DNA from: a virus
Taxonomy: Duplodnaviria > Heunggongvirae > Uroviricota > Caudoviricetes
Virus record (IMG/VR): IMGVR_UViG_3300001765_000263
Span: 1 to 64,000 of that record
Strand: one strand, 5' to 3'
Length of the DNA: 64,000 nt
Part shown: piece after piece, positions 1 to 64,000 of the stretch
Numbering within the stretch: position 1 is the first letter of the stretch
Layout of the letters: the number at the start of each line of letters is the position of its first letter
The notes under the pieces: model-generated
What the model was told of the DNA's origin: nothing
Seen by the model: only the letters and a program-made list of their open reading frames with translations
Databases searched by the model: none
Made by a program: the position numbers and the translations under genes

Positions 1-69
1 GTATCATACGGTGCAGCAACAGCAGCAATCACAGTAGTAATTCTTAGTCTTATTGTTATTATTTTTTGA
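1..69 (+). CDS. 3' end of an upstream gene (partial). The last 22 codons, ...GAATAAITVVILSLIVIIF*, are hydrophobic, so this may be the tail of a membrane protein such as an NfeD-like partner of the SPFH gene that follows.
   Basis: Frame 1 is open from the window edge to TGA at 67-69. The encoded stretch is strongly hydrophobic. No start is visible. Confidence 0.25.
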   Translation, partial: VSYGAATAAITVVILSLIVIIF

Positions 70-79
70 AAGGTATATC

Positions 80-871
80 ATGAAGAAGTCTATTATCGCT
101 ATTGCAACTATCGCAGCATTGACCACTGTCGGTTGCGCTCGTGTGGAAACTGGTGAGGTTGGTGTTCGTGTTGGATTTGATAAACAAATTAAACAGGGAG
201 AACTGTTGCCTGGGTCATTCAATCAAACTATCATTGGTGATGTTCTTACCTTCCCTGTTAAGGATGTCAATGTCGTATTGGAAAATATGACTCCCGTTGC
301 AAAAGACAACAGCACAATGAAAGACTTTGATGCAGTGATTGTGTATAATATCAATGCACAACAAGTGTCGGAACTATACAGCACAAAGAATCGTTCGTTT
401 CATGCTGCACAAGGTGGTGACATTTATCTGATGTATAACTACGTCGTGCAAAATGCTCGTAATGCAATTTACAAAGCAGCACGAAAATATGAAGCACTGG
501 ATATGGCAGACAATCGTGAAACAATGGAACAATCAATCCGTGAAGATATGGTGCGAAATCTTGCAGAGGAAAAACTTGATGGTTCAATCGTGATTACTCA
601 AGTAATGATTCGTAATGTTATTCCAGCAGATTCAGTTGTTGCAAGTGCGAATGAACTGGTTCGTTCTAAAAACGAATTGAAACAAAAAGAAGTCGAAGTC
701 AAGACTGCCAAGATGGAAGCAGAACGTATGGCAGCACTTGCTAATCAATCGTCACAAAGTATTGCCTACATGCAAGCACAAGCAATGATGAATATTTCTG
801 AAGGTATCAAGAGTGGCAAAGTACAAACAATCATTGTTCCCTCTAACTTCACTGGATTGATGATGAAATGA
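80..871 (+). CDS. SPFH/band-7 (prohibitin/HflC-like) lipoprotein
   Basis: Probable ATG start at 80 with GAAAGG 8 nt upstream (the track's 53 start is a TTG). Signal peptide with a lipobox-like ...LTTVGC. Core GVRVGFDK...GELLPG...FPVKDVNV resembles the SPFH domain. Coiled-coil-like C-terminus. Confidence 0.55.
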   Translation: MKKSIIAIATIAALTTVGCARVETGEVGVRVGFDKQIKQGELLPGSFNQTIIGDVLTFPVKDVNVVLENMTPVAKDNSTMKDFDAVIVYNINAQQVSELYSTKNRSFHAAQGGDIYLMYNYVVQNARNAIYKAARKYEALDMADNRETMEQSIREDMVRNLAEEKLDGSIVITQVMIRNVIPADSVVASANELVRSKNELKQKEVEVKTAKMEAERMAALANQSSQSIAYMQAQAMMNISEGIKSGKVQTIIVPSNFTGLMMK

Positions 872-1089
872 AAAATGGATTTACACTTATTGAAATGATG
901 ATCGTACTTGCAATTCTTGGAATTCTTGCTGCTGTTATCATTCCAGCAATTAGTGGATCACCACAAAGAGATCATCAATGTAAAGCAGGGTACAAATTCA
1001 CCCTTGGTGGGCAACAGATTATTGGTCAAAATGGTGGTGGTGTTCCCTGCGATGTTGTATCAGTTCCAAACGGTATTGGATTTCATTAA
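868..1089 (+). CDS. type IV prepilin-like protein (class III signal peptide)
   Basis: MKNG|FTLIEMMIVLAILGILAAVIIPAISG is the canonical prepilin leader: a short basic leader, Gly at -1, Phe at +1, Glu at +5 and a hydrophobic helix. The ATG overlaps the preceding stop (ATGA). Confidence 0.55.
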   Translation: MKNGFTLIEMMIVLAILGILAAVIIPAISGSPQRDHQCKAGYKFTLGGQQIIGQNGGGVPCDVVSVPNGIGFH

Positions 1090-1233
1090 ATGAACAGTCC
1101 TTATTATTATCCACAAAATACAAATAATTGGGAATCTCGTGAATACTGTGCTCATTGTGGAATTTTATGTAGAACGTATGGATATAATGGGCGATTTATT
1201 TGTGATACTTGCATTGCGAAAGGATTGAGATAA
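1090..1233 (+). CDS. 47-aa zinc-ribbon miniprotein (CxHC...CxxC); not in the ORF track
   Basis: ATG at 1090 directly follows the stop of the previous gene. Encodes ...EYCAHCGILCRTYGYNGRFICDTCIAKGLR*. The stop TAA at 1231-1233 overlaps the next ATG. Confidence 0.3.
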   Translation: MNSPYYYPQNTNNWESREYCAHCGILCRTYGYNGRFICDTCIAKGLR

Positions 1234-1550
1234 TGAGCAATTACGTACCTGATGCTTGGGTGATTGTGAAATTAACTTCCAAAGGAGAAATACATCACAG
1301 AGTATTCGCAGGGTGGTATGGTGGATATCTTGGCAGTGATAGTTGGAAGATGAATTCTGGAATTACCAGAGTGGAAGATTGTGGCACATATTATCGGTTT
1401 CATGGTGAGTCTGGTAGTACATACGAATGTCATAAGGAAGCAGAACGCATGACTGGATATATGGCACAAATTTATACAAACTTTAAGTCACAAGAGACCG
1501 ATGACTTGAAAATTGAAATGATTGATTATAAGGATATGATACTGTGTTAA
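1233..1550 (+). CDS. hypothetical protein (105 aa)
   Basis: ATG at 1233 (MSNYVPDAW...). The track's 1209 start is a TTG, and the ATG is more likely. Coding-like, no recognisable motif. Confidence 0.45.
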   Translation: MSNYVPDAWVIVKLTSKGEIHHRVFAGWYGGYLGSDSWKMNSGITRVEDCGTYYRFHGESGSTYECHKEAERMTGYMAQIYTNFKSQETDDLKIEMIDYKDMILC

Positions 1551-1879
1551 ATGAACCGTGGAAAAGTGGATCATTGTTTAATTATCTTGTTGCTGGTCCA
1601 GGTCTGTTTGATGGTGATGACAGAATCATAATGAGTTTTAGTATGGATGGATCAATGAATACATTTGCGGTTGATGTAAATATTGCCCGTAGATTTGCTG
1701 ATGATATTCTTCGTGCTGCGAATCATATTGATCCTTTGTGTGATGAACCAGAGGAAGAAGATATTAATGTGTGTCCCAATTGCGGTGGTCCTGCTGATAA
1801 TGGGTTTAGTCGGGAGATTCCCCCATCACCGTATCTTTGTACTAAATGCGAGGTGAAATATGAAAATCGAAATGTGTGA
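1544..1879 (+). CDS. hypothetical protein with C-terminal zinc ribbon (CPNCGG...CTKCE)
   Basis: GTG start overlapping the previous stop. CxxC...CxxC pair near the C-terminus. The first in-frame ATG is 30 codons in. Confidence 0.4.
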   Translation: MLNEPWKSGSLFNYLVAGPGLFDGDDRIIMSFSMDGSMNTFAVDVNIARRFADDILRAANHIDPLCDEPEEEDINVCPNCGGPADNGFSREIPPSPYLCTKCEVKYENRNV

Positions 1880-2054
1880 TCGTGATGGAACTAAAGTAAT
1901 TGTAGGATATGAATATATACCAAACGATGAACTTGGATATGATGAACCCTTGTTTTTCATTGAAACAAATTATGAAACAGTTACATTGGTAATGGGTAAA
2001 TCTGATTTGACTCGTTTATCAAATGTTATTAACTTTTTGAGGGATGGAATATAA
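1860..2054 (+). CDS. hypothetical protein (64 aa)
   Basis: ATG with GAGGTGAAAT upstream. Start/stop-coupled with its neighbours. Confidence 0.4.
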   Translation: MKIEMCDRDGTKVIVGYEYIPNDELGYDEPLFFIETNYETVTLVMGKSDLTRLSNVINFLRDGI

Positions 2055-2335
2055 TGACCCCCACTATCGTATTACAGACAAAATACGGATATCATTTTTA
2101 TAATGCAACTCTTATGGAATTTAACGAACATAAAGACAGTGATCATCTAGCAGAATTCAAAAACATTGTCTTTAACGAAAGGCAACAAACAGAAAGAAAA
2201 TTGTTGCAATTATTAGATGATTCTGATACGATTAGACTCCATAAAATGGACGACGAAGACCTAGATGGTTGGCAATTGTTCAAAGAACTTTCAGACAAAT
2301 ATTCGACACTAAATTACTTTTACTCTAGGAAATAA
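2054..2335 (+). CDS. hypothetical protein (93 aa)
   Basis: ATG overlaps the previous TAA (TAATG). Coding-like. Confidence 0.45.
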   Translation: MTPTIVLQTKYGYHFYNATLMEFNEHKDSDHLAEFKNIVFNERQQTERKLLQLLDDSDTIRLHKMDDEDLDGWQLFKELSDKYSTLNYFYSRK

Positions 2336-2336
2336 A

Positions 2337-2546
2337 ATGCGTAAGCGACTTGTAACACTTGAAAAATACGAAAACATTGCTACTGGTGATATCTATTATG
2401 GATATCCGGTTAAGGAAGCAAGTACTAAATTGATTGATGGAATAACTTATATCGAGGTCACGAGCAGCATTACCAAACCAAAGATCAGTTTCATCAAACT
2501 AGATAACCTTCGTCGTATTGGTCAAACAACTTTTGAAAGGGACTAA
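2337..2546 (+). CDS. hypothetical protein (69 aa)
   Basis: ATG at 2337, 1 nt after the previous stop. Confidence 0.45.
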   Translation: MRKRLVTLEKYENIATGDIYYGYPVKEASTKLIDGITYIEVTSSITKPKISFIKLDNLRRIGQTTFERD

Positions 2547-2547
2547 A

Positions 2548-2763
2548 ATGTTTTTAACAGAAGTCCTCTTCCATAAGAAGATTGAAGATATAGTATGGGA
2601 AAAATCAATCTCATATCTTGATGCCGTTGTATGGTATTGCAAAGAAAATGAAATCGATCCAGAGGATATTGCAAAACTCATAACCACCAATCTCAAAGGT
2701 AAGATTCAGAATGATGCTATGAATGAAGGACTATTAAAACGTGAAGCACAACTGCCAATATGA
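2548..2763 (+). CDS. hypothetical protein (71 aa)
   Basis: ATG at 2548 with AAGGGA upstream. The track's 2518 start is a TTG inside the previous gene. Confidence 0.4.
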   Translation: MFLTEVLFHKKIEDIVWEKSISYLDAVVWYCKENEIDPEDIAKLITTNLKGKIQNDAMNEGLLKREAQLPI

Positions 2764-2840
2764 ACAGACTTGATTTTCTTATCTGGTGTGCTCTTGTTCC
2801 AGTTATTATTTTTCTAACCATTTACCGCATATGGACTTAA
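2760..2840 (+). CDS. possible 26-aa hydrophobic micropeptide (MNRLDFLIWCALVPVIIFLTIYRIWT)
   Basis: ATG overlaps the upstream TGA (ATGA), and the stop abuts the next ATG at 2841. It fills the gap exactly. A single predicted TM helix. Confidence 0.2.
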   Translation: MNRLDFLIWCALVPVIIFLTIYRIWT

Positions 2841-3476
2841 ATGAATGGATATGGGTTTTACAAAATATACAAACCACTCCATCTACACTTTACAACATCA
2901 GACTATGATGTGTTTAAGTATAATGGAAAAGTCAAATCACTAAATAATGAATCATACAACAAACGAAAAGATGCAAACTTATTTGAATCATGGTCTGCTC
3001 ACTTTCACTCAGCAAAAAATATAGGACAATACTGCCTTGCAAACTTTATTTACAATGAACCAAATTGGGTGTATCAATCAAAGCAACAAGCAGACGAGAC
3101 ATTTTTAAAATGGAAATCTATCCGTGACTCTCAACTACACTTTTTAAAAAATGACCTCAATGTATTATCGAAAATTGTGGAAGCAAAGAAAGTCCAATCA
3201 TTTTGGAACCTCTTTGAAAAAACTCCATCAGGAAATAAACCACCTCTTTTACAACTATTCATTGCAGGATCTTTTGGTAAAGAGTCTATTATTATCATTG
3301 ATCATTGGTGTTATCCTTTTCTCACTAAATGGGAGCACCAATATGAAATAGACCCACTTATCTCAGATCAAATTTTCACACTAAAGAAATACGCACCATT
3401 CATAGTTAATACTATCGATAGTGCAAAAGTAAAAGAACTGTTTAGGGAGACCACTAAAGAAAATGAAACAACTTGA
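2841..3476 (+). CDS. hypothetical protein (211 aa)
   Basis: ATG start, coding-like, no recognisable motif. Confidence 0.5.
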   Translation: MNGYGFYKIYKPLHLHFTTSDYDVFKYNGKVKSLNNESYNKRKDANLFESWSAHFHSAKNIGQYCLANFIYNEPNWVYQSKQQADETFLKWKSIRDSQLHFLKNDLNVLSKIVEAKKVQSFWNLFEKTPSGNKPPLLQLFIAGSFGKESIIIIDHWCYPFLTKWEHQYEIDPLISDQIFTLKKYAPFIVNTIDSAKVKELFRETTKENETT

Positions 3477-3684
3477 TGAACTGACTGAATTTGTCAAACC
3501 AAAGAAAATCCGTAAGGATAAGAGGCATGGAGAGAAAGTATTTTTTGATGATGAACAAGACATGCACAAACGCGCAAAGCGTAAGGGACATAGTAAATTG
3601 AAACCTGTTGAAGTTAATCTTGATGATATTGATATCGATCATGAGTATGGAAATTTTGACGACTGGAAGAGGTATCTAAAATGA
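3463..3684 (+). CDS. small highly basic/acidic protein (73 aa)
   Basis: ATG at 3463 overlaps the previous gene. Lys/Arg-rich N-terminal half and Asp-rich C-terminal half. Confidence 0.4.
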   Translation: MKQLDELTEFVKPKKIRKDKRHGEKVFFDDEQDMHKRAKRKGHSKLKPVEVNLDDIDIDHEYGNFDDWKRYLK

Positions 3685-3860
3685 TTAAATACAAAATTGA
3701 ATTTTCGACGGGAGAAGTTAGACTAATATCATTCATTGACCAACAAGCGTTCAGCAAGTTTCTCGAAGATGAGGGCAAAAATATTATGTTCGCTGGACGT
3801 ATCATTGACGAACAGTTTGACCCATCCATTCGTGGAACTGGATCATTTTTACAAGAGTAA
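3681..3860 (+). CDS. small hypothetical protein (59 aa); not in the ORF track
   Basis: ATG at 3681 overlaps the TGA of the previous gene (ATGA). It ends 10 nt before the ATG at 3871 and explains the region better than the TTG-initiated 5' extension of the 3736 ORF. Confidence 0.3.
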   Translation: MIKYKIEFSTGEVRLISFIDQQAFSKFLEDEGKNIMFAGRIIDEQFDPSIRGTGSFLQE

Positions 3861-3870
3861 GGAAACCCGA

Positions 3871-4407
3871 ATGAGTGAGATATTTAAAATTCTGGAATCA
3901 AATGTTGATGTGAGCAAGATTCTCAAACAACTAAATGACAACCCCAATGATTGGACTGAAGTACGTAATATCAAAAACATCTACGGAAACTTTATGTCAC
4001 AGTTTTTTCTACCATTAACTATTGGTGTTGTCAATGATAGGAATGTCAGTATATATGATGCTGAAGATCAAGAAAACACTCACCTATATCAAAAATATAA
4101 TGAGATGACCTCTTGGTTGGTGAGCAGAGGATTTGCTAATCATTCAAGAGCAGCATTTTTTAAACTGCCAATTGGTGGGTCGATTGGACTGCATGATGAG
4201 CAGGGAAAGTATTATGCGTCTAGAGACAGATTCCATTTGTCTATACAAGGACGATACAGATACCTTGTTGGTGGTGAAGAATACATCATTGAACCTGGGA
4301 CGTTTTTTTGGTTTGACAATAAATTAATGCATGCTGCATATAACATCGATACCGTTGAACGTATCAGTTTTGTTTGGGACGCACCATATGGAACTATAAA
4401 AATTTGA
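3871..4407 (+). CDS. aspartyl/asparaginyl beta-hydroxylase-like 2OG-Fe(II) oxygenase (cupin)
   Basis: ATG at 3871 with AAGGA 8 nt upstream. GLHDEQ...RFHLSIQG...GTFFWFDNKLMHAAYN matches the HxD...H iron-binding motif, the R-x-HL element and the FDD..HE..N element of the AspH family. Confidence 0.55.
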   Translation: MSEIFKILESNVDVSKILKQLNDNPNDWTEVRNIKNIYGNFMSQFFLPLTIGVVNDRNVSIYDAEDQENTHLYQKYNEMTSWLVSRGFANHSRAAFFKLPIGGSIGLHDEQGKYYASRDRFHLSIQGRYRYLVGGEEYIIEPGTFFWFDNKLMHAAYNIDTVERISFVWDAPYGTIKI

Positions 4408-4436
4408 TGATAAATTGCAGGTGCAGTAAAATGTTG

Positions 4437-4444
4437 TATAAATA
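4437..4444 (+). promoter_or_regulatory. T4-type late-promoter-like box, TATAAATA
   Basis: Exact TATAAATA about 95 nt upstream of the gp32 ATG, in an intergenic region. Confidence 0.35.
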
Positions 4445-4480
4445 ACTGATGAGAGGTAAATTAATGATGAAATGTTAAAC

Positions 4481-4520
4481 ACGTATAAAATCGTATCTAA
4501 TCGTATCTAATCGTATCTTA
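4481..4520 (+). repeat. tandem decamer repeat (acgtataaaa / tcgtatctaa x2 / tcgtatctta) directly upstream of the gp32 ribosome-binding site; candidate translational operator
   Basis: Three or four head-to-tail copies of a 10-nt AU-rich unit end 3 nt before AAGGAG, which is followed by the ATG at 4538. Confidence 0.4.
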
Positions 4521-4537
4521 AATAAGGAGTAACACAT

Positions 4538-5404
4538 ATGGCAAGTAAAGCATTTGAAAATTTGTTAGCTGCGGCTAATAAGGCAAGATCTGGTGGTTCC
4601 ACATATTCTGACGACAAAGAAAATCAGTGGATGGCAGAACAGGACAAAGCAGGAAATGGATTTGCAATTATTCGTTTCTTACCTGGGAAAACTGAAGACG
4701 ATATTCCATTTGTAAAAATCTACAATCATGGATTTCAAAATGAGAGTGGTAAGTGGTTTGTTGAAAATTGTCCAACAACTCTAGAAAAGAATTGTCCTGT
4801 TTGTGAAGCAAACGGTGTCCTTTGGAATAGTGGTATTGAAGCAAACAAGGATATCGTGCGTAAGCGTAAGCGCAAATTGAAGTATGCATCTAACGTACTT
4901 GTTGTTCAAGATAGCAAGAATCCAGAAAATGAAGGCAAGGTATTTATCTTCAAGTATGGACAAAAAATCTTTGACAAGATCGTGTATGCAATGCAACCAG
5001 CAGTTGATGACAAAGGCAATCCTATCGATCCTGATGAAGTGCCAATCAATCCTTTTGATCCTGTTGAAGGGGCGAATTTTAAACTCAAGATTCGCAAGGT
5101 TGATGGATTTGCAAACTTTGATAAGTCAGAATTTGAAGACACATCTGAAATTAAGAATTTTGATGAAATCATTACACAGATTCATTCATTGGAAGATATT
5201 GTTGCACCTAGCAAGTTCAAGGACTTCGATGCATTGAAGGAAAAACTTGACAAAGTTTTAGGTGGAACACCAACCGTTAAGGAAAAGAATGACGATGAGA
5301 AGTTTGTCGAAAAAGCAAAGAATGTGACTAAAACCACCGTCGTTGATGACGATGAAGATGACGAATCAACTATGGAAATGTTTAGGTCGTTAGCAGAAGA
5401 CTAA
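4538..5404 (+). CDS. 32: single-stranded DNA-binding protein, T4 gp32 family
   Basis: Strong AAGGAG RBS. AGNGFAIIRFLPGK...FVKIYNHGF...GKWFVENCPTT...CPVCE...NVLVVQDSKNPENEGKVFIFKYGQKIFDKI...EGANFKLKIRKVDGFANFDKSEF is collinear with T4 gp32, including the Zn-binding Cys/His cluster and an acidic C-terminal tail. Confidence 0.93.
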   Translation: MASKAFENLLAAANKARSGGSTYSDDKENQWMAEQDKAGNGFAIIRFLPGKTEDDIPFVKIYNHGFQNESGKWFVENCPTTLEKNCPVCEANGVLWNSGIEANKDIVRKRKRKLKYASNVLVVQDSKNPENEGKVFIFKYGQKIFDKIVYAMQPAVDDKGNPIDPDEVPINPFDPVEGANFKLKIRKVDGFANFDKSEFEDTSEIKNFDEIITQIHSLEDIVAPSKFKDFDALKEKLDKVLGGTPTVKEKNDDEKFVEKAKNVTKTTVVDDDEDDESTMEMFRSLAED

Positions 5405-5406
5405 AC

Positions 5407-5432
5407 AAAACGGGGCGCAAGCCCCGTTTTTT
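5407..5432. terminator. rho-independent hairpin terminator at a convergent gene junction; could act in both directions
   Basis: aaaacggggc-GCAA-gccccgtttt is a perfect 10-bp stem with a 4-nt loop. An A-run lies 5' and a T-run 3'. It sits 3 nt after the gp32 stop. Confidence 0.7.
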
Positions 5433-5544
5433 ATTGCTTGACTGGTTGTGGCGATAGTGGTAATGGTGTCAATGGCATTGGCACTTTTCCAGTTGGTGTG
5501 TGCATATATCCGAATGGTGGAATTTTATCTGGTGGGTTTGTCAT
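5431..5544 (-). CDS. possible 37-aa Pro-rich miniprotein (MTNPPDKIPPFGYMHTPTGKVPMPLTPLPLSPQPVKQ)
   Basis: Strong AGGAG 5 nt upstream of the ATG (at 5544 on the minus strand). The RBS overlaps the stop of the upstream 729-aa gene. The stop runs into the terminator T-run. Confidence 0.25.
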   Translation of the reverse strand: MTNPPDKIPPFGYMHTPTGKVPMPLTPLPLSPQPVKQ

Positions 5545-5553
5545 AATGTCTCC

Positions 5554-7743
5554 TTAATATGCGGGTCTAGTATTTCTCATCCATGAACTATCTTGATTCA
5601 CAGGTTGAGTTCTCATAGACAATGCCGTGGTATTATTATTAATGGTGTTTGTGCTCTTGTTAATTGTCATGCCTTTTTCTTCTTTACTAGGTTCTTTTGC
5701 TTTATCTACTAACGCTTGTTTGATTGCCTCATTATTTTCCAATACTTCTGGAACCTCATTTAGTTTTGTTGCTGCTGGCGATATTTTCCCCTTTGCAGTT
5801 CTTTGCAATTCTTCTGGATCAGTATTTGCCTCAACAGTGGCAAGATCTGCTTGAGTTTGATCTGCAACAATTGCCTTAGATTTGATCAATTCCGGTGGAA
5901 CCTTAACCTCAAACTTTTTCCATATATCATCTGCTTGCTCTTGAGTGAAGAATTTTCTTGCTTCAATCTTGTCATCAACAATACCCCTTTGAACTCTTTT
6001 TTCGTTTGCTTTCTTCCAATTAAATATATCTTTCGTCTCTGCTAATCCAGCATCACTAGATTCTTTAATGGCAGTAGTATTGAGTTCTGCTGCTATATCT
6101 TTTTGCTTTCTTGCTTCCTGTTTAACTTCGTTTGCTTTCTTCCAGTCGTCTAGTGCCTTTGCTGCAAAATATGTTGCAACTGCAACTGCAATATGTGGTC
6201 CGAATGCAAGCAACCCTTTAAGAAGTAATGGCCCAACAGTCTCCGCTAACATTGGTCCTAATTTTGTGAGCAATCCACCAAATAAAGAATTGAATGTGTT
6301 CTTTAACTTATCGAACAGTGATCCTTTATCTTCCTTTTTTTTCTTCTTTTCATCTGTATTGTCAGCAATTTTTTCTAACAACTCAGTGTTTTTATCTTTA
6401 GCATTTTCTGCTTCATACTTGTCTTCTGAGGATTGTCTCTTGAACGGATTTAATGACATTATACTTCTTGCAACAGATGATAAAGCAGAACCAAACCCTT
6501 TTGATTTACCAACCTGTGTTGTTGCTGCTGGTGTTGGTGTTACTGATTCTGGTGCGCCAAATGGTGTATGCAATCCAGTTGGTGTTGTCACTGGTGTAGG
6601 ATGCCATGACGGTATTGGAGTTGCTGGTGTTGGTGCTGCTTTTGATCCAAGCAAACCCCTACCTAGTCTGCCAACACCCTTTGCAAGACTACCAATTCCT
6701 CTACTTGCCCATCCCATTAGTCTGCCAGTTCCTCTTACAGCAGAACCACCAATTTCTAATCCAGCACCACCGACAGTCTTTATGACATCGTATGAATTGA
6801 GCATAAACCTTCCTGCATCAGTTGCACCAACAGTACCTCTAACACCCGCTTTAAGTGCTCTACCTACTATCGCAGTATTAGAACCAATTTTCATTCCTGC
6901 TGATTTGCCACTGCCACTTCCACCACCTACTCTGGTGTTCTCTTCAATCTTTTTTAGTAAATTGATGACCTCTTTGTTTATTATTTTCCCACCACTAGAT
7001 TTCGGATCAATACCCTTTTCCAACATCTTCTGATGTATTTCTTCTTCACGCTCATTGCGTTTTTCACTTGATCTTTCTGCTTCAATGGCATCAATAAATG
7101 TGCCAAGGACTGGACTCATGCGTAATGCTGCCTTACCCCATCTTTTCATCTTTTGAACATACGAGGTTTTCTTTTTTGCTTTGCCAGCAGTTGGCGACAA
7201 TGGCAGACCACTAGGGGTTGTGGGTGGTGTTGGAGAAGGTGCGCCACCAAATGGTGTGTGTAATCCTGTTGGTGTCGGTGTGCCAGTTGGTGCAGTTGGT
7301 GCAGTTGGTGCAGTTGGTGACGGAGTAGGTGTAGGTGGTGGAACTGGTTCTGTTTCTGGTTTTGGTGTAGGGAATGCAGATGTTTCTGGTATTAATATTT
7401 TATCTTCTAAATCTTTGGCGATTTTGGCAACGTCTATATCTGGTTGTTTTTTAAAATTTTTATTGACATACTTAGTCAATGCACTAACCAAAATTCTTTT
7501 TTGTGCTCCTTTGTTAGTGTATTGGTCATTAATCTTATCCATAAGGGCAACACCAGCATCATAGTTAGCATTAGCAACCTCTTTAACATTAAGACGTTTC
7601 TTCATGCCCTCATACCATGCGTGTTCTTTTATATTAATATATTTCTGAATCTCATTGTACCCACGTTTATGTTTTTTCTTGATCTCATTTAAAGTGTCGT
7701 TAAGATCTGCCACATCTTGGGTTATTTTGCTTACATTTTTCAT
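5554..7743 (-). CDS. low-complexity baseplate hub / tail-length (tape-measure-like) protein, gp29-like by position
   Basis: 729 aa with an ATG start and AAAAGG RBS. Pro/Thr-rich (PTAPTAPTAP) and Gly-rich (GRLGRGLLGS) tracts, one hydrophobic helix, and Lys/Glu-rich coiled-coil-like segments. It lies at the end of the hub operon next to tube-fold and hub genes. There is no direct sequence match; this is a positional and compositional inference. Confidence 0.4.
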   Translation of the reverse strand: MKNVSKITQDVADLNDTLNEIKKKHKRGYNEIQKYINIKEHAWYEGMKKRLNVKEVANANYDAGVALMDKINDQYTNKGAQKRILVSALTKYVNKNFKKQPDIDVAKIAKDLEDKILIPETSAFPTPKPETEPVPPPTPTPSPTAPTAPTAPTGTPTPTGLHTPFGGAPSPTPPTTPSGLPLSPTAGKAKKKTSYVQKMKRWGKAALRMSPVLGTFIDAIEAERSSEKRNEREEEIHQKMLEKGIDPKSSGGKIINKEVINLLKKIEENTRVGGGSGSGKSAGMKIGSNTAIVGRALKAGVRGTVGATDAGRFMLNSYDVIKTVGGAGLEIGGSAVRGTGRLMGWASRGIGSLAKGVGRLGRGLLGSKAAPTPATPIPSWHPTPVTTPTGLHTPFGAPESVTPTPAATTQVGKSKGFGSALSSVARSIMSLNPFKRQSSEDKYEAENAKDKNTELLEKIADNTDEKKKKKEDKGSLFDKLKNTFNSLFGGLLTKLGPMLAETVGPLLLKGLLAFGPHIAVAVATYFAAKALDDWKKANEVKQEARKQKDIAAELNTTAIKESSDAGLAETKDIFNWKKANEKRVQRGIVDDKIEARKFFTQEQADDIWKKFEVKVPPELIKSKAIVADQTQADLATVEANTDPEELQRTAKGKISPAATKLNEVPEVLENNEAIKQALVDKAKEPSKEEKGMTINKSTNTINNNTTALSMRTQPVNQDSSWMRNTRPAY
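7284..7319. repeat. 9-bp tandem repeat x4 (cagttggtg) inside the gp29-like gene
   Basis: Perfect head-to-tail 9-mers, in frame, encoding (PTA)n on the minus strand. Confidence 0.6.
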
Positions 7744-7923
7744 CTTACATTACCTTTTTAGATTTCTTTTCATTTTCCTCTTGGACATGTTTTATCAATA
7801 ACGTCAAGTAAATCTCCCTCTCCCATGGCAACATTTCTTCTAATTCAGTCAAACTGTACTTATGAAACTGCATTAGACTGAAGTTGATTCTGAAGTAATC
7901 ATATAGACTTTCATGCGAGAGGA

Positions 7924-8616
7924 TTAATCGAAAAAATCCGATATGCCCTCAATATGAATGTTGTTTACATGCCCACATGCCTTACATTTCACAGTGTCAT
8001 CAAATGTCACTTGTGGTGTCGTTTCTAAGAACTTATCCAATTTGTCAAGTTGTTTTTGTGTCAAGTTTTCAATGAACTCGACAACCTCTTCAAATGGCAA
8101 TTCGTCTGTATCGAACAACTTACCATCATACTCAATGAATTCCACACATTTTGCCATGACCTCAATAGTCTTCTGAAGGTCGTCTAGTTCTGTCAAGTTT
8201 AATGACATTTCCAGTGTTGGATATCGCATAGTGACAACCAGATTATCTGCTAATCTGATCACTTTCTCTGCATCCACTTTCTTGACTTGTACATTATCAA
8301 GATTGCACATCACATTGATTTTTTTCTCACATTTTGAACAGGTGACTTCTAGTTCCAATCCTTCACCAAGACTCTTGTTGCGAATCATGATAAACAAATA
8401 TTCAATATCCACAGATGGTAATTTATCGACCTGTAGTGATTCAAATGTACAAGAGTGAATCAGATCTTTTAGTGTATTGATAACATGATTCTCATTGGTG
8501 TCTTGCAATGCTAACAACAACACCTTTTCCTCTTTAACCACAAACGGACGATACTTGATCTTTTTACCTGACGAGGGTAAGGTTAATTCATACGTCGGTA
8601 TTGACGAAAATCTCAT
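7924..8616 (-). CDS. baseplate hub-associated protein with two CxxC pairs (gp26/gp28/gp51-like by position)
   Basis: ATG with AGGAG RBS. CSKCEKK...CKACGH suggests a Zn-binding site. It lies between the tube-fold gene and the gp29-like gene. Confidence 0.3.
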   Translation of the reverse strand: MRFSSIPTYELTLPSSGKKIKYRPFVVKEEKVLLLALQDTNENHVINTLKDLIHSCTFESLQVDKLPSVDIEYLFIMIRNKSLGEGLELEVTCSKCEKKINVMCNLDNVQVKKVDAEKVIRLADNLVVTMRYPTLEMSLNLTELDDLQKTIEVMAKCVEFIEYDGKLFDTDELPFEEVVEFIENLTQKQLDKLDKFLETTPQVTFDDTVKCKACGHVNNIHIEGISDFFD

Positions 8617-8630
8617 TCATAATCTCCTAA

Positions 8631-9677
8631 TTAATAACCACCATTAGCAATTCCCACAAAGGATCTTGCCTGATTCATTACACTTGAATATCCACCCATT
8701 ACAGGAGATATCGTATCCATAATCTGATTTCTTATTCCGGTTGTTGCTCTATTTATTTGATCAAAAGAACTGCCATAAAAATCTGGTGAAAGGAAGTCTT
8801 TATTAGGCATACCAAATGGATTGTTCTCTGTAGGTGCAGCAATGGGTGATATATCATTTTTACCATTTTGTACAACGGCAGGATTCACTTGAGTAGTTGT
8901 ATAAATGATCTTGGTATATACCATAGTCACTGTCATTGTTTGAAACACATCCTGAGACCTATGACTCAACTGGATTGGATCAATCATCTTTGGATATGCA
9001 TTCTGCAACTTAATAGTATGTACAACCTCTGCATTCGCAGAATCCAATTGGTATATCTCTATATCAGAACAATACTCATTAGAAAAACCAACATCATTTG
9101 TACCAGCATCATCAATAACCATATTCATCCATGAGTCAAAGAAGTCCTTAACCTTCATTGCGGTATCTACTAAAAATGTAAATGACACAGGATCATAGGT
9201 CTTCATGTATGGATATTCAATAGGTGGTCCATAGGTTCTTAATGTCGCAGTTGATATGTTGTTAGATGGGAACGAAGTTGATTCGCAAAACAATGACACA
9301 TCACGAGAAAATTCTTGACGTGTAGGTTGTGTGATATACACCTTGAACCAGTTTGGTTTTGCCAATCCACTTTTACCAATAGCAGATACCAATTCGCCTA
9401 TACCCATGACATCTTTTGAACTAGAGTATCCAGATGATGACACAGCACTGCCACCAAACATCGATTCCAATGGGTTTCCACCACCACTTAGCGAGGATAA
9501 CGGACTATTCTGTTGCATATATTGAATAGCAGACAAGTCTTGTTGTGACGAAAATAATCGTTCTGCTTGTTGAGTAACATTAGTCACTGCATTAAACGCA
9601 TTCGTCGCATAATTCACATTGGCAGCAATGTTGCCCAATTTGTTTTGGAATGCACCTGCTACATCTATATTTAACAT
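8631..9677 (-). CDS. baseplate tail-tube initiator/cap protein with gp19-like tube fold (gp48/gp54 family)
   Basis: KPNWFKVYITQ...LFCESTSFP...TLRTYGPPIEYPYMKTYDPVSFTFLVD...KVKDFFDSW parallels the T4 tail-tube gp19 pattern RPNLFQVEIS...FQCKATALP...DDWTVTVMND...REVFVKW. Confidence 0.6.
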   Translation of the reverse strand: MLNIDVAGAFQNKLGNIAANVNYATNAFNAVTNVTQQAERLFSSQQDLSAIQYMQQNSPLSSLSGGGNPLESMFGGSAVSSSGYSSSKDVMGIGELVSAIGKSGLAKPNWFKVYITQPTRQEFSRDVSLFCESTSFPSNNISTATLRTYGPPIEYPYMKTYDPVSFTFLVDTAMKVKDFFDSWMNMVIDDAGTNDVGFSNEYCSDIEIYQLDSANAEVVHTIKLQNAYPKMIDPIQLSHRSQDVFQTMTVTMVYTKIIYTTTQVNPAVVQNGKNDISPIAAPTENNPFGMPNKDFLSPDFYGSSFDQINRATTGIRNQIMDTISPVMGGYSSVMNQARSFVGIANGGY

Positions 9678-9678
9678 T

Positions 9679-10260
9679 TTAGTATCCTATACTTACTTTA
9701 GAGTCTTGCCAAACCTTGGTGTTCTTAGCACCAATAAACTTGTCTGTTGGTAATTGTGACATCACAATCCAATCATCATCAGGAATCTTCAAAAACTTTG
9801 ATCTACAATGGTCAAACAAATAACGCTTGACACATGGAGCAACTTGTGGAAATCGTGCTGCATTCTTTAGAAATCTCCAACTGAGCAATAGTCTCTGTTC
9901 ATTATTGGTAGTCTTATATGCAAACATGTTCAATTTATGTAATAGTATTAATCTTGCCTGTGGGTGAAGATAGTGTAAATTTAATCCAATAAACCCTTTG
10001 TCATCTTTATTAAATGGTATAACCAATGGAAATTTATCCCAATATGGTAATTCGTCTTTATATTTAGGATCATACATGTACAAATATGTGAATCCTGGCA
10101 GTATTTTTGTAAATGTTGCTCTATTAGTATATGTTCTGGTATTGATTGTTCCCAATTGTTGTATTTTGGAACGAAACCATTGATATGACTTGGCAGGGGA
10201 ATACTTTGGATCAGATTTGATCAGTGCGGTTAATTCACGAATGCTTTGAAGACTTTTCAT
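9679..10260 (-). CDS. hypothetical virion/baseplate-module protein (about 194 aa)
   Basis: An ATG at 10260 overlaps the upstream TGA (ATGA coupling) and has AGGAA upstream. An alternative ATG at 10287 would add 9 aa. No confident family assignment. Confidence 0.4.
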   Translation of the reverse strand: MKSLQSIRELTALIKSDPKYSPAKSYQWFRSKIQQLGTINTRTYTNRATFTKILPGFTYLYMYDPKYKDELPYWDKFPLVIPFNKDDKGFIGLNLHYLHPQARLILLHKLNMFAYKTTNNEQRLLLSWRFLKNAARFPQVAPCVKRYLFDHCRSKFLKIPDDDWIVMSQLPTDKFIGAKNTKVWQDSKVSIGY

Positions 10261-10703
10261 TTTATTCCTAGTTCCGTTTCCGTCCATATTAAAAAGTCGA
10301 AATCATGTGTTGCTGCCCATGCTCGTGCGGCATTCCATTTCGCCTCATTGACCAGATAGGTCACTGACTCTGTTATATATCGTTTGCTTTTTCTCGATTT
10401 CATCTCTGGTGGTCTAGTTTGTGCCTTGGGTTTAATTTCAACAATTGCTTTCTTTATCGTGCCAGTCTTGGTTCTATACATTATGGTCAAATCCACAAAA
10501 TATCTATGGGTCTTATTATCTATGGGACTTACATATGGAATAATATTTTCTTCAGAATTCCATTTCAATATTGCTGGTGTCTTGTCTAAAAGCAAGAATG
10601 CCTTTTTCTCCCATGACGACCTCACTATTATGTTATTTGCGTCACCAATATATTTTTCTGGATTGGTAGGTTTCCAACGGTACGGAGTGGGAAATTTTTT
10701 CAT
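10257..10703 (-). CDS. hypothetical protein (148 aa) with a weak PD-(D/E)xK-like pattern (FVDL...VEIKPK)
   Basis: ATG overlaps the upstream stop (ATGA). The motif is only suggestive. Confidence 0.4.
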   Translation of the reverse strand: MKKFPTPYRWKPTNPEKYIGDANNIIVRSSWEKKAFLLLDKTPAILKWNSEENIIPYVSPIDNKTHRYFVDLTIMYRTKTGTIKKAIVEIKPKAQTRPPEMKSRKSKRYITESVTYLVNEAKWNAARAWAATHDFDFLIWTETELGIK

Positions 10704-10951
10704 ATGTGCAACATATTAGTAAGTATTTGTGGCATTATGAACGAATTAACACTCTCTATTGAGTATAATGAATAATTTAATAAATTATAAGTCATTACCG
10801 ATTCTCCTTCAATTATAGTTAACAATTTTCTTTCCCTTCTAATAGTTTTCATACGACAAGACGCGGAACAAAATCTACGCACCTGCTTGCCTGCCCTTAC
10901 AAAACTGGCATTACATTCTTCACACACAAAATTAAAAGTTTTCCTTGACAT
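10700..10951 (-). CDS. zinc-ribbon protein (CEECN...CSASC)
   Basis: First gene of the minus-strand operon. Two CxxC pairs. Confidence 0.4.
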   Translation of the reverse strand: MSRKTFNFVCEECNASFVRAGKQVRRFCSASCRMKTIRRERKLLTIIEGESVMTYNLLNYSLYSIESVNSFIMPQILTNMLHI

Positions 10952-10996
10952 GATGTACCATAAATATTTGATATCATATATTTATCGGATAGAATA

Positions 10997-12145
10997 ATGG
11001 CAAACATAAAAGACCCAGTAGAATTACGCAGGGCAGGCAGTTCAGAAACAGGTGATTTTAATATCAGTGAATTAATGTATCCTGAAGACCTCTATACAGA
11101 TCAGAAAAAACACATGGTGGTATTCTTCATCAATGTGCCTGGACATTCAAAAATTGGTAGCAAACTATCTAGTGCAAATGAATCTACGTTGAAACCATAT
11201 GTTGGAAAGAGTGGGTCATCTCAAACAAAAGATTTTTTGGGTGTTGGAACAGTCGATATTGGTGGATTAGAAATATCCGTAGCACCTGGATATAAACAGT
11301 TGAAATCTGCCATTGCTATGTACATGCCCCCAAGTTGGCAAGAGCAATATAACGCAAACTATGAAAAGGCAAACAGTCGATATATTCTAAACTTGATGTT
11401 GGAGGCAAATGCCGCAGCAAATGGTCAAGGAACAAGTCGTTTAGCAGAGGCAGGGAAATCCTTGGGCAAGAGTTTATTACAAGGCACAGTGGGCAAAATA
11501 TTCAGTGCTGTAGCAGGTGGTGAGGCACTAGGAAATAAAATTATGGGTAAGATGACCAACCCCAATGCAGAACAAATATTTAATGGTATGGAGTATCGAG
11601 CATTTGAATTCTCTTGGTTAATGGCCCCTAGATCAAGAAAAGAAGCAGACAACATTCTACAGATCATCAACACATTTAAATACCACATGCATCCTGAACT
11701 ATCTCCAGGTGACAATAATCTCATATTCCCTGCAGAGTTCGAAATCGAATTCTATTCTGGTGGAAATGTCAACCAATTTGTGGGTAGTTTATCCACATGT
11801 GCATTATCTAGCATGATTGTCAATTACACACCAGACAATGCATGGTCGGCATTTAAAGGCACAGATGGTTATCCAACGGCAATCACTTTAACCTTGCAAT
11901 TCGTTGAACTAGAACCATTGACAAAAGATCGATTTGATGAATGGGGTGAAGGTGCAAATGCTGCAGGACGTGGTGTCGGTGGTTCTGGTGGGTCTTCTGG
12001 TGGAACATCTAGTAGTCCAATTGGAAATACCACAGATAGATCATATGATCAAGCAGAGTCGAATAGACTAGGCAATTATCCTGCACCTTCTACAGGACTA
12101 ATGGGAAGTGCTGCTGGCTTAATAAACCCAAGAGATAGAAACTAA
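10997..12145 (+). CDS. baseplate protein, possibly the second gp48/gp54-type tube-fold protein
   Basis: HMVVFFINV...YRAFEFSWLMAPRSRKEADNILQIINTF loosely follows the gp19 tube-fold pattern (F.F.W...a...i..F). The Gly/Ser-rich tail is GGSGGSSGGTSSS. It is first in the plus-strand baseplate operon. Confidence 0.35.
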   Translation: MANIKDPVELRRAGSSETGDFNISELMYPEDLYTDQKKHMVVFFINVPGHSKIGSKLSSANESTLKPYVGKSGSSQTKDFLGVGTVDIGGLEISVAPGYKQLKSAIAMYMPPSWQEQYNANYEKANSRYILNLMLEANAAANGQGTSRLAEAGKSLGKSLLQGTVGKIFSAVAGGEALGNKIMGKMTNPNAEQIFNGMEYRAFEFSWLMAPRSRKEADNILQIINTFKYHMHPELSPGDNNLIFPAEFEIEFYSGGNVNQFVGSLSTCALSSMIVNYTPDNAWSAFKGTDGYPTAITLTLQFVELEPLTKDRFDEWGEGANAAGRGVGGSGGSSGGTSSSPIGNTTDRSYDQAESNRLGNYPAPSTGLMGSAAGLINPRDRN

Positions 12146-12738
12146 TGATAAAAAATCTACCAAAAATTTACTACGATTTCGCCATTGAAGACGAATCGAA
12201 AAAACCGATAATCATACCAGATACATTAGTGCGTATCAAGCATCTAATAACAGAATTAGAAAATAATAACCTATTCTTTTACTACACTATTCTGGATGGT
12301 GAAACCCCTGAAATAGTGTCTCACAAGTTTTACGAGACAATGGACTATCATTGGACAATTTTATATGTTAATGATCGATTCGACTATATCACTGACTTTC
12401 CTATGAGTGACAACGATTTGCTCAATTTTGTCAAGAGAAAATATGGTGAGGATCAAGTGGATGCCATTCATCACTATGAAAATGCTCATGGCAATATAAC
12501 AGATGAATATTATTATGATTACAAGAACCGTTATGGAAATCAACCGTCAGTACCAGCACCTAGTTCAACCATGACGTGGAATAGTGATTTATATAAAGTT
12601 GCTGCAAGTCCAATTACTAATTTCGAATATGAAATTATAAAAAATGAAAAGAATAGAATAATAAAAGTAATTAAACCATCATATATAAGTGAATTTGTCA
12701 AGAAATATACTAAATTAATGAAAGACTCGACTAAATGA
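12145..12738 (+). CDS. 53: baseplate wedge protein gp53-like
   Basis: 197 aa, close to T4 gp53's approximately 196 aa. YHWTILYVNDRFDYITDF...GEDQVDAIHHYENAHGN aligns with the T4 gp53 core LYWVLLMCNDNYDPYYGW...GGDQIVYHVNENGE. It sits immediately upstream of the gp27/gp5 pair. Confidence 0.55.
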   Translation: MIKNLPKIYYDFAIEDESKKPIIIPDTLVRIKHLITELENNNLFFYYTILDGETPEIVSHKFYETMDYHWTILYVNDRFDYITDFPMSDNDLLNFVKRKYGEDQVDAIHHYENAHGNITDEYYYDYKNRYGNQPSVPAPSSTMTWNSDLYKVAASPITNFEYEIIKNEKNRIIKVIKPSYISEFVKKYTKLMKDSTK

Positions 12739-14009
12739 ATGAAAATGAATTGGCAATGGGTGGTGATGTAGAGATATCAAAAATAAAACTCTACAATTAC
12801 AAAGGTCTCTACACTGATATTCAATACATGTTCACGGAAATAGAGTTATATGAAAACATATACGAACACTCTCTTTCTGGAACAATCACCATGGTGGATA
12901 CACACAATCTGATAAAAGCATTCCCTATCATTGGTGAAGAAAACCTTGAATTGGTATTTAAAACTCCAGGTTTTAGTGATGAACACGAAATTTCACACAC
13001 ATTCAAAATATGGAAACTCGACAATATATTTACACCAACACCACACAAGCAGATATATACATTACATTTCACCACGCCAGAAGCATATACAGATAAAAAT
13101 ATAAAACTGTTCAAAGCATATAACGGAACACCATCTAGCATTATATCACAGATACTTAACTCTGATATAGGCACAAAGAAGAAAAGTACTATCGGATCAT
13201 GCAACAACAATATCAAATTTGTTGCCCCTAGTATGAGTCCATTTAGATCAATAAGTTATCTGACATCCAGAGCACAGACCGTTGATGGGTTCAAGGCATC
13301 AGACTTTTTGTTTTATGAGAATAATAAAGAATATAGACTAGATTCTGTCAATGATATATTCGATAAAGCAGGTGATCCATCTGTTGAATTTATTTACAAT
13401 AATGATCCTGCACGAGATGGAATCATTAATACCTCAGTCAGAAGTGTTGAATCTGAATTGTCTAAAGTATATGAATATAATATTGATTTTAAATTCGATA
13501 TTATTGATAGATATAATAACGGATTCTATTCCCATTTTGTATGGGAACACAATTTATTGATCAAGAAATTAACAAAACGTGGGTATCATTATAACCAAGA
13601 TTTTAGCAAAACAAAGCATCTAGAAGACTCTCCTATTTCATCTGATAATCATTCAATTGGAAAGAATACCGTTCTTTCCACTGTAACCACTTATCCACAA
13701 ATTCATGATGGCATCATGGAGGATAACTTTGGCAAGATTATCACCAATAAGATTCCTTTATTGGAACAACTCAGGGCAGTGCAAATTGATATCAAAGTTC
13801 ATGGTCGAACTGATCTGGCAGTAGGTAAGGTTATCAAACTGAAATTCACTGGTATGGAAGTACAGATGAAGGATGATACCGATAAGGTTGATGATAAGTA
13901 TGATGGTAAGTATTTAATTGTGGCAATGGCACACAGAATAACTGCCCATAATAAACACGCAATAACCATGCGTCTTGCTCGTGAAAGTGTTAAGGATGGA
14001 TATAAATGA
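12735..14009 (+). CDS. baseplate hub protein, gp27-like by position
   Basis: 424 aa, directly upstream of and start/stop-coupled to the gp5-like spike. The size and position fit the gp27 hub. Only a weak C-terminal pattern similarity. Confidence 0.4.
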   Translation: MNENELAMGGDVEISKIKLYNYKGLYTDIQYMFTEIELYENIYEHSLSGTITMVDTHNLIKAFPIIGEENLELVFKTPGFSDEHEISHTFKIWKLDNIFTPTPHKQIYTLHFTTPEAYTDKNIKLFKAYNGTPSSIISQILNSDIGTKKKSTIGSCNNNIKFVAPSMSPFRSISYLTSRAQTVDGFKASDFLFYENNKEYRLDSVNDIFDKAGDPSVEFIYNNDPARDGIINTSVRSVESELSKVYEYNIDFKFDIIDRYNNGFYSHFVWEHNLLIKKLTKRGYHYNQDFSKTKHLEDSPISSDNHSIGKNTVLSTVTTYPQIHDGIMEDNFGKIITNKIPLLEQLRAVQIDIKVHGRTDLAVGKVIKLKFTGMEVQMKDDTDKVDDKYDGKYLIVAMAHRITAHNKHAITMRLARESVKDGYK

Positions 14010-16609
14010 CAAATAAGATTGGGAACAAAATTGTATGGTTTGGTGTCGTGGAAGATCGTATGGACCCACTATTTTTGGGCCGTTGTCGAGTACGTATTGT
14101 AGGTATTCACACTGATAACTTAATTGAATTGCCTACATCAGATTTACCTTGGGCATGGCCATTACAAACAATTGGAAGTGCTGCTATATCTGGTGTCGGT
14201 AATGCTCCTGTTGGACCAGTTGAAGGAACATGGATTGCTTGTACATTCTTGGACGATTGGCAACAGCAACCATTTATGTTAGGTGCTATAGGTGGCATTC
14301 CAGTACCACTAGATGACAAGGCAGAAGACATTGAGGGATTTTTAATTAATGATGTGCAAGGGAATGCCACATCAAAATCTAATCCTCCACCAGCACCTTC
14401 TAATGCAGTTAAAGACAGTTCTGGCGAACCAATCAAAACTGGATCTGGTGGATATGTAACCACTGATCCTGCTATATCCACACCTAACACAATTGGTAAT
14501 TTAACACCAGAACAATATTCAAATCTGAAGGACAAAATTGGTAAAGTAGAATCTGGTGGAAAATACGACATTGTAGAAGCAAAGAATGGTAACTATCTAG
14601 GCAAGTATCAGATGGGTGCAGAGGCATTGGAGAGTGCTGGATATATAAAACCTGGTGCATCAAAACGCTATGGCACAAAGGCAGTGCAAGACCCTAGCAA
14701 TTGGACTGGTAAAGATGGTGTCACATCGAAGGATTCATATTTAAAAAATCCAACGGCACAAGAAAGTGCCATGGATTCGAATCTTAAAACAAACTTTAAG
14801 GCAACAGGACTAAGCAATTCTATACCTGCAGATAAACAAGCAGGTGTTCTCATGGCATCACATTTGGTGGGTGCAGGTGGTGCGAAGAAATTATTAAATG
14901 GTGATAACCCTAAAGATGCCAATGGCACAACAGCAGCAAGCTATTTCCAGAAGGGTGCATCTGTTGTCACAGGCAAATCATCTAATGAAGTGCCAAAGGC
15001 AGCAAATTTAGCCAAACCTGCAATTGACACTAACGTGGAAAACACTTCACTTAGTGATAAGGGTAAATTTGATCCAGACAATATGCCAGAGGTCATAAAG
15101 AAATTAAAGACTAAGGCATCTGAGAAAATTGGTTTCACTGATCCAAACGAAAAATATCCTAAAGAGGAATGGTTGAAAGAACCAGACACACATCGTTTGG
15201 CACGTCATCAATCTATTGATAAGACCATTGTTCCTACCAAGGAAGAAGAACGTGATAAAGAAATACCAATTGCCAATGCTGAAGATACATGGGATCAATC
15301 GTTAATTCCATACAATGCAAAATACCCATTCAATCATATCTTCGAATCGGAATCAGGTCATACCATTGAGATTGATGATACTGAAGGAATGGAAAGAATA
15401 CACATCTATCACAAGACAGGAACATTCATTGAGATTGACTCAGAGGGAACATTGACCAGACGAGTTAAAGGCAATGAAGTCACTATCTCAGAAAACGACA
15501 ACAAGACGCATATTATGGGTACTGGTATTCTCACAGTCGATGGAGATTTTGCTGTAGAGATTCACAAGTCATTACAAATATTTGTTTCAGGTGATGCACA
15601 AATAAAGGTTGAAGGCAATGTCATTCAAGAGATTGACGGCAACTATGATAGTCACGTAAAAGGCAATATGACAGTACAGTGTGACGGTGACTATAATCTG
15701 AAAGTTAGTGGTAATTCAATTGAGGAAACTGAAGGTGACTTTGATCAGAAAGTTGGAGGTGACACATCAGAAGAAGCAGGTGGAAACTACACTATTCAGG
15801 CAGGACCATTGTATGCAGTTGATGCAGGACAAGTACATAATAACTCTGGCAAGGCAACTGGTGCGTCTGGTGCTGAAGATGCAGCACCTATTGAAGTGTT
15901 CGAACCAGACCTTAAAGTTCTCGATCCTACAACAAGACAATCTGCAAGTGATTTTGAAATGGAAGATGCTGCTGAAGAGGATAAAGTCAAATATATTGAG
16001 GAAAAGAAATTGAGTGGCAATTCGCCTAAAGAAGCACCTATGCCAGAAAATGAGAAGAAAAAAGACACAGCACCAGCACCAAATATTGATCAGTACAAGA
16101 GCAATCCAAACAGTGAAACATTGAAACCACCATTCACCAAAGATACTCAACTGTCAACCAATTTTAAATTAGGTGATCTATGTCCAAAAGGATTACCACC
16201 AGAAGGTGGGCAAGCGGGACTAACACAAGCACAAATTGTTCAGAATTTGAAAGATACAAGTATCAACGTGTTAGAACCAATGAAGGAAAAATATCCAGAC
16301 CTTAAGGTTAATAGTGGTTTCCGTGAAGGTGCTGGCACATCACAACATCATAAAGGGCAAGCAGTTGATCTATCCTATGGTGCAGCAAATGCATCTACTA
16401 ATAAGAAATCAATGATGCAAGATTTTGCTTCTGATATTAAGAATAGCACTGCACATGATCAGATCATTCTTGAGACTGCAGGTGGTAATTCAGCATGGGT
16501 TCATGTATCGAATAACCCACAAGGAAATAGACCCAATTCTGATCCTACTAAACACATGACTATGGATACATCTACTGGCAAGAAAACTAGTGGATTAGGA
16601 TTTGCATGA
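14006..16609 (+). CDS. 5: baseplate central spike, gp5-like: N-terminal OB-fold, beta-helix, then a C-terminal peptidase M15 (VanY / L-Ala-D-Glu peptidase-like) domain
   Basis: N-terminus KIVWFGVVEDRMDPLFLGRCRVRIVGIHTDNLIELPTSDLPWAWP is the gp5 OB domain. Repetitive V-x-G-x beta-helix (GNVIQEIDGNYDSHVKGNMTVQCDGDYNLKVSGNS...). C-terminus SGFREG...SQHHKGQAVDL...WVHVS matches the M15 Zn ligands (SxHxxGxAxD plus a distal His). YLGKYQMGAEALESAGY in the middle resembles a T4-lysozyme FQMGETG-like segment, but that resemblance is weak. Confidence 0.8.
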   Translation: MTNKIGNKIVWFGVVEDRMDPLFLGRCRVRIVGIHTDNLIELPTSDLPWAWPLQTIGSAAISGVGNAPVGPVEGTWIACTFLDDWQQQPFMLGAIGGIPVPLDDKAEDIEGFLINDVQGNATSKSNPPPAPSNAVKDSSGEPIKTGSGGYVTTDPAISTPNTIGNLTPEQYSNLKDKIGKVESGGKYDIVEAKNGNYLGKYQMGAEALESAGYIKPGASKRYGTKAVQDPSNWTGKDGVTSKDSYLKNPTAQESAMDSNLKTNFKATGLSNSIPADKQAGVLMASHLVGAGGAKKLLNGDNPKDANGTTAASYFQKGASVVTGKSSNEVPKAANLAKPAIDTNVENTSLSDKGKFDPDNMPEVIKKLKTKASEKIGFTDPNEKYPKEEWLKEPDTHRLARHQSIDKTIVPTKEEERDKEIPIANAEDTWDQSLIPYNAKYPFNHIFESESGHTIEIDDTEGMERIHIYHKTGTFIEIDSEGTLTRRVKGNEVTISENDNKTHIMGTGILTVDGDFAVEIHKSLQIFVSGDAQIKVEGNVIQEIDGNYDSHVKGNMTVQCDGDYNLKVSGNSIEETEGDFDQKVGGDTSEEAGGNYTIQAGPLYAVDAGQVHNNSGKATGASGAEDAAPIEVFEPDLKVLDPTTRQSASDFEMEDAAEEDKVKYIEEKKLSGNSPKEAPMPENEKKKDTAPAPNIDQYKSNPNSETLKPPFTKDTQLSTNFKLGDLCPKGLPPEGGQAGLTQAQIVQNLKDTSINVLEPMKEKYPDLKVNSGFREGAGTSQHHKGQAVDLSYGAANASTNKKSMMQDFASDIKNSTAHDQIILETAGGNSAWVHVSNNPQGNRPNSDPTKHMTMDTSTGKKTSGLGFA

Positions 16610-17298
16610 CATATACAGTAACACCAATTGCGGTTCAAATAGTAGAAGGAACTCCCACATTTAACGAAACATTAACAGTTACGTGTGATGGGGAAAATAC
16701 TGGCACTGCAACGGTAATTGAAGTTACAACAGATGCAACCAGCATAGACTTGAAATACACAAAGAAAGATAACACTGCAACGGTTACTGGATCGGTAATT
16801 AAGAAATCTCTCGCAGAATTTTCAAGAACCTATTCATACGTCACAGACGATAATCAACGTGGTGTAGTTACATCGATATCACAAGTTCCATCGAATGCAT
16901 CCATTTACAGATATACCGCACCAAACCCAATGGGGAATGTAGTTCCAGCAAATATAAAAATTGAATGCACGTCTGGAACTGGTGGTACAAGTACATCAGC
17001 ATGGGCATGTGGAGTAGACACATATGGGGCATTGGGATTTAATGGGGAATCTAAAACAACACTAACCTCCCTTGGGGCATATTCAAAAATAAATCAAGGG
17101 TACGGGCTAACTGCACTAATAAAACCAAATGGCACATTATGGACATGTGGATATAATTATTTCGGTGGATTAGGACTAGGTGACAATATTAATAGATCAT
17201 CACCAACACAAGTTGGAAACTACATGGAAAGAGGTAAGTTGTGCATACAACAGATTATTTGCAATCAAGACAGATGGATCATTGTGGGGTTGTGGTGA
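16606..17298 (+). CDS. RCC1-like repeat protein, 5' segment of a frame-disrupted gene
   Basis: Has an ATG start. RCC1-type blades (WACGVDTYGALGFNGESKT..., GTLWTCGYNYFGGLGLGDNINRSSPTQVG). The frame breaks at 17215-17225, inside a 113-bp repeat. Confidence 0.5.
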   Translation: MTYTVTPIAVQIVEGTPTFNETLTVTCDGENTGTATVIEVTTDATSIDLKYTKKDNTATVTGSVIKKSLAEFSRTYSYVTDDNQRGVVTSISQVPSNASIYRYTAPNPMGNVVPANIKIECTSGTGGTSTSAWACGVDTYGALGFNGESKTTLTSLGAYSKINQGYGLTALIKPNGTLWTCGYNYFGGLGLGDNINRSSPTQVGNYMERGKLCIQQIICNQDRWIIVGLW

Positions 17299-18934
17299 CA
17301 ATTTAAATCAAATATTAGGTTTCGGTGACGATATTCATAGATCAATACCTACACAAGTTGGAACATTGCGTACTTGGAAAACAGTAAATTGTCAAACATC
17401 AAAGACATTAGCAACAGATACATTAAATCGTGCTTGGTTGTGGGGATATGATGGATATGGAGAATTTGGATTAGGCGAATCTGGCAAGGTATTTTCAACA
17501 CCAACCTTATTAGATGAATATTCAATTGCCTTTACACCACTACTTACTGTGTATGGATGGAATAGTTCTGGCAAATTTGGAGACCCACAAACCTTTTTTT
17601 TATTACCAAAAACACTGGATTATGCCGATTCTGATTGGATTAACTCTTATATAAAAAACACCATGTATCATATGGCAATAGTTAAAGGAAATGGTACATT
17701 ATGGGCAACTGGAAATATACTATATGATCAATATTTGTATACTACAGCATCATCACCTGTACAAATTGGATCACTTTCTGATTGGAGTAAAGTTTCAGTT
17801 GGTGAAGCGTACACAATGGCATTAAAAATGGACGGTACGCTATGGACGTGGGGAAATGCTGCCGAAGGAAGATTGGGGGTTGGTGATGACTCACCTAGAT
17901 ACTCTCCGACACAAGTTGGAGTGTCTAGTGATTGGGATAGTGTTAGTTGCGGGTTGTGGCACACCGCAGCAATTACTATTAACGGTGTAATGTGGGCATG
18001 GGGAACACAGGCATCTTATGCACTAGGAAATGGTAATAGTTATGGATATCAACCATCTCCAATAGAAATTACACAGGAATATGATAGTTCATTAGCAGTA
18101 GTACCGACAACAAACAATTGGAATCAGGTTAGTTGTGGCTCAAATTATACTTTAGCGATAAAAACTACTGGCACGTTATGGGGTTGTGGATATAATAATA
18201 GTGGGCAATTGGGGCTTAGTAGTTATAATAATTCTCCATACTTTAGACAAGTTGGAACTTTATCTAATTGGTCTAAAGTTGATACTGCCAATAATTCAAG
18301 ATTTAGCACTTTAGCAGTCAAAACAAATGGTACATTGTGGGCATGGGGAAGAAATGATTATGGACAACTAGGATTGGGAGATACATTACCAAGAATTTCT
18401 CCAGTGCAGGTTGGAACTAATACCAATTGGAGTGATGTGTCTTTTGTAGAGTATTATACTTTAGCATTAAACAATCAGGGTGGATTGTTTCAATGTGGAT
18501 ATTGGAATAATAACTATGTTGTTACATTAACAGAAGTCGAACCAAACTCAACATGGTCAAATTTTTATGTTAAAAACACCCCAATAAAAACTCATATAAC
18601 AGATATCTATTGGAAAGACACTGATATATCATTGGAGAATTTCATTGGTATTAAAGAAGATGGCACACTATGGGCATGCGGGTATTATGCTGTAGAATTG
18701 ATGGGATTTCCTGGTGAATACGGTGCGCCAACATCAACATCGTCATTAGTTCAAATTGGAATGGATACAGATTGGAAAACATGTTCTGTAAATTTTGGTA
18801 CTGCAGCAGTAATTAAAACTGATGGCACATTATGGACATGTGGATATAATTATTTCGGTGGATTAGGACTAGGTGACAATATTAATAGATCATCACCAAC
18901 ACAAGTTGGAAACTATCTACATGGAAAGAGGTAA
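17180..18934 (+). CDS. RCC1-like repeat protein, middle segment. There is no ATG and the listed GTG start lies inside the upstream repeat, so this is probably a continuation rather than an independent gene.
   Basis: The blade pattern continues in the +1 frame immediately after the break (…TTWKEVSCAYNRLFAIKTDGSLWGCG…). It ends at a second frame break in the second repeat copy. Confidence 0.45.
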   Translation: MTILIDHHQHKLETTWKEVSCAYNRLFAIKTDGSLWGCGDNLNQILGFGDDIHRSIPTQVGTLRTWKTVNCQTSKTLATDTLNRAWLWGYDGYGEFGLGESGKVFSTPTLLDEYSIAFTPLLTVYGWNSSGKFGDPQTFFLLPKTLDYADSDWINSYIKNTMYHMAIVKGNGTLWATGNILYDQYLYTTASSPVQIGSLSDWSKVSVGEAYTMALKMDGTLWTWGNAAEGRLGVGDDSPRYSPTQVGVSSDWDSVSCGLWHTAAITINGVMWAWGTQASYALGNGNSYGYQPSPIEITQEYDSSLAVVPTTNNWNQVSCGSNYTLAIKTTGTLWGCGYNNSGQLGLSSYNNSPYFRQVGTLSNWSKVDTANNSRFSTLAVKTNGTLWAWGRNDYGQLGLGDTLPRISPVQVGTNTNWSDVSFVEYYTLALNNQGGLFQCGYWNNNYVVTLTEVEPNSTWSNFYVKNTPIKTHITDIYWKDTDISLENFIGIKEDGTLWACGYYAVELMGFPGEYGAPTSTSSLVQIGMDTDWKTCSVNFGTAAVIKTDGTLWTCGYNYFGGLGLGDNINRSSPTQVGNYLHGKR

Positions 18935-19233
18935 GTTGTGGGTATAAAAGTTTTATTGCACTAAAGACAGATGGCACAATATGGACATGTGGGTATAACA
19001 ATTATAATTTAGGATTTGACGACGCACTTCATAGATCGTCACCATGTCAAGTCGGAACATTATCCACATGGTCTGATATAACTATAACTGAAAATGCAAT
19101 TGGTGCAATTCAAGGTATAGCAGGAACTGGTACAACTAACATAGTAAATATACCGTTCAACTTTAATATTCAATCAGATTGGAATAAGGCTAATTCTGAA
19201 TTGATTACTGCCGTTAAAGGGAGAACTGTGTAA
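18889..19233 (+). pseudogene. RCC1-like repeat, 3' segment back in frame 1 (no start codon). With the two ORFs above it looks like a single frame-disrupted or recoded gene.
   Basis: Frame 1 is open from 18889 to TAA at 19231-19233. It encodes …TWKEVSCGYKSFIALKTDGTIWTCGYNNYNLGFDDALHRSSPCQVGTLSTWSD…, i.e. further blades. Confidence 0.35.
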
Positions 19234-19523
19234 TGCCAGCAATTACTAGATTAGGTGTTGATCCTAGTGCAGGACATTGTTTTCCTCCGAGACCAACTGA
19301 TACTGCAGGACAAGGAAGTGTTTATTGTAATAACATATTGGCAACAGTTATTGGCGCACATTACCCAACACATTGTTGTCCACCACCATGTCATGATGGA
19401 GTAGCATCACAAGGTTCGCCTAATGTATTCTATGAAAATATACCAGTTCATAGAATTGGTGATGCCATTAGTTGTGGTGATATATCAGCATCTGGATCAC
19501 CTGATGTATTCGCTAATGGGTAA
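19233..19523 (+). CDS. 5.4: PAAR-repeat spike-tip protein (T4 gp5.4-like)
   Basis: 96 aa. GSPNVFYENIPVHRIGDAISCGDISASGSPDVFANG shows PAAR motifs. A His/Cys cluster (GHCFPP...HCCPPPCH) fits the Zn site. Confidence 0.75.
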   Translation: MPAITRLGVDPSAGHCFPPRPTDTAGQGSVYCNNILATVIGAHYPTHCCPPPCHDGVASQGSPNVFYENIPVHRIGDAISCGDISASGSPDVFANG

Positions 19524-19631
19524 CATAAATATATCATTAAGTAACAATTGATTAATTAATGTATCACATGCAAGAGGGGACATGGAATTCTCTCACATTT
19601 CTACAATTATGTCAAGTTTATTTGGAAAAAT

Positions 19632-20024
19632 ATGCAACAAAATTACCTTTACTCAGACTTTGGTCTTCTCTTTAAGAAACATCCTACAACACAGGATATG
19701 ATTCTTAAGTATGACGTGGATTCGGTCAAACAAGCATTGCAAATATTGTTCTTAACCAACAATTATGAGAAACGGTTTGACCCAAAATTTGGGGTTGGTA
19801 TTTACCATATGTTGTTTGACAACATTACTCCATTGACAAAGATTACCCTACTCAAAAAGATACAAAATCAGTTAGCCTACTACGAACCTCGTGTTGTTAT
19901 TGATGATCTGCAGATCAACGTAGATAAAGGTGACAATAATGAAATTACCGTGGATTTCTATTTCCATGTGGTAGGTCAGCTAAAAACAGAACTTTTAACC
20001 CTTAATTTTGCGAGAATTAGATGA
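19632..20024 (+). CDS. 25: baseplate wedge protein gp25 (GPW/gp25 family)
   Basis: 130 aa. YLYSDFG...VKQALQILFLTNNYEKRFDPKFGVGIYHMLFDNITPLTK...YEPRV matches T4 gp25 KLYSDID...RPFDPEFG...LFENMTPLTA...YEPRI. Confidence 0.85.
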   Translation: MQQNYLYSDFGLLFKKHPTTQDMILKYDVDSVKQALQILFLTNNYEKRFDPKFGVGIYHMLFDNITPLTKITLLKKIQNQLAYYEPRVVIDDLQINVDKGDNNEITVDFYFHVVGQLKTELLTLNFARIR

Positions 20025-21781
20025 GCACATTAAACAGTAAAATCCGTGTATCAGAACTTGATTTTGAGTCTATCAAGACCAATTTTAAATCGTTCATGTC
20101 TGCACAGTCAGAATTTGCCGACTATGATTTCGAGGCATCTGGAATGTCTATTCTTATGGACTTGCTTGCATATAACACATACTACAATTCTGTTCTGGCA
20201 AACTACACTGCAAATGAAACCTTTATTGACAGTGCGGTGAAGAGAGATTCTGTCGTGTCACATGCCAAAGCATTAGGATATACCCCAAAGGCAGTTAAAT
20301 CGTCTCGTGCTAAATTAAAAATGACTCTAAGGAATGTGATGGGAGAACCGTCACAATTAGTCATGCCAGCAGGTACGCCATTTGAAGCAACCATCAAAGA
20401 AGATGTGTATCAATTCGTTACTATCGATACCACTGTAGCACCTGTCAGTGACAACGAATTTACCTTTGACAGTTTCTATGTTTATCAAGGAATATTTCAG
20501 CAAAATACCTTTTATGCCAATGGAGACGTAGTAGAAAAGTTTACTCTACCAAATCCAAATGTGGATGTAACCAGCATACGTGTGTATGTGAGAAAGTCAG
20601 AGAGTGACTTGGATATGGTAGCGTATGGTCATGTTGATACTATTATTGATCTAAACCCAGAATCCATTGTGTTCTTTACACAAGAAGGCATTTCAAACTT
20701 GACAGAAATATACTTTGGTGATGGTATTCTAGGAAAGCAACTTGCTGCCGGTAACGTCGTTCATGTTACCTATATCACCTCTGCAGGACAGGTTACAAAC
20801 GGGTGTAAGGTATTTAAATTGACTGGTGCAGTTGAGGGGAATACCAACGCGACAGTGACTACATTAGAGATTGCATCTGGTGGTTCTGATGCCGAAGAAA
20901 TCGAATCGATTCGATTCAACGCAATGACATATTTTGGTGTTCAGAATCGTGCGGTTACAGCAGAAGATTCTCGTGCATTAGTTATGCAGAAATTCTCAAA
21001 CATCAAAGATATTATTGTGTGGGGTGGAGAGAAACAAACCCCTCCTGAATATGGCAAGATCTTCATATGTGTCCAACCAAAGAACACAGATTTCTTGACA
21101 ACATCTGAAAAAGAAGAGATTACCACTATTGTTAAACAACGTGCAGTAGCTAACATTTCACCTAAGTTTGTTGATCCAGAATTCATCGACATAGAATTAT
21201 ATGCAGATGTATATTATGATAGATTCAGAAATGATAAATCGACTGTAGATCTAAAGAATATAGTGGTGTCAGATATAAACGACTATGCAAACAAATTCTT
21301 AAATAGATTTGACAGCATTTTAAGGTATTCTTTAGTTAGTAAGATTATAGATTCGTCTGATTATTCTATTTTAAGCAACTTACTAAAAATAAAGGTTTAT
21401 AAATCATTTTTACCTGTATTATTTTATCAGAATATAATCAGTTTTAAATTCTACAATAATATTACTAGTATCGGTTCAACTGGTTTTTATGTTGAGGGTT
21501 TAGCAGAAAAAGTGTATGTAAGAAATAATGGATCTATTGCTCAATTATATTACTACACTGCAACAAAAGAATTAAAGATATATAAGGATGTTGGTACTGT
21601 AGATTTAACAAACGGAACTATTAATCTAGATCCATTGTTAATAACAAAATTTGATGGTTCTGAGATAAGGTTATATGCAACTCCATATATTAATGATGTG
21701 TTTTCAAAGAATAATAATATTACCAGACTTCAATCGAAGAATGTGTTTGTAAATATCTATGATGATAAAATAAGGTCATAA
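20021..21781 (+). CDS. 6: baseplate wedge protein gp6 (baseplate J-like)
   Basis: ADYDFEASGMSILMDLLAYNTYYNSVLANYTANETFIDSAVKRDSVV matches the T4 gp6 N-terminal block LDYDFEGSRLNVLCDLLAYNTLYIQQF...SFMRTANLRSSVV. Gene order is 25-6-7-8. Confidence 0.8.
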   Translation: MSTLNSKIRVSELDFESIKTNFKSFMSAQSEFADYDFEASGMSILMDLLAYNTYYNSVLANYTANETFIDSAVKRDSVVSHAKALGYTPKAVKSSRAKLKMTLRNVMGEPSQLVMPAGTPFEATIKEDVYQFVTIDTTVAPVSDNEFTFDSFYVYQGIFQQNTFYANGDVVEKFTLPNPNVDVTSIRVYVRKSESDLDMVAYGHVDTIIDLNPESIVFFTQEGISNLTEIYFGDGILGKQLAAGNVVHVTYITSAGQVTNGCKVFKLTGAVEGNTNATVTTLEIASGGSDAEEIESIRFNAMTYFGVQNRAVTAEDSRALVMQKFSNIKDIIVWGGEKQTPPEYGKIFICVQPKNTDFLTTSEKEEITTIVKQRAVANISPKFVDPEFIDIELYADVYYDRFRNDKSTVDLKNIVVSDINDYANKFLNRFDSILRYSLVSKIIDSSDYSILSNLLKIKVYKSFLPVLFYQNIISFKFYNNITSIGSTGFYVEGLAEKVYVRNNGSIAQLYYYTATKELKIYKDVGTVDLTNGTINLDPLLITKFDGSEIRLYATPYINDVFSKNNNITRLQSKNVFVNIYDDKIRS

Positions 21782-21786
21782 AGAGT

Positions 21787-24700
21787 ATGTCAAATTTAAA
21801 ACCAAATGTTCGTGATGTTATTGGTGGGCAATTTCCGGTTTTTATTAATAACGGAACATCTAATTTTGTACGATTTATAGAGTTGTATTATGAATGGATG
21901 GAAACTAATGGAAATCCATTGGAATTTATTCGTTATGTATTAGAAGAACACGACTATGATACCGCACAAGATAAGTTCAAAAGATTGATTGAAAGCGGAG
22001 TTCTTAATAATCTGGCAGTTCAAACTGATATTGATAAATCTATTCTTGTCAAGAACATAAAGCAATTTTTTAGATCGAAAGGGTCTGAGGACTCATTTAA
22101 GTTCTTATTTAATGTGATTTATTCTGAAGAGGTTGATCTTGAGTGGGGTAGAGATTTATATTTAAAATCGTCTGATTCTGCATACCGTATGGACACAATA
22201 TTAGTGGTCAGACAACCTACAGTTGATGTGACTGCAATACTTGAGTTTGGAAGTATTAAAGATGTTGTCATTAATTCGTCTGATTATGGGTTTTTCGAAC
22301 CTCCATCAATTAATGTAATTAGAAATATTGATGATGATATAAATCATATTATTCCTATTGTTGATTATGATTTAACTGGACATGTTATCCCAGAAGATGT
22401 TTCAGAAGATCCGGTTGAGGTTAAATTGATCAGTGGTGGAACTGGCTATATGGATGCTACTGTTGTTGTTCATGGAGATTGTGTAACACCTGCAGTTATC
22501 AACGCTACTGTTGAAGATGGAAAAGTGAAAAAATTATCTTTAGTATCTGGTGGTGTTGGATATAAAGAATTACCAACAATGACAATTGAGAGTCTCACAG
22601 GAAGTGGTGCTGAAGGAAGTTTAAAATGGACAGCAGTATTGGGGAACTTTGATATTATTGATGGAAAGAGTGGTTGGGCAGCACCTCCAACAATAACTTT
22701 CCTTGGTGGGTTGGGGTATGTTTATACATACGACATAGAAGGCAATATCACATCGTCAAGACAGTCAGAACCAGCACAAGTATTTTTTAATATTGATGAG
22801 AATGGCACAGTCAAGGACGCATATTTCACTGGAACTGAAGGCGAAAACTACACTTCAAAACCAACTATTCGTTGGAATATCCCAATTAATATTGATGCAG
22901 TATTAACCTCGTCTATATCTAGCACAAAAGTAACCAACTGTAATGTTGTTATTGGTGGTACAAACTATATCACACCACCAAGTATTGAATTTTCATATCC
23001 AATATATGACTATAGCAAGTTGGTTGGTGGAAGAATATCAACATATGGTGGCAGTTATGCAACTGCCATTGTGGATAGTGTTGTTGGAACCACTGTGAAT
23101 GGTATTGAATACACAATACTATATCTTCAGAAAGAAGGAATCACTGGAACTTTTGACAAAAATTCTGTACTTGTGGCAGATGTAGCAGGAGAACAACTTG
23201 TTGCAGTGAATACACCATTATTCTCAAAGGTGGATATCATCAGTGGTGGGTCTGGTTATAGAAAAGGTCAGATTGTAAATTTTGACGACGAGGGAGTTGG
23301 TGGAACGGTATTAATTGACGATGTATCTACTGGTGCAGTCGATGAAATCATTATTGCAAATCCTGGCCATGGATATAAAGTTGGGGACAAAATAACTTCA
23401 GAGGATGCCCTTGGTAGTGGTCTTGTGGCAAATGTAAACACCATTGACGGTATTGGGTTCAAAGGTGAAGTTATTGTAGAGATTGACGAAGTTAGAATTT
23501 TGGACAATGGATATGACTATGCAGTAAACGATATTATTTACATTTATGGTGGCGAAAAGGACGTAAGCAATATTTCTGATACCACAAAGTTCGCAAAAAT
23601 GAAAATCTTGGCAGTTGGTGACTCTGACGATCTTAGAGAACTGACCATTGCTAATGCTGGATATGGATATAGATACTCATCTCTTGCAATCATTGAAACC
23701 GGAAACCCAATACCACTAAGACAGATAAGACCGGACGGGTCAAACTATGATGAAAATCAAAATCAACCAATTGCGTCCGATCCACAAAATACTTTGACGG
23801 TGACATATTCACCTGTTGGTGAAATAAAACAAATATACTGTGAGTTGGTTGAACCAGATTTAGGAACAAAGAATATTACTGTTGTGTTGAATGGCACTGG
23901 CGCATCGTTAACAGAAACCGTAACCGCAGGGGAAATTACCAATGTGGTGATTAACACGTCAGGTGTTAACTATGTTTCACCAGTGGTAAAGGTGGTAAGT
24001 CCTACTGGATCAGGTGCTACATTTGATGTAGAAATAGATGGGTTTGGGAGTATAACCAATGTAAGCATTCTTCATGGTGGTTCTGGATACGCCGCAAGTG
24101 GATTGACAACATTAGAAGTTGTTGAAGAATATGGTGTTGGTGCGTTAATCACTCCTATCTTTAGACAAGGTGGAATAGATTCACTTAGTTTTGAAATGGA
24201 ACATCGTGGAGAGTTTAATGAGTTTAACAAATATGGAAAAGAAAGACAATATACTATTCTTGGTGGTTCTGGCACTGGTCTTGTGCTCGATCTATATTAC
24301 AGACCAAAATATATTAACGTAATTGATCCTGGAAAATATTATTCAAATTACACATTATCTGTAACTGAAGGGCATGGTTCTGGTTGTGTTGCAGTTGCTG
24401 AAATTAGAAGTGATGTAATAAAAACAATTGGTATGGTTGCAGTTGGTTCTGGATATAGCAGTGATGACGTAAGAGTAGTGATACAGTCAGAAAATGGTAC
24501 TGGTTTTATTGGAACTCCTGAAGTTGTGGCAGGAGAAATAACCGGAATAACAATTATTGATGGTGGATATGGGTATTCTGAAACTGATCAGATTGACATA
24601 ATTGGAGAAAACGTAACACCAGCATCTGCAGAAATAACTGACATTATTCACGGAACTTTAAGAAACATCAACCTTATCAGTGGTGGCTCACATTATCACC

Positions 24701-27700
24701 ACGAATGTCAAGCACGTGTAACAAGTATTCAAGGAGTACCAACTCAAGAAATAGTGATATCTCCGATTATTGATAATGGTGTCGTTAAAGATTTTGATAT
24801 TACAAATCGTGGCGAGGGGTATTATAACTTTGCAGATGTTATTAATGCAAATTGGGTTGACAGTGGTCACATAACATTTGGGTTTGATGTTAAAGTAAAT
24901 TTAATTGTTGGTGATAGAGTCGTTGTTAATGGATGCATACCATCTGGATACAATGCCGAATATACAGTTTTAAATGTAATGTATTTTGATCTTCTTGATG
25001 GTGATTTAAATATTATAGGTACGGGAACAAACATTCTAGTTAAACAAAATTTAAATCCTAGTGCATATGTGAGTGGTGGAAAAATAATCAAGCAGAATAT
25101 AGAAGTTGAAATCTACTATCAAGAAGAATATGAAGACACTGATGCGTCACACACTTTTTTTGGTGTAGGATCGTATAATGACAATACTTTTATACCTGAT
25201 GGAACTGGCACTGATTTTAGTACATACAGCATGTTACGCGGGTATTGTGACAGAACAGGAACAACTTGCGTTGTAACATATACAGGATCAGATTTGTACG
25301 CAGATGGGGAATCTGTGCATTTTGTATTTGATGATCCTACATTTGATACAAATTTGACACAAGTATATGTTATATCTAATTTGGATACTATTACGAAAAC
25401 GTTTGAAATCACAACAGACGTTTCTGGCACTGACACAACTTGGGCTAAGATAGTAACCCTAACAGACGTTTTAGATGATACCACAATATGGCCAACACGA
25501 GGATCTGGAATAATTAATACAATGTTTCAGGTTGTCGATTTTATTGACATGTGGCCACAGACTATTAATACTCCAAAAGATGCACGATATGATCTTATGC
25601 ATTCTGTATCTGGAAAAATAAAGACAGTTGATATTGTTAATGGTGGATATGGTTATTTTGATTCGTCTGAAAAAGTTCCTTTGACTATGCTTGTAAATGG
25701 AAATAGTGTTGGTACATCTGCCTCTGCCACTGCGGTAATGAGTGGTAATGTTGTTGATCATATTGATGTCACTGATGGTGGAGAGTTTTATACATCTGTA
25801 CCTACAGTAACAATTTCTGGTGTTGGTACGGGTGCTACGGCATCAGCAAATTTAACAGGATATATTAGAACAATCTCTGTTGATGATGCTGGAAGTAACT
25901 TCTATAGAAAACCAGATATCATAATTAGTGAGCCAGATGACATTGGTGGTATTCAAGCATCTGCTGAAGCAGTAGTAGATTTTATTGAACCAAACCCACT
26001 ACTCAGATATGTGATAAGAATTGAAGTGTTGAATGGTGGGACTGGATATGATGAAATGAATCCACCAAATGTCACAATTTCTGGAAATGCAACTGCAGTT
26101 GCTGTTGTCAATAACGGGGTTGTTGTTGGTATAAACATGACCGACAGAGGTAATAATTACACTGCGTATCCAACAGTTACTATTGATCCACCAATATCTG
26201 GTACGCAAGCTACTGCAGTTGCATGGATACCATGTGAATTAAAAACTATCACAGTCATTAATAGTGGAACTGGGTATCACAAAGAAACTCCACCAGTGGT
26301 TTCAACAAACGGTGGTGGTGGCACTAATGCAGTATTAACCCCACATATTGACTATACAGTTGGATCGGTTGATGTTATCAATGGTGGATCAGGATATACA
26401 TTAACACCATCTATAGTGTTCAGTGACAACAATAAAGGAAGTGGCGCAATTTTGTTGCCAGTTCTTAAGGATGGTTCGTTTATAGATGTAGAAGTTGTTG
26501 ATGGTGGTGGAAATTATACATCTGCGGATATCACTGTTGATGGTGGTCATATAGAAGGGACTACTGCAACATTCCAAGCATTTATAGAAAATGGTGCTAT
26601 TAAACGAGTCGGTGTGTTAAATGGTGGAACTGGTTATTACTATGGAACATCTGCTATTGTAATAGGTGATGGAAATGATGCTAAGATAGATATAAAAGTT
26701 GATTCTGGAATAAACCGATATGACGTTCGTGTTGGTGGAACTGGATATATCGAAGCAACCACGTCAATTTCAATTATTGATCATCCACCAGATGGTATAA
26801 CTGGTGGGTTTGGTGCAGAAATTATTCCCGTTATTGTTGATGGGGAAATCGTTGATGTTAAAGTTATTGAAAAAGGACAACAGTATCATAATCCTGAAGC
26901 GATAATTTCTCATGGTAGTGGGTCTGGGGCAGTTTTGTATGTATATGCAGATAGGAAAATCTCTGATGTTACTATTGTCAATAGAGGGTTAAACTATAGA
27001 GTTGCTAGTATTAAAATAACCGGAGACGGGGTTGGGGCAAACCTCAAACCAAACATTACTAAAACTTCTTTAGATAGTGCAAAGGTTACATACAAAGGAA
27101 ATCGGTATTCAAAATATCCAGTAATTAGTGTTAAAGATAACAGCAATTATGGGGCGATTTCTAGTACAACAGTGTCATCTGGTGGATATGGATATAGAGA
27201 GTTCCCTTCACTTGCAATAACCACTACTAGTGGTACTGGTGCTGAACTGCTTTCTTTCAGTAAGTCAATAGGAAAAATTAAAGACTTAAGATTTATGGAT
27301 TTTGCATTAGGAAATACTAACGAACCAATTGTTAGATTCCCTGCCACAATAATAGTATCTGAAGAAGCAGATTTTCTCCCTAATGAATATGTGTATGTTA
27401 AAACAGATGGGTCAATACCAGATAACATATTTGATGTACCACATGCTAGAGTTAGATTTCTAGATAAGTCAAAAAATATGTTATATGTTGATGACATGAG
27501 TGAACACTATTCATTCGCAACAGAAAATGGCAATAACATAATCATGGAGAATTATGAGACTAGTTCAACACTTATTCACGAAATGTCACAACAGATAAAT
27601 GAGGGTGATGTTTTTGTTGGTTATACTTCACAATCAGAAGGATCAGTTTTAAGATTCAATCGCGCTTATGGATATGGAATGTTAGAAGGGATAGGTAGAT

Positions 27701-28905
27701 ATGATCTATCATTAATCAAGTCCCAAAGTAAGATTAATTGTCCACAACTAAGAATTCACGATAATATGAGGTATCAAGAATATTCATACATAATCAAGAG
27801 TGGATTGGACTCATCGACATATCGTAAAGAAATAGACGAGATGGTTCACCCCGCAGGGTATTCTATGTATGGAGATATTGAAGTTGTGTCTAGTGTGAAA
27901 GTCGGCAAACTAACAATTCATACAACAAAGAAATCTGGCGAACAAGACTTGACAAAACAGATATTATCGGTATCAACAGATAGTGTAACTTCTCGTACAA
28001 ACTACAACAATGAGTTCTGGAGACTTGATAATGATGAAATTCGTCGTTATACAGTCGATAATAATCTTGGATATGTTGACGTCACAGTTGCAGGGTTTGC
28101 ATCTCAATATAAAGGAATGCCATATACCATATTTGAACATGGTCGTGCAACAGTTCCAGCGTTTATTGGTGTTCTGGAACCACTTGAACAATCAACATAC
28201 ACAATTGTCAGTGATGTAATTACAGTAACATCACCACGTCATGGTTTATTATTTGGTGCAAGAGTTAAGTTTGAGCCAGAAACAGGAACTGCGTTACATG
28301 GCGACTATTATGTTGACAGCATCATTGATGGTCACACTTTCACAATTGTATCTGAAATATACCCAGAAAACGATGATACATCTGGAACTGCAACAATATA
28401 TGAATATAAATACACAGACTATAGCACTGACCGTATTCCGACATGGGAGGAAGACACATACTACAAAGTCAACGAATATGTTTCTTATTTTGATCCAGTT
28501 GATGGTATTGGAAAAATTTATGTTGCAACGGTAACAGAACATTTATCAAGTGTCACAAATTCGCCTATTGGTGTTAGTTCGGTATGGTATGAAGTTGATG
28601 GAATGGATGAACTATCACAAACTGTACGCAACGGAATTTTCAATTTTGAACAAGTTGATCTATGGGAGAATATTTATTTTAAAGCAGATGATATTAAATA
28701 TACAGTGACTGGATACAATATCACAGTTAACCATATTGATGCAGAATCTGTTGGATACTCACAAGTTGGAAAAGATGCATTACTAACATATCCTCGTCAC
28801 GTACTTGAAAACGATGAATATATATTAACTGGATACGATATCACAGTTAACCATATTAATGCAGAATCTGTTGTGTATAGTATTTCTGGAAATTCAATAG
28901 AGTAA
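21787..28905 (+). CDS. 7: giant baseplate wedge protein gp7 homologue (2372 aa), with a long array of roughly 20 repeated domains marked by a (I/L)xGGxGY signature
   Basis: KQFFRSKGSEDSFKFLFNVIYSEEVDLEWG matches the conserved gp7 motif FYSTKGIEASYKFLFKVLYNEEVEIE. Position is between gp6 and gp8. Recurrent LISGGTGY / LVSGGVGY / IISGGSGY / INGGSGY / LNGGTGY... motifs recur at about 60-90-aa spacing. Confidence 0.7.
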   Translation: MSNLKPNVRDVIGGQFPVFINNGTSNFVRFIELYYEWMETNGNPLEFIRYVLEEHDYDTAQDKFKRLIESGVLNNLAVQTDIDKSILVKNIKQFFRSKGSEDSFKFLFNVIYSEEVDLEWGRDLYLKSSDSAYRMDTILVVRQPTVDVTAILEFGSIKDVVINSSDYGFFEPPSINVIRNIDDDINHIIPIVDYDLTGHVIPEDVSEDPVEVKLISGGTGYMDATVVVHGDCVTPAVINATVEDGKVKKLSLVSGGVGYKELPTMTIESLTGSGAEGSLKWTAVLGNFDIIDGKSGWAAPPTITFLGGLGYVYTYDIEGNITSSRQSEPAQVFFNIDENGTVKDAYFTGTEGENYTSKPTIRWNIPINIDAVLTSSISSTKVTNCNVVIGGTNYITPPSIEFSYPIYDYSKLVGGRISTYGGSYATAIVDSVVGTTVNGIEYTILYLQKEGITGTFDKNSVLVADVAGEQLVAVNTPLFSKVDIISGGSGYRKGQIVNFDDEGVGGTVLIDDVSTGAVDEIIIANPGHGYKVGDKITSEDALGSGLVANVNTIDGIGFKGEVIVEIDEVRILDNGYDYAVNDIIYIYGGEKDVSNISDTTKFAKMKILAVGDSDDLRELTIANAGYGYRYSSLAIIETGNPIPLRQIRPDGSNYDENQNQPIASDPQNTLTVTYSPVGEIKQIYCELVEPDLGTKNITVVLNGTGASLTETVTAGEITNVVINTSGVNYVSPVVKVVSPTGSGATFDVEIDGFGSITNVSILHGGSGYAASGLTTLEVVEEYGVGALITPIFRQGGIDSLSFEMEHRGEFNEFNKYGKERQYTILGGSGTGLVLDLYYRPKYINVIDPGKYYSNYTLSVTEGHGSGCVAVAEIRSDVIKTIGMVAVGSGYSSDDVRVVIQSENGTGFIGTPEVVAGEITGITIIDGGYGYSETDQIDIIGENVTPASAEITDIIHGTLRNINLISGGSHYHHECQARVTSIQGVPTQEIVISPIIDNGVVKDFDITNRGEGYYNFADVINANWVDSGHITFGFDVKVNLIVGDRVVVNGCIPSGYNAEYTVLNVMYFDLLDGDLNIIGTGTNILVKQNLNPSAYVSGGKIIKQNIEVEIYYQEEYEDTDASHTFFGVGSYNDNTFIPDGTGTDFSTYSMLRGYCDRTGTTCVVTYTGSDLYADGESVHFVFDDPTFDTNLTQVYVISNLDTITKTFEITTDVSGTDTTWAKIVTLTDVLDDTTIWPTRGSGIINTMFQVVDFIDMWPQTINTPKDARYDLMHSVSGKIKTVDIVNGGYGYFDSSEKVPLTMLVNGNSVGTSASATAVMSGNVVDHIDVTDGGEFYTSVPTVTISGVGTGATASANLTGYIRTISVDDAGSNFYRKPDIIISEPDDIGGIQASAEAVVDFIEPNPLLRYVIRIEVLNGGTGYDEMNPPNVTISGNATAVAVVNNGVVVGINMTDRGNNYTAYPTVTIDPPISGTQATAVAWIPCELKTITVINSGTGYHKETPPVVSTNGGGGTNAVLTPHIDYTVGSVDVINGGSGYTLTPSIVFSDNNKGSGAILLPVLKDGSFIDVEVVDGGGNYTSADITVDGGHIEGTTATFQAFIENGAIKRVGVLNGGTGYYYGTSAIVIGDGNDAKIDIKVDSGINRYDVRVGGTGYIEATTSISIIDHPPDGITGGFGAEIIPVIVDGEIVDVKVIEKGQQYHNPEAIISHGSGSGAVLYVYADRKISDVTIVNRGLNYRVASIKITGDGVGANLKPNITKTSLDSAKVTYKGNRYSKYPVISVKDNSNYGAISSTTVSSGGYGYREFPSLAITTTSGTGAELLSFSKSIGKIKDLRFMDFALGNTNEPIVRFPATIIVSEEADFLPNEYVYVKTDGSIPDNIFDVPHARVRFLDKSKNMLYVDDMSEHYSFATENGNNIIMENYETSSTLIHEMSQQINEGDVFVGYTSQSEGSVLRFNRAYGYGMLEGIGRYDLSLIKSQSKINCPQLRIHDNMRYQEYSYIIKSGLDSSTYRKEIDEMVHPAGYSMYGDIEVVSSVKVGKLTIHTTKKSGEQDLTKQILSVSTDSVTSRTNYNNEFWRLDNDEIRRYTVDNNLGYVDVTVAGFASQYKGMPYTIFEHGRATVPAFIGVLEPLEQSTYTIVSDVITVTSPRHGLLFGARVKFEPETGTALHGDYYVDSIIDGHTFTIVSEIYPENDDTSGTATIYEYKYTDYSTDRIPTWEEDTYYKVNEYVSYFDPVDGIGKIYVATVTEHLSSVTNSPIGVSSVWYEVDGMDELSQTVRNGIFNFEQVDLWENIYFKADDIKYTVTGYNITVNHIDAESVGYSQVGKDALLTYPRHVLENDEYILTGYDITVNHINAESVVYSISGNSIE

Positions 28906-28951
28906 CAAAATTTTGACTAAATATATCATATTCTAATAAGGAAGAAAATGT

Positions 28952-30442
28952 ATGACTGCTATTATTACAAACAAATACAGAGTATTTAATGTTGAATCGT
29001 TTATCAGGGACTTAGAAATTCCTTCTGGAAGAACGTCACCCGATTCTTATCTATATCTGTTTATTGGAAATTCAAATTCATCGTGGAGTAACACACATAC
29101 AGGATCATCTGATATTGCTCCACCGGAACCAACAGATTCTGTAGATTCTGATAATTTCCTATGGGAGAATATGATTGCACTAAAAAGAATTTTGGTGTCA
29201 GAAGTTTCCCATGGAATCATTAATAGAAAGTGGTCAGCAGGGAAGTTTTATGATATTTACCGTGGCGATTATGGTGTCGGTTCGGTAAGTGGTGTTGATC
29301 TTATTACTGGTGCTCCAACATATCCAAAATCCCTTGAGTTAGCAAATTATTATGTTGTCACGTTAGACGGTAGGGTGTATATATGTTTAGACAATAATGG
29401 TGGGATACCATCTACGGAAAACCCTCAAGATGGTGGGTATGGTGTAGGGTACTCACCGTTTGTAACTGGCGACGGGTATAAATGGAAATATGTTACTTCA
29501 GTATCATCAGCAGACTATTCAAGATTTTCTACAATCGGGTTTCATCCAGTCAAAAAAATAACAACGCAACCAATGTCTGGTGACTCATACGAACACCAAT
29601 ATTATGCTCAAGAAAATGCAATTGCAGATGCAGGTGCAATTCATACCATCCTTATAACGAATGCTGGAAATAACACTCAAGGGCATACCGGCACTATTGG
29701 CAGTACTGGTGATCAGACGATGTTTAATATATATGGAGATGGAGAAGGATTGCAGATATCTGCTCAATTCAGTGGGGTCTCTCCTTATACACTTCAAAAA
29801 ATTAATGTGCTTACTTCTGGAAGAGGATACACATATTGTTATATAACAATTGATGGTGTAGACAACACGGTATTTGAACCAATTTTTACTCCAATGACTG
29901 GTCTTGGTGCTGACCCACGATATGACTTGAATGCGAACTATTTATTAGTCAACACCAAACTCGAAGGAAACGAATATGCAAGTTTCATGGTTGGCAATAG
30001 TTATAGACAAATTGGGTTAGTTGTTAATCCAAGAAATTATAACAATAGTGTCGCAAATAAAGACACATTGAATGCATGTTATACATTAGGTTTAACTGGT
30101 ACTGGATTGAACTTTACCCAAAATAGTCAGATAACAAATATCAATCCTCTCAAGGGAACGACTGCTAGAGTGGTTAAATGGGATGGAAACACGAATGCAC
30201 TTACTATAAATTTGGCAAGACCATACGACGAGATTAACTATGCACAATTTGATGGGTTCGCTATTGGGGATCATATTAGTGAGCTTGATGGAGCACCATC
30301 TGCCACAGACGTACCAATTGCATCAGTAACCAATCCAGAAATTAAAAAACACTCTGGTAGAATTATCTATTATGAAAATAGAATACCTATTATACGAACA
30401 GATTTGCAGGTTGAAGATATCCACTTAGTTCTTGAATATTGA
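28952..30442 (+). CDS. 8: baseplate wedge protein gp8
   Basis: YLFIGNSNSSWSN...IAPPEPTDSV matches T4 gp8 FITFGRSEPWSSNENEVGFAPPYPTDSV. The C-terminus KHSGRIIYYENRIPIIRTDLQVEDIHLVLEY matches RHSGEMIYMENRPPIIMAMDQTEEINILFTF. AAGGAAG RBS. Confidence 0.85.
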   Translation: MTAIITNKYRVFNVESFIRDLEIPSGRTSPDSYLYLFIGNSNSSWSNTHTGSSDIAPPEPTDSVDSDNFLWENMIALKRILVSEVSHGIINRKWSAGKFYDIYRGDYGVGSVSGVDLITGAPTYPKSLELANYYVVTLDGRVYICLDNNGGIPSTENPQDGGYGVGYSPFVTGDGYKWKYVTSVSSADYSRFSTIGFHPVKKITTQPMSGDSYEHQYYAQENAIADAGAIHTILITNAGNNTQGHTGTIGSTGDQTMFNIYGDGEGLQISAQFSGVSPYTLQKINVLTSGRGYTYCYITIDGVDNTVFEPIFTPMTGLGADPRYDLNANYLLVNTKLEGNEYASFMVGNSYRQIGLVVNPRNYNNSVANKDTLNACYTLGLTGTGLNFTQNSQITNINPLKGTTARVVKWDGNTNALTINLARPYDEINYAQFDGFAIGDHISELDGAPSATDVPIASVTNPEIKKHSGRIIYYENRIPIIRTDLQVEDIHLVLEY

Positions 30443-30455
30443 AAAGGAAAAATAC

Positions 30456-33400
30456 ATGACAGTCAATTTAAACGTTGCACCATATTATGATGATTTCGAT
30501 CCATCTAAAAACTACCACAAAATTCTATTTGTTCCTGGAAGACCTATTCAAGCAAGAGAATTAACACAGATTCAATCGATTCTTCAACATCAAATAAAAC
30601 TCAATGGCGATTACATTTTCAAAAATGGGGCAATGGTTATCCCAGGTGGTGTGTCATATTTGAACAAAGTTCAATATATCAAATTGGAATCGCTATTCAA
30701 CGGTGTTGTCACAGATGACATCATCGCAAATATCTCTGGAAAGAAAATAGTTGGAGAATCGACAAACGTTAAAGCGACAGTTGTACATGTTGAACCATCA
30801 ACAAATACAGACACTCCAACAATTTATATTGCATACACATCTGGTGGCATTGTTGGTAGCACTTCATATAAAGAATTCACAATCAACGAAGTCCTTCACC
30901 TAGAAACAGATACAGATATTAAATTTCAAATTAAAAATCATTCAACATATACAGGGTTTGGGACACTAGCATCTATTCGAGAAGGCGTATATTATATCAA
31001 CGGGTTTTTCGTTCAGAACTTAGCGCAAACAATATCATTAGACAAATATGGCACAACTCCATCATATAAGGTCGGACTTGACGTTGTTGAAAATATTGTT
31101 ACTGCCACTGATGATGCTTCTATACGAGACAATGCGGTAGATTCTCCTAGTTATGGTGCTGCTGGTGCGGATAGATTACAAATTATTCTAACCATGAACA
31201 AGACACCATTGTTTGCAACTGAAGAGAATGTGAACAATACAACTGACAGTTTTATTGACTTGCTTCATGTTAAAGATGGGTATGAGCAATTCAAAATAGA
31301 TAAGACAGAGTTAGGAGAATTTGAAAAAACTCTTGCTCGTAGAACTTTTGATGAATCTGGTGACTATGTGGTTGAACCATTCGACATAAAAATCCATGAA
31401 TATAGAAATAATTTCAGGGGAGAATGGACTGTGAATACAGTATATTTGGAAGGCGACATTGTTACTACCAACACAAGTGATAATGATTATGCACCAACAG
31501 ACACATCATATTTTGTTGCAGAAAATTCTGGTGTCTCTGGGACAGCAGGAATAATTTTTAATTCTACAAGTGTTGAACAATATAATGATGGTGGATATAT
31601 TGTTTGGAATTATGAGAGAAAGCCAAAATTTAATGACGGACTATTTCAACCACAATTAACAGAATCTCTTGATACACAAATTGAAAACTCATTAAAAGCA
31701 GCATACAAAATTGCTGGCGGGAAAGCATATATCAAAGGGTATGAAATATCCAACCCAGGATATAAGATAGTTGATTTTAATAAAGCTAGAGCATATAAGA
31801 ACGTTCCCAATAGCAATGTGAATACTACCATGGGGCAGTATTTCTTAATACACAATCTACAGGGGTTATCATACTCACAATATCAACAGTTAGACTTGTT
31901 TGATAGTCTTGGCGTTCAAATTGGAACATGTATTTATAAAAATTTAGACTTTCACAGATTGGGAGTTGGTGGTCCAGAAACAAATCAATACAAATTGTTT
32001 GTTTTCGATATTCAGATGATTGAAGGTAACTACATTGAACAAATTAAGACTATTGCCGGTTCTGGATTTACTTGTTATGTGTATGGCGAAAGGAAAAAAG
32101 GGACTGGATCAGTTTCATTTGACGGGACGGATATATTTACTGGTACAGGAACGTTATTCACTACAGAGTTAAATGCCGGTGATATTATATACGTCGATGA
32201 TTCAAGATTTGTTGTTGCTAGTGTTTCATCTTCGATAGAATTGATTGTTGATGACACACAACTTCCAGATACATTGCCAACAGGGTACTATCCATTCTAT
32301 ACAGATAAAACCGCAGTTTATGGAACCCCTGGGTATATTAAAAAGCTCAACCACAATTCAGTTCGTTCTGTAAGAGGCAGTGATGATATTACTGTTGAGA
32401 CCACCTATTACGTAAATAGACTGTTTATAGAAAATTCAAACACAAACGTAATAACAATTACATTAACTAATCCAAATGAATCATTTGCGTCAGATCAGTT
32501 AGAAGGAAACTTCCTTGCAACACAAGGTTCTAATTTCCCTGTGTTGGGAGTGTCTGATGGCATTTTCACGGTTTCTGGTCCAACACTTAATATTCTTACT
32601 GTCACTGGATTTGATAATTTCTCAGGTATATACATCCAAACAACAATCAAAAAAGTCAATAGTGCAGCAAAAGAAAAACAATATTTGAAAGATTCGGATA
32701 TTAAATATGTCAACACACTAAGTCAGGCAAACGCTGACGAAATTCCATTAAATGGTGTAGCACTAAAATTAAGTGGAGTGTATCAAGCAGCAGATTTCAT
32801 ATTCGACTTTTCCCTTCCTGATGCAATTGTTGATCCTGGGCATATTGGATATTATACAATTGATGTGACAAAAAATTATGTGATAGGATCAAACGATACA
32901 CAAAACTATACCACTGCATCATATTTAAAACCAGTCAATGGATTTATACCATCCGGTCCAATCCTTATTGTATATGAAATTCTTCAACCACAAACAAATG
33001 GTGACTACTTCTCTATAAATTCATATAACGATGTGCCATACGCAGATATGCCAACATATAACGGCACAAGTATTGGTGACTATATTGATTTTAGACCAGT
33101 AAAAGAATATGACCCAAATCCTCTTTTTGTATCACAATCAGAAGCAATTTCATCGAGATATCCGTTTACATTAGACTATTCTGCATATCTTCCTCGATAC
33201 GACATTGTTCAATTGGATCCCTCTGGAAATTTCAGAATCGAAGAAGGTATTCCAAGTGACAAACCAGTAGCACCAATTCAAAATGACAATAACGTAATCA
33301 TTTCATATGCCAAATTGTCTCCATACACAATAAAGGCAGATACGAATAACATCATATTAAAAATGAATGACCTTCGTAGATACACCATGCGTGATATTGG

Positions 33401-36400
33401 TAAGATAGACAATCGTCTTAAAAACGCGGAGTATTATGTTGCTCTTACATCATTAGAAAGAGAGACAAGCGAACTTCAAATCAAAGATGAAAACGGTTTG
33501 GATAGATATAAAAATGGTTTCATCATTGATCAGTTTAAGGATCATGGTATCGGCAATATTTCAAACGTTGACTATAAATGTGCAGTTAGCCCAAAAGAAT
33601 TAGAGTGTCGTCCAACATATTACGCAGATAGCATAAAATTATTTGAAAACCTAGCAACTTCTAGAGCATCTAAACGTTATCAAATTACTGGTGATTTAGT
33701 TACTCTTCCATACACAGAAGTTCCAGTGATTGAACAAAAAATTGCTACAAGTGCAGAATATATTACTGCATATGCAAAGATAAGATCAATGACAGGAGAT
33801 TTAAAGTTATATCCTGCAGGTGACACATGGGTCGATACTGAAACCTTGCCAGAAGTTACACAACAAAGTGAAGGAAATTTCAACGCACTTCAAATACTTG
33901 CTCAATCGACCGGCATTTTGGGGGTAGTGTATGGAGGGTGGAAAGTAGACTCTCGCACCAACATAAGTTCTAACGTTAGTGTTGGTCAATCATCATCAAC
34001 AGTAAATAATGCCTTTGGTGGGTCTGCAACAACAGTTGTAACCACTACAACACTAAATGGTACAGATTCTGTTGATTTATCAAGAGAGGGGGTTGATACT
34101 CAAATTGCAGAGAGATATGACGAGGTTGGTCGTGTTACCGGTATTGTTGACCAATCATGGTCTCCTGCAATGCGCGAGAAAGCAATTGTGCTCTATTGCA
34201 AGAAGATGATGCCACTTACACCATTTGATGCATATATTGATAATATGCTTTTGACAAAATATATTGTTCCTGCATCAACAATATATTATACCTCAAAAGT
34301 AGGAAATTTCCTAGATTATTCAACATCAGATATTGATCATACTGACTTAGTGTCTCGTCAATATGGTGTGAATGAATATGACATTCTAGAACGTGGTGAG
34401 GTCATTGTTGGGCAAACATCAAACGCAACTGCAATTACAATATGTGAAGAAAGACAAAACACTAATGGTGTTGTTGAAGATGTTCTTAGGGTAGTCAATA
34501 TTAAAGGAACCTTTGTATTAGGCGAAACCATTACAGGTCAATCGTCTGGTGCGACTCTTAAATATGATGGAGTGAATACAGACTTAGTTATAAGAACGAC
34601 AAGTTCTGGTTCATTTTATGGTATTTTCATGTTGCCAAACAACGACGAACATTTGATTTACTCTGGTATTGTTACAGTGTCATTACGTAATAATCCAGAA
34701 ATGAAAGAGTCGAGCACGAGTGCTGAAGCAGCATACGATGGACATGGACTAGTACAACAAAAGCAAACTACTGTCATGTCAGTTCGTAATGCAGTATTAA
34801 TTCAAACTGATATACATGAAGAAAAAACGGAAATACAAAATTGGAGCAGACCAATATCATCAACATCGTCAACCTCTTTGTCTGGACCGCAATCTGCACC
34901 ACCCCCACCACAAAACTGTCGAGCACAAAACTGTGGTGGAGGTGGAGGTGGAGGTTTTGGAGGTGGGGGGAGAAGTTTAAATTGTAACTGTTCTGGACTG
35001 ACTGACCCATTGGCACAGACATTTATGCACAATGATCGTGGTGGTATCTTTATCACGTCAATGGATATATTCGTTCATACTTTAGATACAGAATCTTCTG
35101 CTGGAATTATTTTGCAGATACAAGAAGTGGTTAATGGATATCCAGGTCAAACAGTTGTTCCATTCAGCACTGTTACAAAACTAAATCATGAAATAAACGC
35201 ATCTTCGACAACGTTAGTGCCAACAAATTTCAAATTTGAGTCACCAGTATTCTTGAAAGAAAACACAGACTATTGCTACATTTTATCTACTGATCAATCA
35301 AATACAAAAGTATGGGTTGCTAAGATGGGTGAAGTTGGTTTGGATGGTCAAGTAGTTGTCAAACAACCAAATATGGGGTCGTTCTTCAGATCACAAAACG
35401 CATTAACATGGACATCTGATCAAATGGTTGATGTTTCGTTTGTGTTATACAAGGCAAAATTTGATATTAATGGTACTGGAACGTTCTCAATGAAGAGTTC
35501 AATTACAGATAAACTCTTAGTTGCATCAAACCCATTCAAGTTTACTGACGGAGAAAAATTAGTTAGGGTGTACCATAGGAACCATGGAATGGTGAATGGA
35601 AGTTCTGTAACATATAGTGGAGTTGATATTACTGGTTCGTCATATCCAACAAAAGCAGTTATGAATTCATCATTTATTATTTCTAATGCTGAACTTGATA
35701 CATACACAATTACGTTGCCATCTGCTGCAGAAAAATCTGGTTTGTTTGGTGGTGGTTCTGTCAAATCTACAGTGTGTAAGAGGTTTGACACTGCGTATTT
35801 AAACGGATCCGATTTTGTTTTGCCAAGTACGCACATTGATTATTCTATTAGAACAAGTATTGAAGGAACTAATAGAGTGTATAGATCACCAACATCTAGT
35901 ATTATTCAAATCAAACAAGATTTACATTATGATGTCCCTCAATTTGCATTGTCTCCAGAGAATGAAAGACTGTTCTTAAATGGTGATGCATCATTGAATG
36001 TTGAGGCATTCTTGTATAGTAACAACGAAAATGTATCACCAGTTATAGATTTCCCAACATTTGCTTTATTTGCTATAAGTAATAAGATCAACAATCCTAC
36101 TGAAGATTTGAATTTGGAAATTGACAGTCAGGGAATCATTAACTTAGCACAACCAGATGTTGGTGGTGTGGTTGAAGTTACACTTCACAGCATAATAATA
36201 TCTGGAGCATTTGTTCCTTCTCTAGTAAATCGTTTGGATATGTTTAGAGTTGGGAAGTATATTTCTATTCAATCAGAAGAGGCAGCACCAGTACCACCAA
36301 GAAAGATTGTGAAACTAGACAAACAGTATTCATCAAATTATTTTGAAGTGTTTGTTGATCCATTAGATACATTACAATTTAATGCGAACACTGGTCTTGT

Positions 36401-36839
36401 AGATCCAGTAACGATTTTCCAATACAATCATTATACTGATGTCATTTCACCAAATGCGACAAGCAACCTTGCAAATTATGTAACTCGCATTGTTACTTTG
36501 AGCAAACCATCGACTGGCATTAGAATATTGTTTGACTATAACAAACCATCAGAGTCTTTCATTGACATCTACTACAAGGTATGTATGTCTGCTGATTACA
36601 CCGATTTAGAAAAAGTGAACTGGATAAATCTGGAAGAAAACTCATCACCAAAGGTTGAGTATAAAGATAGTCAAAACTACAACACCTTCATTGAACATGA
36701 GATAAATATATCTGACATATCTGAAATAACAGACGCATATTCTGAATATGATCAAATAATGGTGAAGGTTGTAATGAGATCTAACAATACTGCTAGATGT
36801 CCAAGAATCAAGAATTTCAGATTGATTGCACTTGCATGA
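30456..36839 (+). CDS. giant modular fibre/baseplate-appendage protein (about 2127 aa). Modules: N-terminal anchor (APYYDDFD...), shared module B, a Cys/Gly-rich linker, then the DPLAQTF C-terminal module.
   Basis: Probable ATG at 30456 with AAAGGA upstream (the track's 30432 start is a TTG). The first approximately 450 aa are paralogous to the 36847 gene. aa about 870-1130 and about 1500-2127 are paralogous to the 40599 gene. Confidence 0.6.
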   Translation: MTVNLNVAPYYDDFDPSKNYHKILFVPGRPIQARELTQIQSILQHQIKLNGDYIFKNGAMVIPGGVSYLNKVQYIKLESLFNGVVTDDIIANISGKKIVGESTNVKATVVHVEPSTNTDTPTIYIAYTSGGIVGSTSYKEFTINEVLHLETDTDIKFQIKNHSTYTGFGTLASIREGVYYINGFFVQNLAQTISLDKYGTTPSYKVGLDVVENIVTATDDASIRDNAVDSPSYGAAGADRLQIILTMNKTPLFATEENVNNTTDSFIDLLHVKDGYEQFKIDKTELGEFEKTLARRTFDESGDYVVEPFDIKIHEYRNNFRGEWTVNTVYLEGDIVTTNTSDNDYAPTDTSYFVAENSGVSGTAGIIFNSTSVEQYNDGGYIVWNYERKPKFNDGLFQPQLTESLDTQIENSLKAAYKIAGGKAYIKGYEISNPGYKIVDFNKARAYKNVPNSNVNTTMGQYFLIHNLQGLSYSQYQQLDLFDSLGVQIGTCIYKNLDFHRLGVGGPETNQYKLFVFDIQMIEGNYIEQIKTIAGSGFTCYVYGERKKGTGSVSFDGTDIFTGTGTLFTTELNAGDIIYVDDSRFVVASVSSSIELIVDDTQLPDTLPTGYYPFYTDKTAVYGTPGYIKKLNHNSVRSVRGSDDITVETTYYVNRLFIENSNTNVITITLTNPNESFASDQLEGNFLATQGSNFPVLGVSDGIFTVSGPTLNILTVTGFDNFSGIYIQTTIKKVNSAAKEKQYLKDSDIKYVNTLSQANADEIPLNGVALKLSGVYQAADFIFDFSLPDAIVDPGHIGYYTIDVTKNYVIGSNDTQNYTTASYLKPVNGFIPSGPILIVYEILQPQTNGDYFSINSYNDVPYADMPTYNGTSIGDYIDFRPVKEYDPNPLFVSQSEAISSRYPFTLDYSAYLPRYDIVQLDPSGNFRIEEGIPSDKPVAPIQNDNNVIISYAKLSPYTIKADTNNIILKMNDLRRYTMRDIGKIDNRLKNAEYYVALTSLERETSELQIKDENGLDRYKNGFIIDQFKDHGIGNISNVDYKCAVSPKELECRPTYYADSIKLFENLATSRASKRYQITGDLVTLPYTEVPVIEQKIATSAEYITAYAKIRSMTGDLKLYPAGDTWVDTETLPEVTQQSEGNFNALQILAQSTGILGVVYGGWKVDSRTNISSNVSVGQSSSTVNNAFGGSATTVVTTTTLNGTDSVDLSREGVDTQIAERYDEVGRVTGIVDQSWSPAMREKAIVLYCKKMMPLTPFDAYIDNMLLTKYIVPASTIYYTSKVGNFLDYSTSDIDHTDLVSRQYGVNEYDILERGEVIVGQTSNATAITICEERQNTNGVVEDVLRVVNIKGTFVLGETITGQSSGATLKYDGVNTDLVIRTTSSGSFYGIFMLPNNDEHLIYSGIVTVSLRNNPEMKESSTSAEAAYDGHGLVQQKQTTVMSVRNAVLIQTDIHEEKTEIQNWSRPISSTSSTSLSGPQSAPPPPQNCRAQNCGGGGGGGFGGGGRSLNCNCSGLTDPLAQTFMHNDRGGIFITSMDIFVHTLDTESSAGIILQIQEVVNGYPGQTVVPFSTVTKLNHEINASSTTLVPTNFKFESPVFLKENTDYCYILSTDQSNTKVWVAKMGEVGLDGQVVVKQPNMGSFFRSQNALTWTSDQMVDVSFVLYKAKFDINGTGTFSMKSSITDKLLVASNPFKFTDGEKLVRVYHRNHGMVNGSSVTYSGVDITGSSYPTKAVMNSSFIISNAELDTYTITLPSAAEKSGLFGGGSVKSTVCKRFDTAYLNGSDFVLPSTHIDYSIRTSIEGTNRVYRSPTSSIIQIKQDLHYDVPQFALSPENERLFLNGDASLNVEAFLYSNNENVSPVIDFPTFALFAISNKINNPTEDLNLEIDSQGIINLAQPDVGGVVEVTLHSIIISGAFVPSLVNRLDMFRVGKYISIQSEEAAPVPPRKIVKLDKQYSSNYFEVFVDPLDTLQFNANTGLVDPVTIFQYNHYTDVISPNATSNLANYVTRIVTLSKPSTGIRILFDYNKPSESFIDIYYKVCMSADYTDLEKVNWINLEENSSPKVEYKDSQNYNTFIEHEINISDISEITDAYSEYDQIMVKVVMRSNNTARCPRIKNFRLIALA

Positions 36840-36846
36840 GGTAACT

Positions 36847-38607
36847 ATGCCAAAAGAGTTTAATGCTGCACCATATTATGATGATTATGATGAAAGCAAA
36901 AATTATCACAAAATAATCTTCAACCCTAATGCGACATTGCAGTCGAGAGAATTAACACAACTGCAGTCTGTTATTCAAAATCAGGTGGAGCGTCTCTCGA
37001 ACTTTACCTTTGAAAATGGTGCAATGGTAATACCAGGAAATATATCCTACATCGGCAATTCGATATGTGTCAAGATTGATAAATTGTACAATGGATTATC
37101 CGTGGCAAACTATATTGGGACTATGACAGATAAAATTGTCGTAGGTAGTGACACCAATGTACGAGCAAAAATATATCATTCTGGTGTAGACTTGGATTCT
37201 GCTTATGTATTCATTTCATATATTTCTGGTGGTATTGACTCTTTTGGAACTCATCATGCAGAATTTGTTCAGGGAGAAACTTTAACATTACTAGACAAAA
37301 GCAATTCAATCAATGTGTCTAATGAAGAAGAGTTTTATTCTTATGGTTCTCTAGCTACAGTAAATGCGGGAGTTTATTATTTTAACGGATATTTTGTAGA
37401 GAACCAAAAACAAACTATTACAATAGACAGATACAGCACAGAACCATCTTGCCAAATTGGGTTTAATGTTGAAATTCAATCCGTATCATCAATTGATGAT
37501 GAATCACTGACAGATAACTCTTCCGGTTTCAACAATCCTGTTGCTATCGGTGCAGATAGAATGAAAATTGATCTTGTTTTAAGTAAGCACGATTACTTTT
37601 CTACATTAACAAACATCAAATTTATATCACTTCTTAGAGTCAAAGATGGAACAATTCAGTCTATTGTTAATAAGACACAATTGAGTAGAATGGGAGACTT
37701 GTTAGCAAAGAGAACATATGAAGAATCTGGAGATTACTTAGTAAAACCATTTAAATATGAACTGTTTGATTATAGAGATAATAGACGTGGTGAATGGGTA
37801 GGGAAAACTGCATATCTTGCTGGAGACATTTGTCAAATTGAAGCTAACGGAAATGTGCTAACCTTAATGGCATTGTCTGACGGCATATCTTCCTCAGTAA
37901 AACCAAAAGAATCAATCGGAATAATAAAAGACGGAAGTTTAAGATGGGTGGTAACATCAAAACCATATTATAACAAAGGATATGCATCACCATCGAATAC
38001 AGACACCCTAGAACAACATATGGAAAATGCAGACCTCGGTGTTTTAAAAATATCTGGTGGTCAAGCATATCTTCGTGGCAAGGATGTTGATTTAAGAAGT
38101 GGATTTAAAACTGTGGTTTTTACAAAAGCGCGGGATTCTAAAAAAATGGATCCATTTTATGTTGAATCTCCTGTTGGTCAATATTTGTTGGTAACAAAAG
38201 TAATAGGATTGCCTGTCATAACTACTGTAGATGAAACCAACTATGCGCTTAAGACACATAATATATTAGATCAAGGTGGTGGAGTTATTGGGTCATGCAA
38301 AGTAAGAAATTTTGAGTTCCATGCATCAAGCAAATACATTTTTGACAACAACACTTTTAGTGTATATAAAATCCATGTGTTTGATATACTATTTCTTAAT
38401 GGAAAAAGTCTAGGGAATGATGCTGCCTATATAGGTTCTAAAGATGGAACTTTTTTGGCAATGATAACAGGTGATTTATTACAACTGCCTGGGTTTATAA
38501 ATAGGTCGACAAATATTGGTAACGATAATATCTTTGCTGGCACAGGGAATGTTCTGAACAATCATCTTAAGGTAAGAGATAAAATTTATGTTAAAGAGAA
38601 TGTGTAA
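36847..38607 (+). CDS. paralogue of the giant fibre protein's N-terminal about 590 aa, carrying the same N-terminal anchor module (APYYDDYDESKNYHKIIF...RELTQLQS)
   Basis: ATG at 36847 with GAGGT upstream (the track's 36826 start is a TTG). Similarity to the 30456 product is collinear over hundreds of residues (GVYYFNGYFVENQKQTI..., ESGDYLVKPF..., RRGEWVGKTAYLAGDI). Confidence 0.55.
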   Translation: MPKEFNAAPYYDDYDESKNYHKIIFNPNATLQSRELTQLQSVIQNQVERLSNFTFENGAMVIPGNISYIGNSICVKIDKLYNGLSVANYIGTMTDKIVVGSDTNVRAKIYHSGVDLDSAYVFISYISGGIDSFGTHHAEFVQGETLTLLDKSNSINVSNEEEFYSYGSLATVNAGVYYFNGYFVENQKQTITIDRYSTEPSCQIGFNVEIQSVSSIDDESLTDNSSGFNNPVAIGADRMKIDLVLSKHDYFSTLTNIKFISLLRVKDGTIQSIVNKTQLSRMGDLLAKRTYEESGDYLVKPFKYELFDYRDNRRGEWVGKTAYLAGDICQIEANGNVLTLMALSDGISSSVKPKESIGIIKDGSLRWVVTSKPYYNKGYASPSNTDTLEQHMENADLGVLKISGGQAYLRGKDVDLRSGFKTVVFTKARDSKKMDPFYVESPVGQYLLVTKVIGLPVITTVDETNYALKTHNILDQGGGVIGSCKVRNFEFHASSKYIFDNNTFSVYKIHVFDILFLNGKSLGNDAAYIGSKDGTFLAMITGDLLQLPGFINRSTNIGNDNIFAGTGNVLNNHLKVRDKIYVKENV

Positions 38608-40583
38608 TGGCTAATGTATTTAGAAAATATAAAGTAAGTGGGTTTGAAACATTTACAGAAAATTCAATGACTGTTGATCCTCTTATAGAAAACGGATACT
38701 TAGTACAGTGTGAGGTGTTTAAAGAAAAGCAGATTGCTACATTAGGAGATGGAGATTCTTTAGTTGCAAAATTGCAGCATGAGTATATTAAAAACACTCA
38801 TGATGAAGATGGAAAATCACAACTAGTGTATTATGTCAATAGAACATTTCAAGCTAGGGCAGATGGATATGGAACATTATCTATATCATTAAACACAGAA
38901 GGTGAAACTTTTCCAGCAGAAAATCCTGAATTATTTTTGGTTTCTCGTGTCGTAAATGATGGGGAATACGGGGTATATACTGCACCGGAACATATTGAAA
39001 ATGACGGGGTTGGGGTAAATTCAAATTCAAACGTGTATTTAAACAGTGACTTCACTAGGGCATATTTTGAAGGATTAAGTGGTGGGGACGAATATAGAGT
39101 TATCGCCACTGTTAAAAAAGAAGGTAGTGCAGTAAGAGAGAAAACAAAAACACTTAACACAAAAACCATCTTTATAAATAAACTTTCAAAGTGTAGTAAG
39201 ACTGAAATACAATTAGGTAAGGCAGACGTTGTTGCGTTACTGTCTGTAAAACAATCAAGTGGTGAAAAGTTTAATCCATCAAATCCAGACACATTTTTGC
39301 CGTATGTTGCTACAAGTGAGGTGGATGTCAGTGATGCATATAAACTAGACCCAAAGACAACCGAAAATTTTTATGGTAATAGTACCATAGTCTCTGTAAA
39401 AGATTTCACTCCTGCTGCACCACTAAAAATAACCTTTTTATATTATGAACACTCTGACGGTGATGTATATACAGTAAATTCGTATGATCATCTACTCAAT
39501 TTTATTCCAACATACTCAAACCTTTCTCTCGGATCATGTTTAGACTTTAGACCAAAAGCATCTAGTTTAAATATATATTATGAAGATGAGACAGGTGGGC
39601 AGACTGATAATGACGACGACCCAACTACACCAACAGAATCATCACAGAATAAAACTATATGGGCAATTGGCGGCGAACAAGGATGTCAATTAGGAGTTGG
39701 CAACCATTTGGTTGAACAAATTGAACAAATTGGACCAGATCTTGGCAATACGTGGTCACAAATATCTGTTGGATATCCACATGGTATGGCAATTAAACAA
39801 GATGGGTCGTTATGGGGATGGGAAACTAGAACTAGTGGTGGTGATGGTGCAATAGATTATTTTCCGTTAGGATTGCCATCAGTTACTATGCCAGAATGCA
39901 CAATATTTCAAATATTACAAGAAAATATTGATTGTAATTTGAAGACTGCTGACTACGATCCAACAATACAAGACTGGAATTGGAAGATGGTTGCTTGTGG
40001 ATATAACACTACAATTGCGGTCAAAACAGATGGTACATTATGGTCAGTTGGTCTTAATGATGTTGGGCAATTGGGGCAAGGTGATACAACAAATAGAATA
40101 GAATTCACCAGAATAGGAACAGAAACAAATTGGGATAAATGTTACATGGGGAATAAATCTGCTGCAGCAATCACTAAAGATGGAGATGTGTTTACTTGGG
40201 GAGAAAATACAAACTGTCAATTAGGGTTAGGGCATACAAATACTGTGTATGCTCCAGAACAAGTAGAGTTTGATGCTGATCCAGACCACAATGTCAAGAT
40301 TAAAGAAGTATCTATTTCTGTAAATGGACTATTTATGACTGCAGTTAGTCAAGCAGGTGGTATATATGGATGGGGGTATGACGAATTTGGGACTCTATTT
40401 CCACAGTGTGGTGGTGGAAGTGGGGAAAGTGGGGAAAGTGGTATAACTGCTATATGCACCCCATGTAGATTTGGTAAAAAATGCGATTGGGATAATATAT
40501 CGTCAGGAGACAATTTCATTGCAGCAATCAAGACAAATGGAACAATATGGACTTGGGGTGGAACTGGCGAAAATCCACCATGA
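38607..40583 (+). CDS. structural protein with a unique N-terminal half (about 330 aa) and a C-terminal RCC1-like beta-propeller region
   Basis: ATG overlaps the previous TAA. C-terminal blades include VACGYNTTIAVKTDGTLWSVGLNDVGQLGQGDTTNR... and VFTWGENTNCQLGLGHTNTVYAPEQV. Confidence 0.55.
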   Translation: MANVFRKYKVSGFETFTENSMTVDPLIENGYLVQCEVFKEKQIATLGDGDSLVAKLQHEYIKNTHDEDGKSQLVYYVNRTFQARADGYGTLSISLNTEGETFPAENPELFLVSRVVNDGEYGVYTAPEHIENDGVGVNSNSNVYLNSDFTRAYFEGLSGGDEYRVIATVKKEGSAVREKTKTLNTKTIFINKLSKCSKTEIQLGKADVVALLSVKQSSGEKFNPSNPDTFLPYVATSEVDVSDAYKLDPKTTENFYGNSTIVSVKDFTPAAPLKITFLYYEHSDGDVYTVNSYDHLLNFIPTYSNLSLGSCLDFRPKASSLNIYYEDETGGQTDNDDDPTTPTESSQNKTIWAIGGEQGCQLGVGNHLVEQIEQIGPDLGNTWSQISVGYPHGMAIKQDGSLWGWETRTSGGDGAIDYFPLGLPSVTMPECTIFQILQENIDCNLKTADYDPTIQDWNWKMVACGYNTTIAVKTDGTLWSVGLNDVGQLGQGDTTNRIEFTRIGTETNWDKCYMGNKSAAAITKDGDVFTWGENTNCQLGLGHTNTVYAPEQVEFDADPDHNVKIKEVSISVNGLFMTAVSQAGGIYGWGYDEFGTLFPQCGGGSGESGESGITAICTPCRFGKKCDWDNISSGDNFIAAIKTNGTIWTWGGTGENPP

Positions 40584-40598
40584 AACAAAGGAATATAA

Positions 40599-43500
40599 AT
40601 GGCTAACGAATGTTTAGGATGGGAACAGGACAATCTTCTTTTCGATACAGATGATGATGATTGGGGGCAAAGAGGTTGGCCACTCGATGAGTGGAAAGGT
40701 ATATCAGCAGGATATAGAAATATTCTCGCTATTAAAAAAGATGGAACATTATGGACATGCGGGGATATTGATGCATGGCAAATAACTGGAGACGGATATC
40801 CAGTAATGATAGATGAATCTACTGATTGGTCTTTTGTCGGTAGTTCTTATGATAACGAATGGGGGGAAATAGTTTTATATGGAATGAAAACCTTATCTAG
40901 TTCATCAGAACAAGAAGTATTGACAGACACAGATATAGAATTTAAAACAGACAATAACACCGACATTGTTAGGTTAGATACCTCTGACCCATCAACAACA
41001 AATATCGGTAGTTTTGTGTATGCAAAACATTTAGGGGACGCATCAGTTCCAGAACCATTGTCGTCTAAATTTCCAATTCAGATAGCATATGATTATTATT
41101 TACCAAGAAGAGATATTTTAGAAATAAATGACAAGGGTGGGTTTAGATTGGAGCAAGGAATATCTGGTGATACTCCTGCAACACCAATGACCAATGAAGA
41201 TTATACTCTTTTGGCAAAATTAGAACTTCGTCCTTACAATGCAAATGTTAAAAATAGCATTAGCATAAAAGAAGACCCAATTCGCAGATATACCATGCGT
41301 GATATTGGACATCTTGAAAAAAGACTTGAGAACACAGAATTGACAATATCATCAATTGCAGTTAATGATGTCACAGCATCAATCAAAACTCTCGATGAAA
41401 ATGGATTGAATAGATTTAAATGTGGGTTCTTAACTGATACTTTTACTGATCATGCGAAATCCAATGTTGCAGATCCATCATTTAAGGTCGCAATTGATTA
41501 TATGAAACAAGAATGCCGTCCTACATACTATGCAGACAATATTAAATTGATTGAAGCAGATAAGAACCTAAGAAAGAACAACTTCTACACAGTGTCTGGT
41601 GATCTAGTGACATTGCCATACATAGAGGTAGAATTCCTTGGGAATATGTACGGGTCAACACCTCAAAATATCACACCTCTAACAAATATTAGAAGAAAGA
41701 ACGGGACGCTCAATATTTGGCCAACCTCAGATTCATGGATGTCAACAGAGCAGACGGCAGACATTAATCAGATAAGTGATGGCAACTACACGTCAATGAA
41801 ACAGATTGTTGACAAATTGGATGTCACTGGAACTGTTTATGGTGCATGGACAGAAGTTGACAAAAACATCGAAGTAACTGGCAATACAACAAGAACCGAA
41901 ACTGTCGGATGGACAACCAACACAATAAACACACAAACTGGCGTAATAACGACTGATTTTATACGAGAAGGTGAAGAAACATATGCTGAAGAGATAGAGA
42001 CTGAAATTGGTAGAGTCAATCTTATGCAAACCTCTGCATGGGATGAACACATCAGATCAAGATCAATCGTGTTATATGCACAAGGGTTCTTACCACAACA
42101 TAATATGTTTGTGATTGTTGATAACTACGACCTATCTGAATTTGTTGAACCTGCTAGAAGTATTGCATACACATCGAAAACTGGAACATTTTTAAACTAT
42201 TTGAATTCATCGATAGATCATTCGAATCTCGAATATAGACAGTATGGAGATAATTCATACAATATTCTAGAACGTGGTGAAATAGTTATTGGACAAACAT
42301 CTAATGCTTCTGCGATATTATTGAATGATGAATATGGCAATTTAAAAGTTGTTAATGTCAAGGGTGATTTTTCCGTTGGGGAAATTGTTTTGGGAATGAC
42401 CTCTGGTGCATCAGTTGTTATTAGCGGGTTAAGTGATGATTCATTACAAACGAGTCAATCAGGAACATTTTATGGAATATTGAATCTTCCGTCAGATTCT
42501 AAACATAAAATTTATAGTGGCATTATGCCAATTGTGATAAGAGATAGTTTAATTGCAGAACAAGCAACCACATCAGGGTCAGCAACTTATGATGCACATG
42601 GTATATCAAATACTGCAAATACCACAATTATGTCAGTGAAAAATTTGGATGTTGGCAAGAGAAAGATTATTGAGACAAACACTACTGTCGAAAACTTTTC
42701 CACATCAACTGTCGTGTCCTCAGTGATTGATTGGGCGGCATTTATTGCTGCTAATATTCAAGCTGGAGATGGAGGTGGAGGTGGAGGTGGAGATCCACTA
42801 GCGCAATCATTCCAAATTCAATCAGACGCGGGTGGAGTGTTTATAACTCATATTGATTTATTTGTGTATAGTGTTAATCAAACAGAACCAGTGTTTTTGG
42901 AAATTAGAGAAATGTTCAACGGATTTCCATCAACAACAGTAGTTCCCATGAGTACTGTGTATAAAAATGTGGAAGATCTAACCCCATCTACGACTGAACT
43001 TATACCAACATCATTTGTATTTGAATCCCCAATATTCCTTAAGAGTGGCACTGAGTATTGTTTTGTCATTGGTTCCCCATATATGGGTGATCAAGGTGTT
43101 GAAGTGTGGGCATCTGTATTAGGTGATGTTGATATCTATGGCAACACTACAATAGACCAACCATCTTTTGGATCAATGTTTATATCTCAAAATGGTTCAA
43201 CATGGGATGCTGAACAATATAAAGATGTGTGTTTTATGATACATAAAGCACAATTTGATACTACCAACGTAGGTCAAGTGATGTTTGTCAATAATAAATT
43301 TGATTATGACAAGATGGATATTGATCCTATAAGGGTAAAAACCGGCATAAGTGAAGCAAGAGTATTACATAAAAATCATGGGTTTGTTGTAGGGGATGCA
43401 GTCACTATTAACGATCCAAACGATGAATTGGTTGGTAGTACGAGTTTTTCTGCTATTACAAAGACATTTAATATTACAAATACGACGTTAGATTCTTTTA

Positions 43501-44570
43501 TGATACCGATCAATGCTGCAAGCATGGATGTTTGGACTGGAAAGAGTTCTATATCTCTCTCCACCAACAAGAAGTTTGATGAATTGTATCTTGATGGTAG
43601 AGATTTTGTTTTACCAAATACTCAAGTCGAATACAGATTCAAGAAGACTACGTTAGCAAGAAAACTTGATACAATGTATTATCCAATTAATCTAAAACAA
43701 ACATATGCCCTTGACGATTCTGGATGGATTCTCTCTGAAGAGAATGAAGATCTTTTCTTAGATGGAGAAAAATCCTTCTATACAAAAGCACTGTTATATT
43801 CGTCACATCCTGATGTGTCGCCCGTAATTGATTTGTCAACATACTCCGTAAATTGCATAACAAACAGAATTGACAATATGTTGCCCGAATATAGTAATAG
43901 ACAAGTTGATGATGTTTTAATTCATGATGGCACAAATACATATGATTTTGAGGTTGTTGATGATGGACTTTATATCATAACCTGTGATGGTATTAATGAT
44001 AAATTTAAAGTTGGTGGTGTTATATATTTTACCGGTGGAGATGCCCCATGCTTAAACACTAACATTGACATGATAATTATTAATAAAACAGCAACAACCA
44101 TATTGGTTAAACCTGTCAATGATGTAGAGATTTTACAAGAAGAAGTAATACTAGATGCTGATATGGACATTCATCAGTATGATTTTTATGTGGATTCTGT
44201 TTCCCCAACATCACAGTCAAACGCAGCAAGTTATGTTCCATTAACATTTACAACAACAATACCTGCAAAAGGGTTTATCATGTTGTTTGATTATAACGTG
44301 CCAACATCTACATCTATTAGACTTTTCTATAAGACATCCCACACGTCGAAAATAGAAGATATAAATAAGAAGTCGTGGGTGGAATTTCCAGAAGAAAATG
44401 TTACTCCTTATATAAATTCATCTAATCCAACGCATTATATTGAAAAGCGCATTGATATTGATACAATCGATGACACTTTTGACACGTTATCAGTAAAGGT
44501 TGAATTTAGATCAGACATCACTACGAAAATTCCAAAAATCAAAAACTTTAGAATATTGACGGTGGTCTAA
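40599..44570 (+). CDS. mosaic fibre protein (1323 aa): a short N-terminal RCC1 segment, shared module B, a poly-Gly linker, then the DPLAQSF C-terminal module
   Basis: YLPRRDILEINDKGGFRLEQGISGDTPATP / RRYTMRDIG / ECRPTYYADNIKL / GDLVTLPYIEV match the 30456 product. GGGGGGGDPLAQSFQ...VFITHIDLFVY...FNGFPSTTVVPMSTV... and the C-terminal PKIKNFRILTVV match its C-terminal module. Confidence 0.6.
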   Translation: MANECLGWEQDNLLFDTDDDDWGQRGWPLDEWKGISAGYRNILAIKKDGTLWTCGDIDAWQITGDGYPVMIDESTDWSFVGSSYDNEWGEIVLYGMKTLSSSSEQEVLTDTDIEFKTDNNTDIVRLDTSDPSTTNIGSFVYAKHLGDASVPEPLSSKFPIQIAYDYYLPRRDILEINDKGGFRLEQGISGDTPATPMTNEDYTLLAKLELRPYNANVKNSISIKEDPIRRYTMRDIGHLEKRLENTELTISSIAVNDVTASIKTLDENGLNRFKCGFLTDTFTDHAKSNVADPSFKVAIDYMKQECRPTYYADNIKLIEADKNLRKNNFYTVSGDLVTLPYIEVEFLGNMYGSTPQNITPLTNIRRKNGTLNIWPTSDSWMSTEQTADINQISDGNYTSMKQIVDKLDVTGTVYGAWTEVDKNIEVTGNTTRTETVGWTTNTINTQTGVITTDFIREGEETYAEEIETEIGRVNLMQTSAWDEHIRSRSIVLYAQGFLPQHNMFVIVDNYDLSEFVEPARSIAYTSKTGTFLNYLNSSIDHSNLEYRQYGDNSYNILERGEIVIGQTSNASAILLNDEYGNLKVVNVKGDFSVGEIVLGMTSGASVVISGLSDDSLQTSQSGTFYGILNLPSDSKHKIYSGIMPIVIRDSLIAEQATTSGSATYDAHGISNTANTTIMSVKNLDVGKRKIIETNTTVENFSTSTVVSSVIDWAAFIAANIQAGDGGGGGGGDPLAQSFQIQSDAGGVFITHIDLFVYSVNQTEPVFLEIREMFNGFPSTTVVPMSTVYKNVEDLTPSTTELIPTSFVFESPIFLKSGTEYCFVIGSPYMGDQGVEVWASVLGDVDIYGNTTIDQPSFGSMFISQNGSTWDAEQYKDVCFMIHKAQFDTTNVGQVMFVNNKFDYDKMDIDPIRVKTGISEARVLHKNHGFVVGDAVTINDPNDELVGSTSFSAITKTFNITNTTLDSFMIPINAASMDVWTGKSSISLSTNKKFDELYLDGRDFVLPNTQVEYRFKKTTLARKLDTMYYPINLKQTYALDDSGWILSEENEDLFLDGEKSFYTKALLYSSHPDVSPVIDLSTYSVNCITNRIDNMLPEYSNRQVDDVLIHDGTNTYDFEVVDDGLYIITCDGINDKFKVGGVIYFTGGDAPCLNTNIDMIIINKTATTILVKPVNDVEILQEEVILDADMDIHQYDFYVDSVSPTSQSNAASYVPLTFTTTIPAKGFIMLFDYNVPTSTSIRLFYKTSHTSKIEDINKKSWVEFPEENVTPYINSSNPTHYIEKRIDIDTIDDTFDTLSVKVEFRSDITTKIPKIKNFRILTVV

Positions 44571-44761
44571 TGGATAAATTATCAAAGCGAAATGGGGTTG
44601 TTATAAACAATGATACTGCAGCATATGACAGGTATATGACAGAGAGGAACAAACTGAAAGCAGCAAATAATGAGATGAATATCTTAAAAACCAGAATAAC
44701 CAAACTGGAATCTGAAATGGAGGATGTTAAGGTTATCCTTAAACGATTGATAGAAAGATAA
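44570..44761 (+). CDS. small coiled-coil protein (63 aa) directly upstream of the radical-SAM gene
   Basis: ATG overlaps the upstream stop. Heptad-like sequence ...NNEMNILKTRITKLESEMEDVKVILKRLIER. No Cys. Confidence 0.4.
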   Translation: MDKLSKRNGVVINNDTAAYDRYMTERNKLKAANNEMNILKTRITKLESEMEDVKVILKRLIER

Positions 44762-44765
44762 TATA

Positions 44766-46145
44766 ATGACTAAATTTTTTGTGCATGGTGAAAGTTGGGA
44801 TAACGGTGATAAAAAGGTGTTTGTGTATGATAACGAATATTCTACTATCACATATAACGGCGAAAAGATAGATGTTTCAGAGTTTGAAGAACTATATAAA
44901 ACTGACAGGCAATATAACAAAGCGAGACAATTTTCGGCAGATATGCCAATTGGAAAAACCAAAGATGTAAGTGTATTAAAAATCCAACTTGGTCTCAAAT
45001 GCAACTATACATGTGATTATTGTAATCAGGCAGCACATATAGAGGGTTCCATAGACTTTACTCCAAAGGACATTGAGAAGTTTATGGAGACAGTGAAATC
45101 TTTGAATATGCAAGGGGTAACGAGGATTGAGTTCTGGGGTGGCGAACCATTCGTGTATTGGAAGACGATGAAAGAACTCACTAAGAAAATACGCAAGATA
45201 AACAAAACTGCTCAATTTTCTGTCATCACCAATGGGTCGATATTGTCAGACGAAATCATAGATTTTCTTGACAAATATGATTTTAGTGTGTCCATATCCC
45301 ACGATGGAAAGAATCAGGCAGTCAGAGGTCTAGATCCTCTTACTGATCCAGTCAAGAAAAATCTCATTTTGAAACTGTTCGCTCGTCTGCATCAAAAACG
45401 CAGGATCAGTTTTAACTCTGTATTGAATTCAAAAAATAGAAGCAGAACAGAGTTGGTCGATTTTTTTAAAAATGTTACAGGGGCAAAGGATGTTGTTGTA
45501 GGAGAAGGAACCTTTATCGATGCCTATACCGATAGCAGTCTGGAATTGATGTTATACGACTATCAGGACTTGATGAATTACAGGAAGGCAACATTTTCAG
45601 AAATGAAGAAACTCAGTCGAGAAAGTGTGCCAATGTTCGACATGAAAATTGGTGGGTTTATAAGTTCAATCGTAAACGGCATACCATGGAACACTATTAC
45701 ACAAAAATGTGGTATGGATTCACCAGAGACATTGGCAATCGACATGGAAGGTAACGTTTTAAGTTGTCAAAATGTAAGTGCTAACATGAAATCCTTCAAT
45801 GGCAAATCACATAATTTAGGAAATGTCAAGGATATTGATAGTGTCAAATTGAACACTGGAACACATTGGTCATTTCGTGATAGTTGCAGCAAATGTCCCG
45901 TATTGCACTTGTGCAGAGGATCATGTTTTATGTTAGAGGGGAAGTATTGGGATGCGTCTTGTGATAATGCATATAATGACAATGTTGTGTTTTTCATGTA
46001 TGCATTTGAGATTTTAACTGGTTATATACCCTACTGGATAGACGGTCCTATGGATATGCCAGAGTGGAGAAAAGACGTTTTGGGTATGGAATACCCAGAT
46101 TTAACTCGAACTAGACATAAAATAATACCAATTAAGGAAATCTAA
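44766..46145 (+). CDS. radical SAM enzyme with a C-terminal SPASM domain (anSME / peptide-maturase-like)
   Basis: CNYTCDYCN gives the CxxxCxxC triad. GGEPF is the glycine-rich SAM motif. Also TNG and ISHDG. Auxiliary-cluster cysteines are QKCG...GNVLSC and then CSKCPVLHLCRGSC (Cx2Cx5Cx3C), plus a trailing ...ASCDN. An N-terminal extension of about 85 aa precedes the core. Confidence 0.8.
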   Translation: MTKFFVHGESWDNGDKKVFVYDNEYSTITYNGEKIDVSEFEELYKTDRQYNKARQFSADMPIGKTKDVSVLKIQLGLKCNYTCDYCNQAAHIEGSIDFTPKDIEKFMETVKSLNMQGVTRIEFWGGEPFVYWKTMKELTKKIRKINKTAQFSVITNGSILSDEIIDFLDKYDFSVSISHDGKNQAVRGLDPLTDPVKKNLILKLFARLHQKRRISFNSVLNSKNRSRTELVDFFKNVTGAKDVVVGEGTFIDAYTDSSLELMLYDYQDLMNYRKATFSEMKKLSRESVPMFDMKIGGFISSIVNGIPWNTITQKCGMDSPETLAIDMEGNVLSCQNVSANMKSFNGKSHNLGNVKDIDSVKLNTGTHWSFRDSCSKCPVLHLCRGSCFMLEGKYWDASCDNAYNDNVVFFMYAFEILTGYIPYWIDGPMDMPEWRKDVLGMEYPDLTRTRHKIIPIKEI

Positions 46146-46148
46146 TAC

Positions 46149-46156
46149 TATAAATA
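46149..46156 (+). promoter_or_regulatory. T4-type late-promoter-like box, TATAAATA
   Basis: Exact TATAAATA 29 nt upstream of the ATG at 46185, in a 39-bp intergenic gap. Confidence 0.35.
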
Positions 46157-46184
46157 TTAGATAATCACTAGTCAGAGGCGAACC

Positions 46185-47888
46185 ATGACAACACCAATAG
46201 TAAATAAAAGCAGTACATTAGAAGAGTGGAGACAGATCACTAATCAAATATCAAATGGGATTGGTGATCTATCATCCATATACACCACAGATATTCCAAA
46301 CAATACAGGTGTTGAATATACAAATACCTCAGACACATATTCATATGTAAAACCACCCTTTCATGTAAATTTAATTCAGAATACGTTAAACAATCTGAAT
46401 GCTCGTAAGGTAAAAAGATCTGGCGACACAATCACAGGGCATCTAAACATCCTGCAAAATTTTAATGTTGTTGGTACTACTAAATTAGAAGGACCGTTAC
46501 AGGTAGTTCCTAGTGGAAGTGGCGCAATAGAATTAACTACTACAACTGGCAATATTGATATATCATCAACTGGTACAGGTGATATATCCATCAGTACAAC
46601 TGCTGCTGGTGGGGTTCTCTCATTATCATCTTTTGCTGCTGGCACAATCAACAATCTATCAATTGGTGTTACCACTCCATTAGCGGGTAGATTCACCACA
46701 TTAACCGTAGATACTAGTGCTGACATTACCCCTTCTGGAACAATAGTAATTAATCCAGGTACTGCTTTAGGGTCAGCAATCGATAACATGGAGATTGGGA
46801 CTACTACACCAGCAGCAGGGGCATTTACTGCATTAACAGTAACTCCTGTGACAGGATTTGCTGTAGAGATTGCACCATTCGATGCTGGTACAATTGACAA
46901 CATGGAGATTGGGACTACCATTGCTGCAGCAGGAACATTCACTGATTTGACAGTTACCACTAACTATACAATATCACCGTCTGCAACTGGCACTTTAGAC
47001 AATGTAACAATTGGTGCAACCACTGCTGCCGCAGGAACATTCACAAGCGTCACATCAGACAGCATCACTGCACGTACTACAGATAGTAATTTGACAATAT
47101 CTAGCAATGGAACTGGACTGATTGTTTTAGACGACCATGTACAAATTTCTGCATTATGCAATTTTGATCATTCTTTATCTACTGGCACGTTCAAGACTAG
47201 TTCTGGTGCAGTATCAATTAATGGATCAGTTACAGTTGCTTCACCAAAATCATTTATATGGGGTGCAAGTTCTTCAGTATCAACATCATCTGGAACATCA
47301 TCTGGAACAACTGCAACAGTTAACACATCAGGAAATCATAATCTAATTACTGGAGATTATGCAACAATTACGGGTGTAACTCCTGCTGGTTATAACGGTA
47401 CTTATCAAGTAACAAGAGTTGATAATGATACAATCACATATACTACTATAGGTTCTAGCATTGGGGCAATTTCAGTTCAGGGTACAGTTACAACTTCTGG
47501 AATTTTTGATATGAGCACTAGTTCTGGAACGTTCAAGACTAGCACTGGCACAGCAACCCTTAACGGATTCACATCATGTGCAGCATCATTTGGTCGTGGC
47601 ACACCTGTCACAAAAACTGCAGATTTCTCCGTAGGTACTGGTGAAAATTGGTTAATCAATAACAAATCTGGTTCAACATGTATAGTAACATTGCCAACAG
47701 CAAGTTCATTTACTGGTAGAGAAATAACCATTAAAACAATTCAAGCACAGACTGTTGTGTCAAATGCCAATAACGTAATTCCTATAATTGGTGGTTCTGC
47801 TGTTTCTGCTATTGTGGCAGCAACTTCAGGAAAGTGGGCAACTCTTGTATCTAATGGAACCAATTGGGAAATTATGGCACAAGGATAA
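46185..47888 (+). CDS. tail-fibre-like protein with four tandem repeats of about 37 aa
   Basis: RSGDTITGHLNI is a fibre-type motif. Repeats I(N/D)N(L/M)(S/E)IG(V/T)TTP(L/A)AG(R/A)FT(T/A)LTV occur four times. Thr/Ser/Gly-rich beta-rich composition. Confidence 0.55.
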   Translation: MTTPIVNKSSTLEEWRQITNQISNGIGDLSSIYTTDIPNNTGVEYTNTSDTYSYVKPPFHVNLIQNTLNNLNARKVKRSGDTITGHLNILQNFNVVGTTKLEGPLQVVPSGSGAIELTTTTGNIDISSTGTGDISISTTAAGGVLSLSSFAAGTINNLSIGVTTPLAGRFTTLTVDTSADITPSGTIVINPGTALGSAIDNMEIGTTTPAAGAFTALTVTPVTGFAVEIAPFDAGTIDNMEIGTTIAAAGTFTDLTVTTNYTISPSATGTLDNVTIGATTAAAGTFTSVTSDSITARTTDSNLTISSNGTGLIVLDDHVQISALCNFDHSLSTGTFKTSSGAVSINGSVTVASPKSFIWGASSSVSTSSGTSSGTTATVNTSGNHNLITGDYATITGVTPAGYNGTYQVTRVDNDTITYTTIGSSIGAISVQGTVTTSGIFDMSTSSGTFKTSTGTATLNGFTSCAASFGRGTPVTKTADFSVGTGENWLINNKSGSTCIVTLPTASSFTGREITIKTIQAQTVVSNANNVIPIIGGSAVSAIVAATSGKWATLVSNGTNWEIMAQG

Positions 47889-47894
47889 TTTGTC

Positions 47895-50800
47895 GTGACT
47901 TGGAAAGTTAATGGTGTTGATATTGATGATGTCTTCTTAACTGAAGATGAAATCTCTACGATGAAATTTAATTATGTTAATGGGACATTTGTAACTAATG
48001 TAGATTATAGCCAGCCAGTAGTAATAGGCACATCGAATACTTTTAAATCTGCTAAATCTGACAAAACCTCTACATCATGTATAGCAGATGGAAATACATT
48101 AAATATAGTTTCATCAAATTATAACGACACTATATTTTCCAACGTCAATATAACACCAAATAATATATTTTTTTATAGTAGAGCAAAAAAAAGTTCTTTT
48201 TATTCATATTATAGACGTTCCCATGTATATTCTTTAGGTTTAAATCAGTATGGACAATTGGGGCATGGCGACACTATATCTAGATCATCTCCAACACAGG
48301 TTGGGGCATCAAGTGATTGGAATCAAATTGTTGGTGATATAACAACATATGGTATTAAAGAAAACGGCACGTTGTGGTCATGGGGAAAAAATACCTATGG
48401 ACAATTAGGTCATGGTGATAATATTCATAGATCATCACCAACACAAGTCGGCACGTTGAGTGATTGGAATTATGTTAATTTACAGTTAGAATCTTCATTT
48501 TTTATTAAAAATGGCACACTATGGGCATGCGGGTATAACACCTATGGACAATTAGGTCATAGTGACAATATTCATAAGTCAATTCCAACACAGGTTGGTG
48601 GTCATATTTATTGGGAAAAAGTTTTCTGTGGAGAAAATAGTTCAATCGGAAAATTAAAAGATGGCAGTATATGGTCTTGGGGCAATAATAAATATGGGAA
48701 ATTGGGGTTAGGTAATAAGATTCATAGATCATCACCTGTTCAAGTTGGGAATGAAAAAAATTGGAATGTTATTAGTTGCAATTATAATAATACAATGGCA
48801 ACTAAAAACAATGGAACATTGTGGGCATGGGGAGATAATACCCAAGGACAGTTTGGGCAAGGTGACACAATTCATAGATCATCACCAACACAAGTTGGGA
48901 CATCAAGTGATTGGAGTACTGTATCGTGTGGAAATGCACATTTTGCAGCAATTAAAAATAATGGCACATTATGGGGTTGTGGCGACAATAGATCAAACCA
49001 ACTTGGTATTGCTAATACCGAAAGATATTCATCACCAATACAAATTGGTTCATTGAGTAATTGGAAAGCATTAAACTGTGGATATAATCTATCATTATAT
49101 ACAGATAACGATACTACTTATTTTAGTGGAAATAATCAAAACATAATCAGTGTTACTGGAACACTTAAAGATGTAAATTATAATTACTCTAGTGATAAGA
49201 TTAATGGAAAAATACACTCTAATGGTATTATAACACCTAGTGGCAAATTATATTGTTTTGGTTATGGTGGTGGTATTGGAAATATGTACGATACCACGTC
49301 TTCTAGTCCATATATAAAAGAGTATGGTCAGGGAAATTTTGATTCATTTCACGACAATAAAAGATATTTAACTGCAAAAGATAATAATGGTGGACTGTGG
49401 GTTTCCCAATTTTATCAAGTTCAGGATTATGTTGTTGGACCTAGAACATTTCAAGACGTTAATATAAATGACTCTATAATTACCAGTGTTAATAGTGAAG
49501 CTGACCAGGTTTTTTCTTATGTGAAATCTGATGGCACATTGTGGACTGCAGGGACAAATGGATATGGTGAATTAGGAATAGGTCAATATATACTACATAG
49601 ATCTTCCCCAACACAAGTTGGATCATTAAGTGATTGGAGTTATACCAGTACAGGAAGAAATACATTATTTGCTATTAAAACTAATGGCACATTATGGTCA
49701 TGTGGATATAATTATAATGGGCAATTGGGGGTATTTGAAACAAGCAACAGATCGTCCCCATGTCAGGTAGGATCATTAAGCAATTGGAAAACGTGTAAAT
49801 CTTCTCAGAATTCTGTGTGGCTAACGACAAATAATAATGAACTATTTGTTTTTGGTAGCAATCAAGATGGATTACTTGGAATAGGAAAAACAAATGATTA
49901 TAGTGTAGTTTCTTCACCAGTACAAGTTGGATCTTCAATATCCACGTATAATAGTGGAGGAATTTTGGCATCTTATATTAAATCAACAGACTCGACAGTA
50001 TGGGCATGGGGAGATACATCGAAATTAATTCCAGGCACATCTACTGGTCAATTATCACCGATATTGATTGGATCTTATTCTAAGATAATGCATAGTAGTT
50101 CAACAACAGATACATGGTTAATTAAATCTGATGGCACATTGTGGGCATGTGGTGGTAATACATCTGGTGTGTCTGGGTTAGGTGATACTATAACTAGGTC
50201 GTCACCTACACAAGTAGGAACATTGAGTGATTGGGGTAGCAGCACTTTTCCTAGATCCATGAATTATTGTATTTTATGTATAAAATCAAACGGTACATTA
50301 TGGGCATGGGGAGATAATTATAATGGGGCATTGGGACTTGGTGACACTATATCTAGATCATCGCCAACACAAGTTGGATCATTAAGTGATTGGAGTAAAG
50401 TTGCCTCACAAGAGAATGCTACATTATTGGTAAAAACAAATGGCACATTATGGGCATGCGGGTATAACCAATATGGGGTATTGGGATTAGGAAACACTAT
50501 TAATAGGTCGTCCCCAGTTCAAGTTGGGGCATTAAGTGATTGGAGTAAGGTGTTTGTTGATTATCATACCTTATCTTTTGCTATTAAGACCAACGGTACA
50601 TTATGGGCATGTGGATATAATTATAATGGGCAATTGGGGTTAGGTAACAAGATTCATAGATCATCACCTGTTCAAGTAGGTTCATTAAGTGATTGGAAAG
50701 ACGCAATAGGTAATTATTCAGCATCAGCATTTATAAAGACGGATGGTACATTATGGGGTTGTGGTTATGGTGGACAAGGATTAATAGGTAACGGCAGTAC

Positions 50801-53369
50801 AATACACAGATCATCACCAGTACAAGTTGGATCATTAAGTAATTGGAATAACATTTATGGTCAAACTGCAGGAAGTATATACTTTATGGCAACAAAATCA
50901 GATAACACTTTATGGTTAACAGGTGGTGTTGGGTCTTCAGCAACGTGTACATTGGCACGTTTTGCAGGAAGTATATTTTTGTATTCTCCTGTTCAAGTTG
51001 GGGCATTAAGTGATTGGGATAAAGTCTCTGGTGGCTTTCACACAATGCTTGCTATTAAAACTAATGGCACATTATGGTCATGTGGATATAATAATTATGG
51101 ACAGTTAGGCTTAGACGACGAGATTCATAGATCATCACCAGTACAGGTTGGGACGTCAAGTGATTGGAATTTAGCAAACGCGGGAACATACAGTTCAGCA
51201 GCAATCAAAACCGATGGAACATTGTGGACATGTGGAAGAAACATAGAAGGAGAACTTGGGATTGGATTAGTTCCAAACGTTACGGTTATGTCGTCACCAG
51301 TTCAAGTAGGTACGTCAAGCGATTGGGGAAGTTTTGGTATTAATGGACTGTCAGATAATGGGGGGTTGAGTGCAATAAAATCGAATGGCACTTTATGGGT
51401 AATGGGGTGGAATGTATATGGACAATTGGGTTTAGGCGACATTATTGATAGATCATCACCAGTTCAAGTCGGTACATTGAGTGATTGGAGTAAAATAGCT
51501 ACTACTACTTATAACTTTGCAGCAATTAAAACAACAGGCACATTATGGGCATGCGGGTACAATCCTAAAGGGCAACTAGGGACTAGTAACAAAATACACA
51601 GATCATCACCAGTGCAGGTTGGATCATTAAGTGATTGGAGTACGCTATCTATACATGGTGAATCGTCGTTTTTTATTAAGACTACTGGCACATTGTGGGC
51701 ATGCGGGTATAACCCATATGGGGTATTGGGACATGGAAATACTACTCATAGATCATCACCAGTCCAAGTCGGTACATTGAGTACTTGGACAAGTGTTATA
51801 AACACTACTGGAAGTTCAGTATATGCTATTGGTGGAAATAAACTATATTGTTGGGGGTCAAACAGTGGCGAACTTTGTCTTCCAGATAATATTGATAGAT
51901 CATCACCTGTTCAAGTGGGGTCATTAAGTGATTGGAGTAAATTAGTTGGGCATGGGGCAATCAAAACGGATGGTACATTATGGGGTTGGAGAGATAATAC
52001 TTATGGACAATTGATGACAGGCGACTATGAGAATAAATCATCTCCTGTTCAAATAGGATCATTAAGCGATTGGAGTAAAGCAGTAATTAGGAATGACAAT
52101 ATTATTGGGGTTAAGACTAATGGCACATTGTGGACATGTGGACATAACTTATATGGGCAATTAGGACTTGGTGACACCATTCATAGATCATCTCCTGTAC
52201 AAATTGGATCATTGAGTACTTGGGAAAATATAGAGTCTGGTTGGGGTGCTTATAAAACTGTGGTGGCAAGTAAGACAGATAATACAATATGGACATTTGG
52301 AACTATGCCTGTATTTATGATAATATATGGAAATAAAAGAGACACATTTACCAAAGTTGGGACATTAAGTAATTGGACTGACGCAAAAGTAACTAATGGT
52401 CATTTTTATGGGATAAATGCTGGTAGGTTATTTGTATGTGGGTCAAATTACTATAGTCAATTAGGAACATATTATATCGGTAATATTTCGTCACCAGTAC
52501 AAATTGGATCATTAAGTAATTGGAGTGCATTAGATATTTCTCAAAATGCTGACATTGCAATTGCTAAAAACACAGCAAATAGTTTATATATTAAAACACC
52601 ATTAAATTCAGTAACATTAAATGGTATGCAAAGACCATTTATTAAACATTATGATATAGGAACTACAATCGATAGTATAGTTGGAACTGTTGACATGGTT
52701 GGTTATATTAGTGGAGGCAAACTTTTTACGTATGGCGAAAACTTGCAGGGGTCATTAGGAAATGGCAATACAAATCGTAGGTCATCACCTGTTCAAGTTG
52801 GATCATTAAGTGATTGGAGCAAACTCGACGGGAATAATACTTGCTTACTTGCTATTAAAACAGATGGCACATTATGGGGATGGGGAGGAAATGTCCATGG
52901 AATGCTTGGTATTGGTGTTACAAGTTGGAGGTCGTCACCAACTCAAGTTGGATCATTGAGCGATTGGAGTAAAATTTCTTGTGGTTATTATGGAACTCAT
53001 GCTATTAAAACAGATGGCACATTATGGGGATGGGGAAATAATGGATTTGGTAAATTGGGTTTAGGCGACACCACTTATAGATCATCGCCAGTGCAGGTTG
53101 GGGCATTAAGTGATTGGAGTAAAATTTCTTTTGGTTACAATTGTACATCTGCAATCAAAACAAATGGAACACTATGGATCTCTGGTATTCTACCTATGTC
53201 GGACGAACTAATTTATGTATCATCTCCAACACAAATTGGAACAATGTCAAATTGGGAAGATGTTTCTTGTAATATTAATTTAGTGGCAAGCAACACAGAC
53301 GGTGAGATTTTTGTTGCTGGTCAAAATTCTGGAGTTTTTAGTTTGAGTGGACCATATGGATATTACTAA
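47895..53369 (+). CDS. giant RCC1-like beta-propeller repeat protein (1824 aa; about 30 blades by eye)
   Basis: GTG start with AAGGA 9 nt upstream and no in-frame ATG nearby. Continuous blades with the consensus GTLWxWGxNxYGQLGLGDTIHRSSPxQVGxLSDWSKV. Confidence 0.65.
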   Translation: MTWKVNGVDIDDVFLTEDEISTMKFNYVNGTFVTNVDYSQPVVIGTSNTFKSAKSDKTSTSCIADGNTLNIVSSNYNDTIFSNVNITPNNIFFYSRAKKSSFYSYYRRSHVYSLGLNQYGQLGHGDTISRSSPTQVGASSDWNQIVGDITTYGIKENGTLWSWGKNTYGQLGHGDNIHRSSPTQVGTLSDWNYVNLQLESSFFIKNGTLWACGYNTYGQLGHSDNIHKSIPTQVGGHIYWEKVFCGENSSIGKLKDGSIWSWGNNKYGKLGLGNKIHRSSPVQVGNEKNWNVISCNYNNTMATKNNGTLWAWGDNTQGQFGQGDTIHRSSPTQVGTSSDWSTVSCGNAHFAAIKNNGTLWGCGDNRSNQLGIANTERYSSPIQIGSLSNWKALNCGYNLSLYTDNDTTYFSGNNQNIISVTGTLKDVNYNYSSDKINGKIHSNGIITPSGKLYCFGYGGGIGNMYDTTSSSPYIKEYGQGNFDSFHDNKRYLTAKDNNGGLWVSQFYQVQDYVVGPRTFQDVNINDSIITSVNSEADQVFSYVKSDGTLWTAGTNGYGELGIGQYILHRSSPTQVGSLSDWSYTSTGRNTLFAIKTNGTLWSCGYNYNGQLGVFETSNRSSPCQVGSLSNWKTCKSSQNSVWLTTNNNELFVFGSNQDGLLGIGKTNDYSVVSSPVQVGSSISTYNSGGILASYIKSTDSTVWAWGDTSKLIPGTSTGQLSPILIGSYSKIMHSSSTTDTWLIKSDGTLWACGGNTSGVSGLGDTITRSSPTQVGTLSDWGSSTFPRSMNYCILCIKSNGTLWAWGDNYNGALGLGDTISRSSPTQVGSLSDWSKVASQENATLLVKTNGTLWACGYNQYGVLGLGNTINRSSPVQVGALSDWSKVFVDYHTLSFAIKTNGTLWACGYNYNGQLGLGNKIHRSSPVQVGSLSDWKDAIGNYSASAFIKTDGTLWGCGYGGQGLIGNGSTIHRSSPVQVGSLSNWNNIYGQTAGSIYFMATKSDNTLWLTGGVGSSATCTLARFAGSIFLYSPVQVGALSDWDKVSGGFHTMLAIKTNGTLWSCGYNNYGQLGLDDEIHRSSPVQVGTSSDWNLANAGTYSSAAIKTDGTLWTCGRNIEGELGIGLVPNVTVMSSPVQVGTSSDWGSFGINGLSDNGGLSAIKSNGTLWVMGWNVYGQLGLGDIIDRSSPVQVGTLSDWSKIATTTYNFAAIKTTGTLWACGYNPKGQLGTSNKIHRSSPVQVGSLSDWSTLSIHGESSFFIKTTGTLWACGYNPYGVLGHGNTTHRSSPVQVGTLSTWTSVINTTGSSVYAIGGNKLYCWGSNSGELCLPDNIDRSSPVQVGSLSDWSKLVGHGAIKTDGTLWGWRDNTYGQLMTGDYENKSSPVQIGSLSDWSKAVIRNDNIIGVKTNGTLWTCGHNLYGQLGLGDTIHRSSPVQIGSLSTWENIESGWGAYKTVVASKTDNTIWTFGTMPVFMIIYGNKRDTFTKVGTLSNWTDAKVTNGHFYGINAGRLFVCGSNYYSQLGTYYIGNISSPVQIGSLSNWSALDISQNADIAIAKNTANSLYIKTPLNSVTLNGMQRPFIKHYDIGTTIDSIVGTVDMVGYISGGKLFTYGENLQGSLGNGNTNRRSSPVQVGSLSDWSKLDGNNTCLLAIKTDGTLWGWGGNVHGMLGIGVTSWRSSPTQVGSLSDWSKISCGYYGTHAIKTDGTLWGWGNNGFGKLGLGDTTYRSSPVQVGALSDWSKISFGYNCTSAIKTNGTLWISGILPMSDELIYVSSPTQIGTMSNWEDVSCNINLVASNTDGEIFVAGQNSGVFSLSGPYGYY

Positions 53370-55167
53370 AATTATTATACATAACAGTCAAATTTATGCA
53401 ATTGATTCGATAGGAAAAAACTTATGGGTTTTTAATGCCAATAACATACGATATCAATGGGTATTATTAGACGATGATAATTGGCAAGACATAACAAATG
53501 GAGATTCTCATTTTATTGGACTTAAACAAAATGGCACACTATGGGGATTTGGCGAAAATAATTATGGTCAATTAGGATTAGGACACACTAATAAGATTGA
53601 AAACTTAACAATGCTGTCATCTGCACCAATAACAACAAAATGGAGTAGGGTATCATGTGGAGGAAATTCAACATGTTTAATAGATACTCAAGGGAATGGA
53701 TATGTATGTGGTGAAAACAAGTATGGACAATTTGGAACTGATAATTTTGTAAATCTTTCTACACCAACACAAATTGGTTCTTATAAAATGCAATATGCTT
53801 CTATAAGTAATAGAAATTTAATTTTTATTGATGACAACAACACATTATATGGGTCTGGAAATTATTGGGGGTTAGGTGCTTCTCCAGCAAGTGCTATTAC
53901 ATCAATAAGTTCTCCAGTTCAAATGCAGTCATGTATGGGAATTTCTCAAATTTCCAATGGTGTAAATGGCAATATGTACTATAACATGAATGCAATTGTT
54001 GATCATAGAATTTTATCATGGGGTACTTATCCGCAATTTTTTAATACTGAATATAGTTATAATGAAACAATTGATTATCAAAATGGTTCAGATTGGGATT
54101 ATGTTTCTTCTGTGGGGAATGGAGCATTAGCAGTAAAAACGAATGGTACATTATGGGGGTGTGGGTTTAATGATTGGGGGCAATTGGGAACAGGAGATGC
54201 AACTACAAGAAACTTAATGACTCAAATTGGATTATTAAGCGATTGGACACAAATTTCTGGTGAGTATAAAAATGCTGGTGCTGTAAAATCTAATGGTACA
54301 TTATGGGTATGGGGAAATAATGCTAACGGACAATTAGGACTTGGTGATATTAGAAATAGATCATCTCCAACTCAAGTCGGTACATCGAGTGATTGGTCTT
54401 CATTAACATTTGGTGTTAGAACAACAGCATATATAAAAAATGATAACACATTATGGATGTGTGGATATAATACCACTGGAGAATTGGGGTTAAGTGATAT
54501 TATCTATAGATCATCTCCTGTACAAGTAGGTGGGTTAAGTGATTGGAGTAAGATTAGGTGTGGATATTTTCATTCTGTTTCTATAAAAACTGACAACACA
54601 TTATGGTCATGGGGGTATTGTTATTATGGACAATTGGGAGTTAGTAACAATGCTAATAGATCGTCACCTGTTCAAGTTGGAGCATTGAGTGATTGGAGTA
54701 AGGTTGCTTGTGGTTCTTATCACACTATTGCAATTAAAACAAATAATACATTATGGTCATGGGGTCAAAATACCTATGGCCAATCAGGTCTTGGTAATGT
54801 TGTTCATAGATCATCTCCAACTCAAGTTGGCACATTGAGTGATTGGAGTGATATTGCTGGCGGCGACAGATGTTCTTTTTTTCTTAAAAATACTGGTGAT
54901 TTATGGGCATCAGGAACAAATACAGCAGGAGTTCTTTCAAATACAGTTTCTACTAACACATTTATAGAACTCAAAAAGAATGTTAAGCATGCTGAAACTG
55001 CCAATGGAAATACAATGCACTATACATATGACGATGAGTTGTTTTTTTGTGGGAATAATGTATATACTGTTGTTGGTTCAAAATCTTTAGTTCCAGTATC
55101 AAGAGGAATTTTAAGGAATTTGGAATTTGAATTAACTCCAACCCTAGCTGTACAGAAACGATTATGA
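53356..55167 (+). CDS. RCC1-like repeat protein
   Basis: ATG at 53356 (the track's GTG at 53347 is also possible). Overlaps the end of the preceding gene. Blades throughout. Confidence 0.6.
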   Translation: MDITKIIIHNSQIYAIDSIGKNLWVFNANNIRYQWVLLDDDNWQDITNGDSHFIGLKQNGTLWGFGENNYGQLGLGHTNKIENLTMLSSAPITTKWSRVSCGGNSTCLIDTQGNGYVCGENKYGQFGTDNFVNLSTPTQIGSYKMQYASISNRNLIFIDDNNTLYGSGNYWGLGASPASAITSISSPVQMQSCMGISQISNGVNGNMYYNMNAIVDHRILSWGTYPQFFNTEYSYNETIDYQNGSDWDYVSSVGNGALAVKTNGTLWGCGFNDWGQLGTGDATTRNLMTQIGLLSDWTQISGEYKNAGAVKSNGTLWVWGNNANGQLGLGDIRNRSSPTQVGTSSDWSSLTFGVRTTAYIKNDNTLWMCGYNTTGELGLSDIIYRSSPVQVGGLSDWSKIRCGYFHSVSIKTDNTLWSWGYCYYGQLGVSNNANRSSPVQVGALSDWSKVACGSYHTIAIKTNNTLWSWGQNTYGQSGLGNVVHRSSPTQVGTLSDWSDIAGGDRCSFFLKNTGDLWASGTNTAGVLSNTVSTNTFIELKKNVKHAETANGNTMHYTYDDELFFCGNNVYTVVGSKSLVPVSRGILRNLEFELTPTLAVQKRL

Positions 55168-56546
55168 CATATAAAGACAAATATAAAAAAATAACAAAAA
55201 ATTTAGCTCCATATAATTATCAAGCAAATGATTATGCATTTTTGAATAGTGTCGGAAGAAAAAATGTTTTGTTTGGTAGAAATCTTAATACCATGAACGT
55301 TTTTCATCCTAACAGGTCTGGTTCTAACAGTAAAACTTTTGTTAGTTCTATTTTAGAAATAACAGACATTGATGACATGGATATAATAGAAGTTACTAAT
55401 TCTGCAGTATATTTTTCTTATAATGGGGATACTTACATATCCTCATTAACTAGCGATTTAGTATATACATCTTTTTTTACAACTAAAGAAGAAAATTTAA
55501 TAAAACATCACTTTCCTGTAAAGTTGGTTGCAATTGGTGTTTACGATGGGATATTGTTAGATGTAAATGATAGATTATTTTATAATACATCTCCCTCAAC
55601 ATTTAATAGATTGATACAACATAAAAGCAGTCTCAACACGTTTTCTATACATGAAGAGATTACCTATGTCACAGCAAATACAGTTGTAAATAACCTTGGA
55701 TTTATAAAATCTGGAACATTATGGACATGCGGATATAATCTCTACGGACAACTAGGGTTGGGGGATATTGTTGGAAGATCATCTTTTGTACAAGTTGGTA
55801 CTTTAAGTGATTGGAAAACTGTCAACATTGAATCCCATCATTCAATGGGGACAAAGACTAATGGTACATTGTGGACATGGGGATATAACACCAATGGAGA
55901 ATTGGGATTAGGCGACAAAATTCATAGATCATCACCAGTTCAAGTTGGAGCATTGAGTGATTGGAGTAATGTGTCTAGCGGTGGTAATTTTAAAGCAGGA
56001 ATAAAAACTACTGGTACATTGTGGGCATGGGGAAGAAATGATTATGGACAACTAGGATTAGGTAATCTTATTAGTAGATCATCTCCAACTCAAGTTGGAA
56101 CATTGAGTGATTGGAGTACATGTGCGATTTCTGACGCAAGGCTTTTATCTGTTAAAACCAACGGTACATTATGGGCATGCGGGTATAATGTATATGGGTG
56201 TTTAGGATTAGGCGACACTATATCTAGATCGTCACCAGTTCAAGTTGGATCATTAAGTGATTGGAGTAAGGTTGATTGTGCAGACGGAAGTTTTACTGCA
56301 CAAAGAACGAATGGCACATTATGGTCTTGTGGAAAGAACGATGTTGCTCAATTAGGTCATGGTGATACTATTCATAGATCATCTCCAACTCAAGTAGGCA
56401 CATTGAGTGATTGGAGTATATTTACTATGGGGAAGACCTGTTTAGCTGCGGTAAAAACAGATGGTACTTTATATGTATCACGGAATTTTAAATGTTTAGA
56501 AGTAGACGAATATCTTTTACCTTTTAAAAGAAAAATGGATTATTAA
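55164..56546 (+). CDS. RCC1-like repeat protein (460 aa)
   Basis: ATG overlaps the upstream TGA (ATGA). The first about 180 aa are unique, followed by blades. Confidence 0.6.
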   Translation: MTYKDKYKKITKNLAPYNYQANDYAFLNSVGRKNVLFGRNLNTMNVFHPNRSGSNSKTFVSSILEITDIDDMDIIEVTNSAVYFSYNGDTYISSLTSDLVYTSFFTTKEENLIKHHFPVKLVAIGVYDGILLDVNDRLFYNTSPSTFNRLIQHKSSLNTFSIHEEITYVTANTVVNNLGFIKSGTLWTCGYNLYGQLGLGDIVGRSSFVQVGTLSDWKTVNIESHHSMGTKTNGTLWTWGYNTNGELGLGDKIHRSSPVQVGALSDWSNVSSGGNFKAGIKTTGTLWAWGRNDYGQLGLGNLISRSSPTQVGTLSDWSTCAISDARLLSVKTNGTLWACGYNVYGCLGLGDTISRSSPVQVGSLSDWSKVDCADGSFTAQRTNGTLWSCGKNDVAQLGHGDTIHRSSPTQVGTLSDWSIFTMGKTCLAAVKTDGTLYVSRNFKCLEVDEYLLPFKRKMDY

Positions 56547-56547
56547 A

Positions 56548-59500
56548 ATGATAATAGAAGACATTGCAACTAATATTGGTTCAGTAACCCAAACAATATT
56601 AAATGGTAAACTATTTACATTAGGTAATACAACATATGCAGCATATGGGGGCAAAAAATACACATACCTTAACTTACTAGATTCGAGTGCAAACTTTACT
56701 TCTTTACATGCTCATAGTGATATAATCTTTGCATTGACCAGTAATAATTGGTTATGGGGATTTGGGAATAATGCATATGGACAATTGGGACTAGGCGACA
56801 CCACTTATAGATCATCGCCAGTGCAGGTTGGGGCATTAAGTGATTGGAGTAAGGTTTCCCCTGCTAAATTTAGTACAATAGCGATTAAAACAAATGGTAC
56901 ATTGTGGAGTTGGGGCAATAACACCAATGGACAATTGGGACAAAGCAATAATATTTCTAGATCATCACCAACTCAAGTTGGGGCATTAAGTGATTGGAGT
57001 AAGGTTGCTTGTGGATATTATACAACTCAGGCTATTAAAACAGATGGCACATTATGGGGATGGGGAGGAAATAATTATGGACATCTAGGACTAGGCGACA
57101 CTATTATTAGATCATCGCCAGTGCAGGTTGGGGCATTAAGTGATTGGAGTAAGGTTGCTTGTGGTTCTTATCATACTATTGCAATTAAAACAGATGGTAC
57201 TTTGTGGTCTTGTGGATATAATAATACTGGTCAATTGGGACATGGAAATAGAATTCATAGATCATCACCTATTCAAGTAGGATCGTTAAGCGATTGGAAT
57301 ATTATTGGATGCAGTACATCCAGTTCATATTTTTATAATAATAGTGATGTGTTATATGCGTGTGGGACAACTAATAATCCTGGTCAAACAAATGTACAAA
57401 GATCATTACCTACACAATTGGGGTCATTTAAATCAGCATTGAGACCAATGTTAGATATTAAAAGCAATACCACACAGATTGTTCCAATGTTCATTTTAAA
57501 CAATATTGGAGAAAATAAAAAAACATTAACCTCTTGGAATGGATACCTCGGTGACGGAAATTCAAGCACTAACACACAAATTTATATAGAAGAGAATATG
57601 AGTTGGAGAGATGCAACTCGATTCAGTTCATCAGATATTGTTACAATAGATTCATCTGGAAGATTATGGAAAACTAATCTTTGGACACAAACAGACGTTT
57701 CTTCTCCTGTACAACTTGGTTCATTATCAAATTGGGAAAAATTGGGAAAAACCAATCAAGAATTAATTTCAACCAAAGATGTGTCTTACGTTAGTAACAA
57801 TTTAGGAGAATTATATTATTTTGGAAAAAACATTGATTATGCAGATAAATCAACTGCTTCTTATTTTACTGAACCATTTCATATAGATCCAGATGGTAAT
57901 GAAAGAACATCATATAGATTCATTATAAAAAACGATAATACATTATGGGGGTGTGGATATAACGACTCCAACTATACTCTTTCTATTATAGATGCTGCAC
58001 ATAGATCTTCCCCAACACAAGTTGGCTCATTAAGTGATTGGATGAAAATAGATGAATCATTCTCTTCAGTTTTCTCTGTTAAAACTGATGGAACATTATG
58101 GACGTGGGGTGATAATTTTTATGGTCAATTAGGATTGGGTGATACAATCCATAGATCATCACCAGTACAAGTCGGCAATTCACTGAATTGGATTAAAATA
58201 AGTGGTGGATTTGCAATCAACACTGATAGAACTTTATGGAGTCTAGGAGGGGAAAATAGTCAAGGGCAATTGGGACTTGGTGACACTATATCTAGATCAT
58301 CGCCAACACAAGTTGGATCATTGAATGACTGGCATCATATTAGTAGTAATAGTCTTCAGACGTTTGCAGTGTCCATAAAAGGAACATTATGGACGTGGGG
58401 GTACAATTTCATTGGTGTTCTTGGTGTTGGTGATACAATCCATAGATCATCTCCAACTCAAGTTGGATCATTGAGCGATTGGTTACACTGTAAAATATAT
58501 TCTGATGATAGTTCAATAAGCACACTTATATTAAAATATAATGGCACATTATGGTTATGGGGTGGTAATGGATATGGGAACTTAGGATTGGGTGATACAA
58601 TCCATAGATCATCTCCAACTCAAGTTGGATCATTGAGCGATTGGTGTACAATTTCTTCTTCGTCTGCCGTTAAAACCAATGGCACATTATGGACATGGGG
58701 TTTTAATACATATGGTGGATTGGGTTTAGGTGATACAATCCACAGATCATCTCCAACTCAAGTTGGATCATTGAGCGATTGGAAAGAAATTTTAAGTTTT
58801 GATAAAATATGCAAACAAAATGGCACATTGTGGGTATGCGGATATAATGGTACTGGTCAATTAGGATTGGGTGATACAATCCATAGATCATCACCAACAC
58901 AAGTTGGAACATTAAATAATTGGAATTTCCCTAAAGTAAAAGAAATACAAATTTTTGGTGATGACAATATAACGATCAGGGAGGATAACTCCGTGTTTTT
59001 TACAGGGTCAGATTTCCATACAACATTTTCTGAGGAAGTTCCACTTACAACACAAAAAAGATTTTATGAAATTGACGACAATGTAATTACGTGCCAAGGG
59101 ATTACGTACACAAAAAGTGATAATTCGATGTATATATGCCCGTCTTACGGTTTTAATTTTGTTGGATATTTTTTTCCATACTACGACAGAAATTATAAAA
59201 TTTCTAATACATTAAAATGGAAAAAAATGATTCATAGGAGTGGTAACTGTTCTGTGGCAATTGATAGTGACGATAAAATATATCAAAGTGGAGTACAAAG
59301 TTCTGGACTAGCAACTCCAACTGGATCATACACAAAAATAGGAAATGATACATGGAGTGATGTTGGTATTACAAATGATTATAGTGTCATATCTGCTGTT
59401 AAAACGAACGGAACGTTGTGGTCATGGGGACTTGGGATTTATGGGTGTTTAGGATTAGGCGACACTATATCTAGATCGTCACCAGTTCAAGTTGGAACAT

Positions 59501-60363
59501 TAAGTGATTGGAGTAAGGTTGTTGGTTCTAGAAGAAGTTTTGCATTTTTAAAAACGAATGGCACATTATGGACATGTGGGTATAACTTAACCGGTTGTTT
59601 GGGATTGGGGTTAGGTGACACTGCATCTAGATCATCTCCAACTCAAGTTGGAACATTGAGTGATTGGAGTAAAATTAGTACAAAAGGGGAGTATGATTTT
59701 GCTTTTTACAATGCATCAAATACTTATGTTACTGGTGAGTTAAAAACATATTTTGGTGTGTCTGGTATCGGTACGCTTTCACCTGTCGGGTTATATTCTG
59801 ATATAGATGGAAATTTAGCGTTAAAACCAAATGGAGAATTATATTATCTTAATGATGTTTCTCCAATAAGAATAGGATCAAGTTCTAATTGGGTTAAAAT
59901 ATCAGATGGTCTTGCAGTAAACAGTGATAAAAAAGTTTTTAGTTATACTACTTATTCAAAGAAAGCAAAGAATAAAAAATGGAATAAACAAGCAAAATCG
60001 ATTAGTGTTGGTGGATTAGACACACCGTTTTTATGTACAGTAACAACAGACAGCACATTGTGGAGTTGGGGGTATAATCAATATGGAACGTTAGGAGTTG
60101 GGGATCAAGTCCATAGATCATCTCCAACTCAAGTCGGCACATTGAGTGATTGGAGTAAAGTTGCTTGTGGCACTCAACATGCTGCTGCTCTCAAAACAGA
60201 TGGCACTTTATGGGCATGGGGATATAATAGTTATGGACAACTATCTAGTACTGGTCTTTCTTCTAACTCGACTGCTGCATCTCCTGCACAAATGGGAAGT
60301 TTGTCTATATGGCAAAATGTATGGTGTATGGATGCAGCAATTATAGGCGAGGTAATCAAATGA
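56548..60363 (+). CDS. giant RCC1-like repeat protein (1271 aa)
   Basis: ATG 2 nt after the previous stop. About 20 blades. Confidence 0.65.
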   Translation: MIIEDIATNIGSVTQTILNGKLFTLGNTTYAAYGGKKYTYLNLLDSSANFTSLHAHSDIIFALTSNNWLWGFGNNAYGQLGLGDTTYRSSPVQVGALSDWSKVSPAKFSTIAIKTNGTLWSWGNNTNGQLGQSNNISRSSPTQVGALSDWSKVACGYYTTQAIKTDGTLWGWGGNNYGHLGLGDTIIRSSPVQVGALSDWSKVACGSYHTIAIKTDGTLWSCGYNNTGQLGHGNRIHRSSPIQVGSLSDWNIIGCSTSSSYFYNNSDVLYACGTTNNPGQTNVQRSLPTQLGSFKSALRPMLDIKSNTTQIVPMFILNNIGENKKTLTSWNGYLGDGNSSTNTQIYIEENMSWRDATRFSSSDIVTIDSSGRLWKTNLWTQTDVSSPVQLGSLSNWEKLGKTNQELISTKDVSYVSNNLGELYYFGKNIDYADKSTASYFTEPFHIDPDGNERTSYRFIIKNDNTLWGCGYNDSNYTLSIIDAAHRSSPTQVGSLSDWMKIDESFSSVFSVKTDGTLWTWGDNFYGQLGLGDTIHRSSPVQVGNSLNWIKISGGFAINTDRTLWSLGGENSQGQLGLGDTISRSSPTQVGSLNDWHHISSNSLQTFAVSIKGTLWTWGYNFIGVLGVGDTIHRSSPTQVGSLSDWLHCKIYSDDSSISTLILKYNGTLWLWGGNGYGNLGLGDTIHRSSPTQVGSLSDWCTISSSSAVKTNGTLWTWGFNTYGGLGLGDTIHRSSPTQVGSLSDWKEILSFDKICKQNGTLWVCGYNGTGQLGLGDTIHRSSPTQVGTLNNWNFPKVKEIQIFGDDNITIREDNSVFFTGSDFHTTFSEEVPLTTQKRFYEIDDNVITCQGITYTKSDNSMYICPSYGFNFVGYFFPYYDRNYKISNTLKWKKMIHRSGNCSVAIDSDDKIYQSGVQSSGLATPTGSYTKIGNDTWSDVGITNDYSVISAVKTNGTLWSWGLGIYGCLGLGDTISRSSPVQVGTLSDWSKVVGSRRSFAFLKTNGTLWTCGYNLTGCLGLGLGDTASRSSPTQVGTLSDWSKISTKGEYDFAFYNASNTYVTGELKTYFGVSGIGTLSPVGLYSDIDGNLALKPNGELYYLNDVSPIRIGSSSNWVKISDGLAVNSDKKVFSYTTYSKKAKNKKWNKQAKSISVGGLDTPFLCTVTTDSTLWSWGYNQYGTLGVGDQVHRSSPTQVGTLSDWSKVACGTQHAAALKTDGTLWAWGYNSYGQLSSTGLSSNSTAASPAQMGSLSIWQNVWCMDAAIIGEVIK

Positions 60364-62438
60364 CATACAAAGGAATTAACTTCGTCAATAAGAGTATATT
60401 TGAGAAAGAAGGGTATTTAGTAGCATCGAGTAGATATGATTCTATTGAGTTACCAAGATTAGTTCCAGATATAATTGATCATTCTTATGGTCCTCTCAGT
60501 GAGATTTACATAAAAACGAATGGTACAATGTGGGCATGTGGATATAATGGACCGTGGGGAAAGTTAGGAATTGGTACAGCAGGGGATTATACAGAACGAT
60601 ATTCTTCTCCTATTCAAGTTGGGACATTAAGTACATGGGAAAAGATAACCGTTAGTTGGGGTGCTTCTTTTGCAATCAAAACCAACGGCACATTATGGTC
60701 ATGGGGGGATAATGAATATGGAAGTTTATGTCATGGTGACACAGTTCATAGATCATCACCAACACAGGTTGGATCGTTAAGTACGTGGTCTAGAGTGTGG
60801 AATGAATTTGGAAATTTTATTGCAACAAAAACGAATGGTACATTATGGGTGTGTGGAGATAATTCTGATGGGAAATTAGGTTTAGGAAACACTATTAATA
60901 GGTCGTCCCCAGTTCAAGTTGGGGCATTAAGTGACTGGAGTCAGATATCAGGTTCCGGTGGTAAAGTAGTTGCTATTAAAACAACTGGCACGTTATGGAC
61001 ATGGGGCAAGAATGATGGTTATAATAATTTAGGTCTTGGTGATACTATTAATAGATCATCCCCTACACAGGTTGGAACATTGAGCAACTGGAGTGCAATA
61101 GGGTTGAATGGAGATTTTACAATAATGTTAAAATCGACTGGCACATTATGGTTTTGTGGATATGCTTTTAATAATGTTTTTTATAGTGAAAATAAATCAT
61201 CCCCTGTTCAGGTTGGTACATCAAGTGATTGGAGTCAAATATATGTGACTAATATTAATTCTATTCTTGGTATTAAAACGAATGGGACATTATGGAGAAT
61301 TGGAGAAGACCCCATTTTTTATGGGGAAGTTACAGATAATAATGGTGTTCAGACTGGAACATTAAGTGATTGGGGAAGTTTTAAAGGAAGTCATAGTAAT
61401 ACGTTGATTAAAAAGACAAACAATACTTTTTGGAATTATGATTTTGATGGAGTATTTCACCCAATAAATGATAAAGAGGGTAATATCACTGCTTTATTGT
61501 CAAGAAAATATAACACAAGCAATATTAATATTTCTGATATGTATCGTCTTCAAGAAAGTTCTTTTTTAATATTTGAGGATACAAGAATATTGGTTGGAGG
61601 AGTAAATTCTTACGGACAATTAGGATTAGGTCATACCAGTTTTGTTACCACTCCAGTACAGTTAGGGGAAATAAACGAATGGAAATTTGGGTATTTTTCT
61701 TCACAGTTTTTGATGTCTGTCTTTTTAAAAATGAACGGCACTTTATGGACTTGTGGTTATAACAATTTTGGACAATTGGGACTTGGTGACAACCTTGCTA
61801 GATCATCACCAGTACAGGTTGGGACATTAAGTGACTGGAGTAAAATTGGTGAAACATATGTAACTAGAACAGACAATTCTGTATGGGTATGGGGTTGGAA
61901 TATTGACGGAAAATTGGGACTTGGTGACACTATTGATAGATTATCACCAGTACAGTTAGGAATAAAAAACGAATGGGATAAAATAGTATCTAACGGACGT
62001 ATGTCAGTGTTACTCAAAACAAATGGCAATTTATGGACATGTGGTTATAACAATTTTGGACAATTGGGACTTGGTGACACCATTCATAGATCATCACCTG
62101 TACAAGTTGGAACATTAAGTGACTGGAGTAAAATTAGTGGAGCTGGAGTGAGCATATTTGCATTGAAAACTAACAATACATTATGGGCATGTGGATATAA
62201 TTATAATGGGCATTTAGGATTGGGAGACACTATCCATAGATCATCTCCTACACAAGTTGGAACATTAAGTGATTGGTATGATACATACGGCAACTATGCT
62301 GTAAAAACCGATGGTACGTTGTGGTGTATTAACAATTCTTTAGTGTCAAGTCCAATACAAGTTGGGAAGTCTTTTAATTGGGTCAAACCAATCAGTACTG
62401 GAACTATATGGGGGCAATATATCGGATTAGCGAAGTGA
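60360..62438 (+). CDS. RCC1-like repeat protein (about 692 aa)
   Basis: ATG at 60360 overlaps the upstream TGA (ATGA), with GAGGT 8 nt upstream. The track's 60309 start would overlap the previous gene by 54 nt. Confidence 0.6.
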   Translation: MTYKGINFVNKSIFEKEGYLVASSRYDSIELPRLVPDIIDHSYGPLSEIYIKTNGTMWACGYNGPWGKLGIGTAGDYTERYSSPIQVGTLSTWEKITVSWGASFAIKTNGTLWSWGDNEYGSLCHGDTVHRSSPTQVGSLSTWSRVWNEFGNFIATKTNGTLWVCGDNSDGKLGLGNTINRSSPVQVGALSDWSQISGSGGKVVAIKTTGTLWTWGKNDGYNNLGLGDTINRSSPTQVGTLSNWSAIGLNGDFTIMLKSTGTLWFCGYAFNNVFYSENKSSPVQVGTSSDWSQIYVTNINSILGIKTNGTLWRIGEDPIFYGEVTDNNGVQTGTLSDWGSFKGSHSNTLIKKTNNTFWNYDFDGVFHPINDKEGNITALLSRKYNTSNINISDMYRLQESSFLIFEDTRILVGGVNSYGQLGLGHTSFVTTPVQLGEINEWKFGYFSSQFLMSVFLKMNGTLWTCGYNNFGQLGLGDNLARSSPVQVGTLSDWSKIGETYVTRTDNSVWVWGWNIDGKLGLGDTIDRLSPVQLGIKNEWDKIVSNGRMSVLLKTNGNLWTCGYNNFGQLGLGDTIHRSSPVQVGTLSDWSKISGAGVSIFALKTNNTLWACGYNYNGHLGLGDTIHRSSPTQVGTLSDWYDTYGNYAVKTDGTLWCINNSLVSSPIQVGKSFNWVKPISTGTIWGQYIGLAK

Positions 62439-62446
62439 TATAAATA
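62439..62446 (+). promoter_or_regulatory. T4-type late-promoter-like box, TATAAATA
   Basis: Exact TATAAATA immediately after the stop of the last RCC1 gene, 39 nt upstream of the ATG at 62485. Confidence 0.3.
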
Positions 62447-62484
62447 ACCATGTGATTGACGTTTAACTTTACTTTGGAGACATT

Positions 62485-63264
62485 ATGCAAAAGATACATT
62501 TCATATCGGGTCTGCCCCGTTCAGGCACTACTTTGTTGTCATCTATTCTTGGACAAAACCCAAGATTCTCATCATCGATTTCTGGTCCAGTAGCACGATT
62601 CACACGTGCCATCATTGAAGAGTCACAATCCCAAGGTGGATACAGATTCCAATGTCCTGCAGAAAAACGCAAAGAACTTATTCACAATGTCATTGATACC
62701 TACTACAACAAATCGAATGAAGTAGTGTTTGATACTAATCGTGGTTGGACATATATGATGCCACTGTTGGCAGATCTTTACCCAAAGGCAAAAGTTGTTT
62801 GTTGCATTCGTTCTATTCCATGGATTCTGGATTCGTTTGAACAGTTATTCGCAAAGAATCCATATGATGTGCCACTCATGTTTCCTCAAGGTGCAGGTGT
62901 GTCAGTGTATTCAAGAACCTCATATTTACTTTCCCAAGATGCCTTTATTGGGTTTGCATATAACGGAGTCAAGCAAGCAATGTTTGGTCCTGCTAAACAA
63001 AATCTGCATATCATTCAATACGATCAGTTGGCAAAGAATCCAAAGGGTGTGGTGAAACGTCTGTATGAATTTATTGGCGAACCTTGGTATGAGCATGACT
63101 TCAATAATGTTGATGTGAATTATGACGAGTTTGATACTGATATGAATATCAAGGGTCTGCATCATGTGCGTAAAAAGGTTGAGTTCAAAGAACGTCCTAC
63201 CATTCTTCCACCTGATGTTTTCAATGAATATGAAAAACTTGACTTTTGGAAACATATGAGATGA
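62485..63264 (+). CDS. sulfotransferase-family protein
   Basis: GLPRSGTTLL is a PAPS 5'-phosphosulfate-binding P-loop (PKSGTT type). The size and layout fit the cytosolic/carbohydrate sulfotransferase fold. GGAGA RBS. Confidence 0.6.
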   Translation: MQKIHFISGLPRSGTTLLSSILGQNPRFSSSISGPVARFTRAIIEESQSQGGYRFQCPAEKRKELIHNVIDTYYNKSNEVVFDTNRGWTYMMPLLADLYPKAKVVCCIRSIPWILDSFEQLFAKNPYDVPLMFPQGAGVSVYSRTSYLLSQDAFIGFAYNGVKQAMFGPAKQNLHIIQYDQLAKNPKGVVKRLYEFIGEPWYEHDFNNVDVNYDEFDTDMNIKGLHHVRKKVEFKERPTILPPDVFNEYEKLDFWKHMR

Positions 63265-64000
63265 ATCGGTTGGAGCTAATAAAAAATGCTCTAGCCATAG
63301 GAAATCATCAGTATGCAAATAAAGTTTTAACAGTATTAGAGCAGGAAAATCATCCAGAGGTTCATCTATTGCGTGAAGCATATGATGAACTTGTGGGTGA
63401 TGTATATTGGGAATCTGGAGAACTCTTGAAAGCGTTTTCCATTTACCAAAACAAAAGTCAGCAACAATCCAAACAGTTCTTGGGTTATGACCATGGAGTA
63501 ATAGAAAATCATACTACACGGTCATTGAGTTATAACCCTGCGTTTTTGTTCGACTACAAAAAACATGGATTCGAGGATGACAAATATTGGAATGGTCAAG
63601 ATCTAACAGGGAAGACCTTATTGATTCTGACTGAAGCAGGGTACGGAGACGAGATAATTTTTCTGAGTTTTATCCGACCACTTTTGGAACAGAATTGCAA
63701 GATTGTTGTTTTGTGTTCTGAAGGATTGCAATCCATAGTCGAGCGTAGTTTTAGTATTGAAACTTCATCAGTCTCAAATGTTAAACCACATGATTATTGG
63801 ATTGACATTTTTAAACTGCCAGTCATTTTGGGTATCAGTAAACCAGATATCACACCCTATATTTGTTCTAGTCCAAATTTAGCCTATTACTATGACTTAT
63901 CACCTCTGAATAGTCTAAAAATAGGCTTGCGCTGGCATGGTGATACTCCTAAAGCAGTGATTAAACCACTAAGTTATCTTGTTGATGCATTCAAACCATT
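63261..64000 (+). CDS. TPR-like N-terminus followed by a glycosyltransferase family 9 (heptosyltransferase)-like domain. Partial; runs off the window. Not in the ORF track.
   Basis: ATG at 63261 overlaps the sulfotransferase TGA (ATGA). ...GKTLLILTEAGYGDEIIFLSFIRPLLEQNCKIVVLCSEGL resembles the GT9 N-terminal motif (IRxxALGDxL...P.L..LK). Confidence 0.4.
   Translation, partial: MNRLELIKNALAIGNHQYANKVLTVLEQENHPEVHLLREAYDELVGDVYWESGELLKAFSIYQNKSQQQSKQFLGYDHGVIENHTTRSLSYNPAFLFDYKKHGFEDDKYWNGQDLTGKTLLILTEAGYGDEIIFLSFIRPLLEQNCKIVVLCSEGLQSIVERSFSIETSSVSNVKPHDYWIDIFKLPVILGISKPDITPYICSSPNLAYYYDLSPLNSLKIGLRWHGDTPKAVIKPLSYLVDAFKP

What the first reader, a model, noticed from the sequence alone, without database searches (positions are those of the whole stretch)
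34888..35016. Cys- and Gly-rich micro-motif in the 2127-aa fibre protein: a candidate rSAM/SPASM target and a slippage-prone linker
Residues ...PPPPQNCRAQNCGGGGGGGFGGGGRSLNCNCSGLTDPLAQTF... combine four cysteines (NC...NC...NCNC) with a poly-Gly tract, directly before the conserved DPLAQ(T/S)F block that begins the C-terminal module. The paralogue 40599 has GDGGGGGGGDPLAQSF at the matching position (42761-42815) but no cysteines. The DNA is tandem (ggtgga)n in both genes, so Gly-linker length can change in frame by slippage. Cys-rich Gly-flanked cassettes are typical substrates of SPASM thioether-forming enzymes. The rSAM gene lies two genes downstream.
Basis: inference. Interest (0 to 1): 0.6.

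Follow-up and report, generated by a model that had tools for sequence, protein, structure and literature searches.

The report
Asn-Cys array: likely radical-SAM target
A short run of asparagine-cysteine pairs in the flexible tether of a phage baseplate protein matches a motif that, in hundreds of other phages, sits beside the same radical-SAM enzyme, so that enzyme probably modifies phage tail proteins chemically, which I could not find described in the literature.

Summary
Residues 1483-1523 of the 2127-aa protein (30456-36839) read PPPQNCRAQNCGGGGGGGFGGGGRSLNCNCSGLTDPLAQTF. All four cysteines follow an Asn.

The carrier is a DUF4815 "tripod" baseplate protein, like gp119 of Staphylococcus phage 812. 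The motif lies in a predicted disordered tether just before the near-invariant DPLAQ(T/S)F start of a lectin-like beta-sandwich.

The Cys cluster alone is weak statistics. The comparative evidence is strong:
- The rSAM/SPASM gene (44766-46145) belongs to a large phage family.
- In 69 of 83 loci with that family, a tail protein nearby carries three or more [N/A/D/Q]-Cys repeats (0.6 expected).
- The reverse search recovers the enzyme in at least 55 of 88 loci.
- Two syntenic relatives that have the rSAM carry NCNC..C arrays at exactly this linker position.
- The relative that lacks the rSAM has NWNW there.

Best reading: the array is the enzyme's substrate and is probably thioether-crosslinked. 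That chemistry is inferred, not shown.

The slippage idea is only weakly supported. The hexamer repeats exist, but independent assemblies show no length polymorphism. The rSAM gene lies four ORFs (five called genes) downstream, not two. Asn, not Gly, is the conserved partner of Cys.

I found no description of this enzyme-motif pairing.

The parts
30456..36839 (+). Tripod-like baseplate protein A (2127 aa; DUF4815/VrlC/phrog_358), the carrier of the motif
   Evidence: Pfam DUF4815 at 1.8e-55. phrog_358 at E=0. PDB 9EUF phage 812 tripod protein at 2.3e-27 and 1.2e-13. Foldseek top hits are 9EUJ, 9EUI and 9EUF.
34752..34997 (+). Predicted disordered tether (aa 1433-1514) between the upstream beta region and the leg-like domain
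   Evidence: AlphaFold2 model me2f670d23387 has pLDDT below 50 for model residues 94-175. The sequence is hypervariable among homologues.
34914..34934 (+). First half of the array: N-C-R-A-Q-N-C (N1487 to C1493)
   Evidence: The DNA is a 9-nt direct repeat, caaaactgt..caaaactgt.
34935..34970 (+). Gly tract G7-F-G4, with (GGTGGA)x3.5 at 34935-34955
34980..34991 (+). Second half of the array: N-C-N-C (N1509 to C1512). It matches the family signature [NADQ]C repeats.
   Evidence: The same position holds NCNCACNCACDC and NCNCACDC in L004, and NCNCNC and NCNCDC in L166.
35004..35024 (+). DPLAQTF, the near-invariant first strand of the C-terminal lectin-like beta-sandwich (leg-like domain)
   Evidence: Present in 48 of 50 homologues. 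pLDDT above 85 from this residue on. Aligns to residues 789-964 of phage 812 gp119. Foldseek hits to the Cwp84 lectin-like domain, which PMC13433997 equates with the tripod leg domain.
36826..44570 (+). Paralogue B of the tripod gene, here split into three ORFs (36826-38607, 38607-40583, 40599-44570) with an inserted RCC1 propeller. Its linker (42762-42791, GDG7) has no Cys; DPLAQSF is at 42792-42812.
   Evidence: It is a single 2017-2090 aa ORF with an NC array in L004 and L166.
44570..44761 (+). Conserved 63-aa ORF between paralogue B and the rSAM gene. It is not specific to rSAM-bearing relatives.
   Evidence: Gene call in L164. Homologues in L001, L004, L166 and RSP15 orf43.
44766..46145 (+). 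Radical SAM/SPASM enzyme (459 aa). It has CX3CX2C at C79/83/86 and a 7-Cys SPASM motif at C315, C334, C374, C377, C383, C387 and C399.
   Evidence: Pfam Radical_SAM and Fer4_12. NCBIfam best hits are PapB, CcpM, anSME, QhpD and the SCIFF maturase, all far below cutoff. All 10 Cys are invariant in 38 homologues. AF2 pLDDT is 90.8, and Foldseek top hits are anSME, CteB, TigE, ChlB, SuiB and SkfB.

Best explanation
The four Asn-Cys dipeptides (NC-x3-NC, Gly tract, NCNC) are this phage's version of a recurrent (Asn/Ala/Asp/Gln-Cys)n array. That array is the recognition and modification site of the co-encoded radical SAM/SPASM enzyme (44766-46145).

Proposed mechanism:
1. During virion assembly in the host cytoplasm, the enzyme binds the exposed, unstructured array in the tether.
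2. The tether precedes the lectin-like 'leg' domain of the trimeric tripod baseplate protein.
3. By analogy with sactisynthases, ranthipeptide synthases and NxxcB, a substrate Cys thiolate ligates an auxiliary Fe-S cluster. The 5'-deoxyadenosyl radical abstracts an H atom from a neighbouring residue, and a C-S (thioether) bond forms.
4. The product would be a rigid, protease- and oxidation-resistant, possibly inter-chain-stapled joint in a part of the baseplate exposed to the environment.

Shown here:
- the motif and its position;
- the enzyme's rSAM/SPASM architecture;
- the two-way genomic coupling of enzyme family and motif;
- conservation at the same linker position in rSAM-bearing relatives, and absence in the rSAM-lacking relative.

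Inferred: that the enzyme acts on this array, that the chemistry is thioether formation, and what the modification does for the virion. The Gly tract is an ordinary flexible spacer. Its length drifts between lineages, and it is not the feature linked to the enzyme.
For: 1. rSAM-anchored sample. 414 relatives were found in IMG/VR and 80 loci fetched. 69 of 83 loci have three or more [NDAQSG]C repeats in a gene, against 0.6 expected from within-protein shuffles; 76 of 83 have two or more. Most arrays lie within 2 kb upstream or 1 kb downstream of the rSAM, on the same strand. The loci span 24 rSAM clusters at 70% identity.

2. Three unrelated carrier architectures:
- tail fibres ending in (NC)n, with PHROG tail-fibre hits;
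- an unannotated NC-rich family next to the enzyme;
- tripod proteins.
Cultured examples are Achromobacter phage JWF gp28 (NCNCDCNCNCSC followed by a Hint domain) with gp30, and Ralstonia phage RSP15 orf48 (ends ..NCQCGN) with orf45.

3. Tripod-anchored sample, chosen without regard to the rSAM. 10 of 11 rSAM-positive loci have the motif, against 10 of 69 rSAM-negative loci. Most of those 10 are contigs cut just after the carrier. Fisher P = 1e-6.

4. Motif-anchored sample. (AAYTGY)4 is read as NCNCNCNC in 88 loci, and at least 55 contain an rSAM homologue in the short stored piece.

5. Synteny.
- L004/L169 (rSAM 60% identical): TNCNCACNCACDCGSDPLSQTF and VNCNCACDCG8DPLAQSF.
- L166 (rSAM 54% identical): VNCNCNCGDPLAQTF and TNCNCDCG5DG4DPLAQSF.
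- L001 has the same gene order without the rSAM: SNWNWGGGGRDPLAQTF, encoded AAC TGG AAC TGG.

6. The window's array is the only such motif in about 73 kb of the contig. The rSAM retains every invariant residue.

7. The residues alternating with Cys are N 179, A 87, D 49, Q 11. This is the acceptor set reported for the Cys-Asn beta-thioether synthase NxxcB (PMC9389541).

8. The enzyme has exactly 7 conserved SPASM cysteines and no eighth. From my own knowledge of anSME and CteB structures, this fits an auxiliary cluster with an open site for a substrate thiolate.

9. The site is predicted disordered and exposed.
Against: - No biochemical or mass-spectrometry data exist for any member. The coupling is genomic only.
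- The window's array is the weakest version seen: one CxC plus two isolated NC, split by a 15-residue Gly-rich spacer. It lies 9.8 kb from the enzyme, whereas most carriers lie within 2 kb.
- Many rSAM-bearing phages have tripod proteins with no Cys at this position (DTGWYDPLAQTF). The tripod is therefore an occasional carrier, not the usual one.
- The contig continues about 8 kb past what I could scan, and the complete genome is unknown. Another carrier could exist.
- The best structural match of the enzyme is anSME, which makes formylglycine rather than a thioether.
- All NCBIfam hits are far below family cutoffs, so the chemistry cannot be assigned by homology.
Confidence: 0.6

Rival explanations
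1. The enzyme does act on the array, but the chemistry is not thioether formation. One option is anSME-like oxidation of Cys to formylglycine, whose aldehydes could then react with neighbouring side chains. Others are epimerisation or a different radical cross-link.
For: The top Foldseek hits of the rSAM model are anSME structures 4K36-4K39, with TM about 0.63 on the target. Database annotators call relatives 'anaerobic sulfatase-maturating enzyme' or 'AslB'. anSME acts on proteins without a leader peptide, as would be required here.
Against: The anSME recognition motif C/S-x-P/A-x-R is absent, and no sulfatase is encoded nearby. The best HMM matches are thioether formers (PapB 80.8 bits, CcpM, QhpD, SCIFF maturase), with anSME at 62 bits. 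Only 7 SPASM Cys are conserved, whereas anSME uses 8 (my own knowledge). The N/A/D/Q alternation resembles thioether acceptor sets (PMC9389541).
Confidence: 0.15
2. The Cys array is a metal-binding or disulfide element and is not an rSAM substrate. Alternating Cys would line the three-fold axis of the trimer and chelate metal ions, much as His-x-His repeats chelate iron in the T4 gp37 tip. In this window specifically, CX4C...CXC would form a Zn knuckle or two disulfides around a Gly loop.
For: CxC repeats are classic thiolate-cluster motifs (metallothioneins; my own knowledge). The carriers are trimeric fibre proteins. The window has four Cys in a CX4C-X16-CXC arrangement. Virions are extracellular, so disulfides could form.
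Against: This reading does not explain the tight two-way coupling with one rSAM/SPASM family across three unrelated carrier types. It also does not explain the replacement of Cys by Trp in the rSAM-lacking relative. The CX4C spacing is not conserved; relatives have CxCxC. The region is predicted disordered rather than a folded knuckle.
Confidence: 0.12
3. The motif is a functionless low-complexity product of replication slippage in a hypervariable linker. Short DNA repeats (caaaactgt x2, aaytgt x2, ggtgga x3.5) happened to encode Asn-Cys and Gly. The nearby rSAM serves another substrate, or none in this phage.
For: The DNA is visibly repetitive. The linker is the most variable part of the protein family: T-, R-, P- or G-rich in different homologues, and Cys-free in 48 of them. 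The window's array is degenerate compared with relatives. Paralogue B has lost, or never had, the array.
Against: NC units recur at the same position in three lineages whose proteins are only 37-48% identical and whose surrounding linker does not align. All four Cys follow Asn, about 2.5e-5 by composition. The rSAM is intact with all invariant residues, and no other candidate substrate was found in about 73 kb.
Confidence: 0.13

Closest known systems
Sactipeptide and ranthipeptide maturases (CteB, SkfB, AlbA; PapB; SCIFF maturase)
   Same: The rSAM core is followed by a SPASM domain with 7 conserved Cys. These are the best HMM matches (PapB, CcpM, SCIFF maturase) and close structural matches (CteB 5WHY/5WGG, SkfB 6EFN). 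Their substrates are Cys-rich segments encoded next to the enzyme.
   Different: Those substrates are short leader-bearing precursor peptides that become secreted natural products. Here the carriers are 100-2100-aa virion tail proteins, with the array at a C-terminus or inter-domain linker and no evident leader. Scores are far below every family cutoff (80.8 against 340 for PapB). The enzyme's N-terminal 45 residues form a small three-stranded sheet plus one helix, not a full RRE.
NxxcB/NxxcA (Cys-Asn beta-thioether RiPP of streptococci)
   Same: Asn is the native acceptor and Cys the donor. The tolerated acceptors (Asn, Ala, Gln, Asp; PMC9389541) are the four residues that alternate with Cys in the phage arrays. 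NCNC contains an N-x-x-C unit.
   Different: Orthology of the enzymes was not tested, and NxxcB was not among the listed NCBIfam hits. The phage motif has a period of 2 rather than isolated NxxC units. The substrate is a structural protein.
QhpD/QhpC (quinohemoprotein amine dehydrogenase maturation)
   Same: An rSAM/SPASM enzyme installs several Cys-to-Asp/Glu thioethers in a protein subunit that stays part of a functional complex. This is the nearest precedent for a protein substrate that is not a RiPP. It is an NCBIfam hit at 1.3e-15.
   Different: The score is 57 bits against a cutoff of 453. There is no CxC or NC repeat in QhpC (my own knowledge). The context is bacterial periplasmic enzyme maturation.
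Anaerobic sulfatase-maturating enzyme (anSME)
   Same: Best structural match. It acts on Cys in a full-length protein without a leader, and it is the usual database label for this phage family.
   Different: There is no sulfatase and no C-x-P/A-x-R motif. The score is 62 bits against a cutoff of 349. Only 7 auxiliary-cluster Cys are conserved rather than 8.
Tripod protein gp119 of Staphylococcus phage 812 / DUF4815 / VrlC-like virion proteins
   Same: The carrier protein is a member of this family by sequence and fold. DPLAQSF begins the homologous block at residue 789 of gp119.
   Different: gp119 and 48 of 50 homologues have no Cys in the preceding linker. The phage 812 work does not report an rSAM gene or a Cys array (PMC13433997).
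His-x-His iron ladder of the T4 gp37 fibre tip; HK97 capsid isopeptide chainmail
   Same: By analogy only. One is a period-2 repeat of a ligand residue in a trimeric fibre. The other is covalent cross-linking used to toughen a virion.
   Different: The residues and chemistry differ, and neither needs a dedicated radical enzyme (my own knowledge; not tested here).

Membership tests
Radical SAM / SPASM-domain enzymes (the enzyme at 44766-46145) | CX3CX2C motif binding the SAM cluster | tested here: met
   C79-N-Y-T-C83-D-Y-C86, invariant in 38 homologues. Pfam Radical_SAM at 5e-14, above cutoff.
Radical SAM / SPASM-domain enzymes (the enzyme at 44766-46145) | C-terminal 7-Cys SPASM motif: CX9-15GX4C ... 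CX2CX5CX3C ... C | tested here: met
   C315-x13-G-x4-C334, then C374-x2-C377-x5-C383-x3-C387, then C399. All are invariant.
Radical SAM / SPASM-domain enzymes (the enzyme at 44766-46145) | Fold of the peptide- and protein-modifying SPASM enzymes | tested here: met
   AF2 pLDDT 90.8 and pTM 0.90. Foldseek E of 1e-12 to 1e-9 to anSME, CteB, TigE, ChlB, SuiB and SkfB.
Any characterised equivalog (PapB, CcpM, anSME, QhpD, SCIFF maturase, DynA, YhhB ...) | Score at or above the curated NCBIfam cutoff | tested here: not met
   The best is PapB at 80.8 bits against a cutoff of 340. anSME scores 62.4 against 349, QhpD 57 against 453, and the SCIFF maturase 56.9 against 425.
Tripod / DUF4815 baseplate proteins (the carrier) | DUF4815 profile match above the gathering score | tested here: met
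   188.8 bits against a cutoff of 30. phrog_358 at E=0.
Tripod / DUF4815 baseplate proteins (the carrier) | Sequence and fold similarity to the solved tripod protein (phage 812 gp119) | tested here: met
   phmmer 2.3e-27 for the N-terminal part and 1.2e-13 for the DPLAQ block. Foldseek 7.7e-11 to 9EUJ.
Tripod / DUF4815 baseplate proteins (the carrier) | Trimeric assembly on baseplate arms | not testable with these tools
   Only a monomer model could be made. The position next to a T4 gp8-like wedge gene (28952-30442) fits a baseplate role.
Sactipeptide/ranthipeptide RiPP precursor | Short precursor peptide with an N-terminal leader recognised by an RRE | tested here: not met
   The carrier is a 2127-aa structural protein with the motif at residues 1487-1512. 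The enzyme lacks a full RRE domain.
Sactipeptide/ranthipeptide RiPP precursor | Cys thiols converted to thioether bridges | not testable with these tools
   This needs mass spectrometry or NMR.
Phage (Asn-Cys)n array with cognate rSAM/SPASM (grouping defined here) | Two or more consecutive [N/A/D/Q/S/G]-Cys dipeptides in a tail or baseplate protein | tested here: met
   NCNC at residues 1509-1512, plus two further NC dipeptides at 1487-1488 and 1492-1493. The carrier is a baseplate protein.
Phage (Asn-Cys)n array with cognate rSAM/SPASM (grouping defined here) | An rSAM of this family on the same strand within about 10 kb | tested here: met
   The rSAM starts 9.8 kb downstream on the same strand. 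It is 41-60% identical to the enzymes of JWF, RSP15, L004 and L166.
Phage (Asn-Cys)n array with cognate rSAM/SPASM (grouping defined here) | Three or more repeats, as in 69 of 83 loci | tested here: not met
   The window has only two consecutive repeats. It belongs with the weaker minority of loci, such as RSP15, L058, L062 and L064.
Zinc ribbon or knuckle | Two conserved CX2-4C pairs in a folded mini-domain | tested here: inconclusive
   CX4C and CXC are present. The spacing is not conserved in relatives, and the segment is predicted disordered. A monomer model cannot exclude metal-dependent folding.

The most novel reading that the evidence does not exclude
A large, so far undescribed family of phage radical SAM/SPASM enzymes modifies virion tail proteins rather than small peptides. 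The family has more than 1,200 members in metagenome protein data and more than 400 in IMG/VR. It occurs in myo- and siphoviruses of unrelated lineages.

The targets are tail fibres, an NC-rich protein family and tripod baseplate proteins. The enzyme would recognise a portable (Asn/Ala/Asp/Gln-Cys)n array and install a ladder of thioether, possibly inter-chain, cross-links. That would be a covalent staple for receptor-binding organelles, comparable in principle to HK97 capsid chainmail but made by radical chemistry. The motif in this window would be one such site, placed on the tether of the mobile leg domain.
Probability: 0.4. Interest if true: 0.9.

Novelty: new variant of a known kind. Interest (0 to 1): 0.8.

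Why it matters
If confirmed, rSAM/SPASM cross-linking would extend from secreted RiPP peptides, and a few enzyme subunits, to the structural proteins of viruses.

- It would explain an often-annotated but unexplained 'anaerobic sulfatase maturase / AslB-like' gene in phage tail modules.
- It would add a new post-translational modification to phage receptor-binding machinery, with consequences for virion stability, host-range engineering and cryo-EM model building (unexplained density at Cys ladders).
- It would give enzymologists a leader-independent, repeat-recognising maturase with a very simple portable tag, (NC)n.
- It is directly testable in cultured systems: Achromobacter phage JWF gp28 with gp30, and Ralstonia phage RSP15 orf48 with orf45.

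Tried and rejected
- **Near-identical DNA in the phage collection.** Megablast of 30432-46145 found no match.
- **Single-protein scan of IMG/VR with the rSAM.** It found nothing. An alignment of three orthologues was needed.
- **Linker-length polymorphism.** An exact 26-mer scan of IMG/VR found no copy of this phage. The Logan assembly SRR931349 is identical to the window over 14.9 kb. Five assemblies of the L004 lineage are identical across the array and the Gly run. No polymorphism was seen, but no read-level data were available.
- **Literature.** Eight full-text searches found no paper linking an rSAM enzyme to tail-fibre cysteines. They covered radical SAM with tail fibre, SPASM, thioether, maturase and anaerobic sulfatase, phage JWF, and the literal string NCNCNC. 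The cyanophage S-SCSM2R paper mentions an rSAM maturase, but in an unrelated 'antibiotic synthesis' context.
- **Family libraries for the carriers.** Pfam, PHROGs and NCBIfam have no model for the NC-rich family next to the enzyme, or for the C-terminal fibre tip.
- **A small precursor peptide next to the rSAM.** The only small ORF (63 aa, 44570-44761) has no Cys and is also present where the rSAM is absent. Rejected as a substrate.
- **Other carriers in the contig.** None was found in the window or in 9 kb beyond it.
- **The opposite-strand control for the motif count.** It was contaminated, because the reverse complement of (AACTGC)n also encodes alternating Cys, and high-GC loci give spurious ORFs. 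I replaced it with a non-overlapping gene set and within-protein shuffles.
- **A link between the rSAM and the sulfotransferase at 62485-63264.** Considered because of the anSME resemblance. Rejected because the gene is 16 kb away, no sulfatase is present, and the rSAM-array coupling holds in phages without such genes.
Full report
**1. The observation**

The window is a 36% GC phage segment with a T4-type baseplate module. The ORF at 28952-30442 matches T4 gp8.

The ORF 30456-36839 encodes a 2127-aa protein. Tandem Repeats Finder confirms (GGTGGA)x3.5 at 34935-34955. It also finds (TGGAGG)x4.8 at 42764-42792 in the paralogue, which reads AGDGGGGGGGDPLAQSF without Cys.

Shuffling this protein gives 4 Cys within 25 residues in only 0.5% of trials. 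Some protein in the window would show such a cluster in 57% of trials, so on its own this is not remarkable. Two other features are specific. All four of these Cys follow Asn, while none of the protein's other ten Cys does. And this is the only [NDAQSG]C x2 motif in any real gene of the window and the following 9 kb.

The rSAM gene is at 44766-46145. That is four ORFs (five called genes counting a 63-aa ORF) and 7.9 kb beyond the 2127-aa gene, not two genes.

**2. The carrier protein**

It is a DUF4815 / VrlC / phrog_358 protein. About 1,600 phage records contain a relative of its C-terminal part.

The only solved relative is the 1152-aa "DUF4815 domain-containing protein" of the Staphylococcus phage 812 baseplate (9EUF). 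PMC13433997 describes it as the tripod protein gp119. [quoted passage not shown]

DPLAQ(S/T)F is nearly invariant, in 48 of 50 homologues. It can be the very start of a protein. In one relative the gene is split exactly there (L001 g3|g4).

An AlphaFold2 model of residues 1340-1780 gives pLDDT below 50 for aa 1433-1514, which includes the motif. pLDDT is above 85 from DPLAQTF onward, in a beta-sandwich. Foldseek matches the phage 812 tripod chains first, and also the lectin-like domain of Cwp84. The phage 812 paper uses Cwp84 as its comparison for the leg domain, which moves 88 A on contraction. I therefore infer that the motif sits in the flexible tether of the leg-like domain. The linker is hypervariable and Cys-free in all other database homologues.

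**3. The enzyme**

The 459-aa protein has these features:
- the CX3CX2C motif (C79/83/86);
- a complete 7-Cys SPASM motif (C315, C334, C374, C377, C383, C387, C399);
- all ten Cys invariant in 38 family members.

Its best NCBIfam matches are thioether-forming maturases (PapB, CcpM, QhpD, SCIFF maturase), along with anSME. All are far below cutoff. The AlphaFold2 model is confident (pLDDT 90.8). It resembles anSME, CteB, TigE, ChlB, SuiB and SkfB.

**4. The decisive evidence is comparative**

*Cultured relatives.* The closest enzymes in cultured phages are in Ralstonia phage RSP15 and Achromobacter phage JWF, at 41-42% identity. Both lie inside tail-fibre modules.
- JWF gp28, a tail fibre, contains ...KPRQNCNCDCNCNCSC immediately followed by a Hint domain.
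- RSP15 orf48, a side tail fibre, ends ...NTNCQCGN.
- RSP15 orf44, next to the enzyme, is a DUF4815 homologue.

*rSAM-anchored sample.* An alignment of the three enzymes retrieved 414 relatives from IMG/VR, and 80 loci were examined.
- In 69 of 83 loci a gene carries three or more [NDAQSG]-Cys repeats, against 0.6 expected from within-protein shuffles. 76 of 83 carry two or more.
- The exceptions are mostly contigs cut close to the enzyme.
- The arrays lie mostly within 2 kb upstream or 1 kb downstream, on the same strand.
- The residues alternating with Cys are N 179, A 87, D 49 and Q 11.
- The carriers fall into three unrelated architectures: tail fibres ending in (NC)n, an unannotated NC-rich family beside the enzyme, and tripod proteins.
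- The sample spans 24 rSAM clusters at 70% identity.

*Tripod-anchored sample.* In 80 loci chosen without regard to the enzyme, 10 of 11 rSAM-positive loci have an array, against 10 of 69 rSAM-negative loci. Most of those 10 are truncated just after the carrier. Fisher P = 1e-6.

*Motif-anchored sample.* Searching IMG/VR for (AAYTGY)4 gives 88 loci where it is read as NCNCNCNC. At least 55 contain an rSAM homologue in the short stored fragment, including more distant enzymes at 24-31% identity.

**5. The same position in close relatives**

Three lineages share the order tripod A, tripod B, 63-aa ORF, rSAM.

| Lineage | rSAM | Tripod A linker | Tripod B linker |
|---|---|---|---|
| Window | present | NC-x3-NC, G7FG4, RSL, NCNC | GDG7, no Cys |
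| L004/L169 | 60% identical | TNCNCACNCACDC-GS-DPLSQTF | VNCNCACDC-G8-DPLAQSF |
| L166 | 54% identical | VNCNCNC-G-DPLAQTF | TNCNCDC-G5DG4-DPLAQSF |
| L001 | absent from its slot | SNWNW-GGGG-R-DPLAQTF | no Cys |

L001 keeps the gene order, and the protein downstream of the rSAM slot is still present. Its NWNW is encoded AAC TGG AAC TGG, one third-position change per codon away from NCNC.

In more distant tripod homologues that also have the enzyme, the tripod linker is Cys-free and other proteins carry the array. The tripod is thus an occasional host of a portable motif.

**6. Mechanism**

*Shown:* the motif, its exposed position, the enzyme's architecture, and the two-way coupling.

*Inferred:* the enzyme modifies the array, most likely by forming Cys thioethers. 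Three points favour this:
- The best sequence matches are thioether formers.
- The alternating residues N, A, D and Q are the acceptor set reported for the Cys-Asn beta-thioether enzyme NxxcB (PMC9389541).
- Only seven auxiliary-cluster Cys are conserved. From my own knowledge of CteB versus anSME, this fits an open iron site for a substrate thiolate.

A formylglycine-type or other reaction is not excluded, and anSME is the best structural match. The benefit to the phage is speculation. It could be a rigid, protease- and oxidation-resistant, possibly inter-chain-stapled joint or fibre tip.

**7. The slippage idea**

The hexamer repeats are real. Gly-run length differs between lineages, and the NC arrays also look expandable: L004 has AACTGTGCATGT x2. 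However, two independent assemblies of this phage and five of the L004 lineage are identical across the linker. No copy was found in IMG/VR. This part of the interpretation remains plausible but unsupported.

**8. Novelty**

Eight full-text searches found nothing that links rSAM enzymes to tail-fibre or baseplate cysteines. The family libraries have no model for the carriers. Databases label the enzyme only 'radical SAM', 'AslB' or 'anaerobic sulfatase maturase'.

The general kind, an rSAM/SPASM maturase with a Cys-rich substrate, is well known. The substrate class (virion structural proteins), the period-2 Asn-Cys tag and the lack of a leader appear to be new. I therefore rate it a new variant of a known kind, with high interest.

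**Caveats**

- All the evidence is genomic.
- The window's array is the weakest form of the motif, and it is unusually far from the enzyme.
- About 8 kb of the contig and the rest of the genome were not examined.

Noticed in passing
window 36826-44570: The second tripod paralogue is a single 2017-2090-aa ORF in relatives (L004 3533-9802, L166 3741-9794). Here it is three ORFs (36826-38607, 38607-40583, 40599-44570). An RCC1 beta-propeller is inserted across the 40583|40599 junction, and the Cys array of its linker is missing.
   Followed up: partly
window 44570-44761: A conserved 63-aa ORF lies between tripod B and the rSAM gene. Homologues occur in L001 (no rSAM), L004, L166 and RSP15 orf43, which is annotated as a virion structural protein. 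It has no Cys, so it is not a precursor peptide.
   Followed up: partly
window 47895-62438: Five consecutive large ORFs are made of RCC1/WD40_RLD repeats, with Cys recurring about every 50 residues. This is an unusually large block of RCC1-repeat proteins downstream of the baseplate genes.
   Followed up: no
window 62485-63264 and beyond (L292 10001-20780): A sulfotransferase gene is followed, past the end of the window, by several methyltransferases and glycosyltransferases. I saw no connection to the rSAM-array coupling.
   Followed up: partly
L001 2560-2650 (gene g1, 62-4441): The rSAM-lacking relative has NWNW (AAC TGG AAC TGG) where rSAM-bearing relatives have NCNC. This is one third-position change per codon.
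   Followed up: yes
L001 7891-10534 (g3|g4): Tripod paralogue B is split into separate genes exactly at the linker. g3 ends ...SSVTRDV and g4 starts MSNIAPLAQSF, which shows that the DPLAQSF module can be an independent polypeptide.
   Followed up: partly
L003 7676-9124 (Achromobacter phage JWF gp28): The Hint (intein-like) domain starts at the last Cys of NCNCDCNCNCSC. Self-cleavage would leave the (NC)n array at the extreme C-terminus of the fibre, as in most other carriers.
   Followed up: partly
L077 8008-9087: Three tandem ORFs of about 120 aa encode the same fibre-tip domain, each ending ...SLTNCNCACDCL. The arrangement resembles multi-copy precursor genes.
   Followed up: no
e.g. L012 11465-12376, L072 7006-8031, L086 13406-13789: A family of 130-340-aa proteins lies directly next to the rSAM. 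They carry several NC arrays (GNCNNGNC..NCNC..NCNCACNC) and have no Pfam, PHROG or NCBIfam match. This is the commonest carrier type, and some members have a long C-terminal extension after ...NCSKIICAKL.
   Followed up: partly
L181, L233, L245, L272, L288, L200, L254: NCNCNCNC arrays also sit beside much more distant rSAM homologues (24-31% identity to the window's enzyme). The coupling may therefore extend beyond this one enzyme clade.
   Followed up: no

What the first reader, a model, noticed from the sequence alone, without database searches (positions are those of the whole stretch)
44570..46145. Radical SAM / SPASM-domain maturase embedded among fibre genes
The 459-aa product has a complete rSAM core (CNYTCDYCN, GGEPF) and a full SPASM auxiliary-cluster signature (C...GNVLSC, CSKCPVLHLCRGSC, ...SCDN). 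This is the architecture of anSME, sactipeptide/SCIFF maturases, PqqE and similar enzymes. It has an N-terminal extension of about 85 aa that could be a substrate-recognition domain. It is start/stop-coupled to a 63-aa coiled-coil ORF upstream. It sits between giant fibre proteins and a tail-fibre gene that has its own TATAAATA box. SPASM enzymes modify peptides or proteins post-translationally (thioether or C-C crosslinks, formylglycine). This placement suggests covalent modification of a virion structural protein or a co-encoded peptide. I do not know of a characterised phage structural-module example.
Basis: partly seen in the sequence, partly recalled or inferred. Interest (0 to 1): 0.8.

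Follow-up and report, generated by a model that had tools for sequence, protein, structure and literature searches.

The report
Phage enzyme paired with Asn-Cys-repeat fibres
A radical-SAM/SPASM enzyme in this phage's tail-fibre module belongs to a large, uncharacterised phage family that almost always sits next to fibre-like proteins carrying (Asn-Cys)n repeats, which suggests that phages chemically modify, most likely cross-link, their host-recognition proteins.

Summary
ORF 44766-46145 (+) encodes a 459-aa radical SAM enzyme with CX3CX2C, WGGEPF and the canonical seven-Cys SPASM signature. All ten Cys are invariant across 39 relatives. The AF2 model (pLDDT 91) is closest to CteB, ChlB, TigE and anSME. 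It reaches no curated equivalog cut-off but is a clear member of phrog_1802, with more than 1,250 relatives in phages and prophages.

New finding: the family is tightly coupled to proteins with alternating Cys repeats (NCNCNC..., X = Asn 62%, Ala 15%, Asp 14%). These usually lie at the extreme C-terminus of tail-fibre-like proteins. The count is 81 of 83 viral/phage loci and 66 of 80 bacterial-genome loci. In the reverse test, 38 of 66 in-frame CNCNCNC loci had the enzyme against 0 of 54 out-of-frame (p = 1e-13). Enzyme clades track carrier classes.

In the window's clade the repeat lies inside giant VrlC-like/DUF4815 proteins just before oligo-Gly + DPLAQxF. The 63-aa ORF has no Cys and accompanies VrlC in a phage where no rSAM was found, so it is rejected.

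The most likely function is thioether cross-linking of fibre proteins. That is inferred, not shown. I found no published description.

The parts
44766..46145 (+). Radical SAM/SPASM enzyme gene (459 aa), member of phrog_1802
44766..44900 (+). Conserved N-terminal beta-beta-beta-alpha unit (residues 1-45; F4 and Y21-D22-N23 conserved). Possible substrate-docking element, function untested
   Evidence: No PqqD/RRE Pfam hit
45000..45023 (+). CX3CX2C radical SAM cluster motif (C79, C83, C86)
   Evidence: invariant in 39 sequences
45708..45962 (+). SPASM region with seven invariant Cys (C315, C334, C374, C377, C383, C387, C399). It has one Cys fewer than anSME in the Aux-I part
30432..36839 (+). VrlC-like/DUF4815 giant structural protein (2135 aa), the proposed substrate protein in this window
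   Evidence: Pfam DUF4815 1.9e-55. Orthologues in L003 and L203 carry the NC repeat at the same site
34914..34991 (+). Degenerate (Asn-Cys) motif NCRAQNC-GGGGGGGFGGGG-RSLNCNC, immediately upstream of DPLAQTF. Proposed modification site
   Evidence: Chance controls: 0 of 2000 shuffles and 37 of 5000 random placements. Positional homology
36826..40583 (+). Two ORFs (593 and 658 aa) matching the N-terminal and middle parts of the phrog_358 profile. Together with the 1323-aa ORF they look like a split second VrlC-like copy
40599..44570 (+). VrlC-like C-terminal paralogue (1323 aa). It has the oligo-Gly + DPLAQSF junction (DPLAQSF at 42792) but no Cys there
44570..44761 (+). 63-aa coiled-coil ORF (phrog_473 'virion structural protein'), zero Cys. 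It is a companion of the VrlC-like gene, not a specific partner of the rSAM
44360..44367 (+). TATAAATA (T4 late-promoter-like box) about 200 nt upstream of the 63-aa/rSAM gene pair
   Evidence: The count in the window is at chance level, so function is not established
46149..46156 (+). TATAAATA box 29 nt upstream of the 567-aa fibre-like gene
46185..47888 (+). 567-aa fibre-like protein downstream. It has no Cys repeat, so it is not a predicted substrate

Best explanation
The gene encodes a three-cluster radical SAM/SPASM maturase. It is expressed with the late structural genes and acts on phage structural (host-recognition) proteins, not on a free peptide or a metabolite. Its family recognises alternating Asn-Cys repeats, (N-C)n with Asn, Ala or Asp between the Cys. 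These repeats sit at the C-terminal tip of tail-fibre-like proteins or, in this window's clade, in a linker of the giant VrlC-like/DUF4815 proteins just before an oligo-Gly stretch and the DPLAQxF domain. In this window the target is most likely the NCRAQNC-Gly11-RSLNCNC segment of the 2135-aa protein (nt 34914-34991).

Proposed mechanism, by analogy with CteB, PapB, NxxcB, QhpD and StsB: the 5'-deoxyadenosyl radical abstracts a hydrogen from a C-alpha or C-beta of a neighbouring Asn, Asp, Ala or Gly. A repeat Cys, possibly bound at the open site of auxiliary cluster I, then forms a thioether with that carbon. Several such bonds would staple the repeat within one chain (a hairpin onto the oligo-Gly) or between the chains of a fibre trimer. 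The result would be a redox-insensitive covalent lock made in the reducing cytoplasm.

Shown: the enzyme architecture, the family membership, the two-way genomic coupling to NC-repeat proteins, and the positional homology of the window's motif. Inferred: that the repeat is the substrate, the thioether chemistry, and the structural role.
For: Architecture and fold:
-.
- AF2 model pLDDT 91.
- The best NCBIfam full-length alignments are all Cys-directed peptide or protein maturases: PapB 1e-22, CcpM, anSME, QhpD, the SCIFF maturase and DynA.

Coupling to NC repeats:
- 75 of 83 loci by strict regex, rising to 81 of 83 after rescue. The window and RSP15 carry minimal NCxC motifs.
- Independent replication in bacterial genomes: 66 of 80, and 11 of the 14 exceptions are contigs under 7.5 kb.
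- Reverse test: 38 of 66 in-frame CNCNCNC loci have the enzyme against 0 of 54 out-of-frame, Fisher p = 1.3e-13.
- Every rSAM-positive VrlC locus in the viral-contig set that lacks Cys in VrlC has a separate carrier.
- rSAM clades track carrier classes.
- Synonymous variation within the repeats, 98 of 142 hexamer pairs, shows protein-level selection.

Carriers are fibre proteins:
- PHROG tail-fibre hits.
- JWF gp028 is gp36-like. Its Hint domain starts exactly at the last repeat Cys, so self-cleavage would leave the repeat at the C-terminus.

Window-specific evidence:
- Conserved synteny giant-giant-small ORF-rSAM, with NC runs before oligo-Gly/DPLAQxF in L003 and L203.
- About 157 other VrlC-like junctions are Cys-free.
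- The window's motif is non-random.

Chemistry precedents:
- NxxcB makes a Cys-Asn C-beta thioether, PapB makes Cys-Asp thioethers, and QhpD modifies a protein subunit (PMC8326336).
- StsB turns a CxCxC...GxGxG core into Cys-Gly hairpin sactionines (PMC10288494).
- The family lacks the equivalent of anSME C261. Three Cys on Aux I matches my recollection of CteB. anSME's catalytic Asp277 position is an invariant Gln in this family (alignment; residue roles from my own knowledge of Goldman et al. 2013 and Grove et al. 2017).
Against: - There is no experimental evidence of any modification. Association does not prove an enzyme-substrate relation.
- The window's motif is degenerate: four Cys, with only one NCNC. 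Its paralogue has none, so the enzyme could be a relic here or could act elsewhere.
- The class-E arrangement (motif inside VrlC) is known from only three related lineages, and the unbiased VrlC test was not significant on its own (p = 0.24).
- In most carriers the repeat ends the protein with no Gly stretch, so the acceptor residue and ring topology are unknown. Thioethers between directly adjacent residues would be unusual.
- No NCBIfam equivalog threshold is reached, so chemistry cannot be transferred by homology.
- Alternating Cys could instead be a metal or Fe-S binding ladder.
Confidence: 0.6

Rival explanations
1. The enzyme acts on the same NC repeats but with different chemistry. It would oxidise or alter the repeat Cys or Asn without cross-linking, for example anSME-like Cys to formylglycine, epimerisation, or C-C/C-O coupling. 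This could create reactive or unusual residues at the fibre tip.
For: anSME is among the closest structures and aligns full-length. Public records annotate relatives as AslB/anSME. SPASM enzymes perform many chemistries. Asp/Asn beta-hydroxylase and 2OG oxygenase genes co-occur in many loci, suggesting several side-chain modifications.
Against: The anSME model scores 62 bits against a cut-off of 349. The family lacks the anSME C261 equivalent and has Gln at the Asp277 position. The carriers have no C/S-x-P/A-x-R sulfatase motif. Cys-rich substrates of the nearest families are typically thioether donors.
Confidence: 0.15
2. The NC repeat is a metal or iron-sulfur binding ladder in trimeric fibres, analogous to the HxH iron sites of T4 gp37. 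The rSAM is linked to it only indirectly, for example in cluster or metal handling or as a chaperone-like assembly factor.
For: Alternating Cys on a beta-strand would all face one side, as the HxH repeats do in T4 gp37 (my own knowledge, Bartual et al. 2010). The repeats sit at fibre tips.
Against: No radical SAM enzyme I know of serves as a metal-insertion factor for another protein. Conservation of Asn, Asp or Ala between the Cys, and of Asn before the first Cys (115 of 133), points to a role for the alternate residues too. All catalytic motifs of a SAM-cleaving enzyme are invariant.
Confidence: 0.1
3. In this particular window the rSAM does not act on the VrlC-like protein. It either modifies the co-transcribed 63-aa protein, another virion or host protein or a metabolite, or it is a functionless remnant after erosion of its substrate motif.
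For: The window's motif is degenerate, and one paralogue has lost or never had it. The motif lies about 10 kb upstream of the enzyme gene. None of the typical carrier or accessory families is present. The 63-aa ORF is syntenic with the rSAM in all three class-E lineages.
Against: The 63-aa ORF has no Cys and accompanies VrlC in S-CAM7, where no rSAM was found. All ten Cys and the other invariant residues of the enzyme are intact, which argues against decay. The remaining NC...NC...NCNC cluster is non-random and orthologous in position. RSP15 shows that a minimal NCQC tail can coexist with an intact enzyme.
Confidence: 0.12

Closest known systems
CteB / SCIFF-type and PapB-type ranthipeptide maturases (thioether-forming rSAM/SPASM enzymes)
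   Different: Scores are far below the equivalog cut-offs (80.8 bits against 340 for PapB). No canonical PqqD-like RRE was detected. The putative substrates are large virion structural proteins with alternating (N-C)n repeats, not short leader-core peptides with CX3D or SCIFF spacing. The context is phage or prophage tail modules.
QhpD (thioether cross-linking of the QhpC subunit of quinohemoprotein amine dehydrogenase)
   Same: A SPASM enzyme that installs Cys-Asp/Glu thioethers in a protein subunit rather than in a secreted RiPP. NCBIfam alignment 1.3e-15 over residues 68-388.
   Different: 57 bits against a cut-off of 453. The substrate and the operon are unrelated.
StsB/StsA and BlaB/BlaA hairpin sactipeptides (CxCxC...GxGxG cores)
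   Same: An alternating CxCxC donor run followed by a Gly-rich acceptor segment, as in the VrlC-like junctions NCNCACDC-GGGGGGGG.
   Different: StsB is MftC-like and needs a separate RRE protein. Most phage carriers end right after the repeat, with no Gly stretch. No sequence relationship beyond the superfamily was shown.
Anaerobic sulfatase-maturating enzyme (anSME/AslB), the name carried by database relatives
   Same: Top Foldseek match and a full-length profile alignment including SPASM. It acts on a folded or unfolded protein substrate.
   Different: It fails the TIGR03942 cut-off (62 bits against 349). It lacks one Aux-I Cys and the catalytic Asp. No sulfatase or CxPxR motif is nearby. 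The 'AslB' and 'anSME' annotations are therefore likely misnomers.
NxxcB (Cys-Asn beta-thioether in NxxC peptides)
   Same: A precedent for Asn as the carbon acceptor of a Cys thioether made by an rSAM/SPASM enzyme.
   Different: The spacing differs (N-x-x-C against N-C-N-C). It is a streptococcal quorum-regulated RiPP. It was not among the top NCBIfam hits.

Membership tests
Radical SAM superfamily (PF04055) | CX3CX2C cluster motif and a Pfam score above the gathering threshold | tested here: met
   C79-X3-C83-X2-C86. PF04055 scores 53.3 bits against a cut-off of 29.5. The motif is invariant in 39 homologues.
Radical SAM superfamily (PF04055) | Reductive cleavage of SAM to a 5'-deoxyadenosyl radical | not testable with these tools
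   Needs biochemistry. The GGEP SAM-binding motif is present.
SPASM subfamily (TIGR04085 / PF13186) | Seven-Cys signature CX9-15GX4C ... CX2CX5CX3C ... C | tested here: met
   C315-X13-G-X4-C334, C374-X2-C377-X5-C383-X3-C387 and C399, all invariant.
SPASM subfamily (TIGR04085 / PF13186) | Match to the PF13186 domain HMM | tested here: not met
SPASM subfamily (TIGR04085 / PF13186) | Two auxiliary [4Fe-4S] clusters actually bound | not testable with these tools
   Requires spectroscopy or a crystal structure.
Anaerobic sulfatase-maturating enzyme (TIGR03942) | Score at or above the curated cut-off | tested here: not met
   62.4 bits against 349.45.
Anaerobic sulfatase-maturating enzyme (TIGR03942) | Fully Cys-ligated Aux I (C255/C261/C276/C330) and catalytic Asp277 | tested here: not met
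   There is no equivalent of C261, and invariant Gln335 aligns with Asp277 (alignment; residue roles from my own knowledge of the anSMEcpe structure paper).
Anaerobic sulfatase-maturating enzyme (TIGR03942) | Sulfatase substrate with a C/S-x-P/A-x-R motif encoded nearby | tested here: not met
   No such protein or motif was seen among the neighbours in the window or in 160+ loci. The neighbours are fibre and structural genes.
PapB-family ranthipeptide maturase (NF047865) | Score at or above the curated cut-off, and a CX3D/E-repeat precursor | tested here: not met
   80.8 bits against 340. The neighbouring motif is (N-C)n, not CX3D.
SCIFF maturase (TIGR03974) | Score at or above the cut-off, and an adjacent roughly 45-aa six-Cys peptide | tested here: not met
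   56.9 bits against 425. No SCIFF-type peptide was found; the carriers range from about 90 to over 2,000 aa.
RRE-dependent RiPP maturases | PqqD-like RiPP recognition element (three strands plus three helices) | tested here: inconclusive
   No PF05402 hit. The model shows beta3 plus one short helix in residues 1-45. CteB aligns over more residues than anSME (344 against 304), but domain-level correspondence was not resolved.
phrog_1802 (phage radical SAM domain protein) | Significant full-length match to the PHROG profile | tested here: met
   E = 5.7e-57, 194.8 bits, residues 49-409. Annotated members at 41-43% identity are in Ralstonia phage RSP15 and Achromobacter phages JWF and 2-1.
Proposed 'NC-repeat fibre maturase' system (defined here) | A same-strand neighbour carrying an alternating (N/A/D-C)n run of at least 3 Cys | tested here: inconclusive
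   The window has only NC-x3-NC ... NCNC (four Cys, longest strict run two) in the 2135-aa protein. It lies at the orthologous site of full runs in L003 and L203.

The most novel reading that the evidence does not exclude
Tailed phages and prophages across Proteobacteria and aquatic viromes use a dedicated radical SAM/SPASM enzyme to install RiPP-type thioether staples in (Asn-Cys)n 'zippers' at the tips or linkers of their receptor-binding fibres. This would be the first enzyme-made covalent cross-link of this chemistry in virion structural proteins. It would also be a previously unrecognised determinant of fibre stability and host recognition, and a new, very simple repeat substrate for rSAM chemistry.
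Probability: 0.45. Interest if true: 0.9.

Novelty: new variant of a known kind. Interest (0 to 1): 0.82.

Why it matters
Radical SAM/SPASM maturases are known from RiPP natural products and a few enzyme cofactors. I found no report of one acting on virion proteins. The pelagimyophage literature only notes 'radical SAM cassettes' in the host-recognition cluster.

If the NC repeats are substrates, three things follow:
- Phage biology gains a new class of post-translational modification, sited exactly where host range is decided.
- There would be an explanation for a conspicuous, widespread and unannotated sequence feature, C-terminal NCNCNC tails on fibres.
- Enzymologists would get a minimal repeat substrate, and protein engineers a possible genetically encodable stapling tag.

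It would also correct the 'AslB/anaerobic sulfatase-maturating enzyme' annotations on these phage proteins. The hypothesis can be tested directly by co-expression and mass spectrometry, using cultured phages (JWF, RSP15) or Limnohabitans and Paraburkholderia prophages.

Tried and rejected
1. The 63-aa ORF as substrate. Rejected: it has no Cys, it is phrog_473, and it follows the VrlC-like giant in S-CAM7, where no rSAM was found within 9 kb or in any S-CAM7 record.
2. The 567-aa downstream fibre as substrate. It has no Cys cluster.
3. A metabolic or nucleotide rSAM. QueE, MoaA and viperin match only the core, at weak scores.
4. The NC repeat as a DNA microsatellite artefact. Rejected by the synonymous variation within repeats.
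5. Accessory oxygenases and typical carrier families in the window. None were found with HMMs built from the loci.
6. An unbiased test within the VrlC family in viral contigs. It had too few Cys-bearing lineages to be significant on its own (p = 0.24). Adding lineage counts gives p about 0.001, but those lineages are related and were partly selected through the rSAM.
7. The search for homologous proteins with the VrlC junction segment returned only 2 hits, a dead end.
8. The metagenome-contig scan gave 80 more VrlC loci and none with the Cys insertion.
9. Megablast of the window against phage genomes found no match.
10. Literature searches for phage, fibre, rSAM and thioether, and for the JWF papers, found nothing relevant.
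11. NCBIfam, Pfam and PHROG models for class-A and class-B carriers found none.


Full report
**1. Observation**

The ORF at 44766-46145 (+) is real and encodes 459 aa. It has exactly ten cysteines: C79/C83/C86 (CNYTCDYC), C315 and C334 (C-X13-G-X4-C), C374/C377/C383/C387 (CSKCPVLHLCRGSC) and C399. Together with WGGEPF, this is a complete radical SAM core plus the canonical seven-Cys SPASM signature.

Pfam reports Radical_SAM (5e-14) and Fer4_12 above threshold. It does not report PF13186.

The gene lies in a T4-like baseplate and fibre module, with gp2-, gp48/54-, gp5-, gp6-, gp25- and gp8-like genes and many RCC1-repeat proteins.

Upstream is a 63-aa coiled-coil ORF. Its ATG overlaps the stop of a 1323-aa ORF (TAATG), and its own stop is 4 nt before the rSAM ATG. 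A TATAAATA box precedes the downstream 567-aa gene, and another lies at 44360. The box count in the window equals the chance expectation.

The window is a metagenomic contig, JGI 3300002026 MIS_10000120. It has no near-identical phage genome.

**2. Classification of the enzyme**

NCBIfam gives full-length alignments, including the SPASM part, to Cys-directed peptide or protein maturases. These are PapB (1e-22), CcpM, anSME, DynA, QhpD and the SCIFF maturase. All are 4-8 fold below their curated cut-offs. The protein is therefore a SPASM maturase of no named type.

PHROGs places it firmly in phrog_1802 (5.7e-57). The large protein database holds 1,256 relatives at E<=1e-10, almost all unnamed. 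A few are labelled 'AslB'.

In a 39-sequence alignment all ten Cys are invariant. So are SxSHDG, CQN, an N-terminal F4/Y21-D22-N23 patch and a C-terminal IPIK tail.

A profile-to-PDB alignment with anSMEcpe shows two differences. The family lacks the extra Aux-I ligand (C261), and it has an invariant Gln where anSME has its proposed catalytic Asp277 (residue roles are from my own knowledge). The 'anSME' label on relatives is therefore not supported.

**3. What travels with the enzyme**

In cultured phages the gene also sits within or next to tail and tail-fibre genes: RSP15 (a myovirus) and JWF (a siphovirus).

I fetched 80 viral loci, called ORFs and clustered them. The families nearest the rSAM were striking. 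They are fibre-like or small proteins with runs of alternating cysteines: NCNCNCNC, CNCACNCS, NCNCNCNCDCYC.

- The strict regex finds such a run in 75 of 83 loci. A looser density scan and a six-frame rescue bring this to 81 of 83.
- The two exceptions, this window and RSP15, have minimal versions: RSLNCNCSG, and a fibre ending LILSMSNTNCQCGN*.
- The association replicates in an independent sample of 80 loci from bacterial genomes. These are mostly Burkholderiales, including cultured Limnohabitans and Paraburkholderia, and so are probably prophages. 66 of 80 carry the run, and 11 of the 14 exceptions are contigs under 7.5 kb.

The reverse test selected loci by the DNA pattern for CNCNCNC. Of 66 loci where the pattern is in frame in an ORF of at least 50 aa, 38 encode the enzyme family. 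Of 54 where it is out of frame, none do (p = 1.3e-13).

Across 133 non-redundant carriers:
- The run has 3-8 Cys, with a median of 4.
- The intervening residue is Asn in 62%, Ala in 15% and Asp in 14%.
- Asn precedes the first Cys in 115 of 133.
- In 76 of 133 the run ends within 5 residues of the stop codon.

Adjacent repeat units usually differ by synonymous codons (98 of 142), so selection acts on the peptide, not the DNA.

The roughly 300-aa carriers hit PHROG tail-fibre families. In JWF gp028 a Hint self-cleaving domain begins exactly at the last Cys of NCNCDCNCNCSC (Pfam Hom_end_hint 3e-12, residues 308-344). Processing would therefore leave the repeat at the mature C-terminus, as in the other classes.

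The rSAM subclades track the carrier classes, which indicates co-evolution.

Many loci also encode 2OG-Fe(II) oxygenases and a PF05118 Asp/Asn beta-hydroxylase. None of these is present in the window.

**4. The window's own case**

The closest relatives (54-60% identity: L003, L203/L204) share the synteny DUF4815 giant, DUF4815 giant, 63-70-aa ORF, rSAM.

In both giants of both relatives an NC run sits immediately before an oligo-Gly linker and a conserved DPLAQ[ST]F motif: TNCNCACNCACDCGS-DPLSQTF, VVNCNCACDCG8-DPLAQSF, VVNCNCNCG-DPLAQTF and ITNCNCDCG5DG4-DPLAQSF.

The window's 2135-aa protein has QNCRAQNC-G7FG4-RSLNCNCSGLT-DPLAQTF at the same place (nt 34914-34991). The 1323-aa paralogue has only G-rich-DPLAQSF, with no Cys.

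Chance controls for the window's motif:
- An NCxC anywhere in the 26 + strand ORFs occurs in 73 of 2000 within-protein shuffles.
- With two further NC dipeptides within 30 residues upstream it occurs in 0 of 2000.
- Four Cys within 30 residues of this protein arise in 37 of 5000 random placements.

Of about 160 other VrlC-like junctions sampled from viral and metagenomic contigs, all but the L003 lineage read DTGW[YW]-DPLAQxF without Cys. The 14 of them that have an rSAM nearby mostly have separate NC carriers.

The evidence for this subclass is weaker than for the family as a whole. It rests on three related lineages, and the unbiased 2x2 test was not significant on its own.

The 63-aa ORF has no Cys. 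It is phrog_473 ('virion structural protein'). Its homologue in cyanophage S-CAM7 follows the VrlC-like giant with no rSAM within 9 kb, and one search found no family member in any S-CAM7 record. It belongs with the giant protein, not with the enzyme.

**5. Mechanism**

The step I regard as well supported is the functional pairing of enzyme and NC-repeat proteins. The chemistry is inferred.

The nearest families by sequence and fold make Cys-derived thioethers:
- CteB and other SCIFF maturases.
- PapB, which makes six Cys-Asp C-beta links.
- NxxcB, which makes a Cys-Asn C-beta link.
- QhpD, which cross-links a protein subunit.

StsB converts a CxCxC...GxGxG core into three hairpin Cys-Gly sactionines. 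This closely parallels the NCNCxC-oligoGly junction of the VrlC-like proteins.

Seven rather than eight SPASM Cys leave one Aux-I site not filled by a Cys. In CteB that site binds the substrate Cys (from my own knowledge).

I therefore propose thioether stapling of the repeat, within a chain or between chains of the fibre trimer. This would give a redox-independent lock made in the cytoplasm.

The alternatives cannot be excluded without mass spectrometry: other oxidative chemistry on the repeat, a metal-binding ladder, or, in this window, an orphan enzyme.

**6. Novelty**

Full-text searches found no description of rSAM-dependent modification of phage fibres or of NC-repeat fibre tails. One pelagimyophage study mentions radical SAM cassettes in the host-recognition cluster without analysing them. 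NCBIfam has no model for the enzyme clade or for the carriers.

The enzyme type is known. The substrate class, the context and the implied biology appear to be new. Subscription-only literature was not searchable, so I cannot exclude prior publication.

**7. Verdict**

- One candidate substrate (34888-35016) is supported, and the other (the 63-aa ORF) is rejected.
- Confidence is about 0.8 that the family acts on NC-repeat structural proteins.
- Confidence is about 0.6 that the 2135-aa protein is the target in this window.
- Confidence is about 0.45 that the product is a thioether cross-link.

Noticed in passing
window 17180-18934, 38607-40583, 47895-53369, 53347-55167, 55164-56546, 56548-60363, 60309-62438: At least seven large ORFs in the fibre module are built from RCC1-like beta-propeller repeats (phrog_7220/4219/16766). 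That is an unusually heavy use of this fold in one host-recognition cluster.
   Followed up: partly
window 36826-44570: Three consecutive ORFs (593, 658 and 1323 aa) match successive parts of the phrog_358 profile (positions 6-467, 589-858, 817-1635). This looks like a second VrlC-like gene split into pieces, with an RCC1 insertion in the middle piece.
   Followed up: partly
window 5554-7743 (-): A 729-aa ORF with no PHROG hit. The opposite strand reads as a Cys/Trp-rich pseudo-ORF (6068-7033), which suggests a low-complexity repeat gene.
   Followed up: no
L002 (Achromobacter phage JWF) 6676-8127: The gp36-like fibre gp028 carries NCNCDCNCNCSC followed directly by a Hint (intein-like) domain whose first residue is the last repeat Cys. 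This implies autoproteolytic release of a fibre that ends in the repeat.
   Followed up: partly
L003-L082 (viral loci around rSAM homologues): Accessory genes recur near the rSAM: a 2OG-Fe(II) oxygenase (46 of 81 loci), a PF05118 Asp/Asn beta-hydroxylase (27 of 81), a cupin-like 180-aa family (27 of 81) and an EF-hand-like 125-aa protein (24 of 81). These may be further modifiers of the Asn-rich repeat.
   Followed up: partly
L049 6965-8500; L053 15778-17295: A second, unrelated radical-SAM-like ORF of about 505-511 aa (motif CIFRCRFC) lies eight genes downstream of the SPASM enzyme.
   Followed up: no
L203 11894-12721: A histone-deacetylase-family (PF00850) gene lies two genes downstream of the rSAM in the contig carrying P0004.
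   Followed up: no
L004-L082, class-A carriers (e.g. L007 ORF 24, L016 ORF 29): Proteins of about 295 aa sit immediately downstream of the rSAM. They have a 70-residue Cys/Asn-rich region (up to about 20 Cys), a conserved C-terminal domain and a hydrophobic tail. They have no Pfam, PHROG or NCBIfam match.
   Followed up: partly
window 4437, 38496, 46149, 62439 (+): The TATAAATA count in the window is at chance (8 observed, 8.2 expected). However, 7 of 8 are on the coding strand and four lie 30-110 nt upstream of gene starts, consistent with T4-type late promoters.
   Followed up: partly
L286-L365 (bacterial genome contigs): The enzyme-plus-carrier pair is common in freshwater Burkholderiales genomes (Limnohabitans, Polynucleobacter, Rhodoferax, Polaromonas) and in Ferrovibrio, sometimes with two or more copies per genome. 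This offers cultured hosts for experiments.
   Followed up: partly

What the first reader, a model, noticed from the sequence alone, without database searches (positions are those of the whole stretch)
47895..62438. 14.5 kb of consecutive paralogous RCC1-like beta-propeller repeat genes in a phage structural module
Five adjacent plus-strand genes of 1824, about 600, 460, 1271 and about 690 aa consist almost entirely of 50-55-aa RCC1/ATS1-type blades with the core GTLWxWGxNxYGQLGLGDTIHRSSP(T/V)QVGxLSDWSK. There are well over 80 blades by eye. The same blades occur in three more places: the gene between gp5 and the PAAR protein (16606-19233), the C-terminus of the 38607 gene, and the N-terminus of the 40599 gene. 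Together this is roughly 30% of the window. The genes are start/stop-coupled and sit between a tail-fibre-like gene and the baseplate genes, which fits a virion-surface role such as adhesins or decoration. RCC1 propellers are not a standard fibre fold in T4-like phages, and an expansion this size is uncommon.
Basis: partly seen in the sequence, partly recalled or inferred. Interest (0 to 1): 0.85.

Follow-up and report, generated by a model that had tools for sequence, protein, structure and literature searches.

The report
Giant RCC1 propeller array in phage
Five back-to-back genes in the tail-fibre region of an uncultured T4-like phage encode about a dozen RCC1-type beta-propellers, the largest example yet seen of a phage protein family that is already catalogued but whose function nobody has tested.

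Summary
Window 47895-62438 carries five intact, translationally coupled + strand genes (1824, 603, 460, 1271, 692 aa). They consist almost entirely of RCC1 blades (Pfam PF00415, E down to 1e-177). A blade HMM finds 74-76 blades here and 21 more elsewhere, together about 28% of the window. AlphaFold2 models the 692-aa member as two seven-bladed propellers joined by a flexible linker.

The setting is a late tail-fibre/baseplate module of a T4-like myovirus from a metagenome. The kind is not new. Tandem RCC1 paralogs are published for Rak2-like jumbo phages and were found in virions by mass spectrometry. PHROGs holds three phage RCC1 families. T4-like cyanophages S-SRM01 and BUCT-ZZ01 carry RCC1 genes in the same position.

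New points are the scale and the comparative picture. This array is the largest among about 130 loci examined (next largest 54 blades). The closest relative has no array at this locus, yet carries 48 or more blades elsewhere. A sulfotransferase gene accompanies RCC1 genes in 22 of 39 independent viral loci and in 0 of 22 controls. Blade cores are under purifying selection; variable positions evolve almost neutrally.

The most likely role is virion-surface host-binding modules, which is inferred, not shown. The RCC1 gene between gp5 and the PAAR gene is frame-broken at assembly junctions.

The parts
46149..46156 (+). TATAAATA, a T4-type late-promoter core, in the 39-nt gap before the fibre-like gene that heads the array's likely transcription unit
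   Evidence: Three of the 8 window matches fall in the 4% of sequence that is intergenic, each just upstream of a start codon (binomial P = 0.003). No further TATAAATA occurs until 62439, and terminator-like sites are not above chance.
46185..47888 (+). Fibre-like gene (567 aa) immediately upstream of the array
   Evidence: Internal 102-132-nt repeats encode the motif IGTTTPAAGxFT (families D13/D14). The C-terminal ~95 aa is shared at 43-73% identity with viral contigs of very different GC and with proteins of podovirus-sized genomes. No Pfam or PDB sequence match. The homolog in the closest relative abuts the sulfotransferase.
47895..53369 (+). RCC1 gene 1, 1824 aa, 30 blade hits (28 near full length), roughly 4-5 propellers, with a ~110-aa non-repeat N-terminus
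53356..55167 (+). RCC1 gene 2, 603 aa from the ATG at 53356 (JGI call) or 606 aa from the GTG at 53347; 9-10 blade hits plus degenerate blades
55164..56546 (+). RCC1 gene 3, 460 aa; five canonical blades (about residues 165-440 modelled confidently); the 163-aa N-terminus is unresolved
   Evidence: An ortholog covering the full length (42% identity, 482 aa) exists in L027.
56548..60363 (+). RCC1 gene 4, 1271 aa, 18-19 blade hits, about three propellers
60360..62438 (+). RCC1 gene 5, 692 aa from the ATG at 60360; two seven-bladed propellers (residues ~35-370 and ~400-690) joined by a disordered linker
   Evidence: AlphaFold2 pLDDT 83.5, pTM 0.72. Foldseek top hits are UVR8, HERC1/2 RLDs, RPGR and RCC1.
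62439..62446 (+). TATAAATA immediately after the stop codon of the last RCC1 gene and 39 nt before the sulfotransferase start
62485..63264 (+). Sulfotransferase (259 aa), a recurrent neighbour of phage RCC1 genes
   Evidence: Pfam Sulfotransfer_3, E 9e-18. Adjacent to RCC1 genes in S-SRM01, L039/L040, L046, L055 and L075. Present in 22 of 39 independent RCC1-retrieved loci against 0 of 22 independent controls.
16606..19233 (+). RCC1 coding region between gp5 and the PAAR gene; 14 blade hits spread over three reading-frame segments
   Evidence: The frame breaks coincide with two ~65-nt differences between assemblies and with the end of an independent contig. The closest relative has an intact ORF of at least 1998 aa with at least 34 blades here.
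38607..40583 (+). Middle piece of a second VrlC-like (phrog_358/DUF4815) structural protein, with RCC1 blades at 39654-40544
   Evidence: It is fused with the next gene into one 2355-aa ORF in the closest relative.
40599..44570 (+). C-terminal piece of that VrlC-like protein; weak blade remnants at 40680-40865
   Evidence: The junction with the previous gene has two stop codons, an AAGGA ribosome-binding site and an ATG.

Best explanation
The five genes encode late-expressed proteins that are chains of seven-bladed RCC1-like beta-propellers: one to about five propellers per protein, about a dozen in all, joined by flexible linkers and preceded by short N-terminal tails. They belong to the tail-fibre/baseplate-periphery module of a T4-like myovirus.

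I propose they are carried on the virion and act as host-surface binding modules (adhesins or accessory receptor-binding proteins). The conserved blade core keeps the fold. The variable positions form the binding surface.

The array arose by old duplication of blades and propellers within a locus that gains and loses RCC1 genes between related phages. The adjacent sulfotransferase, and probably the methyl- and glycosyltransferases beyond it, work with these proteins in some way.

Shown: gene integrity, family, fold, genomic context, copy-number variation, selection pattern, and the sulfotransferase linkage. Inferred: late transcription, presence in the virion, binding function, and any link to sulfation.
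For: Family and fold: Pfam RCC1 and RLD above cutoff in all five genes. AlphaFold2 gives a two-propeller model for the 692-aa member. The nearest solved folds and sequences are UVR8, HERC, RPGR and RCC1.

Structural context: upstream lie gp48/53/5/PAAR/25/6/7/8-like baseplate genes and VrlC-like virion proteins. A fibre-like gene sits immediately upstream. In the close relative the tail sheath gene follows the transferase island.

Physical link to a structural protein: RCC1 blades are embedded inside a VrlC-like structural protein in the window, and within a single 2355-aa ORF in the relative.

Same context in other lineages: S-SRM01; BUCT-ZZ01; L040, with six tail or fibre genes upstream; and two T4-sized contigs where the gene sits beside a collagen-repeat protein and a tail-fibre assembly chaperone.

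Fibre-tip precedent: PollyC's gp17-position protein combines a T7 tail-fibre N-terminal domain with RCC1 blades.

Virion evidence in other phages: RCC1 proteins were detected by mass spectrometry in W70 (phrog_4219, the family the window proteins hit at E 6.8e-176), phAPEC6 and GAP32.

Expression: translational coupling, plus late-promoter cores at 46149 and 62439.

Functional constraint: between orthologous arrays, dN/dS is 0.22 at core positions and 0.93 at variable positions.

Locus variability typical of host-range genes: 0, 54 and 74-76 blades at the homologous locus.
Against: There is no direct evidence that these particular proteins are in particles.

No shared N-terminal anchor domain was found, and the 460-aa protein's N-terminus could not be modelled.

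Propellers are monomeric protein-interaction modules, unlike classical trimeric fibres.

The closest relative lacks the array at this locus, so it is dispensable there.

The authors of the phAPEC6 paper proposed DNA condensation inside the head instead.

dN/dS near 1 at variable positions fits relaxed constraint as well as diversifying selection. Those positions were defined by variability among paralogs, which is partly circular.

TATAAATA is not enriched in the window as a whole.
Confidence: 0.55

Rival explanations
1. The proteins are in the virion but do not bind receptors. They might be decoration or 'hair' on the tail or head, structural spacers of the baseplate periphery, or internal head proteins that organise DNA, as proposed for Rak2-like jumbo phages.
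For: RCC1 proteins in phAPEC6, GAP32 and W70 virions have no assigned location. The phAPEC6 authors suggest a role in DNA ordering, and these phages have unexplained hairy fibres. One RCC1 gene lies between gp5 and the PAAR gene, which is not a fibre position.
Against: The array sits in the fibre module rather than the head module. RCC1 forms the distal part of a T7-like fibre in PollyC. Fast evolution of variable positions and copy-number turnover fit an external, host-facing role better than an internal one. The DNA-condensation idea rests only on the name of eukaryotic RCC1.
Confidence: 0.2
2. The proteins are not packaged. They act inside or on the infected cell late in infection. Possible roles are protein-binding inhibitors or scaffolds (as BLIP-II is for beta-lactamase), or partners of the neighbouring sulfo-, methyl- and glycosyltransferases in remodelling the host envelope or exopolysaccharide.
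For: RCC1-like domains are generic protein-interaction modules. The conserved adjacency to a sulfotransferase and a transferase island could reflect a shared enzymatic pathway rather than virion assembly. No virion anchor was identified.
Against: Members of the same PHROG are found in purified W70 particles. Blades are fused into VrlC-like structural proteins and into a T7-type fibre. About 4,850 aa of coupled late genes is a large investment for a non-structural accessory.
Confidence: 0.17
3. The array is not a real functional feature: either a mis-assembled or collapsed repeat, or decaying junk.
For: The related RCC1 gene after gp5 is frame-broken exactly at assembly junctions, so repeat-driven assembly errors do occur on this contig.
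Against: Five ORFs stay open over 14.5 kb. Two assemblies agree at 99.995% with no gaps. DNA repeats within the array are only 60-80% identical, too diverged to confuse an assembler. Orthologous arrays show purifying selection on core positions.
Confidence: 0.03

Closest known systems
Tandem RCC1/ATS1 ('DNA condensation protein') paralog arrays of Rak2-like jumbo phages: 121Q (13 copies), phAPEC6 (11), PBECO4 (6), GAP32 gp1 (PMC5259590, PMC7247149)
   Same: Multiple adjacent RCC1-repeat paralogs in one phage genome. Several were detected in virions by mass spectrometry. Function is unknown. The window proteins match the same PHROG families (phrog_4219 and related).
   Different: Those are roughly 380-aa single-propeller proteins in 350-kb jumbo phages and are not in a T4-type fibre module. 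Here there are chains of up to about five propellers per protein, in a T4-like phage, next to fibre genes and a sulfotransferase.
E. coli phage W70 (Vequintavirinae) proteins W70_237-239 (PMC11370258)
   Same: RCC1 proteins of phrog_4219, three in tandem, identified in purified particles by ESI-MS/MS.
   Different: About 40 kDa single propellers. Host and phage lineage are unrelated. Their location on the virion is unknown.
T4-like cyanophages S-SRM01 (gp335, gp337, gp344 plus sulfotransferase gp345) and BUCT-ZZ01 ('BNR repeat domain protein')
   Same: Same genomic position: after the baseplate wedge, fibre and VrlC-like genes. In S-SRM01 an RCC1 gene is followed directly by a sulfotransferase and glycosyltransferases.
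   Different: Only 14-21 blades (two or three propellers) against 95 here. The papers held in the library do not discuss these genes.
Uncultured relatives in IMG/VR (L039-L043 family: four genes of 1059/483/978/374 aa, 54 blades; L046: 49 blades)
   Same: Orthologous multi-propeller array immediately upstream of the same sulfotransferase (55-76% identity) and flanked by tail-fibre genes.
   Different: Fewer genes and blades. No adjacent baseplate genes within 10 kb.
Pseudomonas phage PollyC gp38 (Autographiviridae tail-fibre position)
   Same: RCC1 blades used as the distal part of a tail fibre.
   Different: A single fibre gene with a T7-type N-terminal adaptor. The Phage_T7_tail match (23.1 bits) is just below Pfam's cutoff (25.2). 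There is no array.
Eukaryotic RCC1-like domains (RCC1, UVR8, HERC1/2 RLDs, RPGR)
   Same: Seven-bladed propeller fold and repeat signature. These are the nearest solved structures.
   Different: About 15-20% structural-alignment identity. There is no reason to expect Ran-GEF or UV-B photoreceptor activity. The phage proteins are tandem propeller chains.

Membership tests
RCC1 repeat / RCC1-like domain superfamily (Pfam PF00415, PF25390) | Repeats of 50-55 aa that score above Pfam's gathering threshold | tested here: met
   All five proteins: PF00415 at 151-576 bits (cutoff 21.7) and PF25390 at 159-705 bits (cutoff 150).
RCC1 repeat / RCC1-like domain superfamily (Pfam PF00415, PF25390) | Seven-bladed beta-propeller fold | tested here: met
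   The AlphaFold2 model of the 692-aa member shows two propellers with four-stranded blades (pLDDT 83.5). Foldseek gives probability 1.00 to UVR8, HERC, RPGR and RCC1. Only this member was modelled in full.
Functional RCC1 (Ran guanine-nucleotide exchange factor, chromatin binding) | Ran-binding face with beta-wedge; nucleosome-binding loop and N-terminal tail | not tested
   No residue-level comparison was made, and bacteria have no Ran partner. The names 'regulator of chromosome condensation' and 'DNA condensation protein' are inherited annotation, not evidence.
Phage RCC1 families phrog_7220 / phrog_4219 / phrog_16766 | Significant match to the PHROG profiles | tested here: met
   E values from 1.8e-185 to 3.9e-26 across the five proteins.
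Virion-associated RCC1 paralog arrays (Rak2-like jumbo phages, W70) | Tandem paralogous RCC1 genes | tested here: met
   Five adjacent, coupled genes.
Virion-associated RCC1 paralog arrays (Rak2-like jumbo phages, W70) | Detected in purified particles | not testable with these tools
   Known only for W70, phAPEC6 and GAP32.
T4 long or short tail fibres (gp34-37, gp12) | Homology to fibre shaft or tip families; trimeric fibrous repeats | tested here: not met
   No Pfam fibre family matched. The only 'tail protein' PHROG hits (phrog_20500, phrog_11922) are weak and lie within blade regions.
Other beta-propeller families (WD40, Kelch, BNR/sialidase, YWTD) | Best profile match to that family | tested here: not met
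   Only RCC1-clan models matched. The 'BNR repeat' label on the BUCT-ZZ01 homolog is an annotation error by this criterion.
RCC1-sulfotransferase gene pair in phage fibre modules (proposed here) | A sulfotransferase homolog within or directly after the RCC1 genes | tested here: met
   Window 62485-63264 starts 47 nt after the last RCC1 gene. Found in 22 of 39 independent loci against 0 of 22 controls.

The most novel reading that the evidence does not exclude
Chains of RCC1 propellers are a distinct, non-trimeric 'beads-on-a-string' class of phage adhesin that works as a conserved module with a phage sulfotransferase. Either the enzyme modifies the propellers (for example at the invariant RSSP motif or on attached glycans), or the propellers recognise sulfated host exopolysaccharide. 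Gain and loss of propellers at three different structural loci would tune adsorption.
Probability: 0.2. Interest if true: 0.72.

Novelty: new member of a known kind. Interest (0 to 1): 0.47.

Why it matters
RCC1-repeat proteins are repeatedly annotated in phages as 'regulator of chromosome condensation' or 'DNA condensation protein', and PHROGs files them under nucleotide metabolism. No function has ever been shown.

This locus and its relatives give the clearest genomic argument so far that they belong to the adsorption apparatus:
- fusion into VrlC-like structural proteins;
- placement among fibre genes in several lineages;
- copy-number turnover between relatives;
- fast-evolving surface positions.

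They also reveal a sulfotransferase partner that I did not find described in the literature library. If the role is confirmed, a widespread class of host-recognition proteins in environmental T4-like phages would be re-annotated. It would also offer a modular propeller scaffold for studies of host range.

Tried and rejected
- **Near-identical phage genomes:** megablast of 42 kb of the window against 50,697 phage records found nothing.
- **Whole-propeller duplication:** blade identity shows no lag-7 periodicity. Blades are about equally diverged (mean 47%, maximum 79%), so there is no recent amplification.
- **Shared N-terminal anchor:** BLASTP among the non-blade segments found nothing. N-termini are short and heterogeneous.
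- **Structure of the 460-aa member's N-terminus:** unresolved (pLDDT below 50 for residues 1-163).
- **Programmed frameshifting in 16606-19233:** rejected. The breaks coincide with two ~65-nt differences between assemblies and with a contig end, and the sites are not canonical slippery sequences.
- **Stop-codon readthrough at 40581:** rejected. There are two stops, then AAGGA and an ATG.
- **Fibre-tip homology between gene 46185 and the gene upstream of the L040 array:** none.
- **Solved-structure relatives of gene 46185:** none.
- **Sigma-70 promoters and intrinsic terminators:** not above chance.
- **tRNAs:** none.
- **Host inference from cellular genomes:** only relatives at 40% identity or less, in unrelated MAGs.
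- **Literature:** no papers on RCC1 as a phage receptor-binding protein, or on RCC1 with sulfotransferase in phages. The S-SRM01 paper does not mention these genes.
- **Sample origin:** the contig prefix 'MIS' may mean Middle Island Sinkhole (Lake Huron mats). I could not verify this.


Full report
**1. The observation**

Window 47895-62438 contains five consecutive + strand ORFs. JGI's independent gene calls on the source contig give 1824, 603, 460, 1271 and 692 aa. All five score far above Pfam's thresholds for the RCC1 repeat (PF00415, E 2.8e-177 to 1.2e-44) and the RCC1-like domain (PF25390).

I built a blade HMM from the window and searched all six frames. It finds 95 hits, every one on the + strand and in a coding frame. 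Of these, 74-76 lie in the five genes, and 66 are near full length. Most of the remaining 'gaps' are recognisably degenerate blades, so the proteins are nearly all blades, about 76-88 in total, or roughly a dozen propellers.

The consensus is GTLWxcGyNxyGQLGlGDtihRSSPvQVGtLSDWskis...AIKTNGT. The genes are tightly coupled, with a 6-nt gap, a 14-nt overlap, ATGA, a 1-nt gap and ATGA. Together with blades at 16999-19134 and 39654-40865, RCC1 coding sequence covers 28% of the window. Two assemblies of the contig agree over the array at 99.995% with no gaps. The DNA repeats inside it are only 60-80% identical with a 150-nt period. The array is therefore real and not an assembly product.

**2.

- The 'gene' 16606-19233 is not a single ORF here. 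Its blades run in frame 0, then frame 1, then frame 0, breaking at about 17220 and 18913 inside a ~107-nt near-identical direct repeat.
- The JGI version of the same contig lacks two ~65-nt segments exactly at these points. An independent Logan contig begins exactly at 18913. The closest relative has an intact ORF of at least 1998 aa with at least 34 blades at this position. I conclude that the breaks are repeat-induced assembly errors, not programmed frameshifts.
- The 38607 and 40599 genes are genuinely separate: two stops, an AAGGA site and an ATG. They are one 2355-aa ORF in the relative.
- The array lies downstream of both the baseplate genes and the fibre-like gene, not between them.

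**3. Context**

The window is the structural region of a T4-like myovirus. It carries genes resembling gp3, gp2, gp48, gp53, gp5-lysozyme, PAAR, gp25, gp6, a 2372-aa gp7, and gp8. Next come two copies of a giant VrlC/VriC-like 'virion structural protein' (phrog_358, DUF4815). The second copy is split into three genes and has RCC1 blades inserted into it. After these come a radical-SAM/SPASM gene, a fibre-like gene with IGTTTPAAGxFT repeats and a widely shared C-terminal module, the array, and a sulfotransferase.

On the full contig, methyl- and glycosyltransferases follow. In the close relative the tail sheath gene comes after them.

No deposited phage is similar at the DNA level. The gp6-like protein is 35-36% identical to those of pelagimyophages, OM43 phages and cyanomyophages. 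The source is JGI metagenome 3300002026, contig MIS_10000120 (NCBI WGS JFJP01).

T4-type late-promoter cores (TATAAATA) sit in the short gaps before the fibre-like gene (46149) and before the sulfotransferase (62439). Three of the eight matches in the window are intergenic (P = 0.003). There is no excess of terminators. This suggests that the fibre-like gene and the array form one late transcript.

**4. Structure**

AlphaFold2 was run on the 692-aa member with a 73-sequence alignment. It gives a confident model (pLDDT 83.5, pTM 0.72) of two propellers (residues ~35-370 and ~400-690), a disordered 28-residue N-terminal tail and a disordered linker.

The nearest solved structures are UVR8, the HERC1/2 RLDs, RPGR and RCC1. 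No phage protein appears among the listed matches. In the viral predicted-structure library the best matches are multi-propeller 'RCC1' proteins of uncultured Caudovirales. Further down are a PollyC protein with a T7 tail-fibre N-terminal domain and a Littlefix 'tail fiber protein'.

For PollyC I confirmed RCC1 blades, with a Phage_T7_tail match just below Pfam's cutoff, in the gene occupying the gp17 position. The 460-aa member's propeller is modelled well, but its 163-aa N-terminus is not.

**5. Comparative genomics**

RCC1 genes are rare in cultured phages: 48 of 50,697 records match. They recur in environmental ones.

- S-SRM01, marine virus AG-345-E08 and several IMG/VR contigs each carry three single-propeller genes.
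- BUCT-ZZ01 has a gene of two-propeller size between a tail fibre gene and the VrlC-like gene.
- Two T4-sized contigs place a double propeller next to a collagen-repeat protein and a tail-fibre assembly chaperone.
- Contigs L039-L043 share a sulfotransferase 76% identical to the window's. They carry an orthologous four-gene, 54-blade array directly upstream of it, preceded by six tail or fibre genes.
- The closest relative (sulfotransferase 89% identical, gp5 57%) has no array at this locus. Its fibre-like gene abuts the sulfotransferase. It nevertheless holds at least 34 blades after gp5 and 14 inside its VrlC-like protein.

The lineage therefore keeps a high RCC1 load but moves it among three structural loci. 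The window's array is the largest among about 130 loci examined.

A sulfotransferase homolog occurs in 22 of 39 independent loci retrieved with RCC1 queries. In 15 of them it lies within 2 kb after the last blade. It occurs in 0 of 22 independent control loci.

**6. Evolution**

Blades average 47% identity. There is no lag-7 periodicity and no near-identical pairs. The expansion is therefore old, and the fold is maintained by selection.

Between the orthologous arrays of L039 and L040 (66-75% identity), dN/dS is 0.22 at conserved core positions and 0.93 at variable positions. This shows that the proteins are functional and that the variable positions evolve almost freely. That pattern fits a host-facing binding surface, but relaxed constraint is not excluded.

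**7. What is known**

Tandem RCC1/ATS1 paralogs are described in Rak2-like jumbo phages: 121Q has 13, phAPEC6 has 11 and PBECO4 has 6. Several were found in virions by mass spectrometry (GAP32 gp1; phAPEC6 gp003, gp005 and gp007). Phage W70 particles contain three RCC1 proteins of phrog_4219, a family the window proteins match at E 6.8e-176. PHROGs also has a 1734-position RCC1 profile, so multi-propeller phage proteins are already catalogued.

No function has been demonstrated. The only published suggestion I found, DNA condensation, rests on the family name. In the literature library I found nothing on RCC1 as a receptor-binding domain, or on its linkage with a sulfotransferase.

**8. Verdict**

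The finding is real and correctly identified. It is an extreme member of a known but functionally uncharacterised kind.

The best-supported reading (confidence about 0.55) is that these are late, virion-borne chains of propellers that bind the host surface, encoded in a fibre locus that turns over between relatives.

The rivals are:
- a virion component that does not bind receptors (0.2);
- a non-packaged late protein working with the transferase island (0.17);
- an artefact (0.03).

The conserved sulfotransferase partnership and the relocation of RCC1 load among three structural loci are the most useful new leads.

Noticed in passing
window 17113-17284 and 18806-18980: Both frame breaks in the RCC1 gene between gp5 and the PAAR gene lie just after a ~107-nt repeat that is 95-100% identical. 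They coincide with two ~65-nt segments that the JGI assembly of the same contig lacks. An independent Logan contig starts exactly at 18913. This is probably a collapsed or mis-joined repeat.
   Followed up: yes
L119 8722-14715 (IMGVR_UViG_3300001765_000038): In the closest relative, the gene after gp5 is an intact ORF of at least 1998 aa with at least 34 RCC1 blades. It runs off the end of the fetched locus. A giant propeller chain encoded between the central-spike gene and the PAAR tip gene is unexplained.
   Followed up: partly
window 36826-44570: A second copy of the giant VrlC-like protein (phrog_358/DUF4815; the full copy is at 30432-36839) is split into three genes with RCC1 blades inserted. 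At the 40583/40599 junction a blade appears to be divided between two polypeptides. The same region is one 2355-aa ORF in the relative.
   Followed up: partly
window 62485-63264 and loci L001-L117: A sulfotransferase gene accompanies phage RCC1 genes across contigs with GC from 0.33 to 0.59 (22 of 39 loci against 0 of 22 controls). I found no description of this in the literature library.
   Followed up: partly
window 44766-46145: A radical SAM/SPASM-type maturase-like gene (best NCBIfam matches PapB, anaerobic sulfatase maturase and other peptide maturases, all below cutoff; phrog_1802) sits inside the fibre module. It is absent from the closest relative. It might modify a structural protein.
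   Followed up: partly
window 4437, 46149, 62439: TATAAATA (the T4 late-promoter core) occurs in three short intergenic gaps directly upstream of the gp32-like gene, the fibre-like gene and the sulfotransferase. Overall the motif is not enriched.
   Followed up: partly
window 47586-47888 (C-terminal ~95 aa of gene 46185): This C-terminal module is shared at 43-73% identity with viral contigs of GC 0.37-0.61 and with proteins of podovirus-sized phages, one of them annotated sialate O-acetylesterase. It looks like a horizontally mobile fibre or spike tip domain.
   Followed up: partly
window 5554-7743 (- strand): A 729-aa ORF between the gp32-like gene and the baseplate-hub and tail-tube genes has no Pfam, PHROG or NCBIfam match.
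   Followed up: no
window 28697-28873: Two 57-nt copies, 91% identical and 120 nt apart, lie near the C-terminus of the 2372-aa gp7-like protein.
   Followed up: no
public annotations (ON615601.1 147825-149927; NC_042104.1 32466-35069; PHROG categories): Homologs are mislabelled. The BUCT-ZZ01 RCC1 protein is called 'BNR repeat domain protein'. PollyC's RCC1-bearing fibre is called 'tail fiber assembly'. The PHROGs RCC1 families are filed under 'DNA, RNA and nucleotide metabolism'.
   Followed up: partly
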